A stretch of DNA of 53,249 nucleotides from Deltaproteobacteria bacterium (GTDB lineage: Bacteria; Desulfobacterota; Binatia; UTPRO1), in contig VBKW01000143.1 of assembly GCA_005879405.1 (NCBI GenBank), positions 1 to 53,249 of the forward strand. The letters are read 5' to 3'. Within the stretch, counting starts at the first letter, position 1. Each line of letters opens with the position of its first letter. The translations under genes were made by a program, and so were the position numbers. The notes under the pieces were generated by a model. The model was not told where the DNA came from and searched no databases. It saw only the letters and a list, made by a program, of their open reading frames with translations. Of this stretch, positions 1 through 53,249 are shown piece after piece.

Positions 1-612
1 GAGCGGACGGGCGAGCCCGGCGTCGCGACCGGCCTCGCCTACACGCCGAACGGCGGCGACATCCTCTTCATCGAATCGACGAAGATGAGCGGCAAGAAGG
101 GTCTGACGCTCACCGGCCATCTCGGCGAGGTCATGAAGGAGTCAGCGCAGGCGGCGCTCAGCTACGTCCGCACCCGCGCCGAGCGCCTCGGCATCGCCCC
201 CGACTTCTTCGAGAACTGCGACATCCACATCCACGTCCCCGCGGGCGCGATCCCGAAGGATGGCCCGTCGGCGGGCGTCACGATCGCTGCCTCGCTCGCG
301 TCGCTCCTCACCGGCCGCCCCGTGAAGCACAACCTGGCGATGACCGGCGAGATCACGCTCCGCGGCAAGGTGATGCCGGTCGGCGGCGTCAAGGAGAAGG
401 TACTCGCCGCGAAGCGCGCCGGCATCGACACCGTCGTGCTGCCGAAGCTCAACGAGAAGGATCTCGAGGACGTGCCGCCGAAGGTGCGCGAGGAGATGAC
501 GTTCGAGTTCGTCGACACGATCGACGAGGTGCTGGAGCGCGCGCTCGAGCCCGCAGCGGAGCCCATGGAGCGCGGCGGCGAGCCGCGCCCCAAGCGCGCC
601 GCGGTCGTCTGA
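1..612 (+). CDS. lon: Lon protease, C-terminal part (5' end outside window)
   Basis: Frame 1 is open from base 1 ([25 protein letters not shown]...) into track ORF 85..612. Proteolytic-domain signatures [10 protein letters not shown] (catalytic Ser) and [14 protein letters not shown] (catalytic Lys). Confidence 0.9.
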
Positions 613-690
613 GCGCGGCGCGCGGCCGAGCACCCGTCGCCCTCGATTCTTTCTCGCCGACTGCCGATACTCCCCGCGAGCGATCGACGT

Positions 691-2145
691 ATGGCGGCGG
701 CCCCTCGCATCCTCATGGCGGCGTCGGAAATGACGCCGTACGCACAGACCGGCGGTCTGGGCGACGTCCTCGCGGCACTTCCTGCGGCGCTCGCCGAGCT
801 CGGCGCCGCGGTGCACGTGGTGCTGCCGGCGTACGGTACGATCGATGTGAATGCCGCCGCGGCGGTGCTGAGCAGCAGCGTCGAGGTGCGAGTCGGCGGG
901 ACCCGTCGCGAGGTCGGGCTCCGCACGGCGCGGGCGGGTGCGGTTTCCGTGTCCTTCGTCGAGGCCGACGAGTACTTCGGCCGTGACCATCTCTACGGCG
1001 GTCCATACGGCGACTACCCCGACAATGCCGAGCGCTTCGCGTTCTTCTCGCGCGCCGTGCTGGCGCTCGCGGCGCGGCTCGAGCCCGCGCCAGACATCGT
1101 GCACTGCCACGATTGGCAGGCGGCGCTCGTCCCCGTCTATGCGCGCGCGTTTCCTGATCCACGTCTCGCCGCGGTGCGGACGGTCCTCACGATCCACAAT
1201 CTCGGCTATCAGGGGATCTTTCCGGCGGCGGTGTGGCCGCTCCTCGACCTCGACTGGAGCTACTTCACGCCGCGGACGCTCGAGTTCTACGGCCAAGCGA
1301 ATCTCCTGAAGGGCGGCATCGTCTTCGCCGACGCGCTGACGACGGTGAGCCGGCGGTACGCCGAGGAGATCCTCACCCCCGAATACGGCAACGGGCTCGA
1401 CGGCGTCCTGCGCGAGCGCCATGAGGCGCTGCACGGGATTCTGAACGGCGTCGACTACACGAGCTGGGATCCGGCGCGCGACCCGTACATCACGGCGCGG
1501 TACGATCGCGACGATCTCGGCGGCAAGGCGCGTTGCAAGGCGGATCTGCAAGCGCGCTTCGGTCTCGACGTCGCACCGCAGATCCCGCTCTTCGGCATGG
1601 TGACGCGCCTCGCCGATCAGAAGGGCCTCGACCTCGTCATGGCCGCGCTCCCCGACCTGCTCCGCGACGACGCTCAGCTGGCGATCCTCGGCAACGGCGA
1701 CGCGCGCTACGAGCACGAGCTGTCGATCGAGGGACGGCGCGCGCCCGGACGCCTCGCCGTCCATATCGCGTACGACCCGGCGCTCGCGCACCAGGTCGAG
1801 GCCGGCGCCGACGCTTTCTTGATGCCGTCGCGCTACGAGCCGTGCGGCCTGAACCAGATGTACAGCTTGCGCTACGGGACGGTTCCCGTGGTGCGCGCGA
1901 CGGGCGGGCTCGACGACACCGTTGCCGAGTTCGACGCCGCGAGCGGGCGCGGGACCGGCTTCAAGTTCGGGCCGTACACTGCGGAGGCGCTGCTCGGCGC
2001 CGTCGCGCGGGCCGTCGACGTGTACCGCCGTCCGGATGACTGGCGCCGACTCGTTCGAAACGGCATGGCATGCGACTTTGCGTGGCGTGACGCCGCCGAG
2101 CGCTACCTCGCGCTCTACCGCTTGCTCATCGCATCGCGCACCTGA
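691..2145 (+). CDS. glgA: Glycogen (starch) synthase
   Basis: 484-aa ORF with N-terminal ILMAASEMTPYAQTGGLGDV (KTGGL-type motif) and typical GlgA blocks (VHCHDWQAAL, TIHNLGYQG, MPSRYEPCGLNQMY). Confidence 0.9.
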   Translation: MAAAPRILMAASEMTPYAQTGGLGDVLAALPAALAELGAAVHVVLPAYGTIDVNAAAAVLSSSVEVRVGGTRREVGLRTARAGAVSVSFVEADEYFGRDHLYGGPYGDYPDNAERFAFFSRAVLALAARLEPAPDIVHCHDWQAALVPVYARAFPDPRLAAVRTVLTIHNLGYQGIFPAAVWPLLDLDWSYFTPRTLEFYGQANLLKGGIVFADALTTVSRRYAEEILTPEYGNGLDGVLRERHEALHGILNGVDYTSWDPARDPYITARYDRDDLGGKARCKADLQARFGLDVAPQIPLFGMVTRLADQKGLDLVMAALPDLLRDDAQLAILGNGDARYEHELSIEGRRAPGRLAVHIAYDPALAHQVEAGADAFLMPSRYEPCGLNQMYSLRYGTVPVVRATGGLDDTVAEFDAASGRGTGFKFGPYTAEALLGAVARAVDVYRRPDDWRRLVRNGMACDFAWRDAAERYLALYRLLIASRT

Positions 2146-2243
2146 CGACCCGCGTCTCCCGTCCGGAGGCTGAAGCTTGCCGACGTCGCCGCATCGATCC
2201 GTTGCGGCGCCGGCGTCATCCCCGTCGCGCGGCAGATCTCGCC

Positions 2244-2258
2244 CGGCAGAGTTTGCCG
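2244..2258. promoter_or_regulatory. Palindrome CGGCAgagttTGCCG, candidate enhancer (UAS) for a sigma-54 activator
   Basis: Perfect CGGCA-N5-TGCCG inverted repeat 50 nt upstream of the sigma-54 promoter at 2309. The same palindrome is at 15489 and 37802. Confidence 0.5.
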
Positions 2259-2308
2259 CCGGTCGCGACCGGCACCAAGCGCGCGCCGACGGAACGCGGC
2301 GTTGCGGC

Positions 2309-2324
2309 CGGCACCCTGCTTGCT
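2309..2324 (+). promoter_or_regulatory. Sigma-54 (-24/-12) promoter
   Basis: CGGCACCCTGCTTGCT versus consensus TGGCAC-N5-TTGCW, with exact GG-N10-GC spacing. Lies 28 nt upstream of ATG 2353. Confidence 0.6.
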
Positions 2325-2352
2325 CCTCCGCGGATGCGGAGGAGACCGTCTC

Positions 2353-3300
2353 ATGCGCATCGATCCCCAGCGCGATACGATTCCCGCAGTGCGGCCGTCA
2401 TCGACCGGCGGCTCGTCGACCGGCTTCGCGAGCGCGCTCGCCAGCGTGCGCAGCGCGACCGACCCGAGCCTGCCCGCAGCGGCGGACCGTGGGCAGGTAG
2501 GAAAGGTACCGATCGCGCAGCAATGGGGTCAGTACGGCAAGGGCGCCGGCCCGGAAGGGTACGGTGCGCCGCCGGATCCGGCGCAATTCGCCGACGTGCC
2601 GATCGGTCCCCATGAGCCTGCGAGCCCGCTCAACCCGAGCGGCGTCACGACCACGCCCGGATTCACCGTCGACGGCTATACCGCGCGCGGGACGCCCATC
2701 CCGCCGGGCTTCTACAACCTCGCCTATTACAACTGGTACCTGCGCGAAGGCGGGACGCCGCTCGAAGGGTTCCCGCAGCTCGCCGACGGCGCGACGATTA
2801 CCGAGACGTACGGCAAGTTCGGTGACGGCGCGACGCGCGCCACGAGCTTCATCACCGCGCCGGCCGACACCACCGACCCCAGCGGCATGATGAGCGGCAC
2901 GGGTGGAGATCCCATCGCAGCCACGGGCGCCACGCCGCCGGCATTCGCGAACGTCGCTGACGCGTTGACGAACGCGCTCGACGTCGCGCGGACGGGCGCC
3001 GCCGGCTCTGCCGGTGCCGCCGTCTCGGCATCGCCGGACGAACCCGCTCCCTCTGCGACGACGGCGACGGCCGCGACGACCGCGACGATGGCGACCGCGA
3101 GCGCTCAGCGCGTCGTGGCGACGCCGTCGCGACCCGCCGCGTCCGAAATGACGTCGCGCGCCGGAAGCGGTGCGGGGCCGGCAACCGATCAGTCCGCCGC
3201 GGCGACGGTCGCGAGCGGCAGCGTCGCGTCGACGAACGACGTCGAGGCGGCGCTTCGCGCCGAGCTGACGACGCTGGTGCGCGATCTCATGCGCGCCTAG
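2353..3300 (+). CDS. Hypothetical protein (315 aa): disordered N-terminus, aromatic-rich core, Ala/Thr/Ser-rich tail
   Basis: ATG 2353 lies 8 nt after GGAGGAG. Strong GC3 bias in this frame. No signal peptide or TM seen and no family recognised. The TTG at 2302 (track start) would overlap the promoter. Confidence 0.6.
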   Translation: MRIDPQRDTIPAVRPSSTGGSSTGFASALASVRSATDPSLPAAADRGQVGKVPIAQQWGQYGKGAGPEGYGAPPDPAQFADVPIGPHEPASPLNPSGVTTTPGFTVDGYTARGTPIPPGFYNLAYYNWYLREGGTPLEGFPQLADGATITETYGKFGDGATRATSFITAPADTTDPSGMMSGTGGDPIAATGATPPAFANVADALTNALDVARTGAAGSAGAAVSASPDEPAPSATTATAATTATMATASAQRVVATPSRPAASEMTSRAGSGAGPATDQSAAATVASGSVASTNDVEAALRAELTTLVRDLMRA

Positions 3301-3325
3301 CGCCGCTCGGCAACGACGCCGTCTC
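3297..3325. repeat. 29-bp direct repeat, copy 1 (ctagcgccgctcggcaacgacgccgtctc)
   Basis: Identical to 3384..3412. Overlaps the TAG stop of the 2353..3300 ORF. The two copies flank a 58-bp lower-GC spacer. Confidence 0.9.
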
Positions 3326-3383
3326 CCTTGGCAGGGCTGAAAATCCCTCGCAGACTTATGCAACGAATTTCCGGGACGGGACA

Positions 3384-3412
3384 CTAGCGCCGCTCGGCAA
3401 CGACGCCGTCTC
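3384..3412. repeat. 29-bp direct repeat, copy 2 (3' end of gph)
   Basis: Identical to 3297..3325. Encodes the last residues (..GVVAERR*) and the stop of the - strand HAD gene. Confidence 0.9.
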
Positions 3413-4055
3413 GGCAGACGCCGAGGAGCTCCTCGGGTACGGCGATCAGAACGTCGGCGGCGCTGTCGCGCACGGACGGACCGCTGAATCCCCACAATAC
3501 ACCGCAGGTCGCGACGCCGGCGTTGCGGCCGGTCGTGACGTCGATCGCCGAGTCGCCGACCATGAGCGTCCGCGCGGCGGGCACCGCCACGTCCTCGACG
3601 AGCCGCAGGAGACCGCTCGGGTCCGGCTTCTTCGCTCCCAGCGAGTCGCCGCCGACGATGCGCGGGAAGCGCGCCGCCAAGCCGAGGCCGTGGACGATGG
3701 CGCGGCTCATGTCCTCGGGCTTGTTCGTCAGCACCGAGAAGACCGTCCCCTCCTCTGCGAGGCTCTCCAAGACCGGCACGAGGCCCGGGTAGAGCGCGCT
3801 GCGATCGAGCAGGTGCGCGCGATACCACGGCATGAAGATCGCGACCGCCGGCTCCAGCAAATGCGCGTGCTCCGCTCCGAGCGCGCGCTCGAGCAGCACT
3901 CGCGCGCCGTGTCCGACGTAGCCCCAGAGCGTTCGCCGATCCTGCGGCGGAAGACCGAGCGCCCGCAGCGTCACGTTCACCGCGTCGGCGAGATCGTCCT
4001 TGGTGTCGACGAGCGTCCCGTCGAGATCGAAGACGACGTGGGTGAACGCGTTCAC
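3384..4055 (-). CDS. gph: HAD-superfamily hydrolase, phosphoglycolate phosphatase-like
   Basis: HAD motif I VVFDLDGTLVDT, motif II SVLTNKP, motif III/IV KKPDP...MVGDSAIDV. 223 aa. Confidence 0.75.
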   Translation of the reverse strand: MNAFTHVVFDLDGTLVDTKDDLADAVNVTLRALGLPPQDRRTLWGYVGHGARVLLERALGAEHAHLLEPAVAIFMPWYRAHLLDRSALYPGLVPVLESLAEEGTVFSVLTNKPEDMSRAIVHGLGLAARFPRIVGGDSLGAKKPDPSGLLRLVEDVAVPAARTLMVGDSAIDVTTGRNAGVATCGVLWGFSGPSVRDSAADVLIAVPEELLGVCRDGVVAERR

Positions 4056-4136
4056 GCCGCGCCGCGGGCGCCGTGAGGTCGCGACGGCGCCGCAGGCCTG
4101 TGCCGCGGCGTCACCGCGCCGGCGGCCGCGCGCTGC

Positions 4137-4460
4137 TCACGCCGAGAACGACGACCCGCACCCGCACGTCCGCTCCGCCTTCGGGTTCACGAACTTGAAC
4201 CCCGATCCGTGCAGCCCCGACACGAAATCGAGCGTCGTCCCGGCGAGATATTCGAGCGACGCCGCATCGACGAGTACCCGAACCCCATCGACCTCGACGA
4301 CCCGATCGTCCGCCTTCTGCTCCTTGTCGAAGCTCATCGTGTACGAGAACCCCGAACACCCCCCGCCGACGACGCCGACGCGCAGCGCGTACTCCGCCCC
4401 GCGGTTCTCACGCTGCATGGCCGTCTTCACCATCTCGACAGCTCTGTCGGTAAGGGTCAT
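4137..4460 (-). CDS. erpA: Fe-S cluster insertion protein (IscA/ErpA/HesB family)
   Basis: Contains GGGCSGFSY and C-terminal NPKAERTCGCGSSFSA. ATG 4460 is preceded by GAGGAG. The track ORF extends further upstream (4619), but that part looks non-native. Confidence 0.85.
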   Translation of the reverse strand: MTLTDRAVEMVKTAMQRENRGAEYALRVGVVGGGCSGFSYTMSFDKEQKADDRVVEVDGVRVLVDAASLEYLAGTTLDFVSGLHGSGFKFVNPKAERTCGCGSSFSA

Positions 4461-4659
4461 GACCGGCTCCTCGGCTGAGCTGGCGACGTCCGAAGCGACG
4501 TGTACGTCCATCACCACGACGGTAACGGGACCGGTACGAAGAGTCAATCGCGTGTGACGCCGCCGCACGGCGGATGGGCGGCGACGTCTCCGCTCGTCCG
4601 CCGTGCGGCGAGATCGCAATCGTACGAACGGTTCCGAACGGGCCGCGGCCGCGCCGCCG

Positions 4660-5841
4660 TCAAGACGGCAGCCGTAGGTCCTCGGACGTCTCCACGCTCG
4701 GTGGCACGACGAGCGGGTTCAATGCCGCCCAATCCGGCTGTGTCGTCAGGACGTTCGCGACTTCGCGCTTGCGCTTCAGCTTCTCGAGGAGCGTCGTGCG
4801 ATTGAGGTTGAGGAGGCGCGCCGCCTCCTTCTTGTTGCCGCGGCTGATGTGGAGCGCGCGGGCGATGATGCGGTCCTCGATCGACGCCATCTCGCGATAG
4901 AAGTCGATGCCCTGCTGATCGAAGTCCCATGGCGGCGTCGTCCAGCCACCGGTCGCGCTCAGGCGTCCGCCTCCACGGAGCTGTGGCGGCAGATGCTCGG
5001 CGCGGATCACGCGCTCCGTGTCACCGAGCACGACGAGCTGCTCGAGCAAGTTCTTCAGCTCGCGCACGTTCCCCGGCCAGTGATACGCGGTCAGGATGCC
5101 GAGCGCGTCGTCGGTGATCTCGAAGCGCGGTAGACCCTTCGCGCTGTGCAGATGGCCGAGGAACCACTCGACGAGGAGCGGAATGTCCTCGCGACGCTCG
5201 CGTAAGGGCGGCATCTCGACGGGGACGACGCGCAGCCGATAGTACAGATCCTCACGGAACCGGCGGTCGGCGACCGCTTCCTCGAGGTTGCGATTGGTGG
5301 CAGCGACGATGCGCACGTCCACGCACTGCGTGGTGATGCCGCCGACGGGCTCGAACATGCCGTTCTCGAGCACGCGCAGCAGCTTGACCTGCAGCTTCGG
5401 GCTCATGTCGCCGATCTCGTCGAGGAAGATCGTGCCGCCGTCGGCGAGCCGAAAGCGCCCGACTCGTGAGCAGATCGCGCCGGTGAACGCGCCGCGCTCG
5501 TGGCCGAACATCTCGCTCTCGAGGAGATCCTCGGGGATCGCCCCGCAGTGCACCGGCACCAGCCGCTGCAACCGCCGGCGGCTGCGCTCATGGATCGCCT
5601 GCGCGACGAGCTCCTTGCCGGTCCCGCTCTCGCCGGTGACGAGCACGGTCGCGTTCGTGCCCGCGACCCGACGAACGATGTCGAACACCGCCTGCATGCT
5701 GCGGTGCCGGCCGATGATGCCGGCGAACCCCGGCCTCCCCGACTCCACTTCATCGACGGTTGCCGGCGTCGCCTCCGAAGCCGCCACCACCACCTCGTCC
5801 GTCGTCTCCGTTTCCGGACTCACGAACTCGAACGCTCTCAT
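4660..5841 (-). CDS. Sigma-54-dependent transcriptional activator without a receiver domain (AAA+ plus Fis-type HTH)
   Basis: Walker [15 protein letters not shown] loop (ERGAFTGA), Walker B IFLDEIG, and C-terminal [23 protein letters not shown]. Only about 45 aa precede the AAA+ core. Confidence 0.9.
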
Positions 5842-5882
5842 CGTCCCCTCCTTGGCCCCGTTGATGCGGCGTCGAGCGACTG

Positions 5883-5898
5883 AGCAAGCGAGGTGCCA
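5883..5898 (-). promoter_or_regulatory. Sigma-54 promoter of the receiver-less activator gene
   Basis: The - strand reads TGGCACCTCGCTTGCT, a perfect consensus. It lies 41 nt upstream of ATG 5841, with AAGGAGGGG as SD. Confidence 0.75.
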
Positions 5899-6036
5899 GA
5901 AACTTGAACAACTCCCATAGTCAGCGTCACACGCCGCGCGACATCGAATTGTCAGGTAAATTTCGTGACACGACGCCTCGCATGGGATCGCGACGCCGTC
6001 CGCGAATGTGCGCTTCCGTACATTCCTGTCGCGCGA

Positions 6037-6052
6037 CGGCCAAAAATTGGCG
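6037..6052. promoter_or_regulatory. Palindrome-like CGGCCAaaaaTTGGCG, candidate enhancer (class B)
   Basis: About 140 nt upstream of the sigma-54 promoter at 5883..5898. Related sites at 42785 and 53069. Confidence 0.35.
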
Positions 6053-6072
6053 ACCGCCGCGACGGCGCGAGT

Positions 6073-6573
6073 TTACGCCCGCGCCGCCACACGCGACGGA
6101 ACGACGAGGAAGTCCGGCGGGCAGTGCGGCAGGTCGAGCACGATCTGCCGCGCGCGGCGCGTCCGTAGATCGACGACGACCGGCGCCATCAGATTGACCG
6201 TCATCAGCGTCGGGTCTCTCGGAATGGTGACGATGACGAGCAGCGCGATGTCGTTCGGATCGGTCTCGAGGAGACGCGCCGCGGTCTCGAGCGGCGGCTC
6301 GTAGCCGGCGACGAGCTCGCACGGATTGGCGACCGCGAACGCCAGCTCCGGATCGTCGATCGCGAGCAGCCATTTGAAGGGCGACCCCGGCCGATGCTCC
6401 AGCACGACGTAGCGCCGCAGTTGCGGGAACCCGACCAGACCCTGCGGGATCTCGACGATGCTCGCGCGCGAGATCTCGAACGACCCGAACCGTCGCGACC
6501 GGACGTGCAACGTCGGCGAGGGATCGACCTCGCGCGACGCATGCGCGGCGGTGCACTCAGTCGTGCTTGGCAT
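6073..6573 (-). CDS. fliW: Flagellar assembly factor FliW
   Basis: Contains RFGSFEISRASIVEIPQGLVGFPQLRRYVVLEH..PFKWLLAIDDPELAFAVANP, typical of FliW, and is adjacent to csrA. Start uncertain: ATG 6573 overlaps csrA by 17 nt, and TTG 6510 is an alternative. Confidence 0.85.
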   Translation of the reverse strand: MPSTTECTAAHASREVDPSPTLHVRSRRFGSFEISRASIVEIPQGLVGFPQLRRYVVLEHRPGSPFKWLLAIDDPELAFAVANPCELVAGYEPPLETAARLLETDPNDIALLVIVTIPRDPTLMTVNLMAPVVVDLRTRRARQIVLDLPHCPPDFLVVPSRVAARA

Positions 6574-6805
6574 TGCCGACCTCCAGCCACAGCTCGGCGG
6601 CGTCGGCGAGACGGTCCTCGCCCGCGAGCCGAGCCTTTTGATTCTGCTCTTCGATCGCGCGAAAGATCTCCTCGCGAAAGATGCGCACGTCCGCCGGCGC
6701 GGTCAGGCCGAGTCGCACCTGGCCGCCGCGGATCGCGAGCACCTGCACCCGCACGTCGTCGCCGAGGCGAATGGTTTCACCGATCTTCCGTGTCAATACC
6801 AACAT
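6557..6805 (-). CDS. csrA: Carbon storage regulator CsrA (flagellar, FliW-partner type)
   Basis: N-terminus MLVLTRKIGETIRLGDDVRVQVLAIRGGQVRLGLTAPADVRIFREEI. AGGAGGG SD upstream of the ATG. Confidence 0.95.
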   Translation of the reverse strand: MLVLTRKIGETIRLGDDVRVQVLAIRGGQVRLGLTAPADVRIFREEIFRAIEEQNQKARLAGEDRLADAAELWLEVGNAKHD

Positions 6806-6843
6806 GCCGCCCTCCTGGCAGGCGTCATCGTCGAACGATCAGG

Positions 6844-7737
6844 TCACAGCTGCAGGAAGTCGAGGACGCTCGTTTGTAACTTGTTGCCGACCGCCAGCGC
6901 TGCTTGCAGCGCCGTCTGGAGCTGGACGAACCGGCTGATCGCGGCCGAGAGATCGACGTCCTCGATGCCGCTCACCAACGTCTGCGCGCCCGCGGTCAGG
7001 CTGTCGATCTGGTCGCTGCGATCCTGGAGCCGGGTCATCCGTCCGCCGATCGCCGCCCGCTCTTCGCCGATCCCCGCCGCGGCGCCGGCGAGCGCGTCGA
7101 TGCTCGTCGTCGGCGTTCCGCCGGCGGCGAGCGTCTGGCGCATGTCGTCGAGGGCGGTGATCGCGGCGCCGAACACGTGGTCGCCCGGCGTCGTCAACGT
7201 CACCGTCTGGCCGGAGCCGATCGGCAGGACGAAGGGATCCGTCGGGCCACTGTAGGCGGTCGCGGCGTCGAAGTTCGGATCGTCGAGATTCGCGAACGGC
7301 TGCTGGCCGCTCGCGAGACCGCCGAACACGTAGCGGCCGCCGACCGCGGTGTTCGCCAAGCTCAAGACGCTGCTCTCGATCTGCACCACCTCGGCGGATG
7401 CTTGCTGGCGCTGCTCAGGCGTGACGAGCCCGCTCGTCGTCTGCGCCGCGATCTCGCTCGCGCGCGTGAGCAGGCTTTCGACCTGCTGGAGCGCGCTGTC
7501 CTCCGCGCTCAGGACGGCGTTGCCGAGCCCGATGCCGTCCTTCGCCGCCGCGAGCGCGCGCACCTCGCCGTGCAGCCGGTTCGCCGCCGCCGTTCCCGCC
7601 GGGTCGTCACTCGGGTTCTGCAGCTTCTTTTGCGAGCTGACCTGCGCCTGGGCGTCTGCGATCTGTCGTTGCAGGCGGGCGACGCTCGTCGTCAGCTCGC
7701 GAAAGAGCGTGCTCTGTGTGACCCGGCCGAGGATCAT
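6844..7737 (-). CDS. flgL: Flagellar hook-associated protein 3 (FlgL)
   Basis: Flagellin-like N- and C-terminal helices (..QKKLQNPSDDPAG.., ..AAISRFVQLQTALQAALAVGNKL..). Follows flgK with a 4-nt overlap. Confidence 0.85.
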   Translation of the reverse strand: MILGRVTQSTLFRELTTSVARLQRQIADAQAQVSSQKKLQNPSDDPAGTAAANRLHGEVRALAAAKDGIGLGNAVLSAEDSALQQVESLLTRASEIAAQTTSGLVTPEQRQQASAEVVQIESSVLSLANTAVGGRYVFGGLASGQQPFANLDDPNFDAATAYSGPTDPFVLPIGSGQTVTLTTPGDHVFGAAITALDDMRQTLAAGGTPTTSIDALAGAAAGIGEERAAIGGRMTRLQDRSDQIDSLTAGAQTLVSGIEDVDLSAAISRFVQLQTALQAALAVGNKLQTSVLDFLQL

Positions 7738-9116
7738 TGGAGTACCGAAAACAGGTCGTCGAGCATGTGGTTGCTGACGACGATCAGCTGCGAGGCTGCT
7801 TGGAAGCCGCGCTGGAATTGGATGAGGTTCGTGAACTCTTCCTCGAGGCTGACGCCCGAGACCGCGTCGCGCTGCGCCGACAGCGTATCCGACACCGTTT
7901 GCTCGATCGTGGCCTGCGCGTCCGCCGTCCGCGCCAGCGCGCCGGCGTGCGCCTGGATCCCGCCGAAGAAGTCGCCGAGCGTGACGTCGGCGAGCGCGGC
8001 AAAGGTCGTGTCGCCGAGGGCGAGCAATGCCTGGGCGCCGGTATTGTCGCCGGGATTGGCGGTACGCGCGGCGGCGATGCCGCGCGGATCAGTCAGCGCG
8101 ACGGTCAAGTCGGCGGCGCCCGTTCCGGCGAAGAACGCCGCGCCGACGCTGCCGTCGAGGTCGCGACCCGCCGGATCCGTCTGCACGGCGTTCACCGCGT
8201 CGCGGAGCGTCGTCGCGAGGCTATCGAGGTCGGCCGCGACCGCCGGCGTCGTGTTGTCGCGGACGTCGAGCAAGGCGCCGAGCGTCCCGCCGAGCGCGCC
8301 CGGCAGCGGGACCGCCGCATTGCCCTGCTGCACCGCGATCTGTGCCACTGCGCCGCCGTCGAGCGCGGAGCCGCTCGCGCCGTTGACGGTCGTGAGCGTC
8401 GCCGCGTCGCTGCCGAGGACGAGCGCGACCCCCGAGGTGGCGTACACGTTCGTCGTGCCGTCGGATTGCTCGACGACGTGCACGTCGAGACTCTTCGCCA
8501 GCGACAGCAGCGCCTCGCGCCGCGCGTCGCGCAGATCGTTGGCGGTCGCACCGCCGACCTCCGCCGCGTGAATGTTGGCGTTCAGGCTGGCGATCGTCGT
8601 CAGCAGCTGATTCGCGTCGCGCGTCGTCTGCACGACTTGGCGATCGACGTCGCGTTGCGAGCTGGCGAGCGACGCGGCGCTGGCGCGCAGCTGCGACGCG
8701 AGCGTCTCCGCCTTCTGCAACAGGTCCGAGCGAGTGCCGATGTCCTGCGGGCTCGTCGCGAGCGCGTTGGCGGCGGCGAAGAACTCCTGCAACGCGGTGC
8801 CGATCCCCGCGCCTTGCACCGGAAACGTGCCTTGGATGCGATCGAGGAGATCGCGGCTCGTCGTCGCCGCGGCGAGCGTCGAGGCGCTGGCGAGCCGCCG
8901 CGCCTCGAGAAACGGATCGACGGCCTGCAGGACCGCGCCGGCGCGGACGCCGCCGCCGACGGCGTCGCCTTCCGGCGGCACGCTCGTCAGCACGACGCTT
9001 TGCCGGCTGTACCCGGGCGTGTTGACGTTGGCGATGTTCTGCCCGGTCACCTGCAGTGCGCGCTGCTGCGCGAGCAAGGCTTGGCGAGCGATCGAGAGCG
9101 GCGCGAAGATCGACAT
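7734..9116 (-). CDS. flgK: Flagellar hook-associated protein 1 (FlgK)
   Basis: N-terminus MSIFAPLSIARQALLAQQRALQVTGQNIANVNTPGYSRQ. C-terminus EEEFTNLIQFQRGFQAASQLI. Confidence 0.9.
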   Translation of the reverse strand: MSIFAPLSIARQALLAQQRALQVTGQNIANVNTPGYSRQSVVLTSVPPEGDAVGGGVRAGAVLQAVDPFLEARRLASASTLAAATTSRDLLDRIQGTFPVQGAGIGTALQEFFAAANALATSPQDIGTRSDLLQKAETLASQLRASAASLASSQRDVDRQVVQTTRDANQLLTTIASLNANIHAAEVGGATANDLRDARREALLSLAKSLDVHVVEQSDGTTNVYATSGVALVLGSDAATLTTVNGASGSALDGGAVAQIAVQQGNAAVPLPGALGGTLGALLDVRDNTTPAVAADLDSLATTLRDAVNAVQTDPAGRDLDGSVGAAFFAGTGAADLTVALTDPRGIAAARTANPGDNTGAQALLALGDTTFAALADVTLGDFFGGIQAHAGALARTADAQATIEQTVSDTLSAQRDAVSGVSLEEEFTNLIQFQRGFQAASQLIVVSNHMLDDLFSVLQ

Positions 9117-9572
9117 TCACGCGCTCCAGCGATTCGCCCTGCGCTCGGGCGTGCGCAGGACGGCCTGGCGATCGTACCGGCTCTCCGGAAGCTCGCGCCG
9201 CATCACGGTGAGCGTGTCGGTCACGTGCGCGAGCGCCGAACGGATGATCCCCTCGTTGATCCGTTGCGCGCGCCGCACGCGCGCAGCCTCGCCTCGCACC
9301 TCGTCGGCGACGGCCGCGAGCGCCGGGTCCGCGGTGGCGAGCGCGGCGAACGGCACCGCGGCTTCGCGCATGCGGTCACGGCGCAGCCGCGCGACCCGTT
9401 CCCACTCCGCTTGCAACACCTCGCGCTCGCGCAGGCAGGCGACGAGCGCCACGTGATCGTAGCCGGCGACGGCGGCGCGTTCCGCATCGAGGATGGGCAG
9501 CAGCCGTGCGCAGCAGTCGCGCTCGAGCTCGAGCAGGGCCCGCAGGCTCGCCCCGTTGGGCTCGAGGCTCAT
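9117..9572 (-). CDS. flgN: FlgN-like flagellar export chaperone
   Basis: 151-aa helical protein between flgM and flgK. ATG 9572. The longer track ORF (to 9860) overlaps flgM and is Arg-rich out-of-frame sequence. Confidence 0.6.
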   Translation of the reverse strand: MSLEPNGASLRALLELERDCCARLLPILDAERAAVAGYDHVALVACLREREVLQAEWERVARLRRDRMREAAVPFAALATADPALAAVADEVRGEAARVRRAQRINEGIIRSALAHVTDTLTVMRRELPESRYDRQAVLRTPERRANRWSA

Positions 9573-9576
9573 GACG

Positions 9577-9894
9577 TCAGACCACGAGATCGGCCGCGAG
9601 CTCGCTGACCAAGCTCTTCGCGACTGCCGCCGGATCGGGCTGATAGGCATTCGCCACGACGCGCGCCCGCAAGCTCGCGATGCGCGCCGCATCCGGATGC
9701 TCCACCGCGCCGACGTCGGCACGCAGTCGTTGCCGCAGCCGAGCACCGTCGGAGAGCTCGACCCGGTCCGCCGCGGTCGGATCGGGATCGCGTCCGCGCG
9801 TGTCGTCGGTCGTCGGACGCGGCAACGGGACGAGCGTGCTCGGATCCTCCACGCCCGCAATCCCTGGACCGTTCACTCGTCGCGTGATGCGCAT
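9577..9894 (-). CDS. flgM: Anti-sigma-28 factor FlgM
   Basis: 105 aa from ATG 9894. C-terminal RIASLRARVVANAYQPDPAAVAKSLVSE resembles the FlgM sigma-28-binding domain. A sigma-28 promoter lies upstream. Confidence 0.8.
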   Translation of the reverse strand: MRITRRVNGPGIAGVEDPSTLVPLPRPTTDDTRGRDPDPTAADRVELSDGARLRQRLRADVGAVEHPDAARIASLRARVVANAYQPDPAAVAKSLVSELAADLVV

Positions 9895-9937
9895 CGCTCG
9901 GCCTTTCCCCGGCACCCTGATAGTGCCGCCGGTCAGG

Positions 9938-9965
9938 ATATCGACCGAAGAGCGCCGAACCTTTA
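9938..9965 (-). promoter_or_regulatory. Sigma-28 (FliA) promoter of flgM-flgN-flgK-flgL-csrA-fliW
   Basis: The - strand reads TAAAG-N15-GTCGATAT (consensus TAAA-N15-GCCGATAA; here 16 nt separate TAAA from the -10 box). Lies in the flgJ-flgM intergenic region. Confidence 0.6.
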
Positions 9966-9991
9966 GCGACGGAGCGGTACGAAAGTGCCAC

Positions 9992-10879
9992 TCAGGCCTC
10001 CTCCGCGCCGTGCGGCGCCGGCGGCGCGACCGCCGTCGCGCCACCGTCAGGGGCGAGAACCGTCGACGGATCAACCGCTTGGCCGTCGCGGGTCACGGCG
10101 AAGTGGACGTGCGGACCGGTCGCGCGCCCCGTCGACCCCACCGTCGCGAGCACGTCGCCCGCGGCAACTTTCTGGCCGCGCTGGACCAGCGAGCGTTGGA
10201 CGTGGGCGTACGTGCTCACCACGTCGTCGGCGCGCACCTCGACGACGTTGCCCGCCTTGCCGCGCCGGCCGCTGAAGGTCACCTCGCCTGCCGCGACGGC
10301 GTGGATCGCGCTGCCGCGCGGCGCCGCCACGTCGATCCCGAGGTGGAGCGCGCGGGCGCCGGTGATGGGATCGCTGCGCACGCCGAAGCCCGACGTTACC
10401 CGTCCTTCGGCGCCGGCGACGAGCTGGCTCGCGACCGCGTTCTCGGCCGCCGTCGCCGCTCCGAGCCGATCCGAGTCCTCGCCGCCGCCGCTGCGGGTGG
10501 TCTCGTCGGCCGCGGCGATGCCACCGGGTGCCGCCGCCGTCTCGCCGTCGGCGGAGGTCGCCCCGTGCTCGCGGCGCTCGATCTGCGCCGCCAGCTGCTC
10601 CGCGAGCCCGAGGTGCGCGTTCTTCGTGATGCTGCGCGCCAGCTCGCTGTCGAACGCGCCGTCGAGGACCTTGTTCGCGGCGCTGTCGCCGCCGAAAAGG
10701 CCCGTGCTCGCGACCGTCTTCCGCATGGCGCCGATCACCTGCGCCACGAGCAGCGCTTCGAACTCGCGCGCGATCTCGAGCGGCGACTTGTGTCCCTGTC
10801 GATGCTGCTCGTCGATGCCTTGCGGCGTCGTCGGCAGGAGCGCCTCCGTACCGAGAGTGCCAATCGCAAGCGGGCTCAT
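9992..10879 (-). CDS. flgJ: FlgJ-type rod-binding domain fused to an M23 (LytM) peptidase domain
   Basis: N-terminal EIAREFEALLVAQVIGAMRKT (rod-binding). C-terminal HLGIDVAAPRGSAIHAVAAGEV...GSTGRATGPHVHFAV (M23 HxxxD/HxH). GGAGGA SD. Confidence 0.85.
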   Translation of the reverse strand: MSPLAIGTLGTEALLPTTPQGIDEQHRQGHKSPLEIAREFEALLVAQVIGAMRKTVASTGLFGGDSAANKVLDGAFDSELARSITKNAHLGLAEQLAAQIERREHGATSADGETAAAPGGIAAADETTRSGGGEDSDRLGAATAAENAVASQLVAGAEGRVTSGFGVRSDPITGARALHLGIDVAAPRGSAIHAVAAGEVTFSGRRGKAGNVVEVRADDVVSTYAHVQRSLVQRGQKVAAGDVLATVGSTGRATGPHVHFAVTRDGQAVDPSTVLAPDGGATAVAPPAPHGAEEA

Positions 10880-10892
10880 GCGGCGGTCCTCC

Positions 10893-12050
10893 TCACATCA
10901 GCTCGAGCTCGGCGTCGAGGGCGCCGGCGCTCTTGATCGCCTGTAGGACGGCGATCAGATCTTGTGGCGTGACGCCGAGGGCATTCAGGCCGCCTACGAG
11001 CTGTCCCAGGCTCACGGCGCCGCGTAGCAGCGCCAACCGCTGCTCTTTCCCTTGCTCGACGTTGATCGTGCTGTCCGGCACGACGACGGTCTCGCCGTTC
11101 GAGAACGGCGCCGGCTGCGACACGCCGAGGTCGGTCTTCACCTGGATCTGCAAGCTGCCGTGCGCGATCGCGACCGGCGCGATCCGCACGTCCTCGCCCA
11201 TGATGACGGTGCCGGTGCGCTCGTTGACGATCACTTTGGCGCGCCGGCTCGGCACCACCTCGAGGTTCTCGATCTCGGGCAGCATCAGCATCGCGCGCTC
11301 GTTCTCCAGGAGGTGGATCTCGATCGTCGCCGGATCGACCGCCTGCGCCGCGCCGTCGCCGAGCGCCGCGTTCACGGCGCTCGCGACGCGCGTCGCGGTC
11401 GTGACGTCGGCGTCGTGCAAGCTGAGGCGCACGATGCCGTCGGCCCCCAGGTTCACCGGCACCTCGCGCTCGACGATCGCGCCACCGGTCACGACACCCA
11501 CCGTCGGGTGGCCGCTCGTCGCCGACGCACCCGCCGCTTGCGCCGCATAGCCGCCGCCGAGTGAGACCGGACCTTGCGCGACCGCGTACACGTGCTGATC
11601 GGCGGCGGTGAGCGGCGTCAGGATCAACGTGCCGCCGCGCAGCGACTTGGCGTCGCCGATCGACGACAGCTGCACGTCGATGCGGTTCCCGGAGCGCGCG
11701 AACGGCGGCAGCGTCGCCGTCACGACGACTGCCGCCGCATTCTTCACCCGGATCTGCCGCGGATCGACCGAGATCGTGACGCCGCGGCGCCGCAGCATGC
11801 TCAAGATGCTCTGCACCGTGAAGAGCGACTGCTGCCCGTCGCCCGTCCCGTCGAGTCCGACGACGACACCGTACCCGGAGAGCTGATTCGACCGCACCCC
11901 CTCGACGTCGGCGATGTCCTTGATGCGCGCCGCCCGCGCGGGTGTCGCAGCAAGCACGACGAGCGCGAAGACCGCGAGCGTCACGGCGCCCATCGGAGGA
12001 TGCGCGCGAAGCGCGCACCGCACGGCGGCGAAATCAATCAAAACGGCCAT
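10893..12050 (-). CDS. flgI: Flagellar P-ring protein FlgI
   Basis: Signal peptide then IKDIADVEGVRSNQLSGYGVVVGLDGTGD. Start is ATG 12050 (overlaps the flgH stop) or ATG 11993. The track ORF to 12683 is an artefact. Confidence 0.9.
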   Translation of the reverse strand: MAVLIDFAAVRCALRAHPPMGAVTLAVFALVVLAATPARAARIKDIADVEGVRSNQLSGYGVVVGLDGTGDGQQSLFTVQSILSMLRRRGVTISVDPRQIRVKNAAAVVVTATLPPFARSGNRIDVQLSSIGDAKSLRGGTLILTPLTAADQHVYAVAQGPVSLGGGYAAQAAGASATSGHPTVGVVTGGAIVEREVPVNLGADGIVRLSLHDADVTTATRVASAVNAALGDGAAQAVDPATIEIHLLENERAMLMLPEIENLEVVPSRRAKVIVNERTGTVIMGEDVRIAPVAIAHGSLQIQVKTDLGVSQPAPFSNGETVVVPDSTINVEQGKEQRLALLRGAVSLGQLVGGLNALGVTPQDLIAVLQAIKSAGALDAELELM

Positions 12051-12859
12051 ACCAAATCCATGAGCCAGTACCCCCAGCCGGGACGCTGCTTCATGCCGAC
12101 GACGCCGATGCCGTAGAAATCGATGCGTCCGAGGGCGACGCGCGATGACAGCACCTGGTTCTGTGCGTCGACGTCCTCGGGACGGACCCAGCCGCCGATC
12201 ACGAGATGCTGGTCCTCGTGATTCACCGAGACGATCTTCTCGCCCTCGATCCAGAGGTTGCCGTTCGGCGCGACCTCGGTGACCTGTGCGCTCATGAGCG
12301 CGGAGAGCTTGCCGTGGCGATTGGTCGTGCCCTGGCCGTCCCACTCGCGGTCGGTGTCGGCGGCGATGAGCGCGTTCGGGTTGATGTTGGGGTGATGCTT
12401 CTGGAGCTGCTGCGGGAACCCGAAGAACTCCGCGATGCTCGCGGTGACCGTCGTCTTCGTCTTCGTCGCGGTCTCCGCGTCCTTGCTGCCGGAGGCGTCC
12501 TCGGAGACCACGATCGTGATCAAGTCGCCCGGGTACCGCGCCTTCACGTCGCTGAACGGGAAGTTGGCGCTCACGTTGTCGCGCCAGAGCGAGCCGGTGC
12601 GCGCCGCCTGGATCGGCACCGGCGGCGCCGCGACGACGCCGCCGCGCACCTGCGGTCGCCGATCGAGGTACATGCGCCCGCAACCGGCCAGCGCCGATGC
12701 CGTCAGCAGCAGCGCGAGCAGGACGATCTGCGCGCCGGGCGCGACTCGGCTCGGCGGGCGCTCAGTACTGGACGAGAACCGTTCCACGCTCCACCACCTG
12801 CGCCGCGATCTCCTGCTGTGACTTGCGATTGCGAACGCGGATCTGCGCGCCCGCGGCAC
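12038..12859 (-). CDS. flgH: Flagellar L-ring lipoprotein FlgH
   Basis: Lipobox LLTASALAGC, plus GDLITIVVSEDASGSKDAE and HLVIGGWVRPEDV. The true start is probably the internal GTG at 12787 rather than GTG 12859. Confidence 0.9.
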   Translation of the reverse strand: MPRARRSAFAIASHSRRSRRRWWSVERFSSSTERPPSRVAPGAQIVLLALLLTASALAGCGRMYLDRRPQVRGGVVAAPPVPIQAARTGSLWRDNVSANFPFSDVKARYPGDLITIVVSEDASGSKDAETATKTKTTVTASIAEFFGFPQQLQKHHPNINPNALIAADTDREWDGQGTTNRHGKLSALMSAQVTEVAPNGNLWIEGEKIVSVNHEDQHLVIGGWVRPEDVDAQNQVLSSRVALGRIDFYGIGVVGMKQRPGWGYWLMDLVWPF

Positions 12860-13790
12860 CCGCCTCCAACGCCTCGCCGGGCGTGCTGAGACGCATCCCC
12901 GGCGTCTCGACGACGATCGTCACCACGTCGCCGCGACGGACGAGGAGCGGGCTCGCGAGCGCCGTCACGGTCACGGGCGCGTTCGCCGGCAGCGCCGCGC
13001 GCGCTTCCTTGCCGACGGCGTCGGCCACCGTCGTGACGATGCCCGACGGCAACCCGGTGAGCTCGCGCTCCTCGACGGTCACGTCCTCACGCCGCAGCAC
13101 CGCCCCGCGCGCGACGGCATGGCGCAGCAGGACGATCGGCCCCGTGACGCCGACCTCGAGCCGCGCCGCCAGCGTCGCCACGACGTTTCCGTCCTGCACC
13201 AGCTCGACCTCGATTCGCCGCCGCGGCGCCCGCGCGCTCGCCGCCGACGGCGGCAGCACCCTCACGTCGTACGGTCCCGGCGGAATGCGCGCCGCCCCCC
13301 CGACGTCGACGCTGCGCAGCTGCTCGCCCGCCCCGAGCAAGGACGCCGCGTCGCGCTCGACCGCACCACGGATCTCGTCCGCGCTCACATCCTGGTACGC
13401 CCGCGCCACCCGCACGTTGGCGGGAATTTCGTAGCGCGTCGCCGCGTCACGAAGGCCGGCAGTGCGCAGCTTCTGCAAGATCGCCACGCCGTCGAGACGT
13501 TTACTGCCGCCCGGATCCGGCGCCGCGCCGAGGTCGACCCCGCCAAAGTCCGCGCCATTGCCCTCGAGCACCGCGACGTCCGCGAGACGAATCGCCGCGC
13601 CGTCGACGGTCGCCACGCGCCCGACGACGATGCGCCCGAGCGGCCCGACCGTGTCGCCGTGGCCGTCGTCGCCACGTACCGACGTCGCCGCGACCGCGGC
13701 GACGAGCAACGTCGCAACCGCCGCCCACCCCGCAGCGCCGAGCGCGATCCGAAGCGCGACGCCCGAGGTCGTCTGTCTCTCTCGTCGCAT
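12762..13790 (-). CDS. flgA: Flagellar P-ring assembly chaperone FlgA
   Basis: N-terminal signal/TM segment. C-terminal RRGDVVTIVVETPGMRLSTPGEALEAGAAGAQIRVRN is typical of FlgA. Confidence 0.8.
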   Translation of the reverse strand: MRRERQTTSGVALRIALGAAGWAAVATLLVAAVAATSVRGDDGHGDTVGPLGRIVVGRVATVDGAAIRLADVAVLEGNGADFGGVDLGAAPDPGGSKRLDGVAILQKLRTAGLRDAATRYEIPANVRVARAYQDVSADEIRGAVERDAASLLGAGEQLRSVDVGGAARIPPGPYDVRVLPPSAASARAPRRRIEVELVQDGNVVATLAARLEVGVTGPIVLLRHAVARGAVLRREDVTVEERELTGLPSGIVTTVADAVGKEARAALPANAPVTVTALASPLLVRRGDVVTIVVETPGMRLSTPGEALEAGAAGAQIRVRNRKSQQEIAAQVVERGTVLVQY

Positions 13791-13801
13791 CGCGCGCCGA
13801 C

Positions 13802-14590
13802 TCAGCGCCCGAGCTGTGACGCGGTGCGGAGCATCTCGTCGGCGGCCGTGATCGCGCGCGAGTTGATCTCGTAGGCGCGTTGCCCTGTGATCATCGCCAC
13901 GAGCTCCTCGACGACGCTCACGTTCGAGCCCTCGAGGAACCCTTGCGCGAGCTGGCCGTGGCCGTCCTGGCCGGGCGTGCCCGGCTGCGCCGTGCCGGCA
14001 GTGTCGGTCTCGCGGAAGAGGTTGCGACCCTCGGCGCGGAGACCGGCGGGATTTGCGAAACGCGCCGTCTGGATCTGCCCGACCTGGCTCGGTGCGGTTT
14101 GCCCGGCGAGCTTCACGCTCACGGTGCCGTCGCTGCCGATCGTGACCGACTCGGCGGCTTGCGGAATCGTGATCTGCGGATTCACCGGGTTGCCCTCGGA
14201 GGTGACGAGCGACCCCGTCGAGTCGAGCTTGAACGCGCCGGCGCGGGTGTACGCCGTGTTGCCGTCGGGCAGCGTCACCTGGAAGAAGCCGTCGCCCTCG
14301 ATCGCGATGTCGAGCGGATTCGTCGTCTGGTCGAAGTCGCCTTGCAGGTGGATGCGCTCGACGGCGGCCGGACGCACGCCGAGGCCGACCTGGATGCCGG
14401 TCGGCACCTGCGTCGTGCCGGTCGCGAGACCGCCCGGCTCCTTCAACGTCTGGTAGAGCAGATCCTGAAAGTCGGCGCGGCTCTTCTTGAAGCCGGCGGT
14501 ACCGACGTTCGCGAGGTTGTTCGCGATCACGTCGATGTTGAGCTGCTGCGCCTCCATGCCGGTCGCGGCGCTGTAGAGTGCACGGATCAT
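13802..14590 (-). CDS. flgG: Flagellar distal rod protein FlgG
   Basis: N-terminus [39 protein letters not shown]-terminus [20 protein letters not shown]. Confidence 0.95.
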
Positions 14591-14601
14591 CGTTCTCCCC
14601 C

Positions 14602-15342
14602 TTACACGCGGCCGACGTCGGTGACGGCGCGACCGCTCACCTGATCGAGGCGCGATGCGGCCTGCATGTACGCCTCGTAGCCGCGCATCGTGTCGATCAG
14701 CTGCACCAAGCTCTCGATCGGCGACGCGTTCGCGCCCTCGAGCGCGCCTTGTCGGACGGTCACGTCACCCGGCGCCGCGGCGACGAGGGGTAGCGAGCCC
14801 GCTGCGAACACGGTCCCGCCTTCGCGCACGAGCTTACTCGGATCGGCGACGGTGACGACGCGCAGCTTGCCGGCGGTGAGATCGCCGGCGTGCACGGTGC
14901 CGTCGGCCGCGATCGCGAGTGGCCCGCTACTCGCCGGACCGACGCCGCCGACCCGCAGATCGCCGTTCTCGCCTTGGACCCGCCAGCCGTCTTTCGTCGC
15001 CAGGAACCCGTCGCCGTCGATCATGAGGTTGCCGCGGCGGGTGAGGCGCTCGCCGCGCGGTCCGTCGACGACGAGAAACCCCTTGCCGGCGAGCGCGACG
15101 TCGAGCAGGTTCCCGGTCGGCTCGATCGGTCCCTGCGAGAAATCCGTCTCGACGACGACGCGGGCGATCGGCGTGTCGACCGCCATCGGATCGGGCGCGG
15201 TGCCGACCGCCGCTGCCCGCTGCGCGACCCGCTCCGCCTTGAAGCCCGGCGTGCTGGCGTTCGCCAAGTTGTTGGTGATCGCGTCCAAGCGCGTGAGCGC
15301 CAAGATGCCTCCCGAAACGGCCGAGTACATTCCCGCGTTCAT
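14602..15342 (-). CDS. flgF: Flagellar proximal rod protein FlgF
   Basis: [38 protein letters not shown] with C-terminal [19 protein letters not shown] 15342 chosen; the track start 15387 would overlap the promoter. Confidence 0.85.
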
Positions 15343-15370
15343 GATCCGCTCCGCATCGCGGGCCCTTGGG

Positions 15371-15386
15371 AGCAACGCTCGTGCCA
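15371..15386 (-). promoter_or_regulatory. Sigma-54 promoter of flgF-flgG-flgA-flgH-flgI-flgJ
   Basis: The - strand reads TGGCACGAGCGTTGCT, a perfect consensus. It lies 28 nt upstream of ATG 15342. Confidence 0.8.
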
Positions 15387-15488
15387 CGCGCGTGCTTCGT
15401 CACCGCGTCGCGCAGCGCCACGAAACTCGGCGCCCGTGATGGTGCACGTGCCGGCGCGCGCCCGGCCGCGTCGACGCGACGAAGACGT

Positions 15489-15503
15489 CGGCAAACTTTG
15501 CCG
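15489..15503. promoter_or_regulatory. Palindrome CGGCAaacttTGCCG, candidate enhancer (class A)
   Basis: Perfect CGGCA-N5-TGCCG 102 nt upstream of the flgF sigma-54 promoter. A degenerate second copy abuts it (about 15502..15517). Confidence 0.55.
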
Positions 15504-15565
15504 GGCGATTCTTGCCGCGTGCCCACGGTCGCGACGGCGCGCGCAGCCGACAGAGGCGCGTGCGG

Positions 15566-16048
15566 TCACGCGTGCACCGCCGTCGCGACGCGCGACCGCG
15601 ACGCCTTGCCGCGCGCGCCGCGCCGCTCGTCGTCGCGCAGACCGATGACGACGCGCACTTCCGCCGCCGGCATGTCGACGCGGCGGGCGATCTCCTCGAC
15701 CGGCATCGCCGCCGCGGCGAGGCCGCGAATGCTCGCGATCACGTCGCGATCGATCGCGCCTGCGTCGCGCGTCGCAGTGACGCCGGGGCGCGCGCCGACG
15801 GCGTTCGACTCGTCCACGAGCGCGCGCAAGCGTCGCTCGTGCGCGTCGAGCGCGCCGTCGAGGTCACGCGCGACTCCTTCCGATTGCGCGACGAGGACGC
15901 GCAGGCGCTCGAAGATCTCCTGCAAGCGGCGCTCGCGCTCTTCCCAGTCTGCGTGCGCTTGCGGGTCGCGACGCAGACGCCACGATACCGCTGCGAGCAT
16001 CACGATCACGACCACGTCCAGCGCCGGCATGATCCACGTACCATTCAT
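15566..16048 (-). CDS. Small single-pass membrane protein with coiled coil and C-terminal HTH-like segment (DUF2802-like)
   Basis: N-terminal TM MPALDVVVIVMLAAVSW, an Arg/Glu-rich helix, then C-terminal MPVEEIARRVDMPAAEVRVVIGL. Lies immediately downstream of fliA. Confidence 0.6.
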   Translation of the reverse strand: MNGTWIMPALDVVVIVMLAAVSWRLRRDPQAHADWEERERRLQEIFERLRVLVAQSEGVARDLDGALDAHERRLRALVDESNAVGARPGVTATRDAGAIDRDVIASIRGLAAAAMPVEEIARRVDMPAAEVRVVIGLRDDERRGARGKASRSRVATAVHA

Positions 16049-16067
16049 CGCTCCGCCTCCTCCGCGG

Positions 16068-16844
16068 TCACGCCTGCGCGCCGAAGTGCTCGTGCAGGAG
16101 GCCGCGCAACCGCAGCAACGCCTGGGCGTGCAGCTGCGACACGCGCGACTCGGTGAGCCCGAGTACCGCGCCCGCCTCTTTCATCGTGATGCCTTCGTGA
16201 TAGTAGAGCGCGACCACCGTGCGCTCTTTCTCGGGCAGCGCACGGATCGCGTCGGCGACGAGCGAGACGCGCTCCTGTGACAGCAGCGCGTGCATCGGAT
16301 CGTCGCCCTCGCCTTGCAGAAGCCGCTCGAGCTGGATGCGCTCCTGCCCCGGCCGGACGCCGAGGTCTTCGAGACTGAAGAGCGTCATCTGCCCGACCTC
16401 GGAGAGCAGCGCGTGCAGCCCGCCGAGCGTCATCCCGAGGGCCTCCGCCGCCTCCTCCTCCGTCGCCGGCCGTCCGAGCACGCCTTCGAGACGACGGTAC
16501 GTCTTCTCGAGGAGCGTCGCCTTCTGCCGGACGCTCCGCGACACCCAATCCATGCCGCGCAAGTGATCGAGGATCGCGCCGCGGATGCGGAACTGCGCGT
16601 AGGTCGCGAACGCCGTCTGCTTCCTCTCGTCGTACTTCTTGAACGCGTCGAGGAGCCCCTCGATACCCCAGCTCACGAGCTCGTCGAGGTCGATCTGCGG
16701 CGGCTTGCGCACGGCGAGGCGCTGCACGACGCGGCGGACGAGCGGCAGATGCGCGCGGATCGCCTCGTCGGGCGGCGTCCCGGCGCGCTCGCTCGCGCTG
16801 CGGCCGCGCGCGCCGTACGCTTTCGTGTGGGAGCCGGTCCTCAC
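16068..16844 (-). CDS. fliA: Flagellar sigma factor FliA (sigma-28)
   Basis: Region 2 FATYAQFRIRGAILDHLR and region 4 TMKEAGAVLGLTESRVSQLHAQALLRLR. GTG 16844 overlaps the flhG stop (GTGA), with GGAGG 7 nt upstream. Confidence 0.9.
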   Translation of the reverse strand: MRTGSHTKAYGARGRSASERAGTPPDEAIRAHLPLVRRVVQRLAVRKPPQIDLDELVSWGIEGLLDAFKKYDERKQTAFATYAQFRIRGAILDHLRGMDWVSRSVRQKATLLEKTYRRLEGVLGRPATEEEAAEALGMTLGGLHALLSEVGQMTLFSLEDLGVRPGQERIQLERLLQGEGDDPMHALLSQERVSLVADAIRALPEKERTVVALYYHEGITMKEAGAVLGLTESRVSQLHAQALLRLRGLLHEHFGAQA

Positions 16845-17707
16845 GCGCGTTCCTCCGCCAAGAGACGCCGGAAGAAGAACTGCAGTCCGCCTTTGGGCGG
16901 CACGCTCTCGGGCCCGTCGACGACGCACTGCGCGAGCCTCTCGAACGCGCGGCTGACCGGCGCGTGCGGCGCGAGCTCGACGACCGCGCGCTGCCGCCGC
17001 ACCGCCTCCGGCACCTCGGCGTCGAACGGTACCCATCCCGCCCAGCGCAGGCTCACGTGGAGAAAGCGCTCGGCGACCCGACTCAGATGCGTGAACGTGC
17101 GCCGCGCCTCGAACTCGCCGCGCGCCATGTTGACGACCACGGCGAAGCGCTGCTCCGCGTAGCGTGTCGACAGCACCTTCACGAGCGCATACGCGTCGGT
17201 GAGCGCCGTTGGCTCGGGCGTGACGACGACCATCGTCTCGTGCGCCGCCGCCGCGAAGAAGAGGACGTTCGACGAGATGCCGGCGCCAGTGTCGAGTAGG
17301 AGCACGTCGAACGCGCCGTCGAGACTGTCGACCTGCTCGAGTAGGAGCAGGCGCTGCGCGTTCGTGAGCTGCGTCAACTCCTCGAAGCCACTCGCTGCCG
17401 GTACGATCTGGATGCCCGCGGGCCCCTCGACGAGGACGTCGCGCAGCGGGCACTCGCCATGCAGCACATGCCGGAGCGTCGCGCGCGGGTTGACGCCGAG
17501 GAGCGTGTCGAGATTCGCGAGCCCGAGGTCGGCGTCGACCACGATCACGCGCTGGCCGCGGCGCCGGAGCGCGATCGCGAGATTCGCGACGATGTTGGTC
17601 TTGCCGACGCCGCCTTTGCCGCTCGCGACCGCGATCGTGCGGCCGCCCCGCGTGACGGCATTCGAGGCCGCAGCCGTCCCGGTTCCGCTGTCCGGTCGCA
17701 CGCTCAT
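16841..17707 (-). CDS. flhG: MinD/ParA-type ATPase FlhG
   Basis: Deviant Walker A ASGKGGVGKTN and C-terminal amphipathic GGLQFFFRRLL. ATG 17707 overlaps the flhF stop (ATGA). No obvious N-terminal DQAxxLR motif. Confidence 0.9.
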   Translation of the reverse strand: MSVRPDSGTGTAAASNAVTRGGRTIAVASGKGGVGKTNIVANLAIALRRRGQRVIVVDADLGLANLDTLLGVNPRATLRHVLHGECPLRDVLVEGPAGIQIVPAASGFEELTQLTNAQRLLLLEQVDSLDGAFDVLLLDTGAGISSNVLFFAAAAHETMVVVTPEPTALTDAYALVKVLSTRYAEQRFAVVVNMARGEFEARRTFTHLSRVAERFLHVSLRWAGWVPFDAEVPEAVRRQRAVVELAPHAPVSRAFERLAQCVVDGPESVPPKGGLQFFFRRLLAEERA

Positions 17708-18519
17708 GCAGCCACCAGCCAGCGCACGAGCGCGCTGCCGCTCGGGATCGCGAGATCGTCGGGCACCCGCTGTCCAGTCCCGAGCCACGCGAGCGCGAGC
17801 TGCCGCTCGCGCAGCCACGTGCACGCCGTTCCGAGACTCGCGCCCTCGTCGACTTTGGTCACGATGCAACTCGCCGGTCCGAGACGGTCGAACTGCCGCC
17901 ACGCGGCGTGGAGCGCGCGCTCCGATGCTCCTGCGCTCACGACGGCGGCGCGCGCGATGGGCTCCTCCGCGGCGCCGAGCATGGCATCGACGGCGGCTGC
18001 CTCGTCGGGATCGCCGCCGAGACCCGCCGTATCCACGTACACGGCATCGCGATCGGCAAAGCGCGCGAGCGCCGCACGCAGCTCGCCGCCGTCGCGGGCG
18101 ACCTCCATCGGGACGTCGAGCAGACGCGCGTACGCGCCGAGCTGCTCGCGCGCGCCGACGCGCAGCGTGTCGGCCATGACGAGGCCCACGCGCGCGCGCC
18201 GGCGGTCGGCCACGTGGCGCGCCGCGAGCTTGGCGATCGTCGTCGTCTTTCCCGTGCCGTTCACGCCGACGACGAGAATCACGAATGGCTTCGCGCGCGC
18301 GATCTCGATCGTGCTCGCCTGCCGCTGCGGGATGAGCGCGCGCGTTTCGTCGCGCAGCACTTCGGTCAGCCGATCCATCGACGTGATGCGCTCGTCGCGC
18401 ACGCGCGCCTCGATGCGGTCGATGAGCGACGTGGTTAGCTCCGCGCCGATGTCGGCGCCGAGGAGTCCTTCTTCCAGTCCGTCGATCGCGTACCGGTCGA
18501 TCGGCAGATCGGGAGTCAT
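17704..18519 (-). CDS. flhF: SRP-type GTPase FlhF, NG domain (N-terminus is in another frame)
   Basis: G1 GVNGTGKTTT, G3 DTAG, G4 TKVDE, and GQRVPDDL. An in-frame TGA lies 6 codons upstream of ATG 18519. Confidence 0.85.
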   Translation of the reverse strand: MTPDLPIDRYAIDGLEEGLLGADIGAELTTSLIDRIEARVRDERITSMDRLTEVLRDETRALIPQRQASTIEIARAKPFVILVVGVNGTGKTTTIAKLAARHVADRRRARVGLVMADTLRVGAREQLGAYARLLDVPMEVARDGGELRAALARFADRDAVYVDTAGLGGDPDEAAAVDAMLGAAEEPIARAAVVSAGASERALHAAWRQFDRLGPASCIVTKVDEGASLGTACTWLRERQLALAWLGTGQRVPDDLAIPSGSALVRWLVAA

Positions 18520-18685
18520 CGCATCCTGGCGCCGTCACGAGATCGGCGTCGACGGCGGCGGTGATCTCGATCCCCCCTTCCGGACACGCGCGCGTCTGGA
18601 GGATCACCGCATCCGGGCCGAGCGCATCCTTCACGCGGCGGAGGGCCGTCGACGCGTCCGGACCGGTGAAGCGACGGAGCCGCAT
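18520..18685 (-). other. flhF: flhF 5' segment encoding the conserved FlhF N-terminus, in a different frame from the NG domain
   Basis: ATG 18685 overlaps the flhA stop (TGATG). It encodes MRLRRFTGPDASTALRRVKDALGPDAVILQTRACPEGGIEITAAVDADL and then runs into Arg-rich nonsense. The frame differs by one base from 17704..18519. Confidence 0.7.
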
Positions 18686-20838
18686 CAGAGGCTCACCTCC
18701 GCGCCCGCGGGCGCCGTCATGCGCGGCGGCAGCATGCGCGCTGCCGCGTCGCCGTCGTCGTCGAGACTCACGACGCCGAGCGAATGGATCTTCACGTTCG
18801 CCGGAATTTCACCGGGCGCGACCAGCGCCAGGCTCGGCAAGAACCGCTCCGTCAACCGCCGCAGATGGCCGCGGATCCCCGTCGAGCAGAGCAAGAGCGG
18901 CTGCTGGTTCTGGGTCGCGAACTGCTCCGCCCAGGACGCGAGCTTCCCGAGGAGGCGCTGCGCCGTCGACGGCTCGAGTGCGAGGTACGTGCCGTCGTCG
19001 GTGCGGTGCACCGCCTCGGCGATCAGCTTCTCGAGACGCGGTGCCAACGTCACGAGCGGCAGCACGCGGTCGGCGGTCAAGAAGCGATTGACGATCGATC
19101 GCGACAGCGCTTGCCGCACCTGCTCGGTGAGCGCGAGCGGATCCTTCGACTGCGGCGCATGATCGGCGAGCGTCTCGACGATCGTGAGCAGGTCGCGGAT
19201 GCTGACGTGCTCGCGCAACAGGTTTTGTAAGACTTTCTGCACGCCGCCGAGCGGGAGCTGCTGCGGCACCAGCTCCTCGACGACCTTCGGATGCGTCTTG
19301 GCGATGCCGTCGAGGAGCGCCTGCACCTCTTGCCGCCCGAGGAGCTCGTGGGCGTGCCGGCGGATCAGCTCGGTCAGATGCGTCACGATGACGGTCGCGA
19401 CGTCGACGACCGTGTAGCCGGCGAGCTGCGCCCGCTCGCGATCGCCCGCCGCCACCCAGAGCGCGTCGAGGCCGAAGGCGGGCTCCTTCGTCGGGATGCC
19501 GCGGAAGCTCGCGTCGGCGCCGCCGGGGTTGATCGCGAGATAGTGGCCGGTGCGCACCTCGCCGCGCGCGATCTCGACGCCTTTGAGAAGAATCGCGTAC
19601 TCGCTCGACTTCAGCTGCAGGTTGTCGCGGATGTGGACCGGGGGCACGACGAAGCCCATCTCCTGCGCCAGCTGGCGGCGCAGGCTGCGGATGCGCTCGG
19701 TCAGCTCACCGCGCTGCTCGCCGTCGACGAGCGGCACGAGCTCGTAACCGACCTCGAGCTCGAGGAGGTCGAGCGGCACCGGCGCGTCACTCTTGTCCCC
19801 GGCTTTCGTCATGTCCGGGCGGGCGGCCGCGACGGCTTCCTCCGTCCGCGCCGCGGCGTCGATGCGGCTGAAGTATGCGAGACCGCCGATGCCGCCGGCG
19901 AGGACGACGAACGGCAGGAACGGCAGCCCGGGCAGGATCGCGAACGCGCCGAGGATCACCGACACGGTCGTGAGCACGCGCGGGTTCAAGAGAATCTGGC
20001 TCACCACCTCGGTGCCGAGGTTCGTCCCGGACGCGGCGCGGGTGACGATGATGCCCGCCGCGGTCGAGATGAGGAGCGCCGGCAGCTGCGACACGAGGCC
20101 GTCGCCGATCGTCAGGACCGTGTAGAGCTCGGCGGCGTCCTGGATCGCGAGCCCGCGCTGCACGATGCCGATGAAGAGGCCGCCGATGATGTTGATCGCC
20201 GCGATCAAGAGGCCGGCGACGGCGTCGCCGCGCACGAACTTGCTCGCGCCGTCCATCGCGCCGTAGAAGTCCGCCTCGGCCTCGATCGCGCGCCGGCGCT
20301 CGCGCGCCTGCTTCTCCGTCAAGAGGCCGGCGTTCAGCTCGGCGTCGACCGCGAGCTGCTTCCCGGGCATCGCGTCCAACGTGAAGCGCGCCGCGACCTC
20401 GGCGATGCGCCCCGCGCCTTTCGTGATCACCGCGAAGTTGATGACGACGAGGATCAGGAAGACGACGATGCCGACGACGTAGCTGCCACCGACGACGAAG
20501 TTGCCGAACGCCTGGATCACGTGCCCCGCCGCCGCGGAGCCGCTCTCGCCGTGCAGCAAGATGAGCCGCGTCGAGGCGACGTTCAGCGACAGCCGAAAGA
20601 GCGTCGTCACCAACAGCACCGACGGGAACGTCGAGAATTCGAGCGGCCGCACGATGTACATCGCGACCAGCAGAATGATCAGCGACAGCGACACGTTGAG
20701 CGTCAGCAGCAGATCGAGGAGCGGCGTCGGCAACGGGATGACCATCACGATCACGACGACGACGAACGCCGCTGGGATCGCGAGCTCGCCCCCGGCGAGC
20801 AGCCGGCGGATGACGGTGCGGGCCGTGCTCTTCGCCAT
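18685..20838 (-). CDS. flhA: Flagellar type III export gate protein FlhA
   Basis: 717 aa with N-terminal TM block, the FHIPEP region (GAMDGASKFVRGDAVAG) and a large cytoplasmic C-domain. Confidence 0.95.
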   Translation of the reverse strand: MAKSTARTVIRRLLAGGELAIPAAFVVVVIVMVIPLPTPLLDLLLTLNVSLSLIILLVAMYIVRPLEFSTFPSVLLVTTLFRLSLNVASTRLILLHGESGSAAAGHVIQAFGNFVVGGSYVVGIVVFLILVVINFAVITKGAGRIAEVAARFTLDAMPGKQLAVDAELNAGLLTEKQARERRRAIEAEADFYGAMDGASKFVRGDAVAGLLIAAINIIGGLFIGIVQRGLAIQDAAELYTVLTIGDGLVSQLPALLISTAAGIIVTRAASGTNLGTEVVSQILLNPRVLTTVSVILGAFAILPGLPFLPFVVLAGGIGGLAYFSRIDAAARTEEAVAAARPDMTKAGDKSDAPVPLDLLELEVGYELVPLVDGEQRGELTERIRSLRRQLAQEMGFVVPPVHIRDNLQLKSSEYAILLKGVEIARGEVRTGHYLAINPGGADASFRGIPTKEPAFGLDALWVAAGDRERAQLAGYTVVDVATVIVTHLTELIRRHAHELLGRQEVQALLDGIAKTHPKVVEELVPQQLPLGGVQKVLQNLLREHVSIRDLLTIVETLADHAPQSKDPLALTEQVRQALSRSIVNRFLTADRVLPLVTLAPRLEKLIAEAVHRTDDGTYLALEPSTAQRLLGKLASWAEQFATQNQQPLLLCSTGIRGHLRRLTERFLPSLALVAPGEIPANVKIHSLGVVSLDDDGDAAARMLPPRMTAPAGAEVSL

Positions 20839-20841
20839 CGC

Positions 20842-21909
20842 CTACCCCGCCCGCCTAGTCTTGAGCGCGTAGATGTACGCTAGGATCTCGGCGACGGCGC
20901 GATACAGCGACCCAGGGATCTGGCCGCCGATCGGCACCGCGCGGAACAGCGCCCGCGCGAGCGCGCGGCGCTCGAGGATCGGCACGCCGGACTTGCGCGC
21001 GATCTCCTTGATGCGTTCCGCGACGTGCTCGGCGCCCTTCGCGACGACGACGGGCGCACCCATCGCGCCGGGCGTGTAGCGCAGCGCGACCGCGAGGTGC
21101 ACCGGGTTGGTGACGACCACATCGGCGCCCGGGACGTCGTCCAGCATGCGGCGGCGCGCGATCTGCTGCGCCGCGCGCTTGACCCGCGCCTTCACCTGCG
21201 GATCGCCTTCCGCCTGCCGGCGCTCGTCCTTCACCTCGCCCTTGGTCATGCGCAGGCCGAGACGGTGCTGGCGGCGCTGCCATGCGTAGTCGCAGGCGGC
21301 GAGGAGGGAGATCGCTCCTGTCGCCCAGAGGACGATGTGAGCGAGCTCGCGGCCGGCGACGGCGAGGATCTCGCGCGGCGCGCTCGCGGCGAGCGGCGCG
21401 ATCTGGTCCTCGATCTTGAGAACCAGCCGCCATGTGATCCAGGCGACGAGCGCGATCTTGACCAGCGCTTTCACGAGCTCGACCCCGCCGCGCTTCGAGA
21501 AGAGGCGCTGGATGCCGCTCGCCGGTGAGATCTTGCTCACGTCCGGGAGCACGCGTTTCGGCAAGAAGCGGAAGCCGACTTGTGCCGTGGTCGCGACGAG
21601 ACCGACGACGCCCGTCACTGCGAGGATCGGCCACACGGCTCCCGCCGTGTCCCTCGCGAGGTGGCGCATGACCTCGCCCATCTGCGCCGGGGTGAAGTCG
21701 GTTGCCGATGCAGCGAGCAGGCTGCGGCGCATCATGTCGCGCAGCGTGGCGACGAGCGCCGGCCCGCGGTTCGACATCGCGAACACCGCCGCGAAGAGCA
21801 CCGCCGCGGCGGTGACCTCGGCGGATTGCGGCACCTGCCCTTGCGCGCGCGCTTCCTCGCGGCGCTTGGGAGTCGGCTCTTCTGTTTTACTGTGGACGTC
21901 CTCGGCCAT
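20842..21909 (-). CDS. flhB: Flagellar export switch protein FlhB
   Basis: N-terminal KTEEPTPKRREEARAQGQVPQS, four TM segments. The autocleavage motif reads NPVH (21097..21108) instead of NPTH. Confidence 0.95.
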   Translation of the reverse strand: MAEDVHSKTEEPTPKRREEARAQGQVPQSAEVTAAAVLFAAVFAMSNRGPALVATLRDMMRRSLLAASATDFTPAQMGEVMRHLARDTAGAVWPILAVTGVVGLVATTAQVGFRFLPKRVLPDVSKISPASGIQRLFSKRGGVELVKALVKIALVAWITWRLVLKIEDQIAPLAASAPREILAVAGRELAHIVLWATGAISLLAACDYAWQRRQHRLGLRMTKGEVKDERRQAEGDPQVKARVKRAAQQIARRRMLDDVPGADVVVTNPVHLAVALRYTPGAMGAPVVVAKGAEHVAERIKEIARKSGVPILERRALARALFRAVPIGGQIPGSLYRAVAEILAYIYALKTRRAG

Positions 21910-21912
21910 GGC

Positions 21913-22713
21913 TCAGTGCATTGCCCGCATGATTCCCGCGAGCGTGGTCGACATCTCGGCGAACGACGTCTCGAGCAGACGGACGGTGAACGGCTGCGAC
22001 GCGGCGAGCATGAGGAGTCCGACGCCGACATGCAGCGGAAAGCTGACGACGAAGACGTTCAGCTGCGGAATGAGCTTGGCGAGCACCGCCATCGCGCCGT
22101 TGATCAAGAGCAGCATGACGATGATCGGCGCTGCGACGCGCAGCGCGATCACGAAGATGCTGCCGGCGAGCACGAGCACGCGCCCGAGGCCGTCGGTCGT
22201 CGGGAAGCCGCCGCCGATCGGCACCAGCGTGAAGCTCTCGGCGATGGCGCGAATCAGTAGATGGTGGCCGTCGACGGCGAGGAAGACGAGGAGCGCGAGC
22301 AGGTTCTGCCACTGCGCGAGCGCGGTGACGTGCTCCTGTGTCTGCGGGTCGATCAGATTCGAGAGGCCGACGCCCATCTGAATGCCGGCGAGCTGCCCGG
22401 CCATCTGCACGCCGCCGAACACGAACTGGGCGACCGTGCCGACCGTGAAGCCGATCGCGACCTCCAGCGAGAGCGCGGCGAAGAGGCGAATGGGTCCGGC
22501 GTCGACGGCGATCGCCGTCGCCGCCTCGGCCGGGATCGCCGGCAGCATCGCCAGCGCGAGGAAGAACGCGACCGCCGCACGCACGCGCACCGGCGCCGTG
22601 CGCGAGCCGAGGATCGGCGCGACCATGAAGAGGCCGCCAACACGTGCGAGCGCGAGCACGAACACGATCATCCGTGGCAGGGTGATCGCGAGGAGTGCGG
22701 CGCCGAGGTTCAT
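21913..22713 (-). CDS. fliR: Flagellar export apparatus protein FliR
   Basis: Polytopic membrane protein. ATG 22713 overlaps the fliQ stop (ATGA). The track start 22779 lies inside fliQ. Confidence 0.9.
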   Translation of the reverse strand: MNLGAALLAITLPRMIVFVLALARVGGLFMVAPILGSRTAPVRVRAAVAFFLALAMLPAIPAEAATAIAVDAGPIRLFAALSLEVAIGFTVGTVAQFVFGGVQMAGQLAGIQMGVGLSNLIDPQTQEHVTALAQWQNLLALLVFLAVDGHHLLIRAIAESFTLVPIGGGFPTTDGLGRVLVLAGSIFVIALRVAAPIIVMLLLINGAMAVLAKLIPQLNVFVVSFPLHVGVGLLMLAASQPFTVRLLETSFAEMSTTLAGIMRAMH

Positions 22714-22979
22714 CGCAGCAACCCCGGAATCGATTCGAAGAGCGCCGTCGTGTAGTTGAGCATCTTCTGCAGCATCCACGGCCCGAAGAGCGCGAGGGCG
22801 AGGATCGTCGCGCCGATCTTCGGGATGAACGTGAGCGTCATCTCGTGGATCTGCGTCAGCGCCTGGAAGATGCTGACCGCGAGACCGGCGACGAGGCCGA
22901 AGAGCAGGACCGGCCCGGCGAGGATCAGCGTCATCTCGAGCGCGTTGCGCCCGAGCTGCAGGACGGCTTCCGGGCTCAC
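22710..22979 (-). CDS. fliQ: Flagellar export apparatus protein FliQ
   Basis: 89-aa protein with two TM segments: MSPEAVLQLGRNALEMTLILAGPVLLFGLVAGLAVSIFQALTQIHEMTL. Confidence 0.95.
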   Translation of the reverse strand: MSPEAVLQLGRNALEMTLILAGPVLLFGLVAGLAVSIFQALTQIHEMTLTFIPKIGATILALALFGPWMLQKMLNYTTALFESIPGLLR

Positions 22980-22989
22980 GCGCGCGTCC

Positions 22990-24333
22990 TCACTGGAAGC
23001 TCCGGATGAGCGAGCTGATGAGCAGGTTCCAGCCGTCGACCAGGACGAAGATCATCAGCTTGAACGGCAGCGAGATCAGGACGGGCGGGAGCGTGATCAT
23101 GCCCATCGACGTGAGGATCGAGGCGACCACCATGTCGAGGACGAGGAACGGGATGTAGACCATGAAGCTGATCTGAAACGCCGTCTTCAGCTCGGAGATC
23201 ATGAAGGCGGGGATCACCACCTCGGGCGGCACGTCGGCGGCGTTGTCGGGCCGCGGGTGGTGGCTGATGCCGAGGAAGAGCGCGAGATCCTTCTCCCGGG
23301 TCTGCCGCAGCATGAACGCGCGCAGCGGTTGGAACCCGCGCTCGAGCGCCTCGACGGGCGGCGTGCTCTCTTGCAGGTACGGCTGCACCGCGTCCTGGTT
23401 CACCTGCTGCAGCGTCGGCATCATCACGAAGAACGTCAGGAAGAGCGCGAGCGCGACGATCACCTGATTCGGCGGCATCTGCTGCGTGCCGACCGCCTGC
23501 CGCACGAATGCGAGGACGATCACGATGCGCACGAACGCGGAGACACCGATCAGGATCGCGGGGGCGAACGACAGCAGGGTGAACAGCAGCATCAGCTGAA
23601 TGCTCGTCGAGATGCCGTCGCCGTTGCCGCCGACCTCGAGCGACAGCTGCGGGAACGCAGCGTCCGCGCTGGCCGCGCTCAGGAGCAGCGTCGCTGCGGT
23701 CGCCGCGAGGACGAAGAACCCGATCGCGGGGCGTCCGGGCGGCGGCGTCGCGGGACGGTCTTCGCTGCACCCGAGGTGCGCAAGAGGGTAGGTTTGCGCA
23801 CCACGGGTGCAGCGAAGACCGTCCCGCGACGCCGCCTCCTGGGCGACCGACCGATCGGCGTCTTCGTCCCGCGCCGTCAACCGTGCGTCCCCGCGCCCGG
23901 GGCGCGGCTCGCGGGCGCTGCGCACCCTCATGTCGTCCAGGGTACGGGGCAGCGGCGACGGCGTCGTTTCGCTGGGCGCCAGTGACGGCGGCGTTGTCTC
24001 GCTGCCGAGTCTCCACCCCGACTCGCCGCTTCGCTGCCCCGTTCGGCCGCTCGTGTCGCGGCCGCTGAGTTCGTCCGACGAGGTCGACGCGAGGCGGCCG
24101 ACGCAGGTCACGGAATCTTCGGTGAGGCCGAGGAGGAAGCGTTCGTGGTCGACCTCGACGACGGCGAGGAGGCGTTTGCCGCCGAGGGCGCGGGTAGCGA
24201 TGAGACGGATGAGCTCGCTCGTGCCGGCGCCGGTGCGGCGGCGTTGCCACCAGACGGCGGCGCCGGCGAGGATGGCGACGAGCCCGACGGCGAGGAACGG
24301 CGTCAGGGAGAGATCGGGTGGAGCGGACGGCAT
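22990..24333 (-). CDS. fliP: In-frame FliO-FliP fusion ORF (or FliP with an undetected internal start)
   Basis: Residues 1-80 are FliO-like (TM, then LIRLIATRALGGKRLLAVVEVDHERFLLGL). Residues 82-200 are a low-complexity linker. From about residue 201 there is a FliP signal peptide and core (PNQVIVALALFLTFFVMMP, FMISELKTAFQI). No stop codon separates the parts. Confidence 0.85.
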   Translation of the reverse strand: MPSAPPDLSLTPFLAVGLVAILAGAAVWWQRRRTGAGTSELIRLIATRALGGKRLLAVVEVDHERFLLGLTEDSVTCVGRLASTSSDELSGRDTSGRTGQRSGESGWRLGSETTPPSLAPSETTPSPLPRTLDDMRVRSAREPRPGRGDARLTARDEDADRSVAQEAASRDGLRCTRGAQTYPLAHLGCSEDRPATPPPGRPAIGFFVLAATAATLLLSAASADAAFPQLSLEVGGNGDGISTSIQLMLLFTLLSFAPAILIGVSAFVRIVIVLAFVRQAVGTQQMPPNQVIVALALFLTFFVMMPTLQQVNQDAVQPYLQESTPPVEALERGFQPLRAFMLRQTREKDLALFLGISHHPRPDNAADVPPEVVIPAFMISELKTAFQISFMVYIPFLVLDMVVASILTSMGMITLPPVLISLPFKLMIFVLVDGWNLLISSLIRSFQ

Positions 24334-24641
24334 CAGCGCAGGCGCTCGACCCGTTCCGTCGGGCTCACGATCTCCGTGAGACGCACGCCGAACTTCTCGT
24401 TCACCATGACGGCCTCGCCGCGCGCCACGGGCTTGCCGTTGATCAAGACGTCGAGCGGCTCACCGGCGAGCTTCGCGAGCTCGATCACCGAGCCGGCGCC
24501 GAGCGCGAGGAGCTCGCGCACCGCCATACGTACGCGGCCGAGCTCGACGCTCACTGCGAGCGGAACGTCGAGGATCAGGTCGAGCGTCGCGGTGTCGCCG
24601 TCCTGGCGGGTGCTGGTCATCGCTGCGGCTTCGTCGGCCAT
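24333..24641 (-). CDS. fliN: Flagellar motor switch protein FliN
   Basis: SpoA domain: DVPLAVSVELGRVRMAVRELLALGAGSVIELAKLAGEPLDVLINGKPVARGEAV. ATG 24641 with GAGGAGAG SD. Confidence 0.9.
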   Translation of the reverse strand: MADEAAAMTSTRQDGDTATLDLILDVPLAVSVELGRVRMAVRELLALGAGSVIELAKLAGEPLDVLINGKPVARGEAVMVNEKFGVRLTEIVSPTERVERLR

Positions 24642-24643
24642 CG

Positions 24644-25621
24644 TCACTCTCCTCGCGCGGCGCCGAGTACGCGGACCGCGTTGTGGCCGCGACTCACGCC
24701 GGCTACGCCGGTCATCACGTGAACGTCCTCGACGCGCAGCGCGACGGGATCCTCGCCGCGCGCGCCGAGCGCCAGCACGTCGCCGACGTGCAGGCCGAGA
24801 AGCTCGCGCGTCGAGATCTCGTGATGGCCGAGCTCGGCGCTGACCGTCACCTCCGCCTGGCGGACGGCGCGGCCGAACGCCGCGACCCACTCGCGGTCGC
24901 CGCCGCTCGCGCGTGCCGTCGGCCTCCCGTCGAGCCGGTCACGGATCGGCTCGAGACTGGCGTACGGAATCGCGAGCAGCAGCGCGGCCGGACCATTACC
25001 GACGTCGCAGGCGAGCTCGAGGGCGACGACCGGCTCGGTCGGTCCCGCGATCGCGATGCGCGCCGGATTCGACTCCAGCGCGACGAGCGCGCACTCGAGG
25101 CGCTGTACCGGCGTCCACGCTTCCGCCAAGTCGGCGAGCACGCGCGCGCCGAGACGGCGCAGCGTCTGCTGCTCCAGCGCCGAGTACCCGCGGCCTTCGA
25201 CGTTCTCCGGCAGCCGCCCGGGTCCGCCGAACACGCGATCGACGAGCGCGAACGCGAGCGGCGCAGGGATCGCGAGCAGCCCTTGGCCGCGCAGCGGAGT
25301 CAAGCTGAAGAGCTGCAGCGACGCGCCCGTCGGCAGCCGGTCGCGCCACGTGGCGAAGCGGAGGGTCTCGAGCGCGCCGACCGTCAGGGTGGCCGTCACG
25401 CCCGCCTCGCTCGCGAGCGAGGCGCGCAGCCGCCCGACGAACGTCTCGTGGACGACCTCGAGCGCGGGAAACCGGCGACCGGCGAGCCGATCGGCGGCGA
25501 GCAGATCGTACGGACGCACGGCGCCGCGGGGCGCCCGCTCACCCTCCACCGCCACGTCGCCCTGCTCCATGCCGTGTAGCAGCGCGTCGACCTCGTCCTT
25601 CGAGAGCGTCTCGTCGCTCAT
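24644..25621 (-). CDS. fliM: Flagellar motor switch protein FliM
   Basis: N-terminal LSKDEVDALL (compare the LSQxEIDALL CheY-P binding motif), then a FliM middle domain and a C-terminal SpoA-like domain. ATG 25621 overlaps the fliL stop. Confidence 0.9.
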   Translation of the reverse strand: MSDETLSKDEVDALLHGMEQGDVAVEGERAPRGAVRPYDLLAADRLAGRRFPALEVVHETFVGRLRASLASEAGVTATLTVGALETLRFATWRDRLPTGASLQLFSLTPLRGQGLLAIPAPLAFALVDRVFGGPGRLPENVEGRGYSALEQQTLRRLGARVLADLAEAWTPVQRLECALVALESNPARIAIAGPTEPVVALELACDVGNGPAALLLAIPYASLEPIRDRLDGRPTARASGGDREWVAAFGRAVRQAEVTVSAELGHHEISTRELLGLHVGDVLALGARGEDPVALRVEDVHVMTGVAGVSRGHNAVRVLGAARGE

Positions 25622-26145
25622 TGGACGATGAACTCGGTGAAGTAGACGGCCTTCACGACGTCGCGATCGAGGACTTGATTGACGCGGGCGATGATCTCCT
25701 CGCGCAGCTGCTGCTTGCCCTCGGCCGTCCGCACCTCGTCGAAGGTCTTGCTGCTGAGCAGTGTGAGCAGCAGATCGCGGATCTGCGGCAGGTGCGCGTT
25801 CACGTCCGGCGGAACGGTCGCGCCCAAGAACTCGATCTGGAAGGTCGCCTTCAGGTAGCGCGAGCCGCCCTCGTCGGCGAGGTTCGCGATGAAGGTCTCG
25901 AGCGGCAGAATCGGCCCGGGGCCCTTGTCGGCCTTGCCGTGGCCACCCTCCTCGACCGCCGCCGTCGCCTCGGCGTGACGGTTCTTGCCGCCGCCGAACG
26001 GCAGCACCCCGAGGTACCACGCCGCCGCGCCGCCGCCGGCGAGCAGGACGACCGCGCTCGCGATCAGCGGCAGCTTCGATCGCTTCTTCGCCGGGGCCGA
26101 CTCGTCTCCGGCCGGTTGCGGCGTGCTGTCCTCCCCCTCGGCCAT
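25618..26145 (-). CDS. fliL: Flagellar basal-body-associated protein FliL
   Basis: Single TM (LPLIASAVVLLAGGGAAAWYL), then LETFIANLADEGGSRYLKATFQIEF...VYFTEFIVQ. Confidence 0.9.
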   Translation of the reverse strand: MAEGEDSTPQPAGDESAPAKKRSKLPLIASAVVLLAGGGAAAWYLGVLPFGGGKNRHAEATAAVEEGGHGKADKGPGPILPLETFIANLADEGGSRYLKATFQIEFLGATVPPDVNAHLPQIRDLLLTLLSSKTFDEVRTAEGKQQLREEIIARVNQVLDRDVVKAVYFTEFIVQ

Positions 26146-26203
26146 CCGTCCTCCCCTGGACGCGCGTCAGCTCCCTGACTCCCGCGGTCCAAGGGGGAGA
26201 ATC

Positions 26204-26219
26204 AGCAAGCCATGTGCCC
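26204..26219 (-). promoter_or_regulatory. Sigma-54 promoter of fliL-fliM-fliN-fliOP-fliQ-fliR-flhB-flhA-flhF-flhG-fliA
   Basis: The - strand reads GGGCACATGGCTTGCT (GGCAC-N5-TTGCT). It lies 58 nt upstream of ATG 26145, in the 225-nt flgE-fliL gap. Confidence 0.7.
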
Positions 26220-26370
26220 GCGCACACGCGGATGCACCGGCCGCTTGCGACGGCGGAACGCCGCGGAAAGACGTGAGCGGACGCGCGCCGAAGGAGGTGC
26301 CCGACGCGTGCTCCAGGTCATCGCCCCGGAGCAAGCGTCAGGATTCTGGCGCCGCGCGGCCGCCGAGGGA

Positions 26371-27672
26371 CTACCGCACGATGTTGATCAAATCGTTCAG
26401 CAGCTGGTCGCTCGACGTGATCACGCGTGCGTTCGCCTGGAAGCTGCGTTGGGTGGAGATCAGGTCGATGAACTCCTGCGCGATCGAAACGTTCGACTGC
26501 TCGAGCGCGCCGGCGACGATGTTCCCGAGGCCGCCCGATTGCGGCGTGCCGATCGCCGGCGAGCCCGAGTCGACCGACTCGCGGTACATGCCGTTGCCTA
26601 TCGGCGTCAGCGCGTCCGGCGCGGTGAAGCTCGCCAGCGCCAATTGAAAGAGCGGCCGGCTCTGGCCGTTGTCGAAGATGCCGGTCACGACACCCGACTC
26701 GCTGAACTGGAGATTCAGCAGCTGCCCGGCGCCGAAGCCGTCCTGCGACTGAAAGCTCACCGCCGACGGGCCGGCGAACTGCGTGATGCCATCGATGCCT
26801 TGTCCGGGATTGTTCACCGGGTCGGTGTTCGCGGTCCCGAAGTTGAGCGTGATGTCCTGCGCGTTCGCGCCGTTGAAGTTGACGGTCGCCACGTCCGGCG
26901 TCGTCGGCGCGAGGAGAGAGCCGTCGGGGTTGAAGCTCAGGTGGCCGTTGCCGACGATCTGCAAGCTACCGGCCGTGCCGCCCACCTCGCCGGCATCGAC
27001 GCCCACCGAGTAGTCCCACTCGTTTGCCGCCGTCTTGGTGAAGAAGAAGTTCAGCGTGTGGCGCGCGCCGAGCGAGTCGAAGACGTTCATCGAGGTGGTG
27101 AAGTTCGAGGTCGCGAAGGCGCTATCGAAGTTCGTCGAGTCGAAGACGCCGCCGTTTACGAGCGGCGCGTCGGCCTGGAGGTTCGCCTTCATGCTGAGGA
27201 GCATCGTCGCGCGCGGCTGGCTGCTGGCGCCCGTCACCTGGACGTCCTGCGGGGCGCCGACCGGCGCGTTGCTGCTGTTGAGCGCGAAGCCTTGCACCGG
27301 CAGCCCTTGGAAGGTGACGAGCTTGCCGTTCGCGTCGAGGCGGAAGTTGCCCGCACGGGTGTAGAGATTGCCGGCGCCGGCGCCGACCACGAAGAAGCCG
27401 TTGCCCTCGATCGCGAGATCGGTCGGCCCGGCGGTACTCTCGATGTTGCCCTGCGTGAACGACGCGCTGACCTTGCCGATGCGGACGCCGAGGCCGATCT
27501 TGCCGGCGTCGCCGCCGCCGCCCTGCGCGGAGAGCAGGTCGGCGAACTCCGTGCGGCTCCCCTTGAAGCCGACGGTGTTGACGTTGGCGATGTTGTTGCC
27601 GATGACGCTCAGCGAAGCGCCGGTCGCGATGAGACCGCTGCGCGCAGTCGAGAGTGCTCCGAAAATGGCCAT
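26371..27672 (-). CDS. flgE: Flagellar hook protein FlgE
   Basis: N-terminus MAIFGALSTARSGLIATGASLSVIGNNIANVNTVGFKGSR. C-terminus EFIDLISTQRSFQANARVITSSDQLL. AAGGAG SD. Confidence 0.95.
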   Translation of the reverse strand: MAIFGALSTARSGLIATGASLSVIGNNIANVNTVGFKGSRTEFADLLSAQGGGGDAGKIGLGVRIGKVSASFTQGNIESTAGPTDLAIEGNGFFVVGAGAGNLYTRAGNFRLDANGKLVTFQGLPVQGFALNSSNAPVGAPQDVQVTGASSQPRATMLLSMKANLQADAPLVNGGVFDSTNFDSAFATSNFTTSMNVFDSLGARHTLNFFFTKTAANEWDYSVGVDAGEVGGTAGSLQIVGNGHLSFNPDGSLLAPTTPDVATVNFNGANAQDITLNFGTANTDPVNNPGQGIDGITQFAGPSAVSFQSQDGFGAGQLLNLQFSESGVVTGIFDNGQSRPLFQLALASFTAPDALTPIGNGMYRESVDSGSPAIGTPQSGGLGNIVAGALEQSNVSIAQEFIDLISTQRSFQANARVITSSDQLLNDLINIVR

Positions 27673-27713
27673 GGCTCGTCTCCTTCGTCCTTGTGCTGTG
27701 TCGTGATCTCGTC

Positions 27714-28433
27714 TCAGGTCCCGGCGGGCGGCTGCACCCGCACCTCGCGCACGTCGGTCACGGCGATGCGGCGGTCGCCGATCAGCAGGACCGGCGCATC
27801 GCCGGAGAGATCGACGCCGGTCACGACGCCGCCCCCCATCGTCGCGACCGGCGTCGCGTTACCGTTGCCGTCGCCGACGTAGAGCTGCACCGTGTACGTG
27901 CCGTCGGCGAGCTTCGGTACGCCCGCGAGCGTGCCGACCTCGAGCGTGTGCGGCCCCGCGTTCTGCGCGCCCAGGATCCCGTCGGCGATGGTGCCGCCGC
28001 TCGCGTCGAGGATCTTCGCCTCGACCGTGCCGCTCGTCGCAAGCGTGTAGTCGAGCGCGCTCGCGGCGCCGCTCTTCACGTCCACGGTGTTGCTCGCGCC
28101 GCGCACCTCCTTGCCGAGGAACCCTACCGCGTCGAGCTTGCCGACGGAGCTGCCGCCCGTATTGGCGTTCTTCAGCGTCTGGTTGATCTCGGTGAGCTGC
28201 TGCAAGCTCGAGAACTGCGCCAGCTGCGCGGAGAAGTTGGCGCTGTCGAGCGGGTTCAACGGATCTTGGTTCTGCAGCTGCGCCACGAGCAGCTGCATGA
28301 AGTCCGCTTGCGTGACAGTGTTCCCGTCTTTGCCGGTCGCTTTCGGCGTCGCGTCGGAGGACGCGGCGGCGCCGAGCAGGCTCGTCAGCGAGCTCACGGC
28401 GCTGAGCGCGGCGGATGCGGCGATCGGAATCAT
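27714..28433 (-). CDS. flgD: Flagellar hook capping/assembly protein FlgD
   Basis: Contains QADFMQLLVAQLQNQDPLNPLDSANFSAQLAQFSSLQQL. Confidence 0.9.
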   Translation of the reverse strand: MIPIAASAALSAVSSLTSLLGAAASSDATPKATGKDGNTVTQADFMQLLVAQLQNQDPLNPLDSANFSAQLAQFSSLQQLTEINQTLKNANTGGSSVGKLDAVGFLGKEVRGASNTVDVKSGAASALDYTLATSGTVEAKILDASGGTIADGILGAQNAGPHTLEVGTLAGVPKLADGTYTVQLYVGDGNGNATPVATMGGGVVTGVDLSGDAPVLLIGDRRIAVTDVREVRVQPPAGT

Positions 28434-28437
28434 CGGA

Positions 28438-30375
28438 TCAAACCCTCACGCTGAGATGGCCGGGGCCGGCCGTCGCCGGCGCATGGGTCGCGATGGCCGC
28501 GACCTGCTCGGGCGCGACCTCCGCCTCTCCCGCGGGTGCGGCGTCGCGGCGAAGCGCCATCGCGCCGTCGCGCGCCTCCGCGAACGCGCCGCTCGCGGAG
28601 CCGGAGCCGACGTCGACGGAGAAGCCGGCGAGGCGCAGCTCGCTGCGCTCCAGCGCCGCGTGCAGCAGGTGCTGCTCGCTGCGGAGGAGCGCGCGCGTCG
28701 AATCGTGCTCGGCGACGATCGCCGCGTGGATGCCGTCGTGCGCGAGTGTGATGCGGACGTCGATGTGGCCGAGGCCGGCGGGCTCGAGCCGGAGGCGCAT
28801 CTCGCCGCCGCCGCGGAGCGTCGCGACGCGCACCGACTCCACGACCCGTTCCGCCCACGGGCTGATCGTCGCGTCCGTGCTCGTGCTCGGCGGCGCGGCT
28901 GCGAGCGTTCGCGCGTCACGCACCTCGAGTGCCCCTCCCGCGTGGAACGCTCCGGGGGGGCCGAGACGATCGGTGCTCGCGGTATCGGGTGCAGTCTCGG
29001 GACTCACCGGCGGGCCCCCGTCGAGCGCGTCAGCGACTGTGCCAGCAATCGGCGTCGCGACGGGCCGCGGCGGCTCGCCATGCGATCGCACCGCGGTCGG
29101 CGACACCGCGTCGCCACTGCCCAACGTCGGCGCACGTCGTGCATCACCCTCGCTCGGCCGATCACCGGCGTCGTCGGTTGCGGCGGCGTCGCGCGCAGCG
29201 TCCCGCTCGGCCACGGCCGCGTGGCCGGTCAGTGGGGTGCGGCCTTGGGTCGGCGCGGGCCGATGCTTGGCACCCGCAGCAGCTGTCGGCGCCATCGCGT
29301 CGTCGCTCGCATGCAGAGCGCGCCCGGCGCCCGCGTCTGCGGCCGTCGATGCCAAAAGCGTGCGGCGCGTCGGCGTCAGCCGAGAACGCGCGGGCGTCGA
29401 CTGTGCCTCCTGCGGCGCCGACGATGCCGCGTCGACGCGAGCGGGCGCCGCGCCGTTCTCCCCTGAGCGGTCCTGGGCGTTGCCTGCTTGCGCGCCATGC
29501 GCCGTCGCGCCGGTCGCAATGTCTGTCCCGCGCACCGAAATTCCGTCGACGCTCGGCGACCCGGTCGACTCGCGCTGCACGTCCGGGACTGAAGGGATCG
29601 GCGACTCTGGAGGCGCCGTCCCGTCGCGCCCTGGGTCGCCGGCTACGCTCGGTGATGTAACGCCATCGTTGCGGACGACGCCCGTCTGCCGCGCGGCGCC
29701 GTCCTCGACGCCCGCTGCGGATCGGCGGCCCTGCAGATCCGCGGCGACGGTCGGATCGTCGTGGTGTACATCCGCAGCGACGGTCGGATCCTCCTGGTGT
29801 GCATCCGCAGCGACATCGAGAGATGTCCGTGCGCTCGTGCCCACGCCGCGACCGGCGTGTCGTGCGAGCGCCGCGACCGTCACGATCGGCGGCGGCGACC
29901 CCGCGGCGTCCGCAGAGACGGTCGGCGACGTCGTCACCTCTACGACCCGCGTAGCAACCTTCGCGGTTGGCCCCGAATGCCCTGCGTCGGTCGCGACCGG
30001 CGCTGCGGCGTCGGTTGGCACGGTCGGAGCGGTGCCGATGCTCGTCGCGCTGCGGACCCTCGGCTCCAACGCAGCGACGGGCGCCGTCGCGCCGGCGCTG
30101 CCCGCGCTGGCCCCGGCGTGCGATCCGCCAGTGGCTCGCGAGCGGTGTCTCGCCGGCCACGAGGACGATGCCGCACGCTCCTCTGCGGAGTCCTCGATCG
30201 CTCCGCGCCTCGTCACGCGCCCGTTCGCTCTGCGGTCGGGATGCTTATCCGTGACGTGCATCGTCGCGAGCGTCGTCGAGAAGTCGGACCCCGCGGGCGC
30301 GATCTCTTGGTGCGACCGGCTGTCTGCGTTCGGCGCGATCGACGGCGCGGTATCGGCTGCACGGACTGACGGCAT
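28438..30375 (-). CDS. fliK: Flagellar hook-length control protein FliK
   Basis: C-terminal Flg_hook-type domain (EMRLRLEPAGLGHIDVRITLAHDGIHAAIVAEHDSTRALL) after a long Ala/Pro/Thr-rich ruler. ATG 30375 preferred, because the track GTG 30405 abuts a sigma-54 promoter. Confidence 0.8.
   Translation of the reverse strand: MPSVRAADTAPSIAPNADSRSHQEIAPAGSDFSTTLATMHVTDKHPDRRANGRVTRRGAIEDSAEERAASSSWPARHRSRATGGSHAGASAGSAGATAPVAALEPRVRSATSIGTAPTVPTDAAAPVATDAGHSGPTAKVATRVVEVTTSPTVSADAAGSPPPIVTVAALARHAGRGVGTSARTSLDVAADAHQEDPTVAADVHHDDPTVAADLQGRRSAAGVEDGAARQTGVVRNDGVTSPSVAGDPGRDGTAPPESPIPSVPDVQRESTGSPSVDGISVRGTDIATGATAHGAQAGNAQDRSGENGAAPARVDAASSAPQEAQSTPARSRLTPTRRTLLASTAADAGAGRALHASDDAMAPTAAAGAKHRPAPTQGRTPLTGHAAVAERDAARDAAATDDAGDRPSEGDARRAPTLGSGDAVSPTAVRSHGEPPRPVATPIAGTVADALDGGPPVSPETAPDTASTDRLGPPGAFHAGGALEVRDARTLAAAPPSTSTDATISPWAERVVESVRVATLRGGGEMRLRLEPAGLGHIDVRITLAHDGIHAAIVAEHDSTRALLRSEQHLLHAALERSELRLAGFSVDVGSGSASGAFAEARDGAMALRRDAAPAGEAEVAPEQVAAIATHAPATAGPGHLSVRV
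29737..29814. repeat. 33-bp tandem repeat (about 2.4 copies) inside fliK
   Basis: Units at 29737..29769 and 29770..29802 differ at 4 of 33 positions, and a partial third unit follows. In frame, encoding ..DVAADAHQEDPTVAADVHHDDPTVAAD.. in the ruler region. Confidence 0.8.
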
Positions 30376-30388
30376 CGGCCGCGAGTGG

Positions 30389-30404
30389 AGCAAGGTGGGT
30401 GCCA
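30389..30404 (-). promoter_or_regulatory. Sigma-54 promoter in front of fliK-flgD-flgE
   Basis: The - strand reads TGGCACCCACCTTGCT, a perfect consensus. Only 13 nt separate it from ATG 30375, which implies a near-leaderless mRNA or a later start. Confidence 0.55.
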
Positions 30405-30455
30405 CGGCGACGCGGCCGCTCTCGTTGCCGTTTGTCGCGCCGTCGTGCGTACCGC

Positions 30456-30470
30456 CGGCACGAATCGCCG
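30456..30470. promoter_or_regulatory. Class A-like palindrome CGGCAcgaatCGCCG (one mismatch)
   Basis: Lies 51 nt upstream of the fliK sigma-54 promoter, the same offset as site 2244 has to promoter 2309. It is part of the longer inverted repeat CCGCCGGC-N7-GCCGGCGG. Confidence 0.35.
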
Positions 30471-30493
30471 GCGGCGTGGAAAGTTCTGCCTAG

Positions 30494-30646
30494 TCACAAT
30501 GGAACGAGGGCGATGCCGACGGCCGCGAACACCTCGATCTCCGCCTCCTGCCACAGCGGCTCGGAGTCGAGGAGGACGCCGTCCATGTCGAAGACGACGG
30601 CGCGGAGCTCGGGCCGCGGGTCGACGCCCGAGAGATCGCTCGGCAT
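30494..30646 (-). pseudogene. Remnant of a HAD-superfamily hydrolase gene (N-terminal ~50 codons only)
   Basis: Encodes MPSDLSGVDPRPELRAVVFDMDGVLLDSEPLWQEAEIEVFAAVGIALVPL* with HAD motif I DMDGVLLDS, then a stop. No continuation was found in the two frames checked downstream. Confidence 0.6.
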
Positions 30647-30749
30647 CGCGACCTTGTACCGGCTGGTGCCGACGACGGAAAGCGAGCGCGCGGCGCGCGC
30701 CACGCAGAGCGTGCGCGCGCAACGGCGGCGCCCGAGGTCGTGCATGATC

Positions 30750-31505
30750 TCAGCGCACCGGGCTCGTCGCCAATGCGCGCGTCAGCGCGATCGCCTTGTC
30801 CTTCGTCATGAGCGGCAGGATCTCGCCGATCTGCTTCTCCTTCATGCGGCCGAAGATGCCGAGGACCGTCGCTTCGTCGAGCCGCTCGAGGATCGGCGCC
30901 GCATCGGCCGGCTTCATCGTGCCGTATACCTTTGCCAGCGACTCGGCGGCGGCGTCGGCGGCGGCAGTCGCGGCCTTGGCTCGTCCTTGCAGGCGCTTTT
31001 CGATCTCCTCGAGGCTCGCGACCTTGGCGACGATGTCCTGCTCGAAGAGGCGCAGACGCTCCTCGCGCGCCGCAACGTCGCGCTCGCGGGTGTCGAGCTC
31101 CGCCTGGCGGCGCGTGATCGCTGCGAGAAGCTCCCGCGCCTGCGCCGGCTTCGCCGCGGGCTCGGCGTCCGTCCGCTCGACGCTCGCCAGTTGCCGCGGC
31201 GCGCCGCGCCCGCCGCTGTCGCCGTCGCTCGCCTGCGTCGCTGCGCGACCCGCCTTTCCAGCGCTCACGTCGGCGGCGGCGACCCTCACTGCGCTCGCGT
31301 CCCCGTCACGTGCCGCGCGCGTCTCGGCCGCGAGCGCCAACGCGGCGGAGACGCCGCCCGTGTACCACACCGCGATCGCCGCGACCTTCACGATCAACAC
31401 CACCGCCAGCCCGACCCGCAACGCACGACTGCCGCGGCGGCGTGCTGTCTTCGTCGTCTGCGCCTCGGCGGTCATTCGTCGCCTCCCCCGCTCCTCGTCC
31501 AACAT
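30750..31505 (-). CDS. YlxF/FlbA/MotE-like flagellar protein (N-terminal TM, coiled coil, MgtE_N-like C-terminus)
   Basis: TM LRVGLAVVLIVKVAAIAVWY, a coiled coil, then KPADAAPILERLDEATVLGIFGRMKEKQIGEILPLMTKDKAIAL. Sits between fliJ and fliK, as ylxF does in Bacillus. Start is 31505 or ATG 31475. Confidence 0.7.
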   Translation of the reverse strand: MLDEERGRRRMTAEAQTTKTARRRGSRALRVGLAVVLIVKVAAIAVWYTGGVSAALALAAETRAARDGDASAVRVAAADVSAGKAGRAATQASDGDSGGRGAPRQLASVERTDAEPAAKPAQARELLAAITRRQAELDTRERDVAAREERLRLFEQDIVAKVASLEEIEKRLQGRAKAATAAADAAAESLAKVYGTMKPADAAPILERLDEATVLGIFGRMKEKQIGEILPLMTKDKAIALTRALATSPVR

Positions 31506-31960
31506 CCGTCGCTCCTCGGCCGCATGCGGCCGTGTCCCAGGATCGCCAGCTCGTCGAGCAGGACGGCGGCGGCGCGCGACTCCTCCTCCTGCGTGCGCCG
31601 GCGCTGTGTCTCGACCAGACGCTCGAACCGTCGCTCTTCCCGCCGCTCCTCGTACAGCTCGGCGCGCTTCGTCACCGTCGCGGCCGCGAGGCGCTCCGCT
31701 TCGAGCGCCCAGCGCCGCTCCTCGTCGGCGAGCGCCGCGTCGTAGCGGCGCCCGACGTGAAACGCCTCCGGCGCGAGCAGACCCGCCGCGGCGGCGCGCG
31801 CCTCGTCCGCGGCGCGCTGATCACGCGCGTCATCGAGGATGCGGCGCCGGTCGGCGACGGCGGCGGCGCGCGACGCGAGCGCCTCGAGTTCGAGCTGGCG
31901 GAGCGTGCGAATCTGCGTGCGCAGGCGCAGCACGCGCACGAGCCGGGCCGACGTCGCCAT
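31472..31960 (-). CDS. fliJ: Flagellar export protein FliJ
   Basis: 162-aa coiled-coil protein (..RFERLVETQRRRTQEEESRAAAVLLDELA..). ATG 31960 overlaps the fliI stop (TGATG). Confidence 0.75.
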   Translation of the reverse strand: MATSARLVRVLRLRTQIRTLRQLELEALASRAAAVADRRRILDDARDQRAADEARAAAAGLLAPEAFHVGRRYDAALADEERRWALEAERLAAATVTKRAELYEERREERRFERLVETQRRRTQEEESRAAAVLLDELAILGHGRMRPRSDGCWTRSGGGDE

Positions 31961-33327
31961 CACGCCGCCCCCGCGAGCGTCGCGAGCGCAGCAATGCTGT
32001 CGCCGAGCGCCACGCGCTCGTCGAGACCTTGCCGCAGAAACGCGTTCACGGCGTCGATTTTCGCCACCGCCTCGTCGATGCGCGCGCTCGTTCCGGCTCG
32101 ATACGCGCCGATGCTGAGCAGGTCCTCGGCATCGCGGTGCGTGGCCAGCCAGGCGCGGACGCGGGTCGCGAGCGTGCGCTGCGCCGGCGACGCGAGGTCC
32201 GTCATCAAGCGGGAGACGCTCCGCAGCACGTCGATCGCCGGGTACTGACCCTGATGCGCCAGCGCGCGCGAGAGTACGATGTGACCGTCGAGCAGGCTGC
32301 GCGCGGTGTCGGCGACGGGCTCGTTCATGTCGTCGCCTTCGACGAGCACCGTGTAGAGGCCGGTCACGCTGCCGCGCTCGGTGGCGCCGGCGCGCTCGAC
32401 GAGGCGCGGCAACATCGCGAAGACCGACGGCGTGTAGCCGCGCGCCGACGGCGGCTCGCCGACGGAGAGGCCGACCTCGCGCTGCGCCATCGCGAGGCGT
32501 GTCAGCGAGTCCATCATCAGCATCACGTGGCGCCCCGTGTCGCGGAAGTACTCGGCGATCGCGGTCGCGAGAAACGCGCCCCGGATGCGGACGAGGGGCG
32601 GCTGGTCCGACGTCGCCGCGACGACGACGGAGCGGCGGAGGCCCTCGGGACCGAGGTCGCGCTCGATGAACTCGCGCACCTCGCGGCCGCGCTCGCCGAT
32701 CAGCGCGATCACGTTCACGTCCGCGCGCGTCGCGCGCGCGATCATGCCGAGCAGCGAGCTCTTGCCGACGCCGGACCCGGCGAAGATGCCGAGGCGCTGG
32801 CCGGTGCCGCAGGTGAGGAGCGCGTTGATCGCGCGGATGCCGACGTCGAGCGGCGTCCGGATGCGCGCCCGCGTGAGCGGGTTCAGCGGCGCGCCGTACA
32901 GCGGAATGTCGCGCTCCGACGTGATCGGCCGGCTGCCGTCGAGCGGTACGCCGACGCCGTCGAGCACGCGGCCGAGCAGGTCCGCGCCGGCGCCGAAGAC
33001 AGGCCGCTCGCGCACGACCACGATGCGGTTCCCGGGCTCGAGCCCGCCGACGTCGCCGAGCGGCATGAGGAGCACGCGATGCTCGCGGAAGCCCACCACC
33101 TCCGCCGGCACCGCGACGCCGTCGCGGCGCTCGATCGCACACACGCCGCCGATCGGCAGCCCGGGCCCGTTGCCCTCGATCACCAGGCCGACGACGTTCG
33201 TCACCCGCCCGATCATCCGCACCGGGTTCACGCGCTGCAGCTGGCGCGCGGCGCCGCGGAAGTCGAGGTCGGGGGTCGCGCGGTACGATGCGCTCACGGG
33301 GGTAGTGTCTTCGGCCGCCGCGGTCAC
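31960..33327 (-). CDS. fliI: Flagellum-specific ATPase FliI
   Basis: Walker A GSGVGKSSLLGM and Walker B HVMLMMDSLTR. F1-beta-like. Confidence 0.95.
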   Translation of the reverse strand: MTAAAEDTTPVSASYRATPDLDFRGAARQLQRVNPVRMIGRVTNVVGLVIEGNGPGLPIGGVCAIERRDGVAVPAEVVGFREHRVLLMPLGDVGGLEPGNRIVVVRERPVFGAGADLLGRVLDGVGVPLDGSRPITSERDIPLYGAPLNPLTRARIRTPLDVGIRAINALLTCGTGQRLGIFAGSGVGKSSLLGMIARATRADVNVIALIGERGREVREFIERDLGPEGLRRSVVVAATSDQPPLVRIRGAFLATAIAEYFRDTGRHVMLMMDSLTRLAMAQREVGLSVGEPPSARGYTPSVFAMLPRLVERAGATERGSVTGLYTVLVEGDDMNEPVADTARSLLDGHIVLSRALAHQGQYPAIDVLRSVSRLMTDLASPAQRTLATRVRAWLATHRDAEDLLSIGAYRAGTSARIDEAVAKIDAVNAFLRQGLDERVALGDSIAALATLAGAA

Positions 33328-33992
33328 GTGTCGCCGCCGGTCAGCGCCGCGCGAATGGCGCCCATCTGCCCGTCGACGCCGAGGTCGAGCTCGCCGTAGC
33401 GGCTCTCGACGACACAGCCGGTTTCGTCGAGCGCGACGTCCTCGACGAGATCGAGCTCCTTCACGTCCTCGAGCATGGCGCGCAGCCGCGGCAGCTCGTC
33501 GACGAGATAGCGATGCAACACGCTGCCGACGCGGATCCGGATGGTCTCGCGGTCGAGCGCGCCGAGTACCGCCTCGCGAATCATCGTCAGCCAGCGCTCC
33601 GGGTGCTCCGCGAGCTCGCGCTGCACCACCTTGCGCGCCACGCCGAGTGCCAGCTCGAGCAGCTCCTGCTCGTAGCGCGCGACGAGACGGCTGCGAAATT
33701 GCGCCACCTCCTCGACGGCGGTGGCAAAGCCTGCCGCGGCGCCGGCGAGCTCCGCCGCGGAGGCCGCTTTGCCGGCAGCGAAGCCGGCAGCGTAGCCCGC
33801 CTCGCGCGCCTCGACACGTGGGTCCGGCGGCTCCTCGGCCGCCGGTCGTGCGCCGTCGAGCGAGCGGCGCCCGTCGAAATCGGGAAACACGCTCGCGCCG
33901 CGTATCGTGCCGCTGATCCGCGGACCCGTGAGGGGCGCGAACTCACCGCCCACGCCGGGCACGCGTCGCGCCGCCGGATCAGACGAGGACAT
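33324..33992 (-). CDS. fliH: Flagellar assembly protein FliH
   Basis: C-terminal FliH/YscL-type region (LELALGVARKVVQRELAEHPERWLTMIREAV...RIRVGS). Lies between fliG and fliI with 4-nt and 14-nt overlaps. Confidence 0.8.
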   Translation of the reverse strand: MSSSDPAARRVPGVGGEFAPLTGPRISGTIRGASVFPDFDGRRSLDGARPAAEEPPDPRVEAREAGYAAGFAAGKAASAAELAGAAAGFATAVEEVAQFRSRLVARYEQELLELALGVARKVVQRELAEHPERWLTMIREAVLGALDRETIRIRVGSVLHRYLVDELPRLRAMLEDVKELDLVEDVALDETGCVVESRYGELDLGVDGQMGAIRAALTGGDT

Positions 33993-35007
33993 CGCCCTTC
34001 CCTTGCCCGGCGACGACGATCTTGCCCTCGGCCTCGAGCTCGCGCAGGACGGCGACGATCTTGAGCTGCGCCTCCTCGACGTCCTTCAGCCGCACCGGCC
34101 CCGACGACGCCATGTCCTCGCGCAGGATCTCGGCGGCGCGGCTCGACACGTTGGCGAAGATCTTCGCCGAGAGGTCCGGGCTCGCCGTCTTGAGCGCGAG
34201 CAGCAGGTCCTCGCGCGCGACTTCCTTCAGCAATGTCTGCAGGCTGCGATTGTCGAGCTTGATGCAATCCTCGAAGGTGAACATGAGGTTGCGAATGGTG
34301 CTCACGAGCTCGGGGTTGCGCGCCTCGATCTGCTCGAACACGCGCGCCTCGATCGTCTTGTCGGCCGAGTTCATCAGCTCGGCGACGACTCTGGGGCCGC
34401 CGCACGTGGCACCGGCCGGCCGCAGCAGCGCCTGTGCCTGTGCGCGCAGCGCCGTGCCGACCTCCTCGACGAGCGTCGCGGGGACGCTCGCGAGCCGCGC
34501 CAGCCGCTCGACGACGTCGCTCTGGAGATCCTCCGGAAGACACGCCAGCACCTCGCTCGCGTGCGCGGCGCCGAGATGCGCCAGCACGATGGTCGCGATC
34601 TGCGGATGCTCGGCGGCGAGCACACGCGCGAGCCCGGCCGCCGGCAGGTCGCCGAGGATCTTCGTGAGCGCGGCGCCGCCGGCGCTCTCCAGCTCGGCGA
34701 GCACCGCACCGCTCGCCGGCGTCGCGTCGCCGAGCGCTTTCGTCACCACGGTGCGCGCGAACTGCCGGCCGTCGACCGCGACCCCGCTCGCGTGCAGCCG
34801 CCGGCCGAACTCCTCGTGGACGCGCTCGAGCTGCTCTGGCTCGAGGGCGCGCACGCGCGCGAGCGCCTGCGACACCTGTCGTACCTCGGCCTCGCCGAGG
34901 TGGCGCAGCACCGACGTCGCCGCGTCGGGGCCGAGCGACAAGAGCAGCACCGCCGCCTTGTCGACCCCGGCGAGGGCCGGTGGCGCTACTCGGCTCCCGC
35001 TACCCAT
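33979..35007 (-). CDS. fliG: Flagellar motor switch protein FliG
   Basis: Contains GVDKAAVLLLSLGPDAATSVLRHLGEAEVRQV, EHPQIATIVLAHL and the MFxF motif IRNLMFTFEDCIKLD. ATG 35007. Confidence 0.95.
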   Translation of the reverse strand: MGSGSRVAPPALAGVDKAAVLLLSLGPDAATSVLRHLGEAEVRQVSQALARVRALEPEQLERVHEEFGRRLHASGVAVDGRQFARTVVTKALGDATPASGAVLAELESAGGAALTKILGDLPAAGLARVLAAEHPQIATIVLAHLGAAHASEVLACLPEDLQSDVVERLARLASVPATLVEEVGTALRAQAQALLRPAGATCGGPRVVAELMNSADKTIEARVFEQIEARNPELVSTIRNLMFTFEDCIKLDNRSLQTLLKEVAREDLLLALKTASPDLSAKIFANVSSRAAEILREDMASSGPVRLKDVEEAQLKIVAVLRELEAEGKIVVAGQGKGDVLV

Positions 35008-36467
35008 TGGCGGATCACGTGCGCCGTTTGCTCCGGGTTGCGGCGCGCCAGCTCGATCAAGCTCGTCGCCTCGAGCGCCGTCACGCCGGACGTGAGCGCG
35101 CGCGCCTCGACCCGTCGCGTCGCGACGCCGATCGGCGCCCGGCTGGCCATCGCCAGCAAGAACGGCCGCACGACCAGCAGCGCGACGACGAGGATCGCAA
35201 CCAGGCCTCCCGCGCGCCACAGCACCTCCGACCACGCGCCGAGCCGACTCATCATCGTCGGCGCCTCCGGCGCCTCGGGCGCGGGCGGCGTTTGGAACGG
35301 CGCGCTCGCGACCTCGATCTGATCGCCGCGCTCCTCGTTGAAGCCGACGGCGCGCTTGATCAGTTCGCGATAGCGGTCGACCTCCTCGGACGGCCGCGGC
35401 ACGAACGTGCGCGCGGCGCCTTCGCCTTGCCACGTGCCGTCGATCATCACCGCCACCGACAGCTTGCGGATGCCGCCCGACTGCTCGACGCGCCGGCTCG
35501 TGATCTTGCTGACCTCGTAACTGAGCGCCGCGTCCTCGCGCTCGGAATGCGGACCGTCCTCCGCGGGCGCCGGCGCGGGCTCGTTGGTCAACGTCGCATT
35601 CACGCCGGGTGCGCCGCTCGCGGCCGCGCTCTGCACGTTCTTTTCGCGCGTGCGCTTCTCGTTCTTCACGGCGACCCGGTCGGGATCGAAGCTCTCCTCG
35701 GTCTTCTCCACCTGCGCCAAGTCCAACGTCGCGGTGACGCGCGCGAGCGCGTGCCCCGGTCCGAGGACGCGGCTCAGCATGCTCTCGATGCGCTCGACGT
35801 AGCCCTGCTCGAGCTCACGCTGGAACGCGAGCAGGCTCTGCCCCGCCGGCCGGCCCGCCGCGCTCTCCTCGAGCTCGCGCGTCAGCACCTGCCCGTTGAT
35901 GTCGACGACGGTGACGTCGGCGGGCCTCAGCCCCTCGACGCTCGCGGCGACGAGACGGACGATGCCGGCGATCTGGTCCTCGGCGAGCACGCGCCCCGGC
36001 CGCAGCTTCACGACGACCGACGCCGACGGCCGCCGCTCCTCGGCCACGAAGAGCGAGCGCTCGGGAAGCGCCAAGTGCACGCGCGCCGCCTCGACTGCGG
36101 AGAGCTCGCCGATCGTCCGCGCCAGCTCGCCCTGCAGGGCGCGCTGGTAGTTCAGGCGCTGCACGAAGTCCGTCATGCCGAGCGTCTGCTTGTCGAAGAT
36201 CTCGAATCCGACACCGCCGCCTTGCGGCACACCGCGGGCGGCGAGCGCCATGCGCGTCTCGTACACGCGCGCCGCATCGACCTCGACCGTCGTCCCGCCC
36301 TCGCCCATCCGATAGGGAATCTTCTCCGCCTTCAGGTACTCGACGACGGCGCCGCCGTCGGAGCCGCTCAAGTTCGAGAACAGTACGCGGTACTGCGGCC
36401 GCGCCACCCAGACGCCGAGGAGCCCCGTCCCGAGGATGACGCCGACGGTGAGCGCGAGAAACGTCAT
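34986..36467 (-). CDS. fliF: Flagellar MS-ring protein FliF (true start probably upstream, up to 36548)
   Basis: Contains YRVLFSNLSGSDGGAVVEYLKAEKIPYR and FVQRLNYQRALQGELARTI. The reading frame stays open and FliF-like (..LQIRDFFLALPPARR) upstream of ATG 36467, but has no ATG, GTG or TTG there. Confidence 0.9.
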   Translation of the reverse strand: MTFLALTVGVILGTGLLGVWVARPQYRVLFSNLSGSDGGAVVEYLKAEKIPYRMGEGGTTVEVDAARVYETRMALAARGVPQGGGVGFEIFDKQTLGMTDFVQRLNYQRALQGELARTIGELSAVEAARVHLALPERSLFVAEERRPSASVVVKLRPGRVLAEDQIAGIVRLVAASVEGLRPADVTVVDINGQVLTRELEESAAGRPAGQSLLAFQRELEQGYVERIESMLSRVLGPGHALARVTATLDLAQVEKTEESFDPDRVAVKNEKRTREKNVQSAAASGAPGVNATLTNEPAPAPAEDGPHSEREDAALSYEVSKITSRRVEQSGGIRKLSVAVMIDGTWQGEGAARTFVPRPSEEVDRYRELIKRAVGFNEERGDQIEVASAPFQTPPAPEAPEAPTMMSRLGAWSEVLWRAGGLVAILVVALLVVRPFLLAMASRAPIGVATRRVEARALTSGVTALEATSLIELARRNPEQTAHVIRQWVAGAE

Positions 36468-36544
36468 CCGGCGCGCCGGCGGTAGCGCGAGGAAGAAGTC
36501 GCGGATCTGCAGCGTGAGCGCGCAGTCGGTCCATCGATCAGCGC

Positions 36545-36850
36545 TCAGACCTGCATCCGCATGATCTCCTGGTAGGCCTCGACGATCTTGTTCCGCACCT
36601 GCATCATCAAGCGGAACGACACGTCGGCCTGCTCCATGGCGATCATCGTCTCGTGAAGGCTCATCTTGTCGCCGGTCGCGAGCGCGGTGATCGCCGCGTC
36701 CGCTTTCTGCTGCAGCGTGTTCACCTCGTCGAGCGAGCTCTTCAGCACCTCGGCGAACGGATGCGCCTCGCCGCCGGCCGTGGGTGCCGGCGTCTCGCGC
36801 GGTCGGATGAACGCGATCTCGGGGAGCTGTGCGATGTCCTTGACGTTCAT
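36545..36850 (-). CDS. fliE: Flagellar hook-basal body protein FliE
   Basis: C-terminal half: LHETMIAMEQADVSFRLMMQVRNKIVEAYQEIMRMQV. Confidence 0.9.
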   Translation of the reverse strand: MNVKDIAQLPEIAFIRPRETPAPTAGGEAHPFAEVLKSSLDEVNTLQQKADAAITALATGDKMSLHETMIAMEQADVSFRLMMQVRNKIVEAYQEIMRMQV

Positions 36851-36853
36851 GGG

Positions 36854-37291
36854 CTACGCCTTGCCGATCTCGAGCGCCGCCTCGAGCACGCGCTTGGTGG
36901 CGTTCAGCGCCGCGACATTCGCCTCGTAGGCGCGCGTCGCCGCCATCATGTCGACCATCTCGCTCACGACGTTCACGTTCGGCATCGCGACGTAGCCGTT
37001 CTGGTCCGCGTCGGGATGCCCGGGATCGAAGACGAGCTGCGGCGGATGGTGATCCTCGACGACGCGCGCCACCCGCACGGCCGCGTTCTCGGCGCCGGCG
37101 GGCGCGAGCAGGTCGTCGAAGCTCTCGCCCTGCGGCGTCGCCTCGAGGACGACGTCGTGACGCCGGTACGGGCCGCCGGCGGGCGTGCGGGTGCTCTGGG
37201 CGTTCGCCAGGTTCGCCGCGATCACGTCCATGCGCAGCCGCTGCGCGCGCAGTCCGCTGGCGCTGATCGCGAATGCCGTCGCGGTGTCCAT
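36854..37291 (-). CDS. flgC: Flagellar proximal rod protein FlgC
   Basis: FAISASGLRAQRLRMDVIAANLANAQSTRTPAGGPYRR with C-terminal VSEMVDMMAATRAYEANV. ATG 37291 overlaps the flgB stop. Confidence 0.95.
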   Translation of the reverse strand: MDTATAFAISASGLRAQRLRMDVIAANLANAQSTRTPAGGPYRRHDVVLEATPQGESFDDLLAPAGAENAAVRVARVVEDHHPPQLVFDPGHPDADQNGYVAMPNVNVVSEMVDMMAATRAYEANVAALNATKRVLEAALEIGKA

Positions 37292-37653
37292 CACGCCCTG
37301 CCGTCGGTGATCACGGCGCGCAGCCCCGCGTACTTCTTCGCGATGATCTGCGACAGCGCGACGATCTTCAGCGCGTTCTGCGAGAGCCGTGACATCTCGG
37401 TGTCGACGTCGACCGAGTTGCCGTCGGTCTTCAACGTCGCGTGCACATCGACGATCGGCTCGGCGCCGTCGGCCGCGCCACGCTCCGCGTTCGCCTCGAA
37501 CGCGCGCGCCAGCGCCGATCCGAAGTCGAGATCGCGCGCCCGATATCCCGGCGTCTCCGCGTTCGCGACGTTCTCGGCGAGCACGCGGTGCCGCGCCTGG
37601 TACAGATCGAGGGCCTGGCCGAGGCCCTGGATGACTGGTCCGAAGATCCGCAT
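37291..37653 (-). CDS. flgB: Flagellar proximal rod protein FlgB
   Basis: Contains LYQARHRVLAENVANAETPGYRARDLDF and NSVDVDTEMSRLSQNAL. ATG 37653 with GAGAGGG SD. Confidence 0.9.
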   Translation of the reverse strand: MRIFGPVIQGLGQALDLYQARHRVLAENVANAETPGYRARDLDFGSALARAFEANAERGAADGAEPIVDVHATLKTDGNSVDVDTEMSRLSQNALKIVALSQIIAKKYAGLRAVITDGRA

Positions 37654-37680
37654 GGTTGACCCTCTCGAGCGTGCCGAGGG

Positions 37681-37696
37681 AGCAAGTTGCATTCCA
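37681..37696 (-). promoter_or_regulatory. Sigma-54 promoter of flgB-flgC-fliE-fliF-fliG-fliH-fliI-fliJ
   Basis: The - strand reads TGGAATGCAACTTGCT (GG and TTGCT conserved, exact spacing). It lies 27 nt upstream of ATG 37653. Confidence 0.6.
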
Positions 37697-37801
37697 CGAG
37701 AGCGCGCGCGCACTGCGGGACGCGATCGTCCAAGCTCGCGCCGTCACTCACTCGACGCCCTCGTCGCCGCGGGCATTTCGTTCCGTCCGTCAAAAGGCTG
37801 A

Positions 37802-37816
37802 CGGCAAGTTTTGCCG
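37802..37816. promoter_or_regulatory. Palindrome CGGCAagtttTGCCG, candidate enhancer (class A)
   Basis: Perfect CGGCA-N5-TGCCG 105 nt upstream of the flgB sigma-54 promoter, embedded in the larger inverted repeat CTGACGGCAA..TTGCCGGTGTCAG. Confidence 0.55.
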
Positions 37817-37913
37817 GTGTCAGACGGCCGACCGCTCTCGGCGCGGGGGCGCACGTTCTTCGCGGCGTCGGCAGGACGAGAACGGGTGCGCCTATGCCGG
37901 CGCGGGCGCGGGC

Positions 37914-39305
<1,392 letters not shown>

Positions 39306-39311
39306 TCCCCG

Positions 39312-40202
39312 TCAGCGCCCGCTCGGCGCTGCATGCGGCAACGTGAGGACGAACGTCGCGCCGCGCGCGCTCGGCCGCAGCGCCAGCGTGCCACCGTGCG
39401 CGGCGACGGCAGCGCGCGCGACCGCGAGGCCGAGACCCGTGCCGCGCTCCTTCGTGGTGAAGAACGGCGTGAAGACGCTCTCGGCGCTCGCCGCCGGAAC
39501 CCCCGGCCCGTCGTCGGCGACGACGAGCCGCAGCCAGCGCGGCGACGGCTCGAGCGCGATCACGAGCGTCCCGCTTCCGGCCATCGCCTCCGCGGCGTTG
39601 CGGACGAGGTTGTGCAACGCTTGCGCGAGGAGACGCCGGTCGACCGGCCAGGTGGCCGCGCGCGCACCGCGACGCTCGACCGTGACGTCGCCGAGCGCCG
39701 GCGCCGCCGCGGCGAGCACCTCGTCGACGAGGGCGCCCAGGTCCGTCGTCGCGAGACGCGGCTCGGGCAGCCGGGTGTAGTCGAGAATGTTCGTCACCAG
39801 ATGGTTCAGATCGGCGACGCCGCCCGCCACCTGCTCCGCGAGCCGCAGCGCCGACGGCTGCGCCCGCACCTCGTCGACGAGGAGCTTGATGCACAGCTCC
39901 ATCGCGCCGAGCGGATTGCGCACCTCGTGGGCGAGCGTCGCCGCCATCTCGCCCATCGCGGCGAGGCGGCCGTGGCGCAGCGCCTGCGTCTCGAGACACC
40001 GCTGCCGCTCGATGCTCGCGTCGAGCGCCCGCTTCTTGTCGTCGAGCTCGAGCCGCAGCGCGTCGGCGTAGGCTTGTAGCTCGCGATACTGCTCCTCGAG
40101 CGTCGTCGTCGCTTCGGTGAAGACGCGAAACGCGGCGTGCAGCTCGGCGAGCTGCCGCTCGCTCGGTCGTGCGACGCGGTCGACGGCGGCTTCCACGCTC
40201 AC
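39312..40202 (-). CDS. Cytoplasmic histidine kinase without a recognisable sensor domain (coiled coil + HisKA + HATPase_c), FlgS/FlrB-like
   Basis: H-box MAATLAHEVRNPLGAM, N-box HNLVRNAAEA, G1 DDGPGV, G2 GTGLGLAV. No TM segment. GTG 40202 overlaps the upstream stop (GTGA). Confidence 0.9.
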   Translation of the reverse strand: MSVEAAVDRVARPSERQLAELHAAFRVFTEATTTLEEQYRELQAYADALRLELDDKKRALDASIERQRCLETQALRHGRLAAMGEMAATLAHEVRNPLGAMELCIKLLVDEVRAQPSALRLAEQVAGGVADLNHLVTNILDYTRLPEPRLATTDLGALVDEVLAAAAPALGDVTVERRGARAATWPVDRRLLAQALHNLVRNAAEAMAGSGTLVIALEPSPRWLRLVVADDGPGVPAASAESVFTPFFTTKERGTGLGLAVARAAVAAHGGTLALRPSARGATFVLTLPHAAPSGR

Positions 40203-42688
40203 GGCGTCTCCCGGCGATTCTCGAACGGCTTGACGATCGTCTCGTAGGTTTCCGCGGCGGTCGCGACGCGGCGTTCGAGGGCGTCATGGCTGCGCGCCAG
40301 CTCCGCGTACCCGGCGCGCGCGGCGGCGCCGCCGTCGCCGGCACCGAGACGCGCCAGACGGTACTGAGCGCCCTCGGCGCTCGACTGATCGGCATAGCGC
40401 TCGGTCAGCTCGCGATACGCCGCGAGCGCCGCCGGAGCATCGCCCGTCGCCTCCGCCGACTCGGCGACGATGCGGAGCGCCGTGGCCGTGTCGGACGCCG
40501 CGAGCGGCGGCGAGCGCTCACCGTCGAGGGCCGCCCGCGCGAGCCGCAGCGCGACCGCCGGATCCGCCGTCCGCAGTCGCCGAGCGACGTCGAGTCGAAC
40601 GGTACGTGCCGTCGCCGGATCGAGCGCCGCCGCGGCGTCGGCGCTCTCGCCGGCGGCACGACCTTGCCCGAGCGCGGCGAGCGCCCGCGCGCGCAAGGCG
40701 GTCGCCTCCGCCGGCGCCGCGTTCCCACGCGTCCGCAACCATTCGTCGGCGACGGCAAGCGCCTGCGGCGGATTCGTCGCGAGCACCGCCCCGCCCCGTT
40801 CCTCCCAGAGCGCGTCCGGCGCGTCCTTGCCGAGCCGCTCGGCAAGCGCGCGCAGCACCGCGTCGCTCTCGACCCCGAGGCCGACGACGCGGTAGCTGCG
40901 CGCGAGCGCGATTTGATCCGCGGATGCGAGCAGCGCCGGTGCGAGGCCCTGATCGGCGACGATGGCCACCGCCTCGACGTCGGCGCCGCGACGAAGCGCC
41001 CGCGTCAACGCCTCGGTCGCGAGGCGCCGGCGCTCGTCGAGCGCTTTTGCCGAGCCGAGGCCGTCGAGGCGGCGAAGGCCCGTGGCGTCGTCGCCGCGCG
41101 CGACGTCGAGCTGCGCGAGCCCGAGCGTCGCGCGCGCCGCGAGGCGCGCTCCGAACCCGCCGGAGGCGAGCTCCGTCCAGCGGGCGCGCGCCGTCGCGTC
41201 GTCACCGGCGGCGGCCGCCGCGGCGGCGATGTCGGCGAGCACGACGCCGCTCGGCGGCGCGTCGGGAGCGGAGCGCAGCGCGTCCAGCATCGTGAGCGCG
41301 CGCCGCGGCTGCCCGTCGGCGAGCTGCTGCCGCGCTTGCACCCGGATCGTCTCCGGGTCGGCGAGGATCGCGGGCGGGCAGAGCTCCGGCAGACGCGCGA
41401 CTTGCGCCGACGCGTTGCCCGGCGGATCGGTCCCCAGCACGAGCGCCGCGCGGCCGCGCGTCGCGAGGCAGACGGCCAGCGCGTCACCCGCGGCAGCGCG
41501 CGCATACGCGTCGCGGGCACGCTCGACGGCGTCGCGCTCGCGCGCGACGTCGCCGATCAACGCGTCGATGATCGGGCGCGTCGGATCCTTCACGGCCTCT
41601 TGCGCGACGCCCTGCAGCTCGGCGTCGAAGCCGAGCGCGCGGTACGCGAGCGCAATGTTCAGACGGGCGCGCGACGCATCGAAGAACTTCGGCGCGCCGC
41701 GAAGCGCGCGGCGGTAGAGATCGATCGCCGGCAGCACGCGCCCGCTCGTCGCGCGCACGGCGAGCTCGCGATCGGCCGCGAGGTAGAGCGCGGCCGGCTC
41801 GTCGCCGACGATCGCCGGCAGCGTCGCCGGGTCGGCGGCGGTCGCGAGCGCGCGCGCCAGCGCCGCGAGGTCGGCACGGCTCGCGTACGCCGGCGCTCCG
41901 GGATCGGGAGCGCAACACGCAACGGTGCCGAGCCGCCGCCACGCGCACGCCCGTTTCGGCCCCGCCCGGCCGTCGCGCGCCTGCGAGCCTTCCGCCGATG
42001 CCGCGGCCGGGGGCGCCGCCGTCGGCGCCACGAGTGGCGCGCGAGATTCCGCAGCCGCCGACGCGATGCCGTCATGAGGCGTCGCCTGCGGCGCCGGTGC
42101 GCGGCCGGCGCTCGGGTTCTTCGCCGGCGCAGCAGACGGCGCCGTGACGGCGAGCGCCGCGAGAACGGCCGGCCGGCTGATGGCGGTAGCGGCCTGCGGC
42201 GCGACAGCCTGCTCCGGCGCCGGACGCACGGCGGATCGGGCGGCGCGCGCGACGACTCTACCGGCGGGCGTCGGCGTCGGCTGCGGCGCCGCGATGAGAT
42301 CGATCACGAGTCGCGGCGGGTCGCGCTCGGAATAGGCATGCACGGCGGCCGGCGCCGCGCTGGTCGTGATGCGGATCGCGGCGTTGCCACGCGCCGCCGG
42401 CGCGAGGACGACGCGCGTCCCCGCGATCGTCGCCGTGTCGTCGCCGCGGAACGTCGTCGTGTACAGCGTCGGATCCACGAGCGCCCGCGGCACGACGACC
42501 TCGACGCCCGAGCTGGTGCGCGACGCGATCGCGCCGACGACCGGCTCGTTGATGAAGAACACGATCTCCTCGCGGTCCTCCAACGTGAGGAAGTGCGGCG
42601 GCGAAGCGAAGAGCGCCTCGCCGTACGCGCGCTCCGTGAGGAGCAGCAGCACGAGCACGGACAGAGCGAGTCGTCCCAGTGACCGCAT
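40199..42688 (-). CDS. Secreted AMIN-domain protein with Pro/Ala linker and long TPR-like helical-repeat region (829 aa)
   Basis: Signal peptide MRSLGRLALSVLVLLLLTERAYG and AMIN-like hallmark ..IRITTSAAPAAVHAYSERDPPRLVIDL. The rest is Ala/Leu/Arg-rich repeats. ATG 42688 chosen because the track start 42715 overlaps the promoter. Confidence 0.7.
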   Translation of the reverse strand: MRSLGRLALSVLVLLLLTERAYGEALFASPPHFLTLEDREEIVFFINEPVVGAIASRTSSGVEVVVPRALVDPTLYTTTFRGDDTATIAGTRVVLAPAARGNAAIRITTSAAPAAVHAYSERDPPRLVIDLIAAPQPTPTPAGRVVARAARSAVRPAPEQAVAPQAATAISRPAVLAALAVTAPSAAPAKNPSAGRAPAPQATPHDGIASAAAESRAPLVAPTAAPPAAASAEGSQARDGRAGPKRACAWRRLGTVACCAPDPGAPAYASRADLAALARALATAADPATLPAIVGDEPAALYLAADRELAVRATSGRVLPAIDLYRRALRGAPKFFDASRARLNIALAYRALGFDAELQGVAQEAVKDPTRPIIDALIGDVARERDAVERARDAYARAAAGDALAVCLATRGRAALVLGTDPPGNASAQVARLPELCPPAILADPETIRVQARQQLADGQPRRALTMLDALRSAPDAPPSGVVLADIAAAAAAAGDDATARARWTELASGGFGARLAARATLGLAQLDVARGDDATGLRRLDGLGSAKALDERRRLATEALTRALRRGADVEAVAIVADQGLAPALLASADQIALARSYRVVGLGVESDAVLRALAERLGKDAPDALWEERGGAVLATNPPQALAVADEWLRTRGNAAPAEATALRARALAALGQGRAAGESADAAAALDPATARTVRLDVARRLRTADPAVALRLARAALDGERSPPLAASDTATALRIVAESAEATGDAPAALAAYRELTERYADQSSAEGAQYRLARLGAGDGGAAARAGYAELARSHDALERRVATAAETYETIVKPFENRRETP

Positions 42689-42710
42689 ACCAGGAAAAAA
42701 TTGCCGGTCG

Positions 42711-42726
42711 AGCAACGCTCGTGCCG
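42711..42726 (-). promoter_or_regulatory. Sigma-54 promoter of the AMIN-TPR / kinase / response-regulator operon
   Basis: The - strand reads CGGCACGAGCGTTGCT, identical to the flgF promoter in 15 of 16 positions. It lies 22 nt upstream of ATG 42688. Confidence 0.65.
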
Positions 42727-42784
42727 CACCCGGTCGCGATCGAGCGATGGAAATCGCGACGCATTTCCTCCGTCGCGCCGCGGA

Positions 42785-42802
42785 CGGCCAGGCTTTTGGC
42801 CG
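42785..42802. promoter_or_regulatory. Palindrome CGGCCAggctttTGGCCG, candidate enhancer (class B)
   Basis: Perfect 6-bp arms, 58 nt upstream of the sigma-54 promoter at 42711..42726. Confidence 0.4.
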
Positions 42803-42811
42803 GCGCGACCG

Positions 42812-43414
42812 TCAGAAGGTTGACGACGGCGCCGCGCTCGCGGGGTCGCCGGCGAGACTCGACTCCGCCCGGCTCCAGGCGCGCAGCGCGGGAGCGAGCT
42901 CGTGCGCGAGCAGGGTCGACAGCTCACCCCAGGCGCGCCGCTCTTGCGCGCTGAGCAGCGCAGGAGCGACGGTCTGCACCGGCTCGACGGCCTCGGGCAC
43001 GACGGCGCCGTCGAGCGTCGCCACCTGCTGCTCGAGGACGAGCGCGAGACGCAGCTCCTCCATCAGCGCCGCCAGGAGCGCGTTGGCGTCGCGATCGTCG
43101 CCGGCGGCGAAGTGGGCGACCACGAGATCGACCTTCGACGCGACGACCTCGACGGCCGCCGCCAGCTCGGCGCGCATGCAGCGCGCGAACGCCGCCGGCG
43201 TCGACGTGCCGAGCACCAGCCGCCGCACGCTCCCGGCGCCGCGCCGCGCGTAACGCTCCTCGTCGCCGGCGCTGAAGGTGATACCGTCGATCTCGACGGT
43301 CGTGACGATCTCGTCCGGGTCGACGTGGACGCCGAGAGCCTCGATCATCTCGCCGACCGTCGCACCCACCGCCTCGACCGCGCCCACCGCGCGCTCATTG
43401 ATGAAGACGTCCAT
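42812..43414 (-). CDS. Hypothetical protein (200 aa), last gene of the glycosyltransferase operon
   Basis: Strong GC3 bias. The ATG overlaps the GT9 gene end by 20 nt. The N-terminus MDVFINERAVGAVEAVGATVGEMIEALG is vaguely beta-grasp-like. No family recognised. Confidence 0.7.
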   Translation of the reverse strand: MDVFINERAVGAVEAVGATVGEMIEALGVHVDPDEIVTTVEIDGITFSAGDEERYARRGAGSVRRLVLGTSTPAAFARCMRAELAAAVEVVASKVDLVVAHFAAGDDRDANALLAALMEELRLALVLEQQVATLDGAVVPEAVEPVQTVAPALLSAQERRAWGELSTLLAHELAPALRAWSRAESSLAGDPASAAPSSTF

Positions 43415-45035
43415 CGTCGCTCTCCTCCTCGATGGCGGCGCCGCCGAGCAGCGTCGTCATGCAATCGGCCCCGCGGGCGAGCTCGTCGTAGAGGGTGCGG
43501 GTCGCGGCCGCGAGCGTCGCGACGTCCGCATCCTCGAGATTCTCCTTGCCGAACTTGAACATCTGCGTCAGCACCGCAGTATCCGGCTGCGCGCCGCCGT
43601 GCTCCGCGATCATCCGGTCGAGCGCGTCGAGCTCGCGGCCGAGGCGGGCGATCTCCTCGAACGGCTCGCGACCGACCGCTCTCCGCAGTCTCGCGGCCAG
43701 CGCGCTGCCGTCGCGCGCCAGCTGCGCTACGCCGCTGAACGGCGCCGCATCGACCCTCGCCGCCTGCGGCCGCGGCAGCGGCGCGTTCGCGAGCAGCGCG
43801 AGACAGGTCGCGCGATAGGCGCGCCGCAGCTCGTCCTCCGCGCGTGCGGGCCGCGTGCCGAGGAGATCGCAGCGGTAGCGGCCGTCGGCGTCGAAGGCCG
43901 TGCGGTAGAGACGCGCGGTCGCCGTCGTCTGCGCCAGGCGATCGAGTGTCGCCCAGTCGCCGGCGAGGCGCGCGCCAACCACCGCCGCGACCAACTGCGG
44001 CTCGATCTCGGTGCGGCAGAACGGCTGCAAACAGGTGACGTTGTGATCGCAGGGCGCGCACGGCGCATTCGCGTGCAGCACGACGTTGTCGGGCGCATAC
44101 GGGCCGGTGTCGAACGGCGACGCCGGGCCGAAGAAGAGTCCGACGACGGGCGTCCCGACCGCGACCGCCATGTGCATCGGCCCCGTGTCGCCGGTGACGA
44201 GGGCGTCGAGACGGCGTAGCAGCGCTCCCAGCTCGGCGATGCCGGTCTTGCCACAGGCGTCGACGACGCCGCCGCCGATCTCCGCCGCGACCGCCGCGGC
44301 GAGCGCGCGGTCGCCGCGGCCGCCGACCAGCACGACGCGATGGCCGGCGCCGGCGAGCGCCCGGCCGAGCGCGCCGAACGCCGCCGCCGGCCACTGGCGG
44401 ATCTCGCGGCTGGCACCGAGCTGCAAACCGACGAGCGGCACGCCGTCGCGGACGCCGGCGTCGGCGAGCAGCGCCGCCGCCGCCCGCTCGGCGTCCTCGC
44501 GCACGACGTAGCGCAGCGGCTCGACGCCGCCGCCCCCGCCCGCCATCTCCCGGTAGTAGTCGACGAGGTTGAAGGCGGCGACGCGACGGTTGAGGCACAT
44601 CGTCGCGAAGAGCCGCGCCCACGGATGATGGATCACGCGAAACCCGTCCGGCGTCATCGACCAGCCGCGCACGTCGCGGATGCCGAGGAGACCCATGAAG
44701 ACCGCCGTCATCCGCGAGCTCGAGTAGTTGAGCGCGACGTCGTAGTCGGCGGCGCGCAGCTCGGCGAGCACCTCCTCGACGTAGCGATAGCCGTCGAGGA
44801 GCGCGGCGCCGCCGCGCAGCATGAGACCGCCGAGGCGGTCGAGATCGACGCGGACCACGTGATCGACGCCGGGGACGTCGTCGCAGACGTCGGCGAAGTT
44901 GCGCTCGGCGAGGAGGGTCACCTCGACACCGGGGTGATGCGCCCGCAAGGTCGCGATCGCCGGCGACGTCTGCAGGAGATCGCCGAACCGGGTCAAGTTG
45001 ACGATCAAGGCCCGTGTGGCTCGCCGCGCGCTCAT
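43395..45035 (-). CDS. Glycosyltransferase family 9 (heptosyltransferase-like) with ~200-aa C-terminal extension
   Basis: RALIVNLTRFGDLLQTSPAIATLRAHHPGVEVTLL, LVTGDTGPMHMAVAVGTPVVGLFG-like block, and a CAPCDHNVTCLQPFC cysteine motif. ATG 45035 overlaps the upstream stop (ATGA). Confidence 0.8.
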   Translation of the reverse strand: MSARRATRALIVNLTRFGDLLQTSPAIATLRAHHPGVEVTLLAERNFADVCDDVPGVDHVVRVDLDRLGGLMLRGGAALLDGYRYVEEVLAELRAADYDVALNYSSSRMTAVFMGLLGIRDVRGWSMTPDGFRVIHHPWARLFATMCLNRRVAAFNLVDYYREMAGGGGGVEPLRYVVREDAERAAAALLADAGVRDGVPLVGLQLGASREIRQWPAAAFGALGRALAGAGHRVVLVGGRGDRALAAAVAAEIGGGVVDACGKTGIAELGALLRRLDALVTGDTGPMHMAVAVGTPVVGLFFGPASPFDTGPYAPDNVVLHANAPCAPCDHNVTCLQPFCRTEIEPQLVAAVVGARLAGDWATLDRLAQTTATARLYRTAFDADGRYRCDLLGTRPARAEDELRRAYRATCLALLANAPLPRPQAARVDAAPFSGVAQLARDGSALAARLRRAVGREPFEEIARLGRELDALDRMIAEHGGAQPDTAVLTQMFKFGKENLEDADVATLAAATRTLYDELARGADCMTTLLGGAAIEEESDDGRLHQ

Positions 45036-46903
45036 GCGCGGTACTCGCGCAGGTACATCTCGTCGAACTGGTGCAGAAAGAGGAGGATCGCCTCCGGCTC
45101 CTCGAGCGCGCCATCGTGCTCGACGATGCTCGCGACCAGGCGATCGAGCGCGAACGGCGTCGTCGGATCGAAGCGGTCGAGGAAGCGGCCGAGCGCGCTT
45201 CGACCCTCGCCGCGCACGACGTCGCCGACCGTCGCCACGCGGGCGCGGCCGAGAAAGCGGTCCTGCTCGTGGCCGATGACGGTGCCGAGCAGACGCTCGA
45301 CGCGATGGCCGTACGTGTGCTCGGCGAGCGCACGGCGGCGGGCGCGATCCGCCATCGGCACCCGCTCCTCTGGGTGCGCCAGGTAGTGGCGGGTCAGCTC
45401 GCGCATCTCCGCGACGGTCGCGGCGATTGCGAGCTCGCGCTCGTCGAAGAGCGGCGGCAGCAGCGACCGGCGGTCGACGACCTGAAAGGCGCCGCAGCCG
45501 GCGAGCTCGAACGTGCGTGGATTGACGAAGTCGCCGCGCGGATCGACACCGTCGTGATACGTCGACGAGTGCAGGTTCAGGTTGACGTCGACGGCGTTGA
45601 AGATGCGCACTGACTCTTCGGTCGTGATGCGCGCGCCGCCGCGCTGGACGACGCGCGCGAGATCGGCGGCGCCGGCCCAGTCGCTGCCCCAGATGCGAAC
45701 ATCCGTGTCGAGAAAGCGTCGAAACGCGAGCCGGCGATTGCGGTACCCGGCGCCGACGAACGCAACCTCGCTCGCGTACTCGGCGCGCGCCGCCGCATCG
45801 AGGCTGAGCGGCCGATGGATCTCCGGATCGAAGCCGCACGGCAGGTACGCCACCCGCGCGGCGGTGACGGCGCCGAGCGCGGCCAGGCACTCGTCCTCTT
45901 GGATCGTGAACACGTAGTCGTAGTGCGCGGCGACGGCGCGCCAGTACGTCAACACCCGGTAGTCCTCCACGAACCACAGCACGCGCACCGCGCCCGCGGC
46001 GGCGATCGCGTCGAGCGCCGCCGGGCCGAGCGGCGCTTGCGCGAGCGCCAGCACCACGTCGGGCTCGATCGCCTCGACCGCGGCGACGACGCCGTCGCCG
46101 AGCGTCTCGCAGTAGCGGTTCTCGAGCGCGCTCCGACGCGCGCGGCGGGCACCGAAGCGTTCGAGGGCGCGAAACGCGTCGTGGAACGGACTCAGATCGA
46201 GGAGGTGCGTCTCGTGCCCGAGCGTGGCGAGCGCGCGCGCGGCATAGCCGGCGATCGGCCACGAGCCGCCGTACATGGGCGAGACGACGAGGATCTTGAG
46301 GCGCATGCCGAGATGCGTCGCCGATGCTTGCCAAGCGGTCAGCGCGCGGCGGTAGGCGTCGCCGGGCACGAGGAGCGCCGGTGCGTAGCCGAGGACGCGT
46401 GTGCGTTCGCCGGCCCGCGGGCGTCGCCCGGTGCCGCTCGACCTCGCCTCCGACGGCGCGCCGACCGTGTCGCCGGCGCCCGGCTCCGACGTCGCCGGCG
46501 GCTCGATGCTCGTGACGATCTCGATGCGGGCGAGCAACGCGCTCAGGTCGCGGGTCGCCAGCGCCACGCGCCAGATCGCGAGGTCGGGCTCGACGACGAC
46601 GATGGTGCCGGCGAAGCGCGCCGCCAGCGCCTCGACGTGGTAGCCGAGTCCCAGACCGACGACGACAGCACGCGTCGCGCCCGCCGCCGCCAAGCGGTCG
46701 GCGGCACCGCGCGCCCAGCGCACCCCGTCCTGCGCCGGATCGCCGCGATGCTGCAGCGGAACGCCGGCAACGGTGAGCAGCGGCGCCCCCGACGCGGCCT
46801 GTGCGATCACGTGCGTCGGCGGGACCTCCGCGGCGGCGATTGCCGCGACGAGCGCCGGGACGCGTGCCGCGAGGACGCGCTCGTTCTCCCCGCGCAGCGT
46901 CAC
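45032..46903 (-). CDS. CgeB-type glycosyltransferase (DUF3880/GT1-like) with N-terminal Maf/MptE-like segment
   Basis: The N-terminal ~190 aa contain VVVGLGLGYHVEALAARFAGTIVVVEPD. Then MRLKILVVSPMYGGSWPIAGY... and FVNPRTFELAGCGAFQV, typical of CgeB-like enzymes. GTG 46903 overlaps the upstream stop (GTGA). Confidence 0.7.
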   Translation of the reverse strand: MTLRGENERVLAARVPALVAAIAAAEVPPTHVIAQAASGAPLLTVAGVPLQHRGDPAQDGVRWARGAADRLAAAGATRAVVVGLGLGYHVEALAARFAGTIVVVEPDLAIWRVALATRDLSALLARIEIVTSIEPPATSEPGAGDTVGAPSEARSSGTGRRPRAGERTRVLGYAPALLVPGDAYRRALTAWQASATHLGMRLKILVVSPMYGGSWPIAGYAARALATLGHETHLLDLSPFHDAFRALERFGARRARRSALENRYCETLGDGVVAAVEAIEPDVVLALAQAPLGPAALDAIAAAGAVRVLWFVEDYRVLTYWRAVAAHYDYVFTIQEDECLAALGAVTAARVAYLPCGFDPEIHRPLSLDAAARAEYASEVAFVGAGYRNRRLAFRRFLDTDVRIWGSDWAGAADLARVVQRGGARITTEESVRIFNAVDVNLNLHSSTYHDGVDPRGDFVNPRTFELAGCGAFQVVDRRSLLPPLFDERELAIAATVAEMRELTRHYLAHPEERVPMADRARRRALAEHTYGHRVERLLGTVIGHEQDRFLGRARVATVGDVVRGEGRSALGRFLDRFDPTTPFALDRLVASIVEHDGALEEPEAILLFLHQFDEMYLREYRA

Positions 46904-48873
46904 GAAGCGAGCTCGTGCTCGAGGGAGCGCGCGAGCGTGTGCGCCGGCGCATCGCGCAGCACGTCGCGCACGGTCGCTCGACTCTCCTCCGTCCGTCCGG
47001 CGGCGTAGAGGCAGCTCGCGAGCGCGACGCGCACGTCGGCGTCGTCGCCGACACGGGCGAGATAGTCGCGGAGATGCGTCTCGAGCTCGGCGAGACGATC
47101 GAGCGCGCTCGCGAGCGTGATGAGCCCGCTCAATGCCGCGCGGTGTGCGGGGTCGAGGCTCCGCGCCTCGACGTAGGCGCGCCACGCATCCTCCGTCTGC
47201 GCGAGCCGTGCGAGACAGAGCCCGAGCGCCGCCCACGCGTCGGCGGTGCCGCCCGCGGCGATCGCGCGCTCGAGCCAGGCGCGCGCCGTGGCGTCGTCGC
47301 CGCGCTGGAGCGCGATGATCCCGAGCCCGGCCTCGCCGCGCTCGCGATAGCCCGCGCTGCCGAGCAGCGCCGCGAATTGCGCCTCCGCCTCGTCGAGGCG
47401 CTCGAGATACGTGAAGGCGACCGCCCGCAACTCGGCGACCGCCGCCGGATCGGCGCCTGCGGCCGCGGCCCGCGCCACGTGTCGAAGCGCGTCGTCCCAC
47501 GCGCCCGCGGCGCGCGCCCGTGTCGCGGCGTCGAGCGCGGCCGTCGCGAGCTGGGTCGTCGAATCGGAGGCGGTCACGGCGTGCGCCGGCGCTACGGTGC
47601 CGTTTGCACGCGCCGGCGCCGCGCCGAGCAGCGCGCTGGACGGCGTCGCGGTGACCGCGTCCGCCCTGACCGCGTGGGGAATCACGGCCGCCGGCGCCGA
47701 CGCGCCCACGGTCGGGGCGAGCTCCGCGTAGAGGGCGAGCGTCGCCGCGGCGCTGCGCGCCCACGTGAACTCGCGGGCGCGTGCCGCCGCGCGTTCGGGA
47801 TCGAGCGCCCGCGCGGTCTCGACCGCGCGGCGGATGCTCGCGGGATCGGCGGGCTCGAGGTACGCGATCGTGTCGCCGAGATAGTCCTCGATCGCGCCCC
47901 ATCCCGACGCGGCGACGCGCGTCCCGTGCAGCGCCGCCTCGAGCGATACCAGACCCGGGAGCTCGTACCAGCTCGGCAGGCAATGCACCGCCGCATCGCG
48001 AAATGCCGCCGCCAGCATGACCGAGGGCAGCCGCGCGAGGAGCAGCGTCCGGCCGCGGCGCGCGAACCCCGCGCAGAGACGGGCGTACTCCGGCTGGTAG
48101 GAGACGCCGCCGGTCACGAGGACGACCGGTCGCGGGTCGTCGCGCAATGCCTCGAGCAGCATCAGCTGGTTCTTTCGGGTCTCGAGACGCCCCACGCAGA
48201 GCACGTAGTCGCGCAGCTCGTGGGCCGCGGCGAACGTGCCGTCGGGAAGCGGCGCCTCCTCGGTGTGGAGGTCGGCGCCGAACGGGATCACCCGAACGTC
48301 GCGCGCCTGCGGATAGTCGGCGGCGACGTGCCGGCGCTCAGTCTCGCTGCAGCACACGAGGACGCGCGCCACGCCGGCGGTGACGTCGTTCACCGCCTTG
48401 CGCGCGGGGGGTGCGTTGCGGACGCGACGCAGGGTCGCGGCGAGCGCGTCGCGATCGAGGGCGGTGCGCCGTCTCCCATCGGCGTCGGCACTCGCCGCGA
48501 AGAGCTGCGCGACCGCGAGCGACGGTGCCGCGAAGCGCGGCCAGTCCTCGTACAGCGTCGTGACCACGAGCGGCGCGCCGGCACGCGCGGCGTCCTCGGC
48601 GAACGCGCGCGTCGTCTCGGGAGTGGCGAAGTTGACCGTGTGCACGACGTCGGTGCCGGGCGGGACGCCGCGCTCGGTGGTGAATTGGACGCGTGCGCCG
48701 AGGCGCGCGAGCGTCGCCATCAAGCGTCGCACGACGACGGTGTCACCGCCGGGGTGCGTGAAGAGACTCGCGCGCGCTTGAAAGAGCACCTGCGGGCCGC
48801 GTCCGCTCCGCGCCCGCGTGTCGTGTGCGCCGGAGACGGTGGAGACCGTCGCCGACGGTGATGTGGCCGCCAT
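46900..48873 (-). CDS. GT4-type (Glycos_transf_1) glycosyltransferase fused to C-terminal TPR repeats
   Basis: GT-B blocks (GGDTVVVRRLMATLARLGARV, VGRLETRKNQLMLLEAL, LPSWYELPGLVSLEAALHG), then about 230 aa of TPR-like repeats. ATG 48873 has a GGGAGA SD; ATG 48909 is also possible. Confidence 0.8.
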   Translation of the reverse strand: MAATSPSATVSTVSGAHDTRARSGRGPQVLFQARASLFTHPGGDTVVVRRLMATLARLGARVQFTTERGVPPGTDVVHTVNFATPETTRAFAEDAARAGAPLVVTTLYEDWPRFAAPSLAVAQLFAASADADGRRRTALDRDALAATLRRVRNAPPARKAVNDVTAGVARVLVCCSETERRHVAADYPQARDVRVIPFGADLHTEEAPLPDGTFAAAHELRDYVLCVGRLETRKNQLMLLEALRDDPRPVVLVTGGVSYQPEYARLCAGFARRGRTLLLARLPSVMLAAAFRDAAVHCLPSWYELPGLVSLEAALHGTRVAASGWGAIEDYLGDTIAYLEPADPASIRRAVETARALDPERAAARAREFTWARSAAATLALYAELAPTVGASAPAAVIPHAVRADAVTATPSSALLGAAPARANGTVAPAHAVTASDSTTQLATAALDAATRARAAGAWDDALRHVARAAAAGADPAAVAELRAVAFTYLERLDEAEAQFAALLGSAGYRERGEAGLGIIALQRGDDATARAWLERAIAAGGTADAWAALGLCLARLAQTEDAWRAYVEARSLDPAHRAALSGLITLASALDRLAELETHLRDYLARVGDDADVRVALASCLYAAGRTEESRATVRDVLRDAPAHTLARSLEHELAS

Positions 48874-48975
48874 GCCGTCTCCCGGGCGAGCACGGCCGCC
48901 TCGCGGCATTACCGCGAGGCGGCCCCCCGAACCCCCTTCTCCTCAGTCCTCCCCGCCTCCGCCGCCGGCGAAAGG

Positions 48976-48991
48976 AGCAAGACGAATGCCA
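48976..48991 (-). promoter_or_regulatory. Sigma-54 promoter of the glycosyltransferase operon
   Basis: The - strand reads TGGCATTCGTCTTGCT (TGGCAT-N5-TTGCT). It lies 66 nt upstream of ATG 48909 and 102 nt upstream of ATG 48873. Confidence 0.7.
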
Positions 48992-49154
48992 CGGGATTTC
49001 GTGCTCGAAGTGCGCGACATGTTTCCGCCGCTCGACGGGTCGCCGCATGCCGCGGCCGGAAATCTGTGCCGCCGTCGCGCCGCCGTCAGCGAATTGACAG
49101 CCGCCCGAGCACCCGTCCCTGCGGCGTCACCGCGTCGCTTCGCTGCCGATAGGA

Positions 49155-49245
49155 CGGCGGCAAGTTGCAGGCCAGAGCGGCCGCGGCGGGGTCGAGTTGC
49201 AGGCCAGAGCGGCGCGGCGGGTACTGGGTCGAGTTGCGAGCCCGA
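49155..49245. repeat. Tandem ~32-37-bp repeats (about 2.5 copies) with core AGTTGCAGGCCAGAGCGGC
   Basis: The core is exact at 49163..49181 and 49195..49213. A degenerate third copy (GAGTTGCGAGCC) starts near 49231. The array lies 170-250 nt upstream of the glycosyltransferase-operon sigma-54 promoter. Confidence 0.8.
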
Positions 49246-49367
49246 CGAGGCGCGAGGGAAGTGAGCCCTCGTCAAGCGAGGACAAGCAGCGCAGGCGTAG
49301 CAGCGCTACGCCGAGCAGCGGAGCGACCGAGCAACGAAGTATGGCGACGCAAATCGCTCCAGTACCC

Positions 49368-49778
49368 TCAGGCGCGGCGGGAGGCGAACACAGCGTCCGC
49401 GGCCGCGCTGCGATAGCGCGCCGCGCGCGCGCGGCTCGCGTGCAACGCGCCGAGGCGCGCCGCGGTCGCCGCGCGCACCGCGCTCGTGAGACGCAGCGCC
49501 GCCGCGCGGCGGCGCTCGATCGCGCCCGCGAGCGCGTCGGCTGCGGCCCAGAGCGCGGCCTGGTCGGCGGTCGCGAGCCGGCGCGCGTCCGCGAGCGGAC
49601 GGAGATCCGCCTCGAGCGCCTCGAGCCGCGGCACCAGCGCCGCCGCGTCGTCCCACGACGCGGCCGCGAGATGCGTCTCCAGTGCATCGTACACGGCGGC
49701 GATCTCGCGATGGACCGCTTCGGCCGCGCGCGCGCGAGCGGCAGCGGAAGCTGGTGCGTCGGCGATATCAGGCGGCAT
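49368..49778 (-). CDS. FliT-like helical protein downstream of fliS
   Basis: 136-aa Ala-rich helical protein with AASWDDAAALVPRLEALEADL, resembling the FliT EEQWDEL region. ATG 49778 overlaps the fliS end by 11 nt. Confidence 0.55.
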   Translation of the reverse strand: MPPDIADAPASAAARARAAEAVHREIAAVYDALETHLAAASWDDAAALVPRLEALEADLRPLADARRLATADQAALWAAADALAGAIERRRAAALRLTSAVRAATAARLGALHASRARAARYRSAAADAVFASRRA

Positions 49779-50166
49779 CGACCACCGGCACGCCGTGCCG
49801 CAGGATGTCGCGGAACGCGCTCGCGACGATGTCGAGGAGACGCGAGACCTGGTCGAGGTGGCGCACGCTCTTCTGCCGGTTCGCCTCGACGAGGTGCTGC
49901 AGCATGAACTGGTAGAGGCGCTCGAGGTCGGCGGCGATCTGACCACCGGCGGCGTGGTCGAGCGTGTGGAGCAGCTCGGCGATGATGGCCTGCGCGCGGC
50001 CGAGGTCGTACCCGAAGCGACCGATGTCGTTCGCGGCGAGATTGGCGCGCGCCTGCGCCAGGAACTTCAAGCCGCCGTCGAACATGAGGAGCAGCAGGCG
50101 GCCGCGGTCCGCCGTCCCAACCTGCGCCTGCTGGTATCGCGCCGCCGTCGATTGCGCGCCGATCAT
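49768..50166 (-). CDS. fliS: Flagellin-specific chaperone FliS
   Basis: Contains AARYQQAQVGTADRGRLLLLMFDGGLKFL and IAADLERLYQFMLQHLVEAN. Confidence 0.9.
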   Translation of the reverse strand: MIGAQSTAARYQQAQVGTADRGRLLLLMFDGGLKFLAQARANLAANDIGRFGYDLGRAQAIIAELLHTLDHAAGGQIAADLERLYQFMLQHLVEANRQKSVRHLDQVSRLLDIVASAFRDILRHGVPVVDAA

Positions 50167-51536
50167 CCGTTCCTCCCTCCGAGATTCGTGAGCGCCGTGA
50201 GATAGCTGCCCTGCGCTTGGAGATTGTTCACCAAGAGCTCGAGATTCGTGTACGTCGCACGCAGGTTGGCCTCGAAATCGTCGAGGTGGCGCTGCCCTGC
50301 GGTGAGTTGGTCGTCGATATTGGTGATTTGATCGGTGATGCTCTTCGCGTCGATGTCGATGAGTCCGCCCGAGCGCGTCAACACGGTGAGAAAATCGTGC
50401 ACACGGTCGGCGACGCCACCGACGGCGCCTGCGCCGCCGAAGAGCGTCGCGACCGCGCCCGGATCGGCGGTGACGGCGCTCGTGAACTTCGCGGTGTCGA
50501 ACCCGAGCGTGCCGTCGCGCTTGGTGGTGATGCCGACCTGCGACAGCACCGTGTAGCCGCCCTCGAGCCCGCTCACCGCGCCCGAAACCACGCTGTGCAG
50601 GCTGGACAGGATGGTGCGCACGGTGCCGTCGAACGCGAGCGGCCCCGCGGCGACGGAATGATCGGTCGACGAGGTGTCCTGCGTCACCTGGCTCTGGCTG
50701 GCGACGAAGTTGACGACGTCGTTGAATGCGTCGACGACCTTCTGCACGTTGGCGGTCGCGGCGGCGACGTCCGTCGACACGCCGACCGTCGTCGGGCCGC
50801 CTTTCCCGACGAGCGACAGCGTGACGCCGGGGATCACGTCGTCGAAAGTGTTGTGCTCACGGACCAGCGGATCCGCGAAGCCCGTCACCGTGAAGCGGGC
50901 GTTCGCCGCCGCTTGCGTGACCGCGACGCCGAGGTTCGTGTCGTCGGTGACGATCGTGATGTCGTGTGAGGTGCCGGTGTCCGTCGAGGCGATGCGCAAG
51001 CGGTAGTCGGGCGCCGCCGCCGTCCCGGCGTTCACGACCGAGGCGCTCACGCCGGCGTCCTTGCCGTTGATCGCGTTCGCGAGCCCTTGCAGGGTCGTCG
51101 TGGCGTCGATCGCCACCGTCTGGTTGTCGCCGCTCCCGACCTTGAAGACGAAGCTGCCGGTGCCTGCGGCGACGGTCGCCGCCGCAGAGCCCTTGCCGTT
51201 CGCCGACGTCGCGATCGCGCCGCGCGCCAAGTCGAGCACGGTGATGTCGGTCGTGCCGACCGCGGCGCCAGAGGTCGCCTTGGCGGTGAGCACCGTCTCG
51301 TCGCTCGACGTCGCGCTGTGGCCGATGACGTCGCTGCCGTCGCGGACGGTGTCGACGGCGGTGAGGAACGCGAGAATCTTCGTGTTGAAGGTCTGCAGCG
51401 CGGTCTGCCGCGCCGCCATGGTGTCGCGCTGCGCAGAGAGCGCGTCGAGGGGGCGGCGCTCGAGCGCCACCAGCTGGTCGATGATCTTGTTGGTGTCGAG
51501 ACCGGTCGCGAGGCCGCCGACGGTGATGTCCGCCAT
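50163..51536 (-). CDS. fliD: Flagellar filament cap protein FliD
   Basis: N-terminus ITVGGLATGLDTNKIIDQLVALERRPLDALSAQRDTMAARQTALQTFNTKI. C-terminal coiled coil. Confidence 0.9.
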   Translation of the reverse strand: MADITVGGLATGLDTNKIIDQLVALERRPLDALSAQRDTMAARQTALQTFNTKILAFLTAVDTVRDGSDVIGHSATSSDETVLTAKATSGAAVGTTDITVLDLARGAIATSANGKGSAAATVAAGTGSFVFKVGSGDNQTVAIDATTTLQGLANAINGKDAGVSASVVNAGTAAAPDYRLRIASTDTGTSHDITIVTDDTNLGVAVTQAAANARFTVTGFADPLVREHNTFDDVIPGVTLSLVGKGGPTTVGVSTDVAAATANVQKVVDAFNDVVNFVASQSQVTQDTSSTDHSVAAGPLAFDGTVRTILSSLHSVVSGAVSGLEGGYTVLSQVGITTKRDGTLGFDTAKFTSAVTADPGAVATLFGGAGAVGGVADRVHDFLTVLTRSGGLIDIDAKSITDQITNIDDQLTAGQRHLDDFEANLRATYTNLELLVNNLQAQGSYLTALTNLGGRNG

Positions 51537-51540
51537 CCGC

Positions 51541-51900
51541 TCAGCCCTCGCGGTCGAGGAGGACGCCGCGCCCGTCGGGGAGCCGCTTCAGCTTCGCGCC
51601 GAGATCCTCAGGCGGCAGCGTCCGCACGACCTCTCCCGTCTTCGCGTCGATCACCTGCACCACCACCCGCCCCCCTTCCTCGTCGAGCCGAAAGGACAGC
51701 TCGTAGTTCGCAAACTCCGGCAACCGGATCGACTTCGGCCCGGTGGGCTCGTTCTCGGCGGCGCCGGCGGCCGCGGGATCCTTCTGCTCGGGGTGCTGCT
51801 GCGCCGGAGGCGGCGACTTGCCGTCGCCGTCGCGCGTGTGCGCCTCGACGACGCCGTGCACCGCCGTGAGCGGCGGCGTTCCCCCGTTGCCGATGCCCAT
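51541..51900 (-). CDS. flaG: FlaG family protein
   Basis: Contains LSFRLDEEGGRVVVQVIDAKTGEVVRTLPPEDL, typical of FlaG. Lies between fliC and fliD. Confidence 0.85.
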   Translation of the reverse strand: MGIGNGGTPPLTAVHGVVEAHTRDGDGKSPPPAQQHPEQKDPAAAGAAENEPTGPKSIRLPEFANYELSFRLDEEGGRVVVQVIDAKTGEVVRTLPPEDLGAKLKRLPDGRGVLLDREG

Positions 51901-51916
51901 GGACTCTCTCGCTTAC

Positions 51917-51950
51917 GGAGGCGGACGGGCATGATGCCCGTCCCGCCTCC
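51917..51950 (-). terminator. Strong stem-loop between fliC and flaG (terminator/attenuator or mRNA stabiliser)
   Basis: mRNA sense reads GGAGGCGGGACGGGCAT-c-ATGCCCGTCCGCCTCC, about 16 bp with one bulge, starting 14 nt after the fliC TAA. No U-tract follows. Confidence 0.55.
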
Positions 51951-51964
51951 TCGTTCGTGACTCG

Positions 51965-52786
51965 TTACCGCAGCAGCTGCAGCGCCAACGCGGGCTGCTG
52001 GTTCGCCTGCGCCAAGACGGCGACGCCGGCCTGCTGCAGGATGCTGTTACGCGTGAGGTTCGCCGTCTCCTCCGCCACGTCGGCGTCGCGGATGCGCGAC
52101 TCGGCGGAGAGGAAGTTCTGGCTCGCCACCCGCAGGTTGTCGATCGCGGTGTTGAGGCGGCTCTCGATCGATCCCAAGGTGCCACGCTTCGTCGCGATGA
52201 GCGCAATCGCCGAGGTGATGGCGCCGAGGGCCGACTGTGCCGCCGCGGACGACGACACCGAGATGCCGGAGAGGCCGATGCCGCTCGCCGACCCGTCGAT
52301 GGTCGTGAACGAGATGCGGCTGTTGGCGGAGCCGTCGAGGCCGACCTGGAGCGCGACGCTGGTGCCCCCGGAGAGCAGGTTCACGCCGTTGAACGACGTG
52401 GTGTTGGAGATCCGGTCGATTTCGGAGACGAGCGCCGTGAACTCGGCCTGGATACCGCTTCGCTGGGAGTCGCTGATCAGTCCCGAGGCCGCTTCCGAGG
52501 CGAGCTCGGCGAGACGGGTGATGACGTCGCCGGTCTTGCCGAGCGCTTGCTCGCCGATGCTCAGCGCGCTGATGCCGTCGTTCGCGTTACGGATCGCCTG
52601 GCTGGCGATACGGCTGTCGGCACGCAGCTTGTCGGCGATCGCCAGGCCTGCAGCGTCGTCGGACGCCGAGTTGATGCGGAGACCCGACGACAGTCGCTCG
52701 ATCGACTTGTTGAGCAACGACGTGGTCTCCGCGAGGTGTCGCTGCGCATTCAGCGAAGCGACGTTCGAATTGATCGTGAGAGCCAT
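51965..52786 (-). CDS. fliC: Flagellin (short, 273 aa)
   Basis: N-terminus MALTINSNVASLNAQRHLAETTSLLNKSIERLSSGLRINSASDDAAGLAIA. C-terminus ETANLTRNSILQQAGVAVLAQANQQPALALQLLR. The central segment is Ser/Thr-rich. Confidence 0.95.
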   Translation of the reverse strand: MALTINSNVASLNAQRHLAETTSLLNKSIERLSSGLRINSASDDAAGLAIADKLRADSRIASQAIRNANDGISALSIGEQALGKTGDVITRLAELASEAASGLISDSQRSGIQAEFTALVSEIDRISNTTSFNGVNLLSGGTSVALQVGLDGSANSRISFTTIDGSASGIGLSGISVSSSAAAQSALGAITSAIALIATKRGTLGSIESRLNTAIDNLRVASQNFLSAESRIRDADVAEETANLTRNSILQQAGVAVLAQANQQPALALQLLR

Positions 52787-52896
52787 CTGAATCCTCCGTG
52801 GTTTCGATCCCGTTCGTCCGTGGACGGGGCTCGTTTGTGTTTCGGACGAACGCGAAAGGGGGCCACCCCGCTTGAAACCCGCGTCGTTCCGCTCGC
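52787..52896 (-). promoter_or_regulatory. fliC 5' leader with candidate CsrA-binding GGA motifs
   Basis: mRNA sense reads ..CGUUCGUCC-N24-GGACGAACGGGAUCGAAACCACGGAGGAUUCAG-AUG. One GGA lies in the 3' arm of a 9-bp hairpin (52811..52852), and GGAGGA is the SD. Confidence 0.5.
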
Positions 52897-52902
52897 TGGG
52901 TG

Positions 52903-52930
52903 TTATCGTCGATGGTCACCGGAAACTTGA
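52903..52930 (-). promoter_or_regulatory. Sigma-28 (FliA) promoter of fliC
   Basis: The - strand reads TCAAGTTT..-GACGATAA (TCAA-N16-GACGATAA; consensus TAAA-N15-GCCGATAA). The spacing matches the flgM promoter. Confidence 0.6.
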
Positions 52931-53068
52931 GACGCCTCGGACCCGACCGCGTGTGCGACGTCGTGGAAGAGCGCCCGGGGGAGCACGGACTCACCCGGCG
53001 GCGCTGCGCTCGCGCGGCCGCTCTTCCCCTCGTCCGGCTGCCCTCGCGCGGTCGCTCCTCCGCCGGCC

Positions 53069-53085
53069 CGGCCAGACTTTGGTCG
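53069..53085. promoter_or_regulatory. Palindrome-like CGGCCAgacttTGGTCG (class B)
   Basis: About 120 nt upstream of the + strand sigma-54-like promoter at 53204. Confidence 0.3.
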
Positions 53086-53203
53086 GCAGCGACGGTCGCC
53101 CGCGGTCGGCGTATCGCGCCACGGCGCGGGCTGTGCCGTTGGCGTAGTCGATACGGGGCGTCGCCGCGACGGAGCGCCCTACCACACACTATGCGAAGTC
53201 GCG

Positions 53204-53219
53204 CGGCACCTGATTTGCC
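53204..53219 (+). promoter_or_regulatory. Sigma-54-like promoter pointing out of the window (divergent from fliC)
   Basis: CGGCACCTGATTTGCC (GGCAC-N5-TTGC). ATGs at 53229 and 53239 follow, and the gene body lies outside the window. Confidence 0.4.
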
Positions 53220-53249
53220 GGGCATCGCATGGATCGAAATGCGCGTACC

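Follow-up and report, generated by a model that had tools for sequence, protein, structure and literature searches.

The 315-aa open reading frame at positions 2353–3300 of the window, the whole stretch of 53,249 nt analysed here, is in all probability a flagellar accessory gene that is new and confined to its lineage, because it stands behind the same promoter and activator-binding site as the rod operons; its product is possibly exported through the flagellum. The first-pass annotation had placed this gene, hereafter called the target, in the flagellar regulon. Its membership as a sigma-54- and activator-dependent gene appears highly likely, being strongly supported in silico by a phylogenetic footprint, an enhancer common to flgF and synteny with flagellar genes. 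The best explanation of the data as a whole is an activator-controlled accessory gene of the rod/hook stage whose product would be exported in the manner of an early-type substrate, and we assign this explanation a probability of roughly 0.6.

Gene and protein family

The target begins with an ATG at 2353 on the forward strand and ends with a stop codon at 3298–3300, and its GC3 in frame is 0.85. A Shine-Dalgarno sequence, GGAGGAG, is located at 2338–2344 (+ strand), and its GGAGG is invariant in the alignment of the upstream regions (A2). Together with 33 homologues and a dN/dS of approximately 0.09 in the core of the protein, these features identify the previously proposed 315-aa frame as a real gene.

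Every one of the 33 homologues is an unnamed hypothetical protein. When a profile was run exhaustively against 1.84 billion protein representatives, only 18 cluster representatives were returned, all below 1e-38, with no distant relatives weaker than that value. Pfam gave no match to the target even at E up to 10 and none to 30 members of its family at E up to 1. NCBIfam and PDB sequence-profile searches gave no relative of the protein, and no paralogue was found within the 53,249-nt window. Judged by these searches, the target is the founder of a Binatia-restricted protein family without a known domain. An Rfam search of window positions 1–8000 also gave no match.

Promoter and putative enhancer of the target

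The target promoter is of the sigma-54 (-24/-12) type and is preceded by a predicted enhancer. The promoter, CGGCACCCTGCTTGCT, lies at 2309–2324 (+ strand), with GG at 2310–2311 and GC at 2322–2323; in its context, cGGCACcctgcTTGCT at 2309–2324, the two elements are exactly 10 nt apart. The distance from TTGCT to the ATG is 28 nt both in the target and in flgF, as the first-pass annotation had claimed in assigning the two the same geometry. No sigma-70-like site was found in positions 2100–3500.

The perfect palindrome reported 50 nt upstream of the promoter was found at 2244–2258 (+ strand). This element, CGGCAGAGTTTGCCG (CGGCA-N5-TGCCG), is a putative UAS for the dimeric Fis-type HTH of a sigma-54 activator. 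A half-site, CGGCAG, is located at 2230–2235 (+ strand) and starts exactly 14 nt before the palindrome (2230 to 2244), so the composite enhancer consists of a CGGCA half-site, 8 nt and the CGGCA-N5-TGCCG palindrome. Measured upstream from the -24 GG, the centre of the palindrome is reached after 59 nt for the target, 111 nt for flgF and 114 nt for flgB. We also considered the palindrome as a terminator of glgA and rejected this, as the terminator scan was negative and the identical element occurs upstream of flgF and flgB.

Both elements are rare by expectation. The promoter pattern GGCAY-N5-TTGCW has 7 copies in the window where 0.12 would be expected, and all 7 precede genes of the flagellar cluster. 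The exact CGGCA-N5-TGCCG was observed 4 times against 0.16 expected, and none of 100 shuffles reached 4. Three of these palindromes, those of the target, flgF and flgB, are A/T-rich at the centre, and each precedes a promoter of the sigma-54 type. The statement that the palindrome is otherwise found only at flgF and flgB therefore holds for the A/T-centred form, but not for the exact sequence, of which a fourth copy is present at 49786–49800. We read this copy as a chance match because its centre is GC-rich and it falls within fliS.

Conservation across Binatia loci

Conservation of the promoter-palindrome pair upstream of orthologues had been suggested as a check, and it was examined in 25 orthologous loci, the window counted among them. 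The promoter was present with at most one mismatch in 23 of the 25 loci, always 25–29 nt from the start codon, and the two remaining loci retain its GG and TTGC. In L001, the -24 element is AG, not GG. The palindrome was present with at most one mismatch in 24 of the 25 loci; the orthologue L024 keeps the promoter and has no palindrome. The distance from the start of the palindrome to the GG falls into two classes, 55–58 and 65–68 nt, which are one helical turn apart, and therefore the helical phase is preserved. The half-site, CGGCA(A/G), was found at the equivalent position in 20 of the 25 loci.

In the upstream alignment A2, only the half-site, the palindrome, the -24/-12 elements, the Shine-Dalgarno sequence and the start codon are conserved, and the spacer separating the palindrome from the promoter is not. 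From this alignment, the promoter-enhancer pair upstream of the target is a phylogenetic footprint.

Rod operons and activators in the window

The rod operons that stand behind the shared palindrome are flgB... and flgFGAHIJ.... Upstream of flgF, the composite enhancer consists of CGGCAA, 8 nt and CGGCAAAGTTTGCCG at 15489–15517 (− strand), with the half-site at 15517–15512 and the palindrome at 15489–15503. It also occurs upstream of flgF in four other Binatia genomes (L028–L031), and the arrangement of half-site and palindrome was seen in L028, L030 and L031. The flgF sigma-54 promoter, TGGCACGAGCGTTGCT, lies at 15371–15386 (− strand); its TTGCT ends at 15371 and is followed, after 28 nt, by the ATG at 15342. 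The flgB palindrome, CGGCAAAACTTGCCG, is located at 37802–37816 (− strand), directly downstream of a response-regulator activator gene, and the sigma-54-type promoter of flgB, TGGAATGCAACTTGCT, at 37681–37696 (− strand), 27 nt from the ATG at 37653. Across the cluster, two types of palindrome were distinguished, CGGCA-N5-TGCCG and CGGCCA-N5/6-TGGYCG.

The cluster encodes two sigma-54 activators with a GAFTGA motif. The first is the NtrC/FlbD-like response regulator at 37914–39305 (− strand), with the Pfam architecture REC-AAA+-HTH_8; its top NCBIfam match is FlbD, yet it scores below the family cut-off, and a histidine kinase gene (39312–40202) lies directly upstream. The second, at 4660–5841 (− strand), is an AAA+-HTH_8 protein without a receiver domain, and its gene is 1.3 kb from the target. 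FlhF, FlhG and FliA are also encoded in the window, flagellin (fliC) stands under a sigma-28-like late promoter, and rpoN is absent from the 53,249 nt.

This organization resembles the sigma-54 hierarchies governed by two-component systems (FlgSR, FlrBC, FleSR) or by FlbD/ftr (PMC7064773, PMC3930126). As in those systems, a histidine kinase and an NtrC-type GAFTGA/HTH_8 regulator adjoin flgB, FlhF and FlhG are encoded, the rod and hook operons have -24/-12 promoters with an inverted-repeat enhancer approximately 85–140 nt upstream of the likely start site, and flagellin has a sigma-28-like promoter. In contrast, the Binatia cluster has two activators, one of them without a receiver domain, and two distinct palindrome types, and its response regulator falls under the cut-off of the FlbD family, which sets it apart from FlbD systems.

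Genomic position

The target had been described as an orphan outside the cluster. This description is misleading, because a gene for a flagellar sigma-54 activator lies 1.3 kb away and the target keeps its place at the cluster edge in all loci that extend far enough to include the neighbours. The order there is lon-(glgA)-target followed by convergent (gph)-erpA-EBP-fliW-flgL-flgK, and the receiver-less activator gene is syntenic with the target in every locus reaching that far. The edge position is retained even where glgA or gph has been lost. The target forms a separate single-gene unit on the strand opposite the flagellar cluster and converges on gph. Since it stands alone and is convergent with its neighbour, it is probably transcribed as a single gene.

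Protein architecture

The product can be divided into an N-terminal segment, a conserved core, a variable spacer and a C-terminal helix. In the N-terminal segment (residues 1–29; 2353–2439, + strand), M-R-I-x-P is nearly invariant and F25-A-S-A-L29 forms an FxxxΦ motif. The core (residues 51–170; 2503–2862, + strand) has approximately 40 invariant columns and contains 30% Gly+Pro and 13% aromatic residues, with the motifs GYTxRGTPIPPGFYNLAYYNxYLxEGGTPLEGF and TYGxFGDGxxRATSF. Compared with L010 and L012, its dN/dS of about 0.09 indicates strong purifying selection. The spacer (residues 171–290; 2863–3222, + strand) is rich in Ala, Thr, Ser and Pro, contains indels even among close relatives and evolves nearly neutrally (dN/dS about 0.8). 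The synonymous divergence of the target exceeds that of the adjoining genes. At the C-terminus, residues 294–314 (3232–3294, + strand) carry the amphipathic pattern LRAELxxLLxDLLR, in which L308 is invariant and R302, L309, L312 and L313 are nearly invariant.

The composition described earlier was verified for each part, with Ser, Ala, Gly and Pro enriched in the N-terminus, Gly, Pro and aromatic residues in the core, and Ala and Thr in the tail. The claim that there is no signal peptide agrees with the absence of a hydrophobic segment (maximum Kyte-Doolittle value over 19 residues, 0.8); the protein also has no Cys. Structure prediction, another check that had been suggested, gave a divided result. 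AlphaFold2 returned a mean pLDDT of 46 for the full-length target with 30 sequences and 44 for the core alone with 24 sequences. Values above 90 were obtained only for the helix at 294–314, consistent with the terminal amphipathic helix that had been proposed. In the core, pLDDT ranged from 37 to 64, so no confident fold was obtained for it, nor was a homologue of the core found. The protein is predicted to be mostly disordered.

Evidence on possible export

The first-pass annotation suggested export by the flagellar type III system on the basis of a disordered N-terminus without a Sec signal, which is a weak argument. A more specific one comes from the N-terminal motifs. Early flagellar type III substrates carry an N-terminal hydrophobic signal and FxxxΦ, the motif for recognition by the FlhB-C gate, located approximately 19–30 residues after that signal (PMC8983047). 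Among the first 50 residues of the target, invariance is confined to F25 and L29, which form such a motif. Because FxxxΦ also occurs in rod and hook export substrates of the cluster, for example FGSAL in FlgB, FAEVL in FliE and FSTTL in FliK, export is plausible. At residues 20–50, FxxxΦ was found in 7 of 9 early substrates of the window and in 6 of 26 control proteins; it is a short motif, and its discriminating power here is only about threefold. The nearly invariant M1-R2-I3-x-P5 can likewise be compared with MRIF in FlgB, MAIF in FlgE and MSIF in FlgK of the window.

The spacing is unusually tight. In characterised Salmonella substrates, FxxxΦ is not found before residue 30, and the separation works best at approximately 24 residues or more (PMC8983047). 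The motif F25ASAL29 of the target begins at residue 25, 21 residues after I3, which is within the working range of Salmonella FlgD and below the optimum. Like the early substrates FlgD, FliK, FlgJ and FliE, the target lacks a Sec signal and has an N-terminus predicted to be disordered, a hydrophobic residue 3, an invariant FxxxL and the promoter and enhancer type of rod genes. Unlike them, it has its motif at residue 25 instead of 30–45, is related to none of them in sequence or in domains, and lacks the terminal repeats of axial proteins, the FlgD domains and the FliK domain. On balance, export of the target by the flagellar type III system is plausible, at slightly below even odds.

Proposed mechanism

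We propose that the composite site is recognised by one of the two GAFTGA activators that the cluster encodes. The likelier binder would be the FlbD/FlgR-like response regulator (37914–39305) paired with the adjoining histidine kinase, with the receiver-less activator (4660–5841) as the alternative. Binding would turn on the target together with the rod and hook genes, which agrees with the two-component rod/hook programme known in polar flagellates with FlhF and FlhG (PMC7064773). The product would be an accessory protein of the flagellum, synthesised at the rod/hook stage. It may dock at FlhB via its FxxxL motif and then be exported, as an early-type substrate, to the periplasm or the growing structure, where the core would be the working part and the C-terminal helix would grip a partner. 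The steps from docking onward are offered tentatively, as a mode of action with nearly an even chance of being correct.

Alternative explanations

The same regulon membership could also apply to a cytoplasmic product, that is, a regulator or assembly factor acting perhaps as a partner of one of the sigma-54 activators, of FlhF/FlhG or of the C-ring, with contact made through the C-terminal amphipathic helix and conserved linear motifs. We regard this as less likely. A largely disordered protein with one confident helix is as expected of a partner-binding protein. The receiver-less activator gene adjoins the target in every locus reaching it, and such an activator requires some other control. 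A precedent is provided by FliX, a lineage-specific partner of the flagellar sigma-54 activator FlbD in alpha-proteobacteria (PMC3096577, PMC3930126). Like FliX, the target is a lineage-restricted flagellar gene without an enzymatic domain, and it neighbours an activator that is possibly not controlled by phosphorylation, here the receiver-less one. However, it has no sequence similarity to FliX and differs from it in size and composition, and its rod-class enhancer contrasts with the early (class II) status of FliX. It matches no Pfam or NCBIfam family, and the FliX model is included in these libraries. In addition, the invariant FxxxL and the M-R-I N-terminus look like export signals, and the Gly/Pro-rich core (30%) and the Ala/Thr/Pro spacer are atypical of cytoplasmic regulators.

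In a second alternative, the gene is co-regulated with flagellar genes but has no role in assembly, its product being a secreted adhesin, effector or similar factor that leaves the cell through the flagellum or beside it. The flagellar co-expressed determinants of Campylobacter would be the model for this explanation. It would fit the separate single-gene unit on the opposite strand, the fast-evolving spacer, a synonymous divergence above that of neighbouring genes and a family confined to one lineage. However, the target has the rod-operon enhancer and not a late sigma-28 promoter like that of fliC, its position at the cluster edge is retained despite the loss of glgA or gph, and its core is under strong purifying selection. 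We consider a secreted factor of this kind improbable.

A still less probable variant combines export with regulation. The target would hold an activator or another regulator via its helix or core and be expelled through the FxxxL signal once the gate and rod are competent, making it the counterpart, for a sigma-54 activator, of what FlgM is for sigma-28. Like FlgM, the target is mostly disordered by prediction, has a conserved C-terminal helix that may hold a partner and begins with M-R-I, and it is predicted to be co-expressed with the export apparatus. Unlike FlgM, it has no FlgM domain, is three times longer and has a large conserved non-helical core. ExsE is another intrinsically disordered regulator secreted through a type III system; we know of no exported anti-activator described for sigma-54 flagellar hierarchies.

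It is very unlikely that the target is a highly divergent copy of a known protein, that is, of FlgM (anti-sigma-28), FlgD (hook cap) or FliK (hook ruler), all of which are encoded elsewhere in the cluster. The N-terminus M-R-I-D resembles the M-R-I-T of the FlgM found here. However, the genuine flgM lies at 9577–9894, directly before flgN, and its product (…DRVELSDGARL…ARIASLRARVVANAYQPD…) is a typical FlgM, recognised by reading the sequence after Pfam had missed it owing to an incorrect frame of the listed ORF. The FlgM C-terminal sigma-28-binding domain, which occurs once per flagellar system, was not matched by the target in Pfam at E up to 10, and we rejected this identity. Pairwise BLASTP against the FlgD of the window gave two collinear weak matches (single-comparison E 0.002 and 0.17) with PLNP in common. 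An FlgD paralogue was also rejected, since this match is not backed by the family profile: against all ORFs of the window, FlgD was not among the top matches, and every E was above 0.1. Pfam gave no match to the FlgD N-terminal, Tudor and Ig domains or to the FliK C-terminal Flg_hook domain, either for the target or for 30 members of its family, and the family profile does not retrieve the FliK of the window.

Finally, spurious long ORFs are common at 71% GC, and GC3 alone cannot separate the strands because an antisense frame (2727–3104) has identical third-codon positions, but a chance ORF, a real antisense gene or chance signals are effectively refuted by 33 homologues alignable from M1 with conserved start, Shine-Dalgarno sequence and promoter, by the core dN/dS of 0.09, and by signals kept in approximately 24 of 25 loci and enriched over shuffles.

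Implications

Binatia are a widespread, uncultured phylum, and to our knowledge there is no experimental knowledge of their motility. This analysis adds a previously unannotated, well-delimited gene family to their flagellar regulon. It also defines regulon elements, namely two kinds of enhancer and a constant promoter geometry, that are usable for predicting further members in metagenomes. As an early type III substrate, if it is one, the target would add a non-axial protein to the known cargo of the rod/hook stage and offer a natural test of how closely the N-terminal signal and the gate-recognition motif may be packed. If the target instead partners the receiver-less activator, it would represent a new way of coupling sigma-54 activity to flagellar assembly.

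Sigma-54 signals of the target gene

The target is a 315-aa ORF on the plus strand (ATG at 2353, stop codon at 3298–3300), with a GC3 of 0.85 over the entire frame in a window of 71% GC. A Shine-Dalgarno sequence, GGAGGAG (2338–2344, +), follows a sigma-54 promoter, CGGCACCCTGCTTGCT (2309–2324, +), whose TTGCT is 28 nt from the ATG, and a palindrome, CGGCAGAGTTTGCCG (2244–2258, +), lies 50 nt upstream of the promoter. The coordinates, ORF, promoter and palindrome were re-read, and the first-pass annotation had described the target sequence correctly throughout.

Exact CGGCA-N5-TGCCG occurs four times in the window against 0.16 expected, and GGCAY-N5-TTGCW seven times against 0.12. The three palindromes with an A/T-rich centre belong to the target, flgF and flgB, and every one lies upstream of a sigma-54-type promoter, so the target has an enhancer in common with the rod operons. 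For flgF (−), the palindrome is at 15489–15503, the promoter at 15371–15386 and the ATG at 15342; for flgB (−), the palindrome is at 37802–37816, the promoter, TGGAATGCAACTTGCT, at 37696–37681 and the ATG at 37653. The fourth copy, at 49786, has a GC-rich centre within fliS and was treated as a chance match. The TTGCT-to-ATG spacing is 27–28 nt for all three genes. In the target, 59 nt separate the palindrome centre from the promoter GG; the corresponding distance is 111 nt for flgF and 114 nt for flgB, so that the target differs from the other two by about five helical turns. The target and flgF also share a longer composite element, CGGCA(G/A), 8 nt and the palindrome, and a degenerate version of the palindrome is found upstream of the fliK promoter (30389–30403).

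A second palindrome type, CGGCCA-N5/6-TGGYCG, has three matches in the window against 0.07 expected. Those at 42785–42802 and 53069–53085 lie upstream of two other sigma-54 promoters, one at 42711–42725 (−) and one at 53205–53218 (+) that reads out of the window. The former, whose core (GGCACGAGCGTTGCT) matches that of the flgF promoter exactly, heads an operon of an 838-aa ORF (40199–42715, −), a histidine kinase and a response regulator; the 838-aa ORF had no match in Pfam or NCBIfam. The presence of two enhancer types would be in keeping with the cluster's two activators. Large glycosyltransferase genes (GT9; GT4 with TPR) occupy 43395–48990 (−) within the flagellar cluster, with a sigma-54-like promoter, GGCATTCGTCTTGCT (48976–48990, −), and a degenerate palindrome, CGGCACAGATTTCCG (49057–49071), upstream of it; the block is possibly a flagellin glycosylation island that is controlled in the same way.

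Conservation of the upstream region

In an upstream alignment of the orthologues, the only conserved islands are the half-site, the palindrome, the −24/−12 promoter, the Shine-Dalgarno sequence and the start codon, and the 40–50 nt separating palindrome from promoter show no sequence conservation. The promoter has at most one mismatch in 23 of the 25 loci, the remaining two reading GGTCC-N5-TTGC, and its distance from the start codon is 25–29 nt without exception. The palindrome (at most one mismatch in 24/25) starts either 55–58 or 65–68 nt from the GG, two classes one helical turn apart, and in 20/25 a further half-site precedes it by exactly 14 nt. As exceptions, one Binatia locus (L024) has no palindrome and another (L001) has AG in place of GG at −24. 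The same composite element, followed by a TGGCA(C/T)-N5-TTGCT promoter, precedes flgF in all four other Binatia genomes compared, three of which are also sources of target loci. The promoter–palindrome pair, whose conservation the first-pass annotation had proposed to examine, is therefore kept upstream of orthologues.

Position in the flagellar cluster

A complete flagellar supercluster, annotated by Pfam and, for some genes, by direct reading of the sequence, is encoded on the minus strand of the window. It comprises fliC, flaG, fliD, fliS and glycosyltransferases; the unassigned 838-aa ORF, the histidine kinase and an NtrC-type response-regulator activator; flgBC, fliEFGHI(J), fliK, flgDE, fliLMN(O)P(Q)R, flhBA, flhFG, fliA and an unassigned 160-aa ORF; flgFGAH(I)J, flgM, flgN, flgKL and fliW; and, at the end, a second activator lacking a receiver domain, erpA and gph. 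A GAFTGA motif and an HTH of the Fis type are present in both activators (37914–39305 and 4660–5841, −). Rod and hook genes of polar flagellates are described as being under a sigma-54 two-component programme (PMC7064773), and the arrangement seen here agrees with it. A sigma-28-like promoter (TCAAGTTT, 11 nt, CGACGATAA; 52903–52930, −) lies ~115 nt upstream of fliC, which places flagellin in a late class, apart from the target and the rod genes.

Several cluster genes required direct reading. A typical 105-aa FlgM is encoded at 9577–9894 (−), with the flgN start 5 nt later at 9571; the ORF/Pfam pass missed it because the longest ORF (9117–9860) reads flgM in another frame and continues into flgN. 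FliA (sigma-28), from 16068 to about 16830 (−), forms the C-terminal portion of an ORF (16068–17453) that is spuriously long. In FlgJ (9992–10879, −) the rod-binding domain is joined to an M23 peptidase domain, where enteric FlgJ has a glucosaminidase domain. Between fliA and the flgF enhancer, a gene at 15566–16048 (−) has counterparts in four other Binatia genomes (L028 1897–2364, L029 1891–2361, L030 1829–2371 and L031 1807–2277); it encodes 155–180 aa across the window and these genomes, has no match in Pfam or NCBIfam, and is a candidate for another lineage-specific flagellar gene.

The target is convergent with gph and 1.3 kb from the receiver-less activator gene. The order lon-(glgA)-target, then convergent (gph)-erpA-activator-fliW-flgL-flgK, was found in every locus long enough to show the neighbours; where glgA or gph is missing, the target still adjoins the flagellar cluster. 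Because this synteny is conserved even there, we regard the target as the terminal gene of the cluster, not as the orphan outside it that the first-pass annotation had described.

Only short gaps separate the genes for the receiver-less activator, an ErpA/IscA-type Fe-S carrier and a HAD phosphatase (gph), which all run in the same direction (3384–5897, −). Their sigma-54 promoter (5883–5897, −) has no CGGCA sites and carries instead a TGTCA-N11-TGACA repeat in an AT-rich stretch. Nearly all Binatia loci keep this gene order, and the promoter recurs in the six genome loci reaching that far. Between the target and gph stop codons, a perfect 29-nt direct repeat (3297–3325 and 3384–3412) surrounds a 58-nt stretch of lower GC. 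Locus L008, whose protein shares 99% identity with that of the target, carries at the same CTAG (2411–2558) a stretch that measures at least about 150 nt and has long terminal inverted repeats (GTGTCCCGTCCCGGAAATTCGTCGC… / …GCGACGAATTTCCGGGACGGGACAC); its right end was inferred from the window because L008 ends inside it. Related stretches are present in loci L010 (about 4865–5060) and L012 (about 6945–7145). The stretch looks like a MITE-like palindromic element, of which the window (3297–3412) retains the right half alone, together with a duplicated end of gph.

The protein family

The 33 homologues of the target protein are all unnamed and none has a Pfam domain. Searching 1.84 billion representatives exhaustively with a profile returned only 18 clusters; every one scored below 1e-38 and no weaker hits followed, which gives the family a sharp boundary. 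The seven genome loci all come from Candidatus Binatia or 'Deltaproteobacteria' MAGs, to which 20 metagenome loci were added. Neither the target nor any family member had a match in Pfam, NCBIfam or PDB sequences, and the window holds no paralogue.

The protein has no membrane segment and no Cys. Its N-terminus reads M-R-I-x-P, followed by a variable stretch and an invariant F25xxxL29. About 40 positions of the core (residues 51–170) are invariant, and its composition is 30% Gly+Pro and 13% aromatic residues; an Ala/Thr/Ser/Pro-rich spacer, variable in both sequence and length, leads to the C-terminal amphipathic helix noted in the first pass, which proved to be conserved in the family. AlphaFold2 was confident for this helix only (mean pLDDT 46 over the full-length protein and 44 when the core was modelled by itself), and since the alignments are shallow, the low pLDDT is no proof of disorder. 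The gene is under purifying selection, with dN/dS against close relatives of about 0.09 for the core, compared with about 0.8 for the spacer. Between the window and L010/L012, the target core has a dS of 0.17 and its spacer 0.29, whereas glgA (691–2145) and gph (3384–4055) lie at 0.06–0.09; this divergence, 2–4 times that of the immediate neighbours, hints at recombination or local hypermutability in the gene.

Possible export and regulation

FlgM was rejected as the identity of the target, since the typical flgM lies in front of flgN; FliK and FlgD were rejected because both genes are found elsewhere in the cluster, and a weak pairwise FlgD match had no support from the family profile.

In Salmonella, early substrates require a small hydrophobic N-terminal signal and a gate-recognition motif, which in FlgD are 2SIAV5 and 36FLTLL40, with a minimum separation of about 19 residues and an optimum of about 24–30 (PMC8983047). 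FxxxΦ at residues 20–50 was found in seven of the nine early substrates of the window (FlgB, FliE, FliK, FlgD, FlgE, FlgG and FlgJ) and in 6 of 26 other window proteins, three of these being membrane proteins. The target has FASAL at residues 25–29, and F25 and L29 are the only invariant residues among its first 50; 21 residues separate I3 from F25. These features are compatible with an early-type substrate, although the motif is short and slightly unusual in position, and we give export of the protein by the flagellar type III system a little less than an even chance (roughly 0.45).

By analogy with established systems, one of the two activators would bind the palindrome and switch the target on with the rod and hook class. 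The FlbD/FlgR-like response regulator, which is paired with the kinase and whose gene lies immediately before the flgB site, would be the likelier binder. Judging from its motifs, the product would then be exported at the rod/hook stage, and its conserved core would act outside the cytoplasm. The main rival to export is that the protein stays in the cytoplasm and partners, for instance, the receiver-less activator, an arrangement for which FliX-FlbD offers an analogue (PMC3096577, PMC3930126). That the target is a secreted anti-activator in the sigma-54 hierarchy seems improbable.

Lineage-specific accessory genes are common in flagellar clusters. The kind of regulatory logic seen here is already known; what is new is the protein family, which is confined to one uncultured lineage.

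Follow-up and report, generated by a model that had tools for sequence, protein, structure and literature searches.

Which protein reads the short palindrome CGGCA-N5-TGCCG, found upstream of several sigma-54 promoters in the flagellar gene cluster of an uncultured bacterium that encodes two different sigma-54 activators? A first-pass annotation of this locus had proposed the palindrome as an enhancer for one of the two. Here, copies of the palindrome were counted, aligned with those of relatives, and compared with the DNA-binding helices of both activators and with the sites of described flagellar regulators.

A flagellar gene cluster encoding two sigma-54 activators

The window (the whole stretch of 53,249 nucleotides analyzed) is one large 53-kb flagellar gene cluster, 71% GC, with nearly all genes on the minus strand. 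From high to low coordinates, fliC-flaG-fliD-fliS and a set of glycosyltransferase genes are followed by an operon encoding an 838-aa protein without a family, a histidine kinase, and a receiver-AAA+-HTH sigma-54 activator. Next are flgB-flgC-fliE-fliF-fliG-fliH-fliI, fliK-flgD-flgE, fliL-fliM-fliN-fliOP-fliR-flhB-flhA-flhF-flhG-fliA, flgF-flgG-flgA-flgH-flgI-flgJ-flgM-flgN-flgK-flgL, csrA-fliW, and finally the gene for a 393-aa sigma-54 activator without a receiver domain (Table 1). The positions of flgI, flgM, and csrA were taken from genes called on contigs of strain variants and relatives, not from open reading frames of the window itself. The organism is uncultured and known from metagenomes alone; a 100% identical FlhA was found only on two soil metagenome contigs, and the nearest genome is a groundwater metagenome-assembled genome, or MAG (JACQEO01, "Deltaproteobacteria bacterium," locus L003), in which the response-regulator activator is 82% identical.

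Several other features of the cluster can be recorded. FlgJ (9992..10879, minus strand) has its rod-binding domain fused to an M23 peptidase and not to a glucosaminidase. The csrA-fliW pair (about 6557..6838, minus strand) follows flgL, with the csrA reading frame inferred from gene calls on relative L163. The 838-aa protein (40199..42715, minus strand) has no Pfam or NCBIfam match and is the product of the first gene in the sigma-54-dependent kinase/regulator operon; an 870-aa reading frame occupies the corresponding place in L003.

Table 1. Putative regulatory elements, activators, and target gene in the window
Feature	Position	Strand	Sequence or remark
Putative composite ftr-type enhancer upstream of flgF	15489..15517	-	Palindrome CGGCAAAGTTTGCCG (15489..15503) plus promoter-distal half-site CGGCA (15504..15517)
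Predicted sigma-54 (-24/-12) promoter of flgF-flgG-flgA-flgH-flgI-flgJ	15372..15386	-	TGGCACGAGCGTTGC; conserved in relatives
Putative composite ftr-type enhancer upstream of flgB	37802..37830	-	Palindrome CGGCAAAACTTGCCG (37802..37816) plus distal half-site CGGCC
Predicted sigma-54 promoter of flgB-flgC-fliE-fliF... operon	37682..37696	-	TGGAATGCAACTTGC; identical in L003
Putative composite ftr-type enhancer upstream of orphan gene	2230..2258	+	CGGCAGATCTCGCC + CGGCAGAGTTTGCCG; conserved in L163, L165, and L166
Predicted sigma-54 promoter of orphan gene	2309..2323	+	CGGCACCCTGCTTGC; conserved in relatives
Fourth perfect CGGCA-N5-TGCCG	49786..49800	.	CGGCACGCCGTGCCG; inside fliS coding region; GC-rich spacer
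Weaker composite upstream of fliK	30456..30490	-	GGCAGAACTTTCC (30478..30490) plus one-mismatch copy (30456..30470)
Weak ftr-like site	49058..49070	-	GGCACAGATTTCC; 66 nt upstream of sigma-54 promoter of glycosyltransferase/TPR gene
ftr-like site	42693..42705	-	GGCAATTTTTTCC; directly 3' of -12 element of kinase/regulator operon sigma-54 promoter (42712..42725), over start site
GTCA-N6-TGAC	37789..37802	.	CCGTCAGCCTTTTGACGG; abuts flgB dyad; conserved in L003
GTCA-N6-TGAC	42811..42824		Upstream of kinase/regulator operon; conserved in L003
GTCA-N6-TGAC	49085..49098		Upstream of glycosyltransferase gene; conserved in L003
GTCA-N6-TGAC	26166..26179		In fliL leader
Response-regulator sigma-54 activator	37914..39305	-	REC + AAA+ + HTH_8; proposed reader of palindrome
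Predicted cognate histidine kinase	39312..40202	-	HisKA + HATPase_c domain matches
Second sigma-54 activator, 393 aa	4660..5841	-	No receiver domain; HTH_8; FleQ-type recognition helix
Orphan gene, 315-aa lineage-specific protein	2353..3300	+	Predicted enhancer target

Number and position of the palindromes

The first-pass annotation had listed perfect palindromes at 2244..2258, 15489..15503, and 37802..37816 and a one-mismatch copy upstream of fliK at 30456..30470. All four are present, and the gaps it gave to the corresponding sigma-54 promoters (50 nt for the orphan gene, 102 nt for flgF, 105 nt for flgB, and 51 nt for fliK) are correct from the sequence. Its assertion that no other perfect copy exists, coding or non-coding, fails on a fourth copy within fliS, which also contradicts its title statement that the palindrome occurs only upstream of sigma-54 promoters. 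No sigma-54-like promoter was found within 600 nt downstream of the fliS copy. One chance match is plausible at 71% GC, and this copy probably is one, outside the system.

Could the remaining copies also be chance matches in a 71% GC genome, as the fliS copy does appear to be? This explanation is effectively refuted. The four perfect matches in the window compare with 0.16 expected, none of 100 shuffles reached four, and orthologous sites are conserved at all 10 of the relatives' positions examined. The three intergenic copies all lie 50 to 105 nt upstream of GG-N10-GC promoters, when about 2% of the window falls 40 to 160 nt upstream of such promoters, and they fit an extended 15-nt dyad, CGGCAAA-N-TTTGCCG, with zero, one, and one mismatches. 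Each also belongs to a 29-nt composite, CGGC(A/C)-N9-CGGCA-N5-TGCCG, in which an additional half-site lies 14 nt further out on the promoter-distal side. All three intergenic sites have CCGGCA as their promoter-distal arm.

Arms are conserved, while spacers and distances vary

Orthologous flgF promoters were compared first. Metagenome contigs from six relatives (L083-L090), with FlgF proteins 98, 91, 87, 85, 72, and 60% identical to that of the window, all carry the dyad. The arms CGGCA/TGCC are invariant among them, with the last arm reading TGCCC in L087, and the spacers vary (AAGTT, AAGTC, AATCT, AGTCT, GCTCT, and GATCC). The distance from dyad to promoter in these relatives is 117, 63, 150, 66, or 56 nt, a range that leaves no fixed helical phasing, so the "about five helical turns" separating the offsets in the first-pass annotation imposes no constraint.

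The other two loci gave similar results. At flgB, the sequence separating this gene from the regulator gene has diverged in L003, yet the block CACCGGCAAAA(C/G)TTGCCGTCAG(C/G)CTTTTGACGG and the promoter TGGAATGCAACTTGC are intact; the distal half-site is CGGCC in the window and CGGCA in this relative. Orthologues of the orphan gene in three relatives have CGGCAGAGTTTTCCG, CGGCAGAATCTGCCG, or CGGCAGAAACTGCCG, located about 43 nt upstream of a GGCA-N6-TTGC promoter that is itself conserved. The strict dyad occurred eight times in 112 kb of DNA from these relatives, always at the orthologous position, with no off-target copies. When sites from the window and relatives were combined, 13 of 13 fit the composite CGGC(A/C)-N9-CGGCA-N5-T(G/T)CC(G/C), and the extra half-site was always promoter-distal. 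This pattern, in which the arms are fixed while the spacer is free and the distance flexible, is typical of enhancers bound by protein and not of RNA hairpins.

Related elements extend beyond this lineage. In Nitrospirota, GGMAAA-NN-TTKCC sites, often in tandem, are found 115 to 135 nt upstream of the flgB sigma-54 promoter, beside the gene for the orthologous regulator.

A further explanation is that these repeats are hairpins or REP elements ending glgA, a 160-aa reading frame, and the regulator gene, or else operators of an unrelated repressor. Each palindrome does lie 60 to 100 nt past the stop codon of the preceding gene and can form a stem of 5 to 6 bp. Terminator calling, however, placed no terminator at any palindrome, no T-run follows any of them, and their folding energies are ordinary (z of about −1.2). 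The arms are conserved as sequence, with compensatory changes absent; three unrelated loci share one arm sequence, which is also found upstream of flgB in other phyla; and the orientation of the composite follows the downstream promoter, never the upstream gene. There are just three intergenic copies in 53 kb, all promoter-linked. Hairpin, REP, or unrelated operator functions are very improbable. The palindrome is almost certainly a DNA docking site for a flagellar gene activator.

The response regulator combines a canonical receiver with a FlbD-type recognition helix

Of special interest is which of the two activators would occupy this site. The best NCBIfam match of the response regulator is the FlbD model (NF050807), at 425.6 bits, ahead of NtrC and AtoC and under the model's cut-off of 750. 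The receiver is canonical, with the DD, D57, T, and K residues all present, and a partner kinase gene is adjacent. Based on the score, the receiver, and the kinase, this regulator is not a FlbD equivalog.

The DNA-binding region gave a different picture. Although overall identity to FlbD is 44%, the helix-turn-helix is near-identical (NNRSHAAKVLGISVRTLRNKLAEY in the regulator versus GNRTHAANILGISIRTLRNKLKEY in FlbD), and the recognition helix reads LGISVRTLRNKLAEY compared to LGISIRTLRNKLKEY in four named FlbD proteins, or ISVRTLRNKL versus ISIRTLRNKL. The comparison set consisted of database proteins named FlbD by NCBI (Caulobacter and Phenylobacterium), retrieved with an approximate FlbD query; a homologue search with the DNA-binding domain of the regulator alone returned short fragments and no FlbD. 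The same RTLRNKL-type helix is found in the orthologues of the regulator from Nitrospirota, Nitrospinota, and SAR324. Overall, FleR of Pseudomonas resembles the regulator just as closely (49% identity), yet has a different recognition helix (SPRTLRYKL), as does Marinobacter FleR. Related regulator fragments have been annotated as FlrC by JGI.

These comparisons suggest that the response regulator pairs FlrC/FleR-type input with FlbD-type DNA specificity. The proposal of the first-pass annotation, an enhancer for one of the two encoded activators, is supported in these computational tests by position, by arm conservation, and by the match to the FlbD ftr consensus. We consider it probable that the palindromes are ftr-type enhancers, read at sigma-54 promoters by this response regulator of the FlrC/FleR/FlbD family.

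A second dyad is probably read by the FleQ-like activator

A second motif, GTCA-N6-TGAC (extended form, CGTCA-N6-TGACGG), occurs four times in the window versus 0.5 expected, a count reached by 1 of 100 shuffles, and all four copies adjoin sigma-54 promoters. The published FleQ box of Pseudomonas is GTCaNTAAAtTGAC (PMC6120874). The GTCA motif resembles this box, and CGGCA-N5-TGCCG is a different sequence. Among the fetched loci, the nearest relatives of the 393-aa activator are FleQ-type proteins, and its recognition helix groups with FleQ of Pseudomonas, Marinobacter, and Nitrospirota (IRRTTLVEKMRK), not with FlbD; it lacks the N-terminal FleQ domain. The GTCA motif is thus probably read by the 393-aa FleQ-like activator and, by elimination, the CGGCA dyad would fall to the response regulator.

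An opposing assignment, in which the CGGCA enhancer is read by the 393-aa activator or by a hetero-oligomer instead of the response regulator alone, deserves consideration. An HTH_8 domain is present in both activators. In addition, the two kinds of dyad are directly adjacent at flgB and separated by 14 nt at the glycosyltransferase promoter, an arrangement by which both activators may act at one promoter, and hetero-oligomeric flagellar activators exist, such as FleQ/FleT of Rhodobacter sphaeroides. Against this assignment stand the FleQ-type helix of the 393-aa activator, the match of the FleQ box to GTCA-N6-TGAC and not to CGGCA-N5-TGCCG, and the lack of any GTCA-N6-TGAC box at the orphan-gene and flgF sites. 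On balance it is unlikely, and the response regulator is retained below as the probable reader of the CGGCA dyad.

Some features of the second activator and its motif are recorded here as observations. About 41 residues precede the AAA+ domain of the 393-aa protein; homologues of 483 to 543 aa in Nitrospirota and Pseudomonas carry an N-terminal domain. Relatives L163 and L166 have a conserved version of this truncated form (394 to 398 aa). The gene has its own sigma-54 promoter (5884..5898), and upstream of it, at 5940..6060, blocks including the palindrome GTCACGAWWTTTACGTGAC, GACAGGAATGTACGG, and TCGCCAAWTTTTGGCC are kept in three relatives; none of these blocks matches the ftr or GTCA-N6-TGAC motif. 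A third candidate motif, GCCA-N5-TGGC, noted at the promoters of the 393-aa activator and the 838-aa operon and at the window end, was dropped after two copies were found versus 0.77 expected; the block containing it is nevertheless conserved upstream of the 393-aa activator gene. In a Nitrospirota MAG (SZUA-350, locus L009), GGGCAAAATCTTCC lies upstream of flgB at about 11380..11420, with GTCAATTAAGTGAC coming 6 nt after it, a layout of two motifs that is also seen at flgB in the window.

Weaker sites suggest additional targets and autorepression

Relaxing the pattern to GGCA-N4-TT(G/T)CC yielded nine strand matches in the window versus 0.28 expected, including the three main sites and further matches at fliK (30478..30490), at the glycosyltransferase promoter, and at the kinase/regulator operon. 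One match, at 33723 inside the fliH coding sequence, is probably due to chance. Upstream of fliK, both elements of a weaker composite are partly conserved in L003. The weak site at 49058..49070, 14 nt from the GTCA-N6-TGAC box at 49085..49098, is identical in L003, as is the box.

The ftr-like site over the start of the kinase/regulator operon is conserved in position in L003, at 6680..6692 (GGCAAAAATTTCC). By analogy to Caulobacter ftr4 at fliF, it may be a site of autorepression.

Also in the glycosyltransferase region, two to three direct copies of a sigma-54-like box, CGCTCTGGCCTGCAACT(C/T)G..., were seen upstream of the promoter region (49150..49245, minus strand), one of which matches TGGC-N7-TTGC (49160..49174). 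These boxes (49150-49240) were not called as a tandem repeat by Tandem Repeats Finder.

A lineage-specific gene as a predicted enhancer target

One of the three main sites precedes an orphan gene, which is real by the evidence of its GC3 of 0.85 and 33 homologues. In the relatives' loci, this gene always has glgA on one side and a HAD hydrolase gene on the other, and in every case the ftr composite and a sigma-54 promoter precede it. Conservation covers the N-terminal ~170 residues of the protein; a low-complexity stretch of Ala, Thr, Ser, and Pro makes up the C-terminal half. There is no match to the protein in Pfam or NCBIfam. It may be an unrecognized flagellar component or export substrate.

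A model for enhancer use, and its implications

Taking the response regulator as the likely reader, a sequence of events can be proposed from the domains and sites described above. The adjacent kinase would pair with the regulator, which would use its C-terminal Fis-type helix-turn-helix to bind each dyad as a dimer, with the third CGGCA half-site, 14 nt further out, probably aiding nucleation of the active oligomer. After phosphorylation, the bound regulator would loop to sigma-54 holoenzyme at the −24/−12 promoter 50 to 105 nt downstream, and ATP hydrolysis would open the promoters of flgB-fliE-fliF..., flgFGAHIJ, and the lineage-specific orphan gene. The regulator would probably act also via the weaker sites at fliK and a glycosyltransferase gene.

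No new mechanism is revealed by the palindromes. What they provide, for an uncultured lineage from soil and groundwater, is a regulon map of the flagellar cluster that can be tested, in which flgB, flgF, the orphan gene, and probably fliK would be under a kinase/regulator checkpoint, and other promoters would probably be under the FleQ-like activator. In addition, the FlbD ftr code (helix ...RTLRNKL..., site CGGCA-N5-TGCCG) appears not to be peculiar to Caulobacter, but to travel with canonical two-component regulators of the FlrC type in distant phyla, and could be useful for annotating sigma-54 flagellar regulons in metagenomes.

A more speculative idea, offered tentatively, is that promoters of this cluster use a two-letter enhancer code, in which the ftr dyad is read by the FlrC/FlbD-like regulator and GTCA-N6-TGAC by the truncated FleQ-like activator. 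If this were the case, two different AAA+ activators would have to assemble next to each other, or form a mixed ring, at a single promoter, the ftr-like site on the kinase/regulator operon would give FlbD-style autorepression, and the third half-site would define an asymmetric three-half-site architecture undescribed for ftr. The ftr core would have been kept across Alphaproteobacteria, Desulfovibrio, Nitrospirota, and this lineage, which, if true, would place it among the most ancient enhancer-activator pairs.

Comparison with known flagellar regulators

The kinase/regulator pair resembles FlrBC of Vibrio, FleSR of Pseudomonas, and FlgSR of Campylobacter, in which kinase and regulator genes adjoin basal-body genes and sigma-54 drives rod genes, as here. 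The window fits this type: within the flagellar cluster, a sensor kinase gene lies beside the gene for a receiver-AAA+(GAFTGA)-HTH regulator. Among the best genome matches to the regulator from beyond the lineage are FleR proteins of Pseudomonas and Marinobacter, at 44 to 50% identity. The recognition helix of gammaproteobacterial FleR/FlrC (PRTLRYKL) is unlike that of the window regulator, and no GGCA-N5-TGCC site was seen after the fleR genes of Pseudomonas or Marinobacter in the fetched loci. V. cholerae FlrC binds downstream of its promoters. A GGCAGCCGYTGCC that recurs in many loci of Pseudomonas, ~4.3 kb downstream of fleR, was set aside since estimated gene lengths placed it inside fliH/fliI coding sequence. 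FlgR of H. pylori is without a DNA-binding domain (PMC3930126).

A parallel for the DNA site is found in Desulfovibrio vulgaris. There, DVU1063, a flagellar regulator homologous to FlbD, was assigned GGCAxxxxTGCC by DAP-chip, and this motif was conserved upstream of flagellar genes of related species (PMC3333781). Like the window regulator, DVU1063 is a response regulator that depends on sigma-54, and its GGCA...TGCC dyad is found upstream of flagellar genes, but its receiver is reported as atypical.

The DNA site also resembles ftr, the element bound by FlbD in Caulobacter. The FlbD site of Caulobacter crescentus is CCCGGCAxxxxxTGCCGGG, as quoted by Rajeev et al. (PMC3333781). FlbD uses ftr sites to activate flagellar genes of the middle and late classes, and ftr4 to repress fliF (PMC3930126); it has an unorthodox receiver and is controlled by FliX (PMC7064773). 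In the flbD locus of Caulobacter segnis (L167), the flgK-flbG intergenic region contains CCCGGCA-AAAAA-CGCCG, CGGCG-AAATC-TGCCGGGG, and GGGCA-GGGTT-CGCCGGGG near a sigma-54 promoter. All three intergenic sites of the window match the CGGCA/TGCCG core of ftr at 10 of 10 positions with the same 5-nt spacing. They lie at 50, 102, and 105 nt from GG-N10-GC promoters, compared to 56 to 150 nt at flgF in relatives; alignments of relatives, with 13 composites, show fixed arms and a free spacer; and the same DNA encodes an activator with the FlbD-type DNA-reading helix, although that protein falls outside the FlbD equivalog model (NF050807). Shared with the FlbD system are thus the dyad core, the spacer length, sigma-54 promoters of rod, hook, and basal-body genes, and a nearly identical recognition helix, and the weaker copy over the start site of the regulator operon recalls repression by FlbD at ftr4.

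There are also differences. The outer CC/GG of the 19-bp ftr consensus is only partly present, its outermost C/G positions not being conserved, and FlbD has an unorthodox receiver and FliX in place of the canonical receiver and partner kinase seen here. The enhancer role proposed by the first-pass annotation stands; that the site belongs to the already described ftr type had gone unrecognized. The element shares its core and spacing with ftr and is not new. It is best described as a putative ftr-type enhancer, a class known from work on Caulobacter in the 1990s that appears here in a new lineage, with two modest variations (an A/T-rich spacer and a third half-site 14 nt to the distal side) and a proposed pairing with a canonical two-component regulator.
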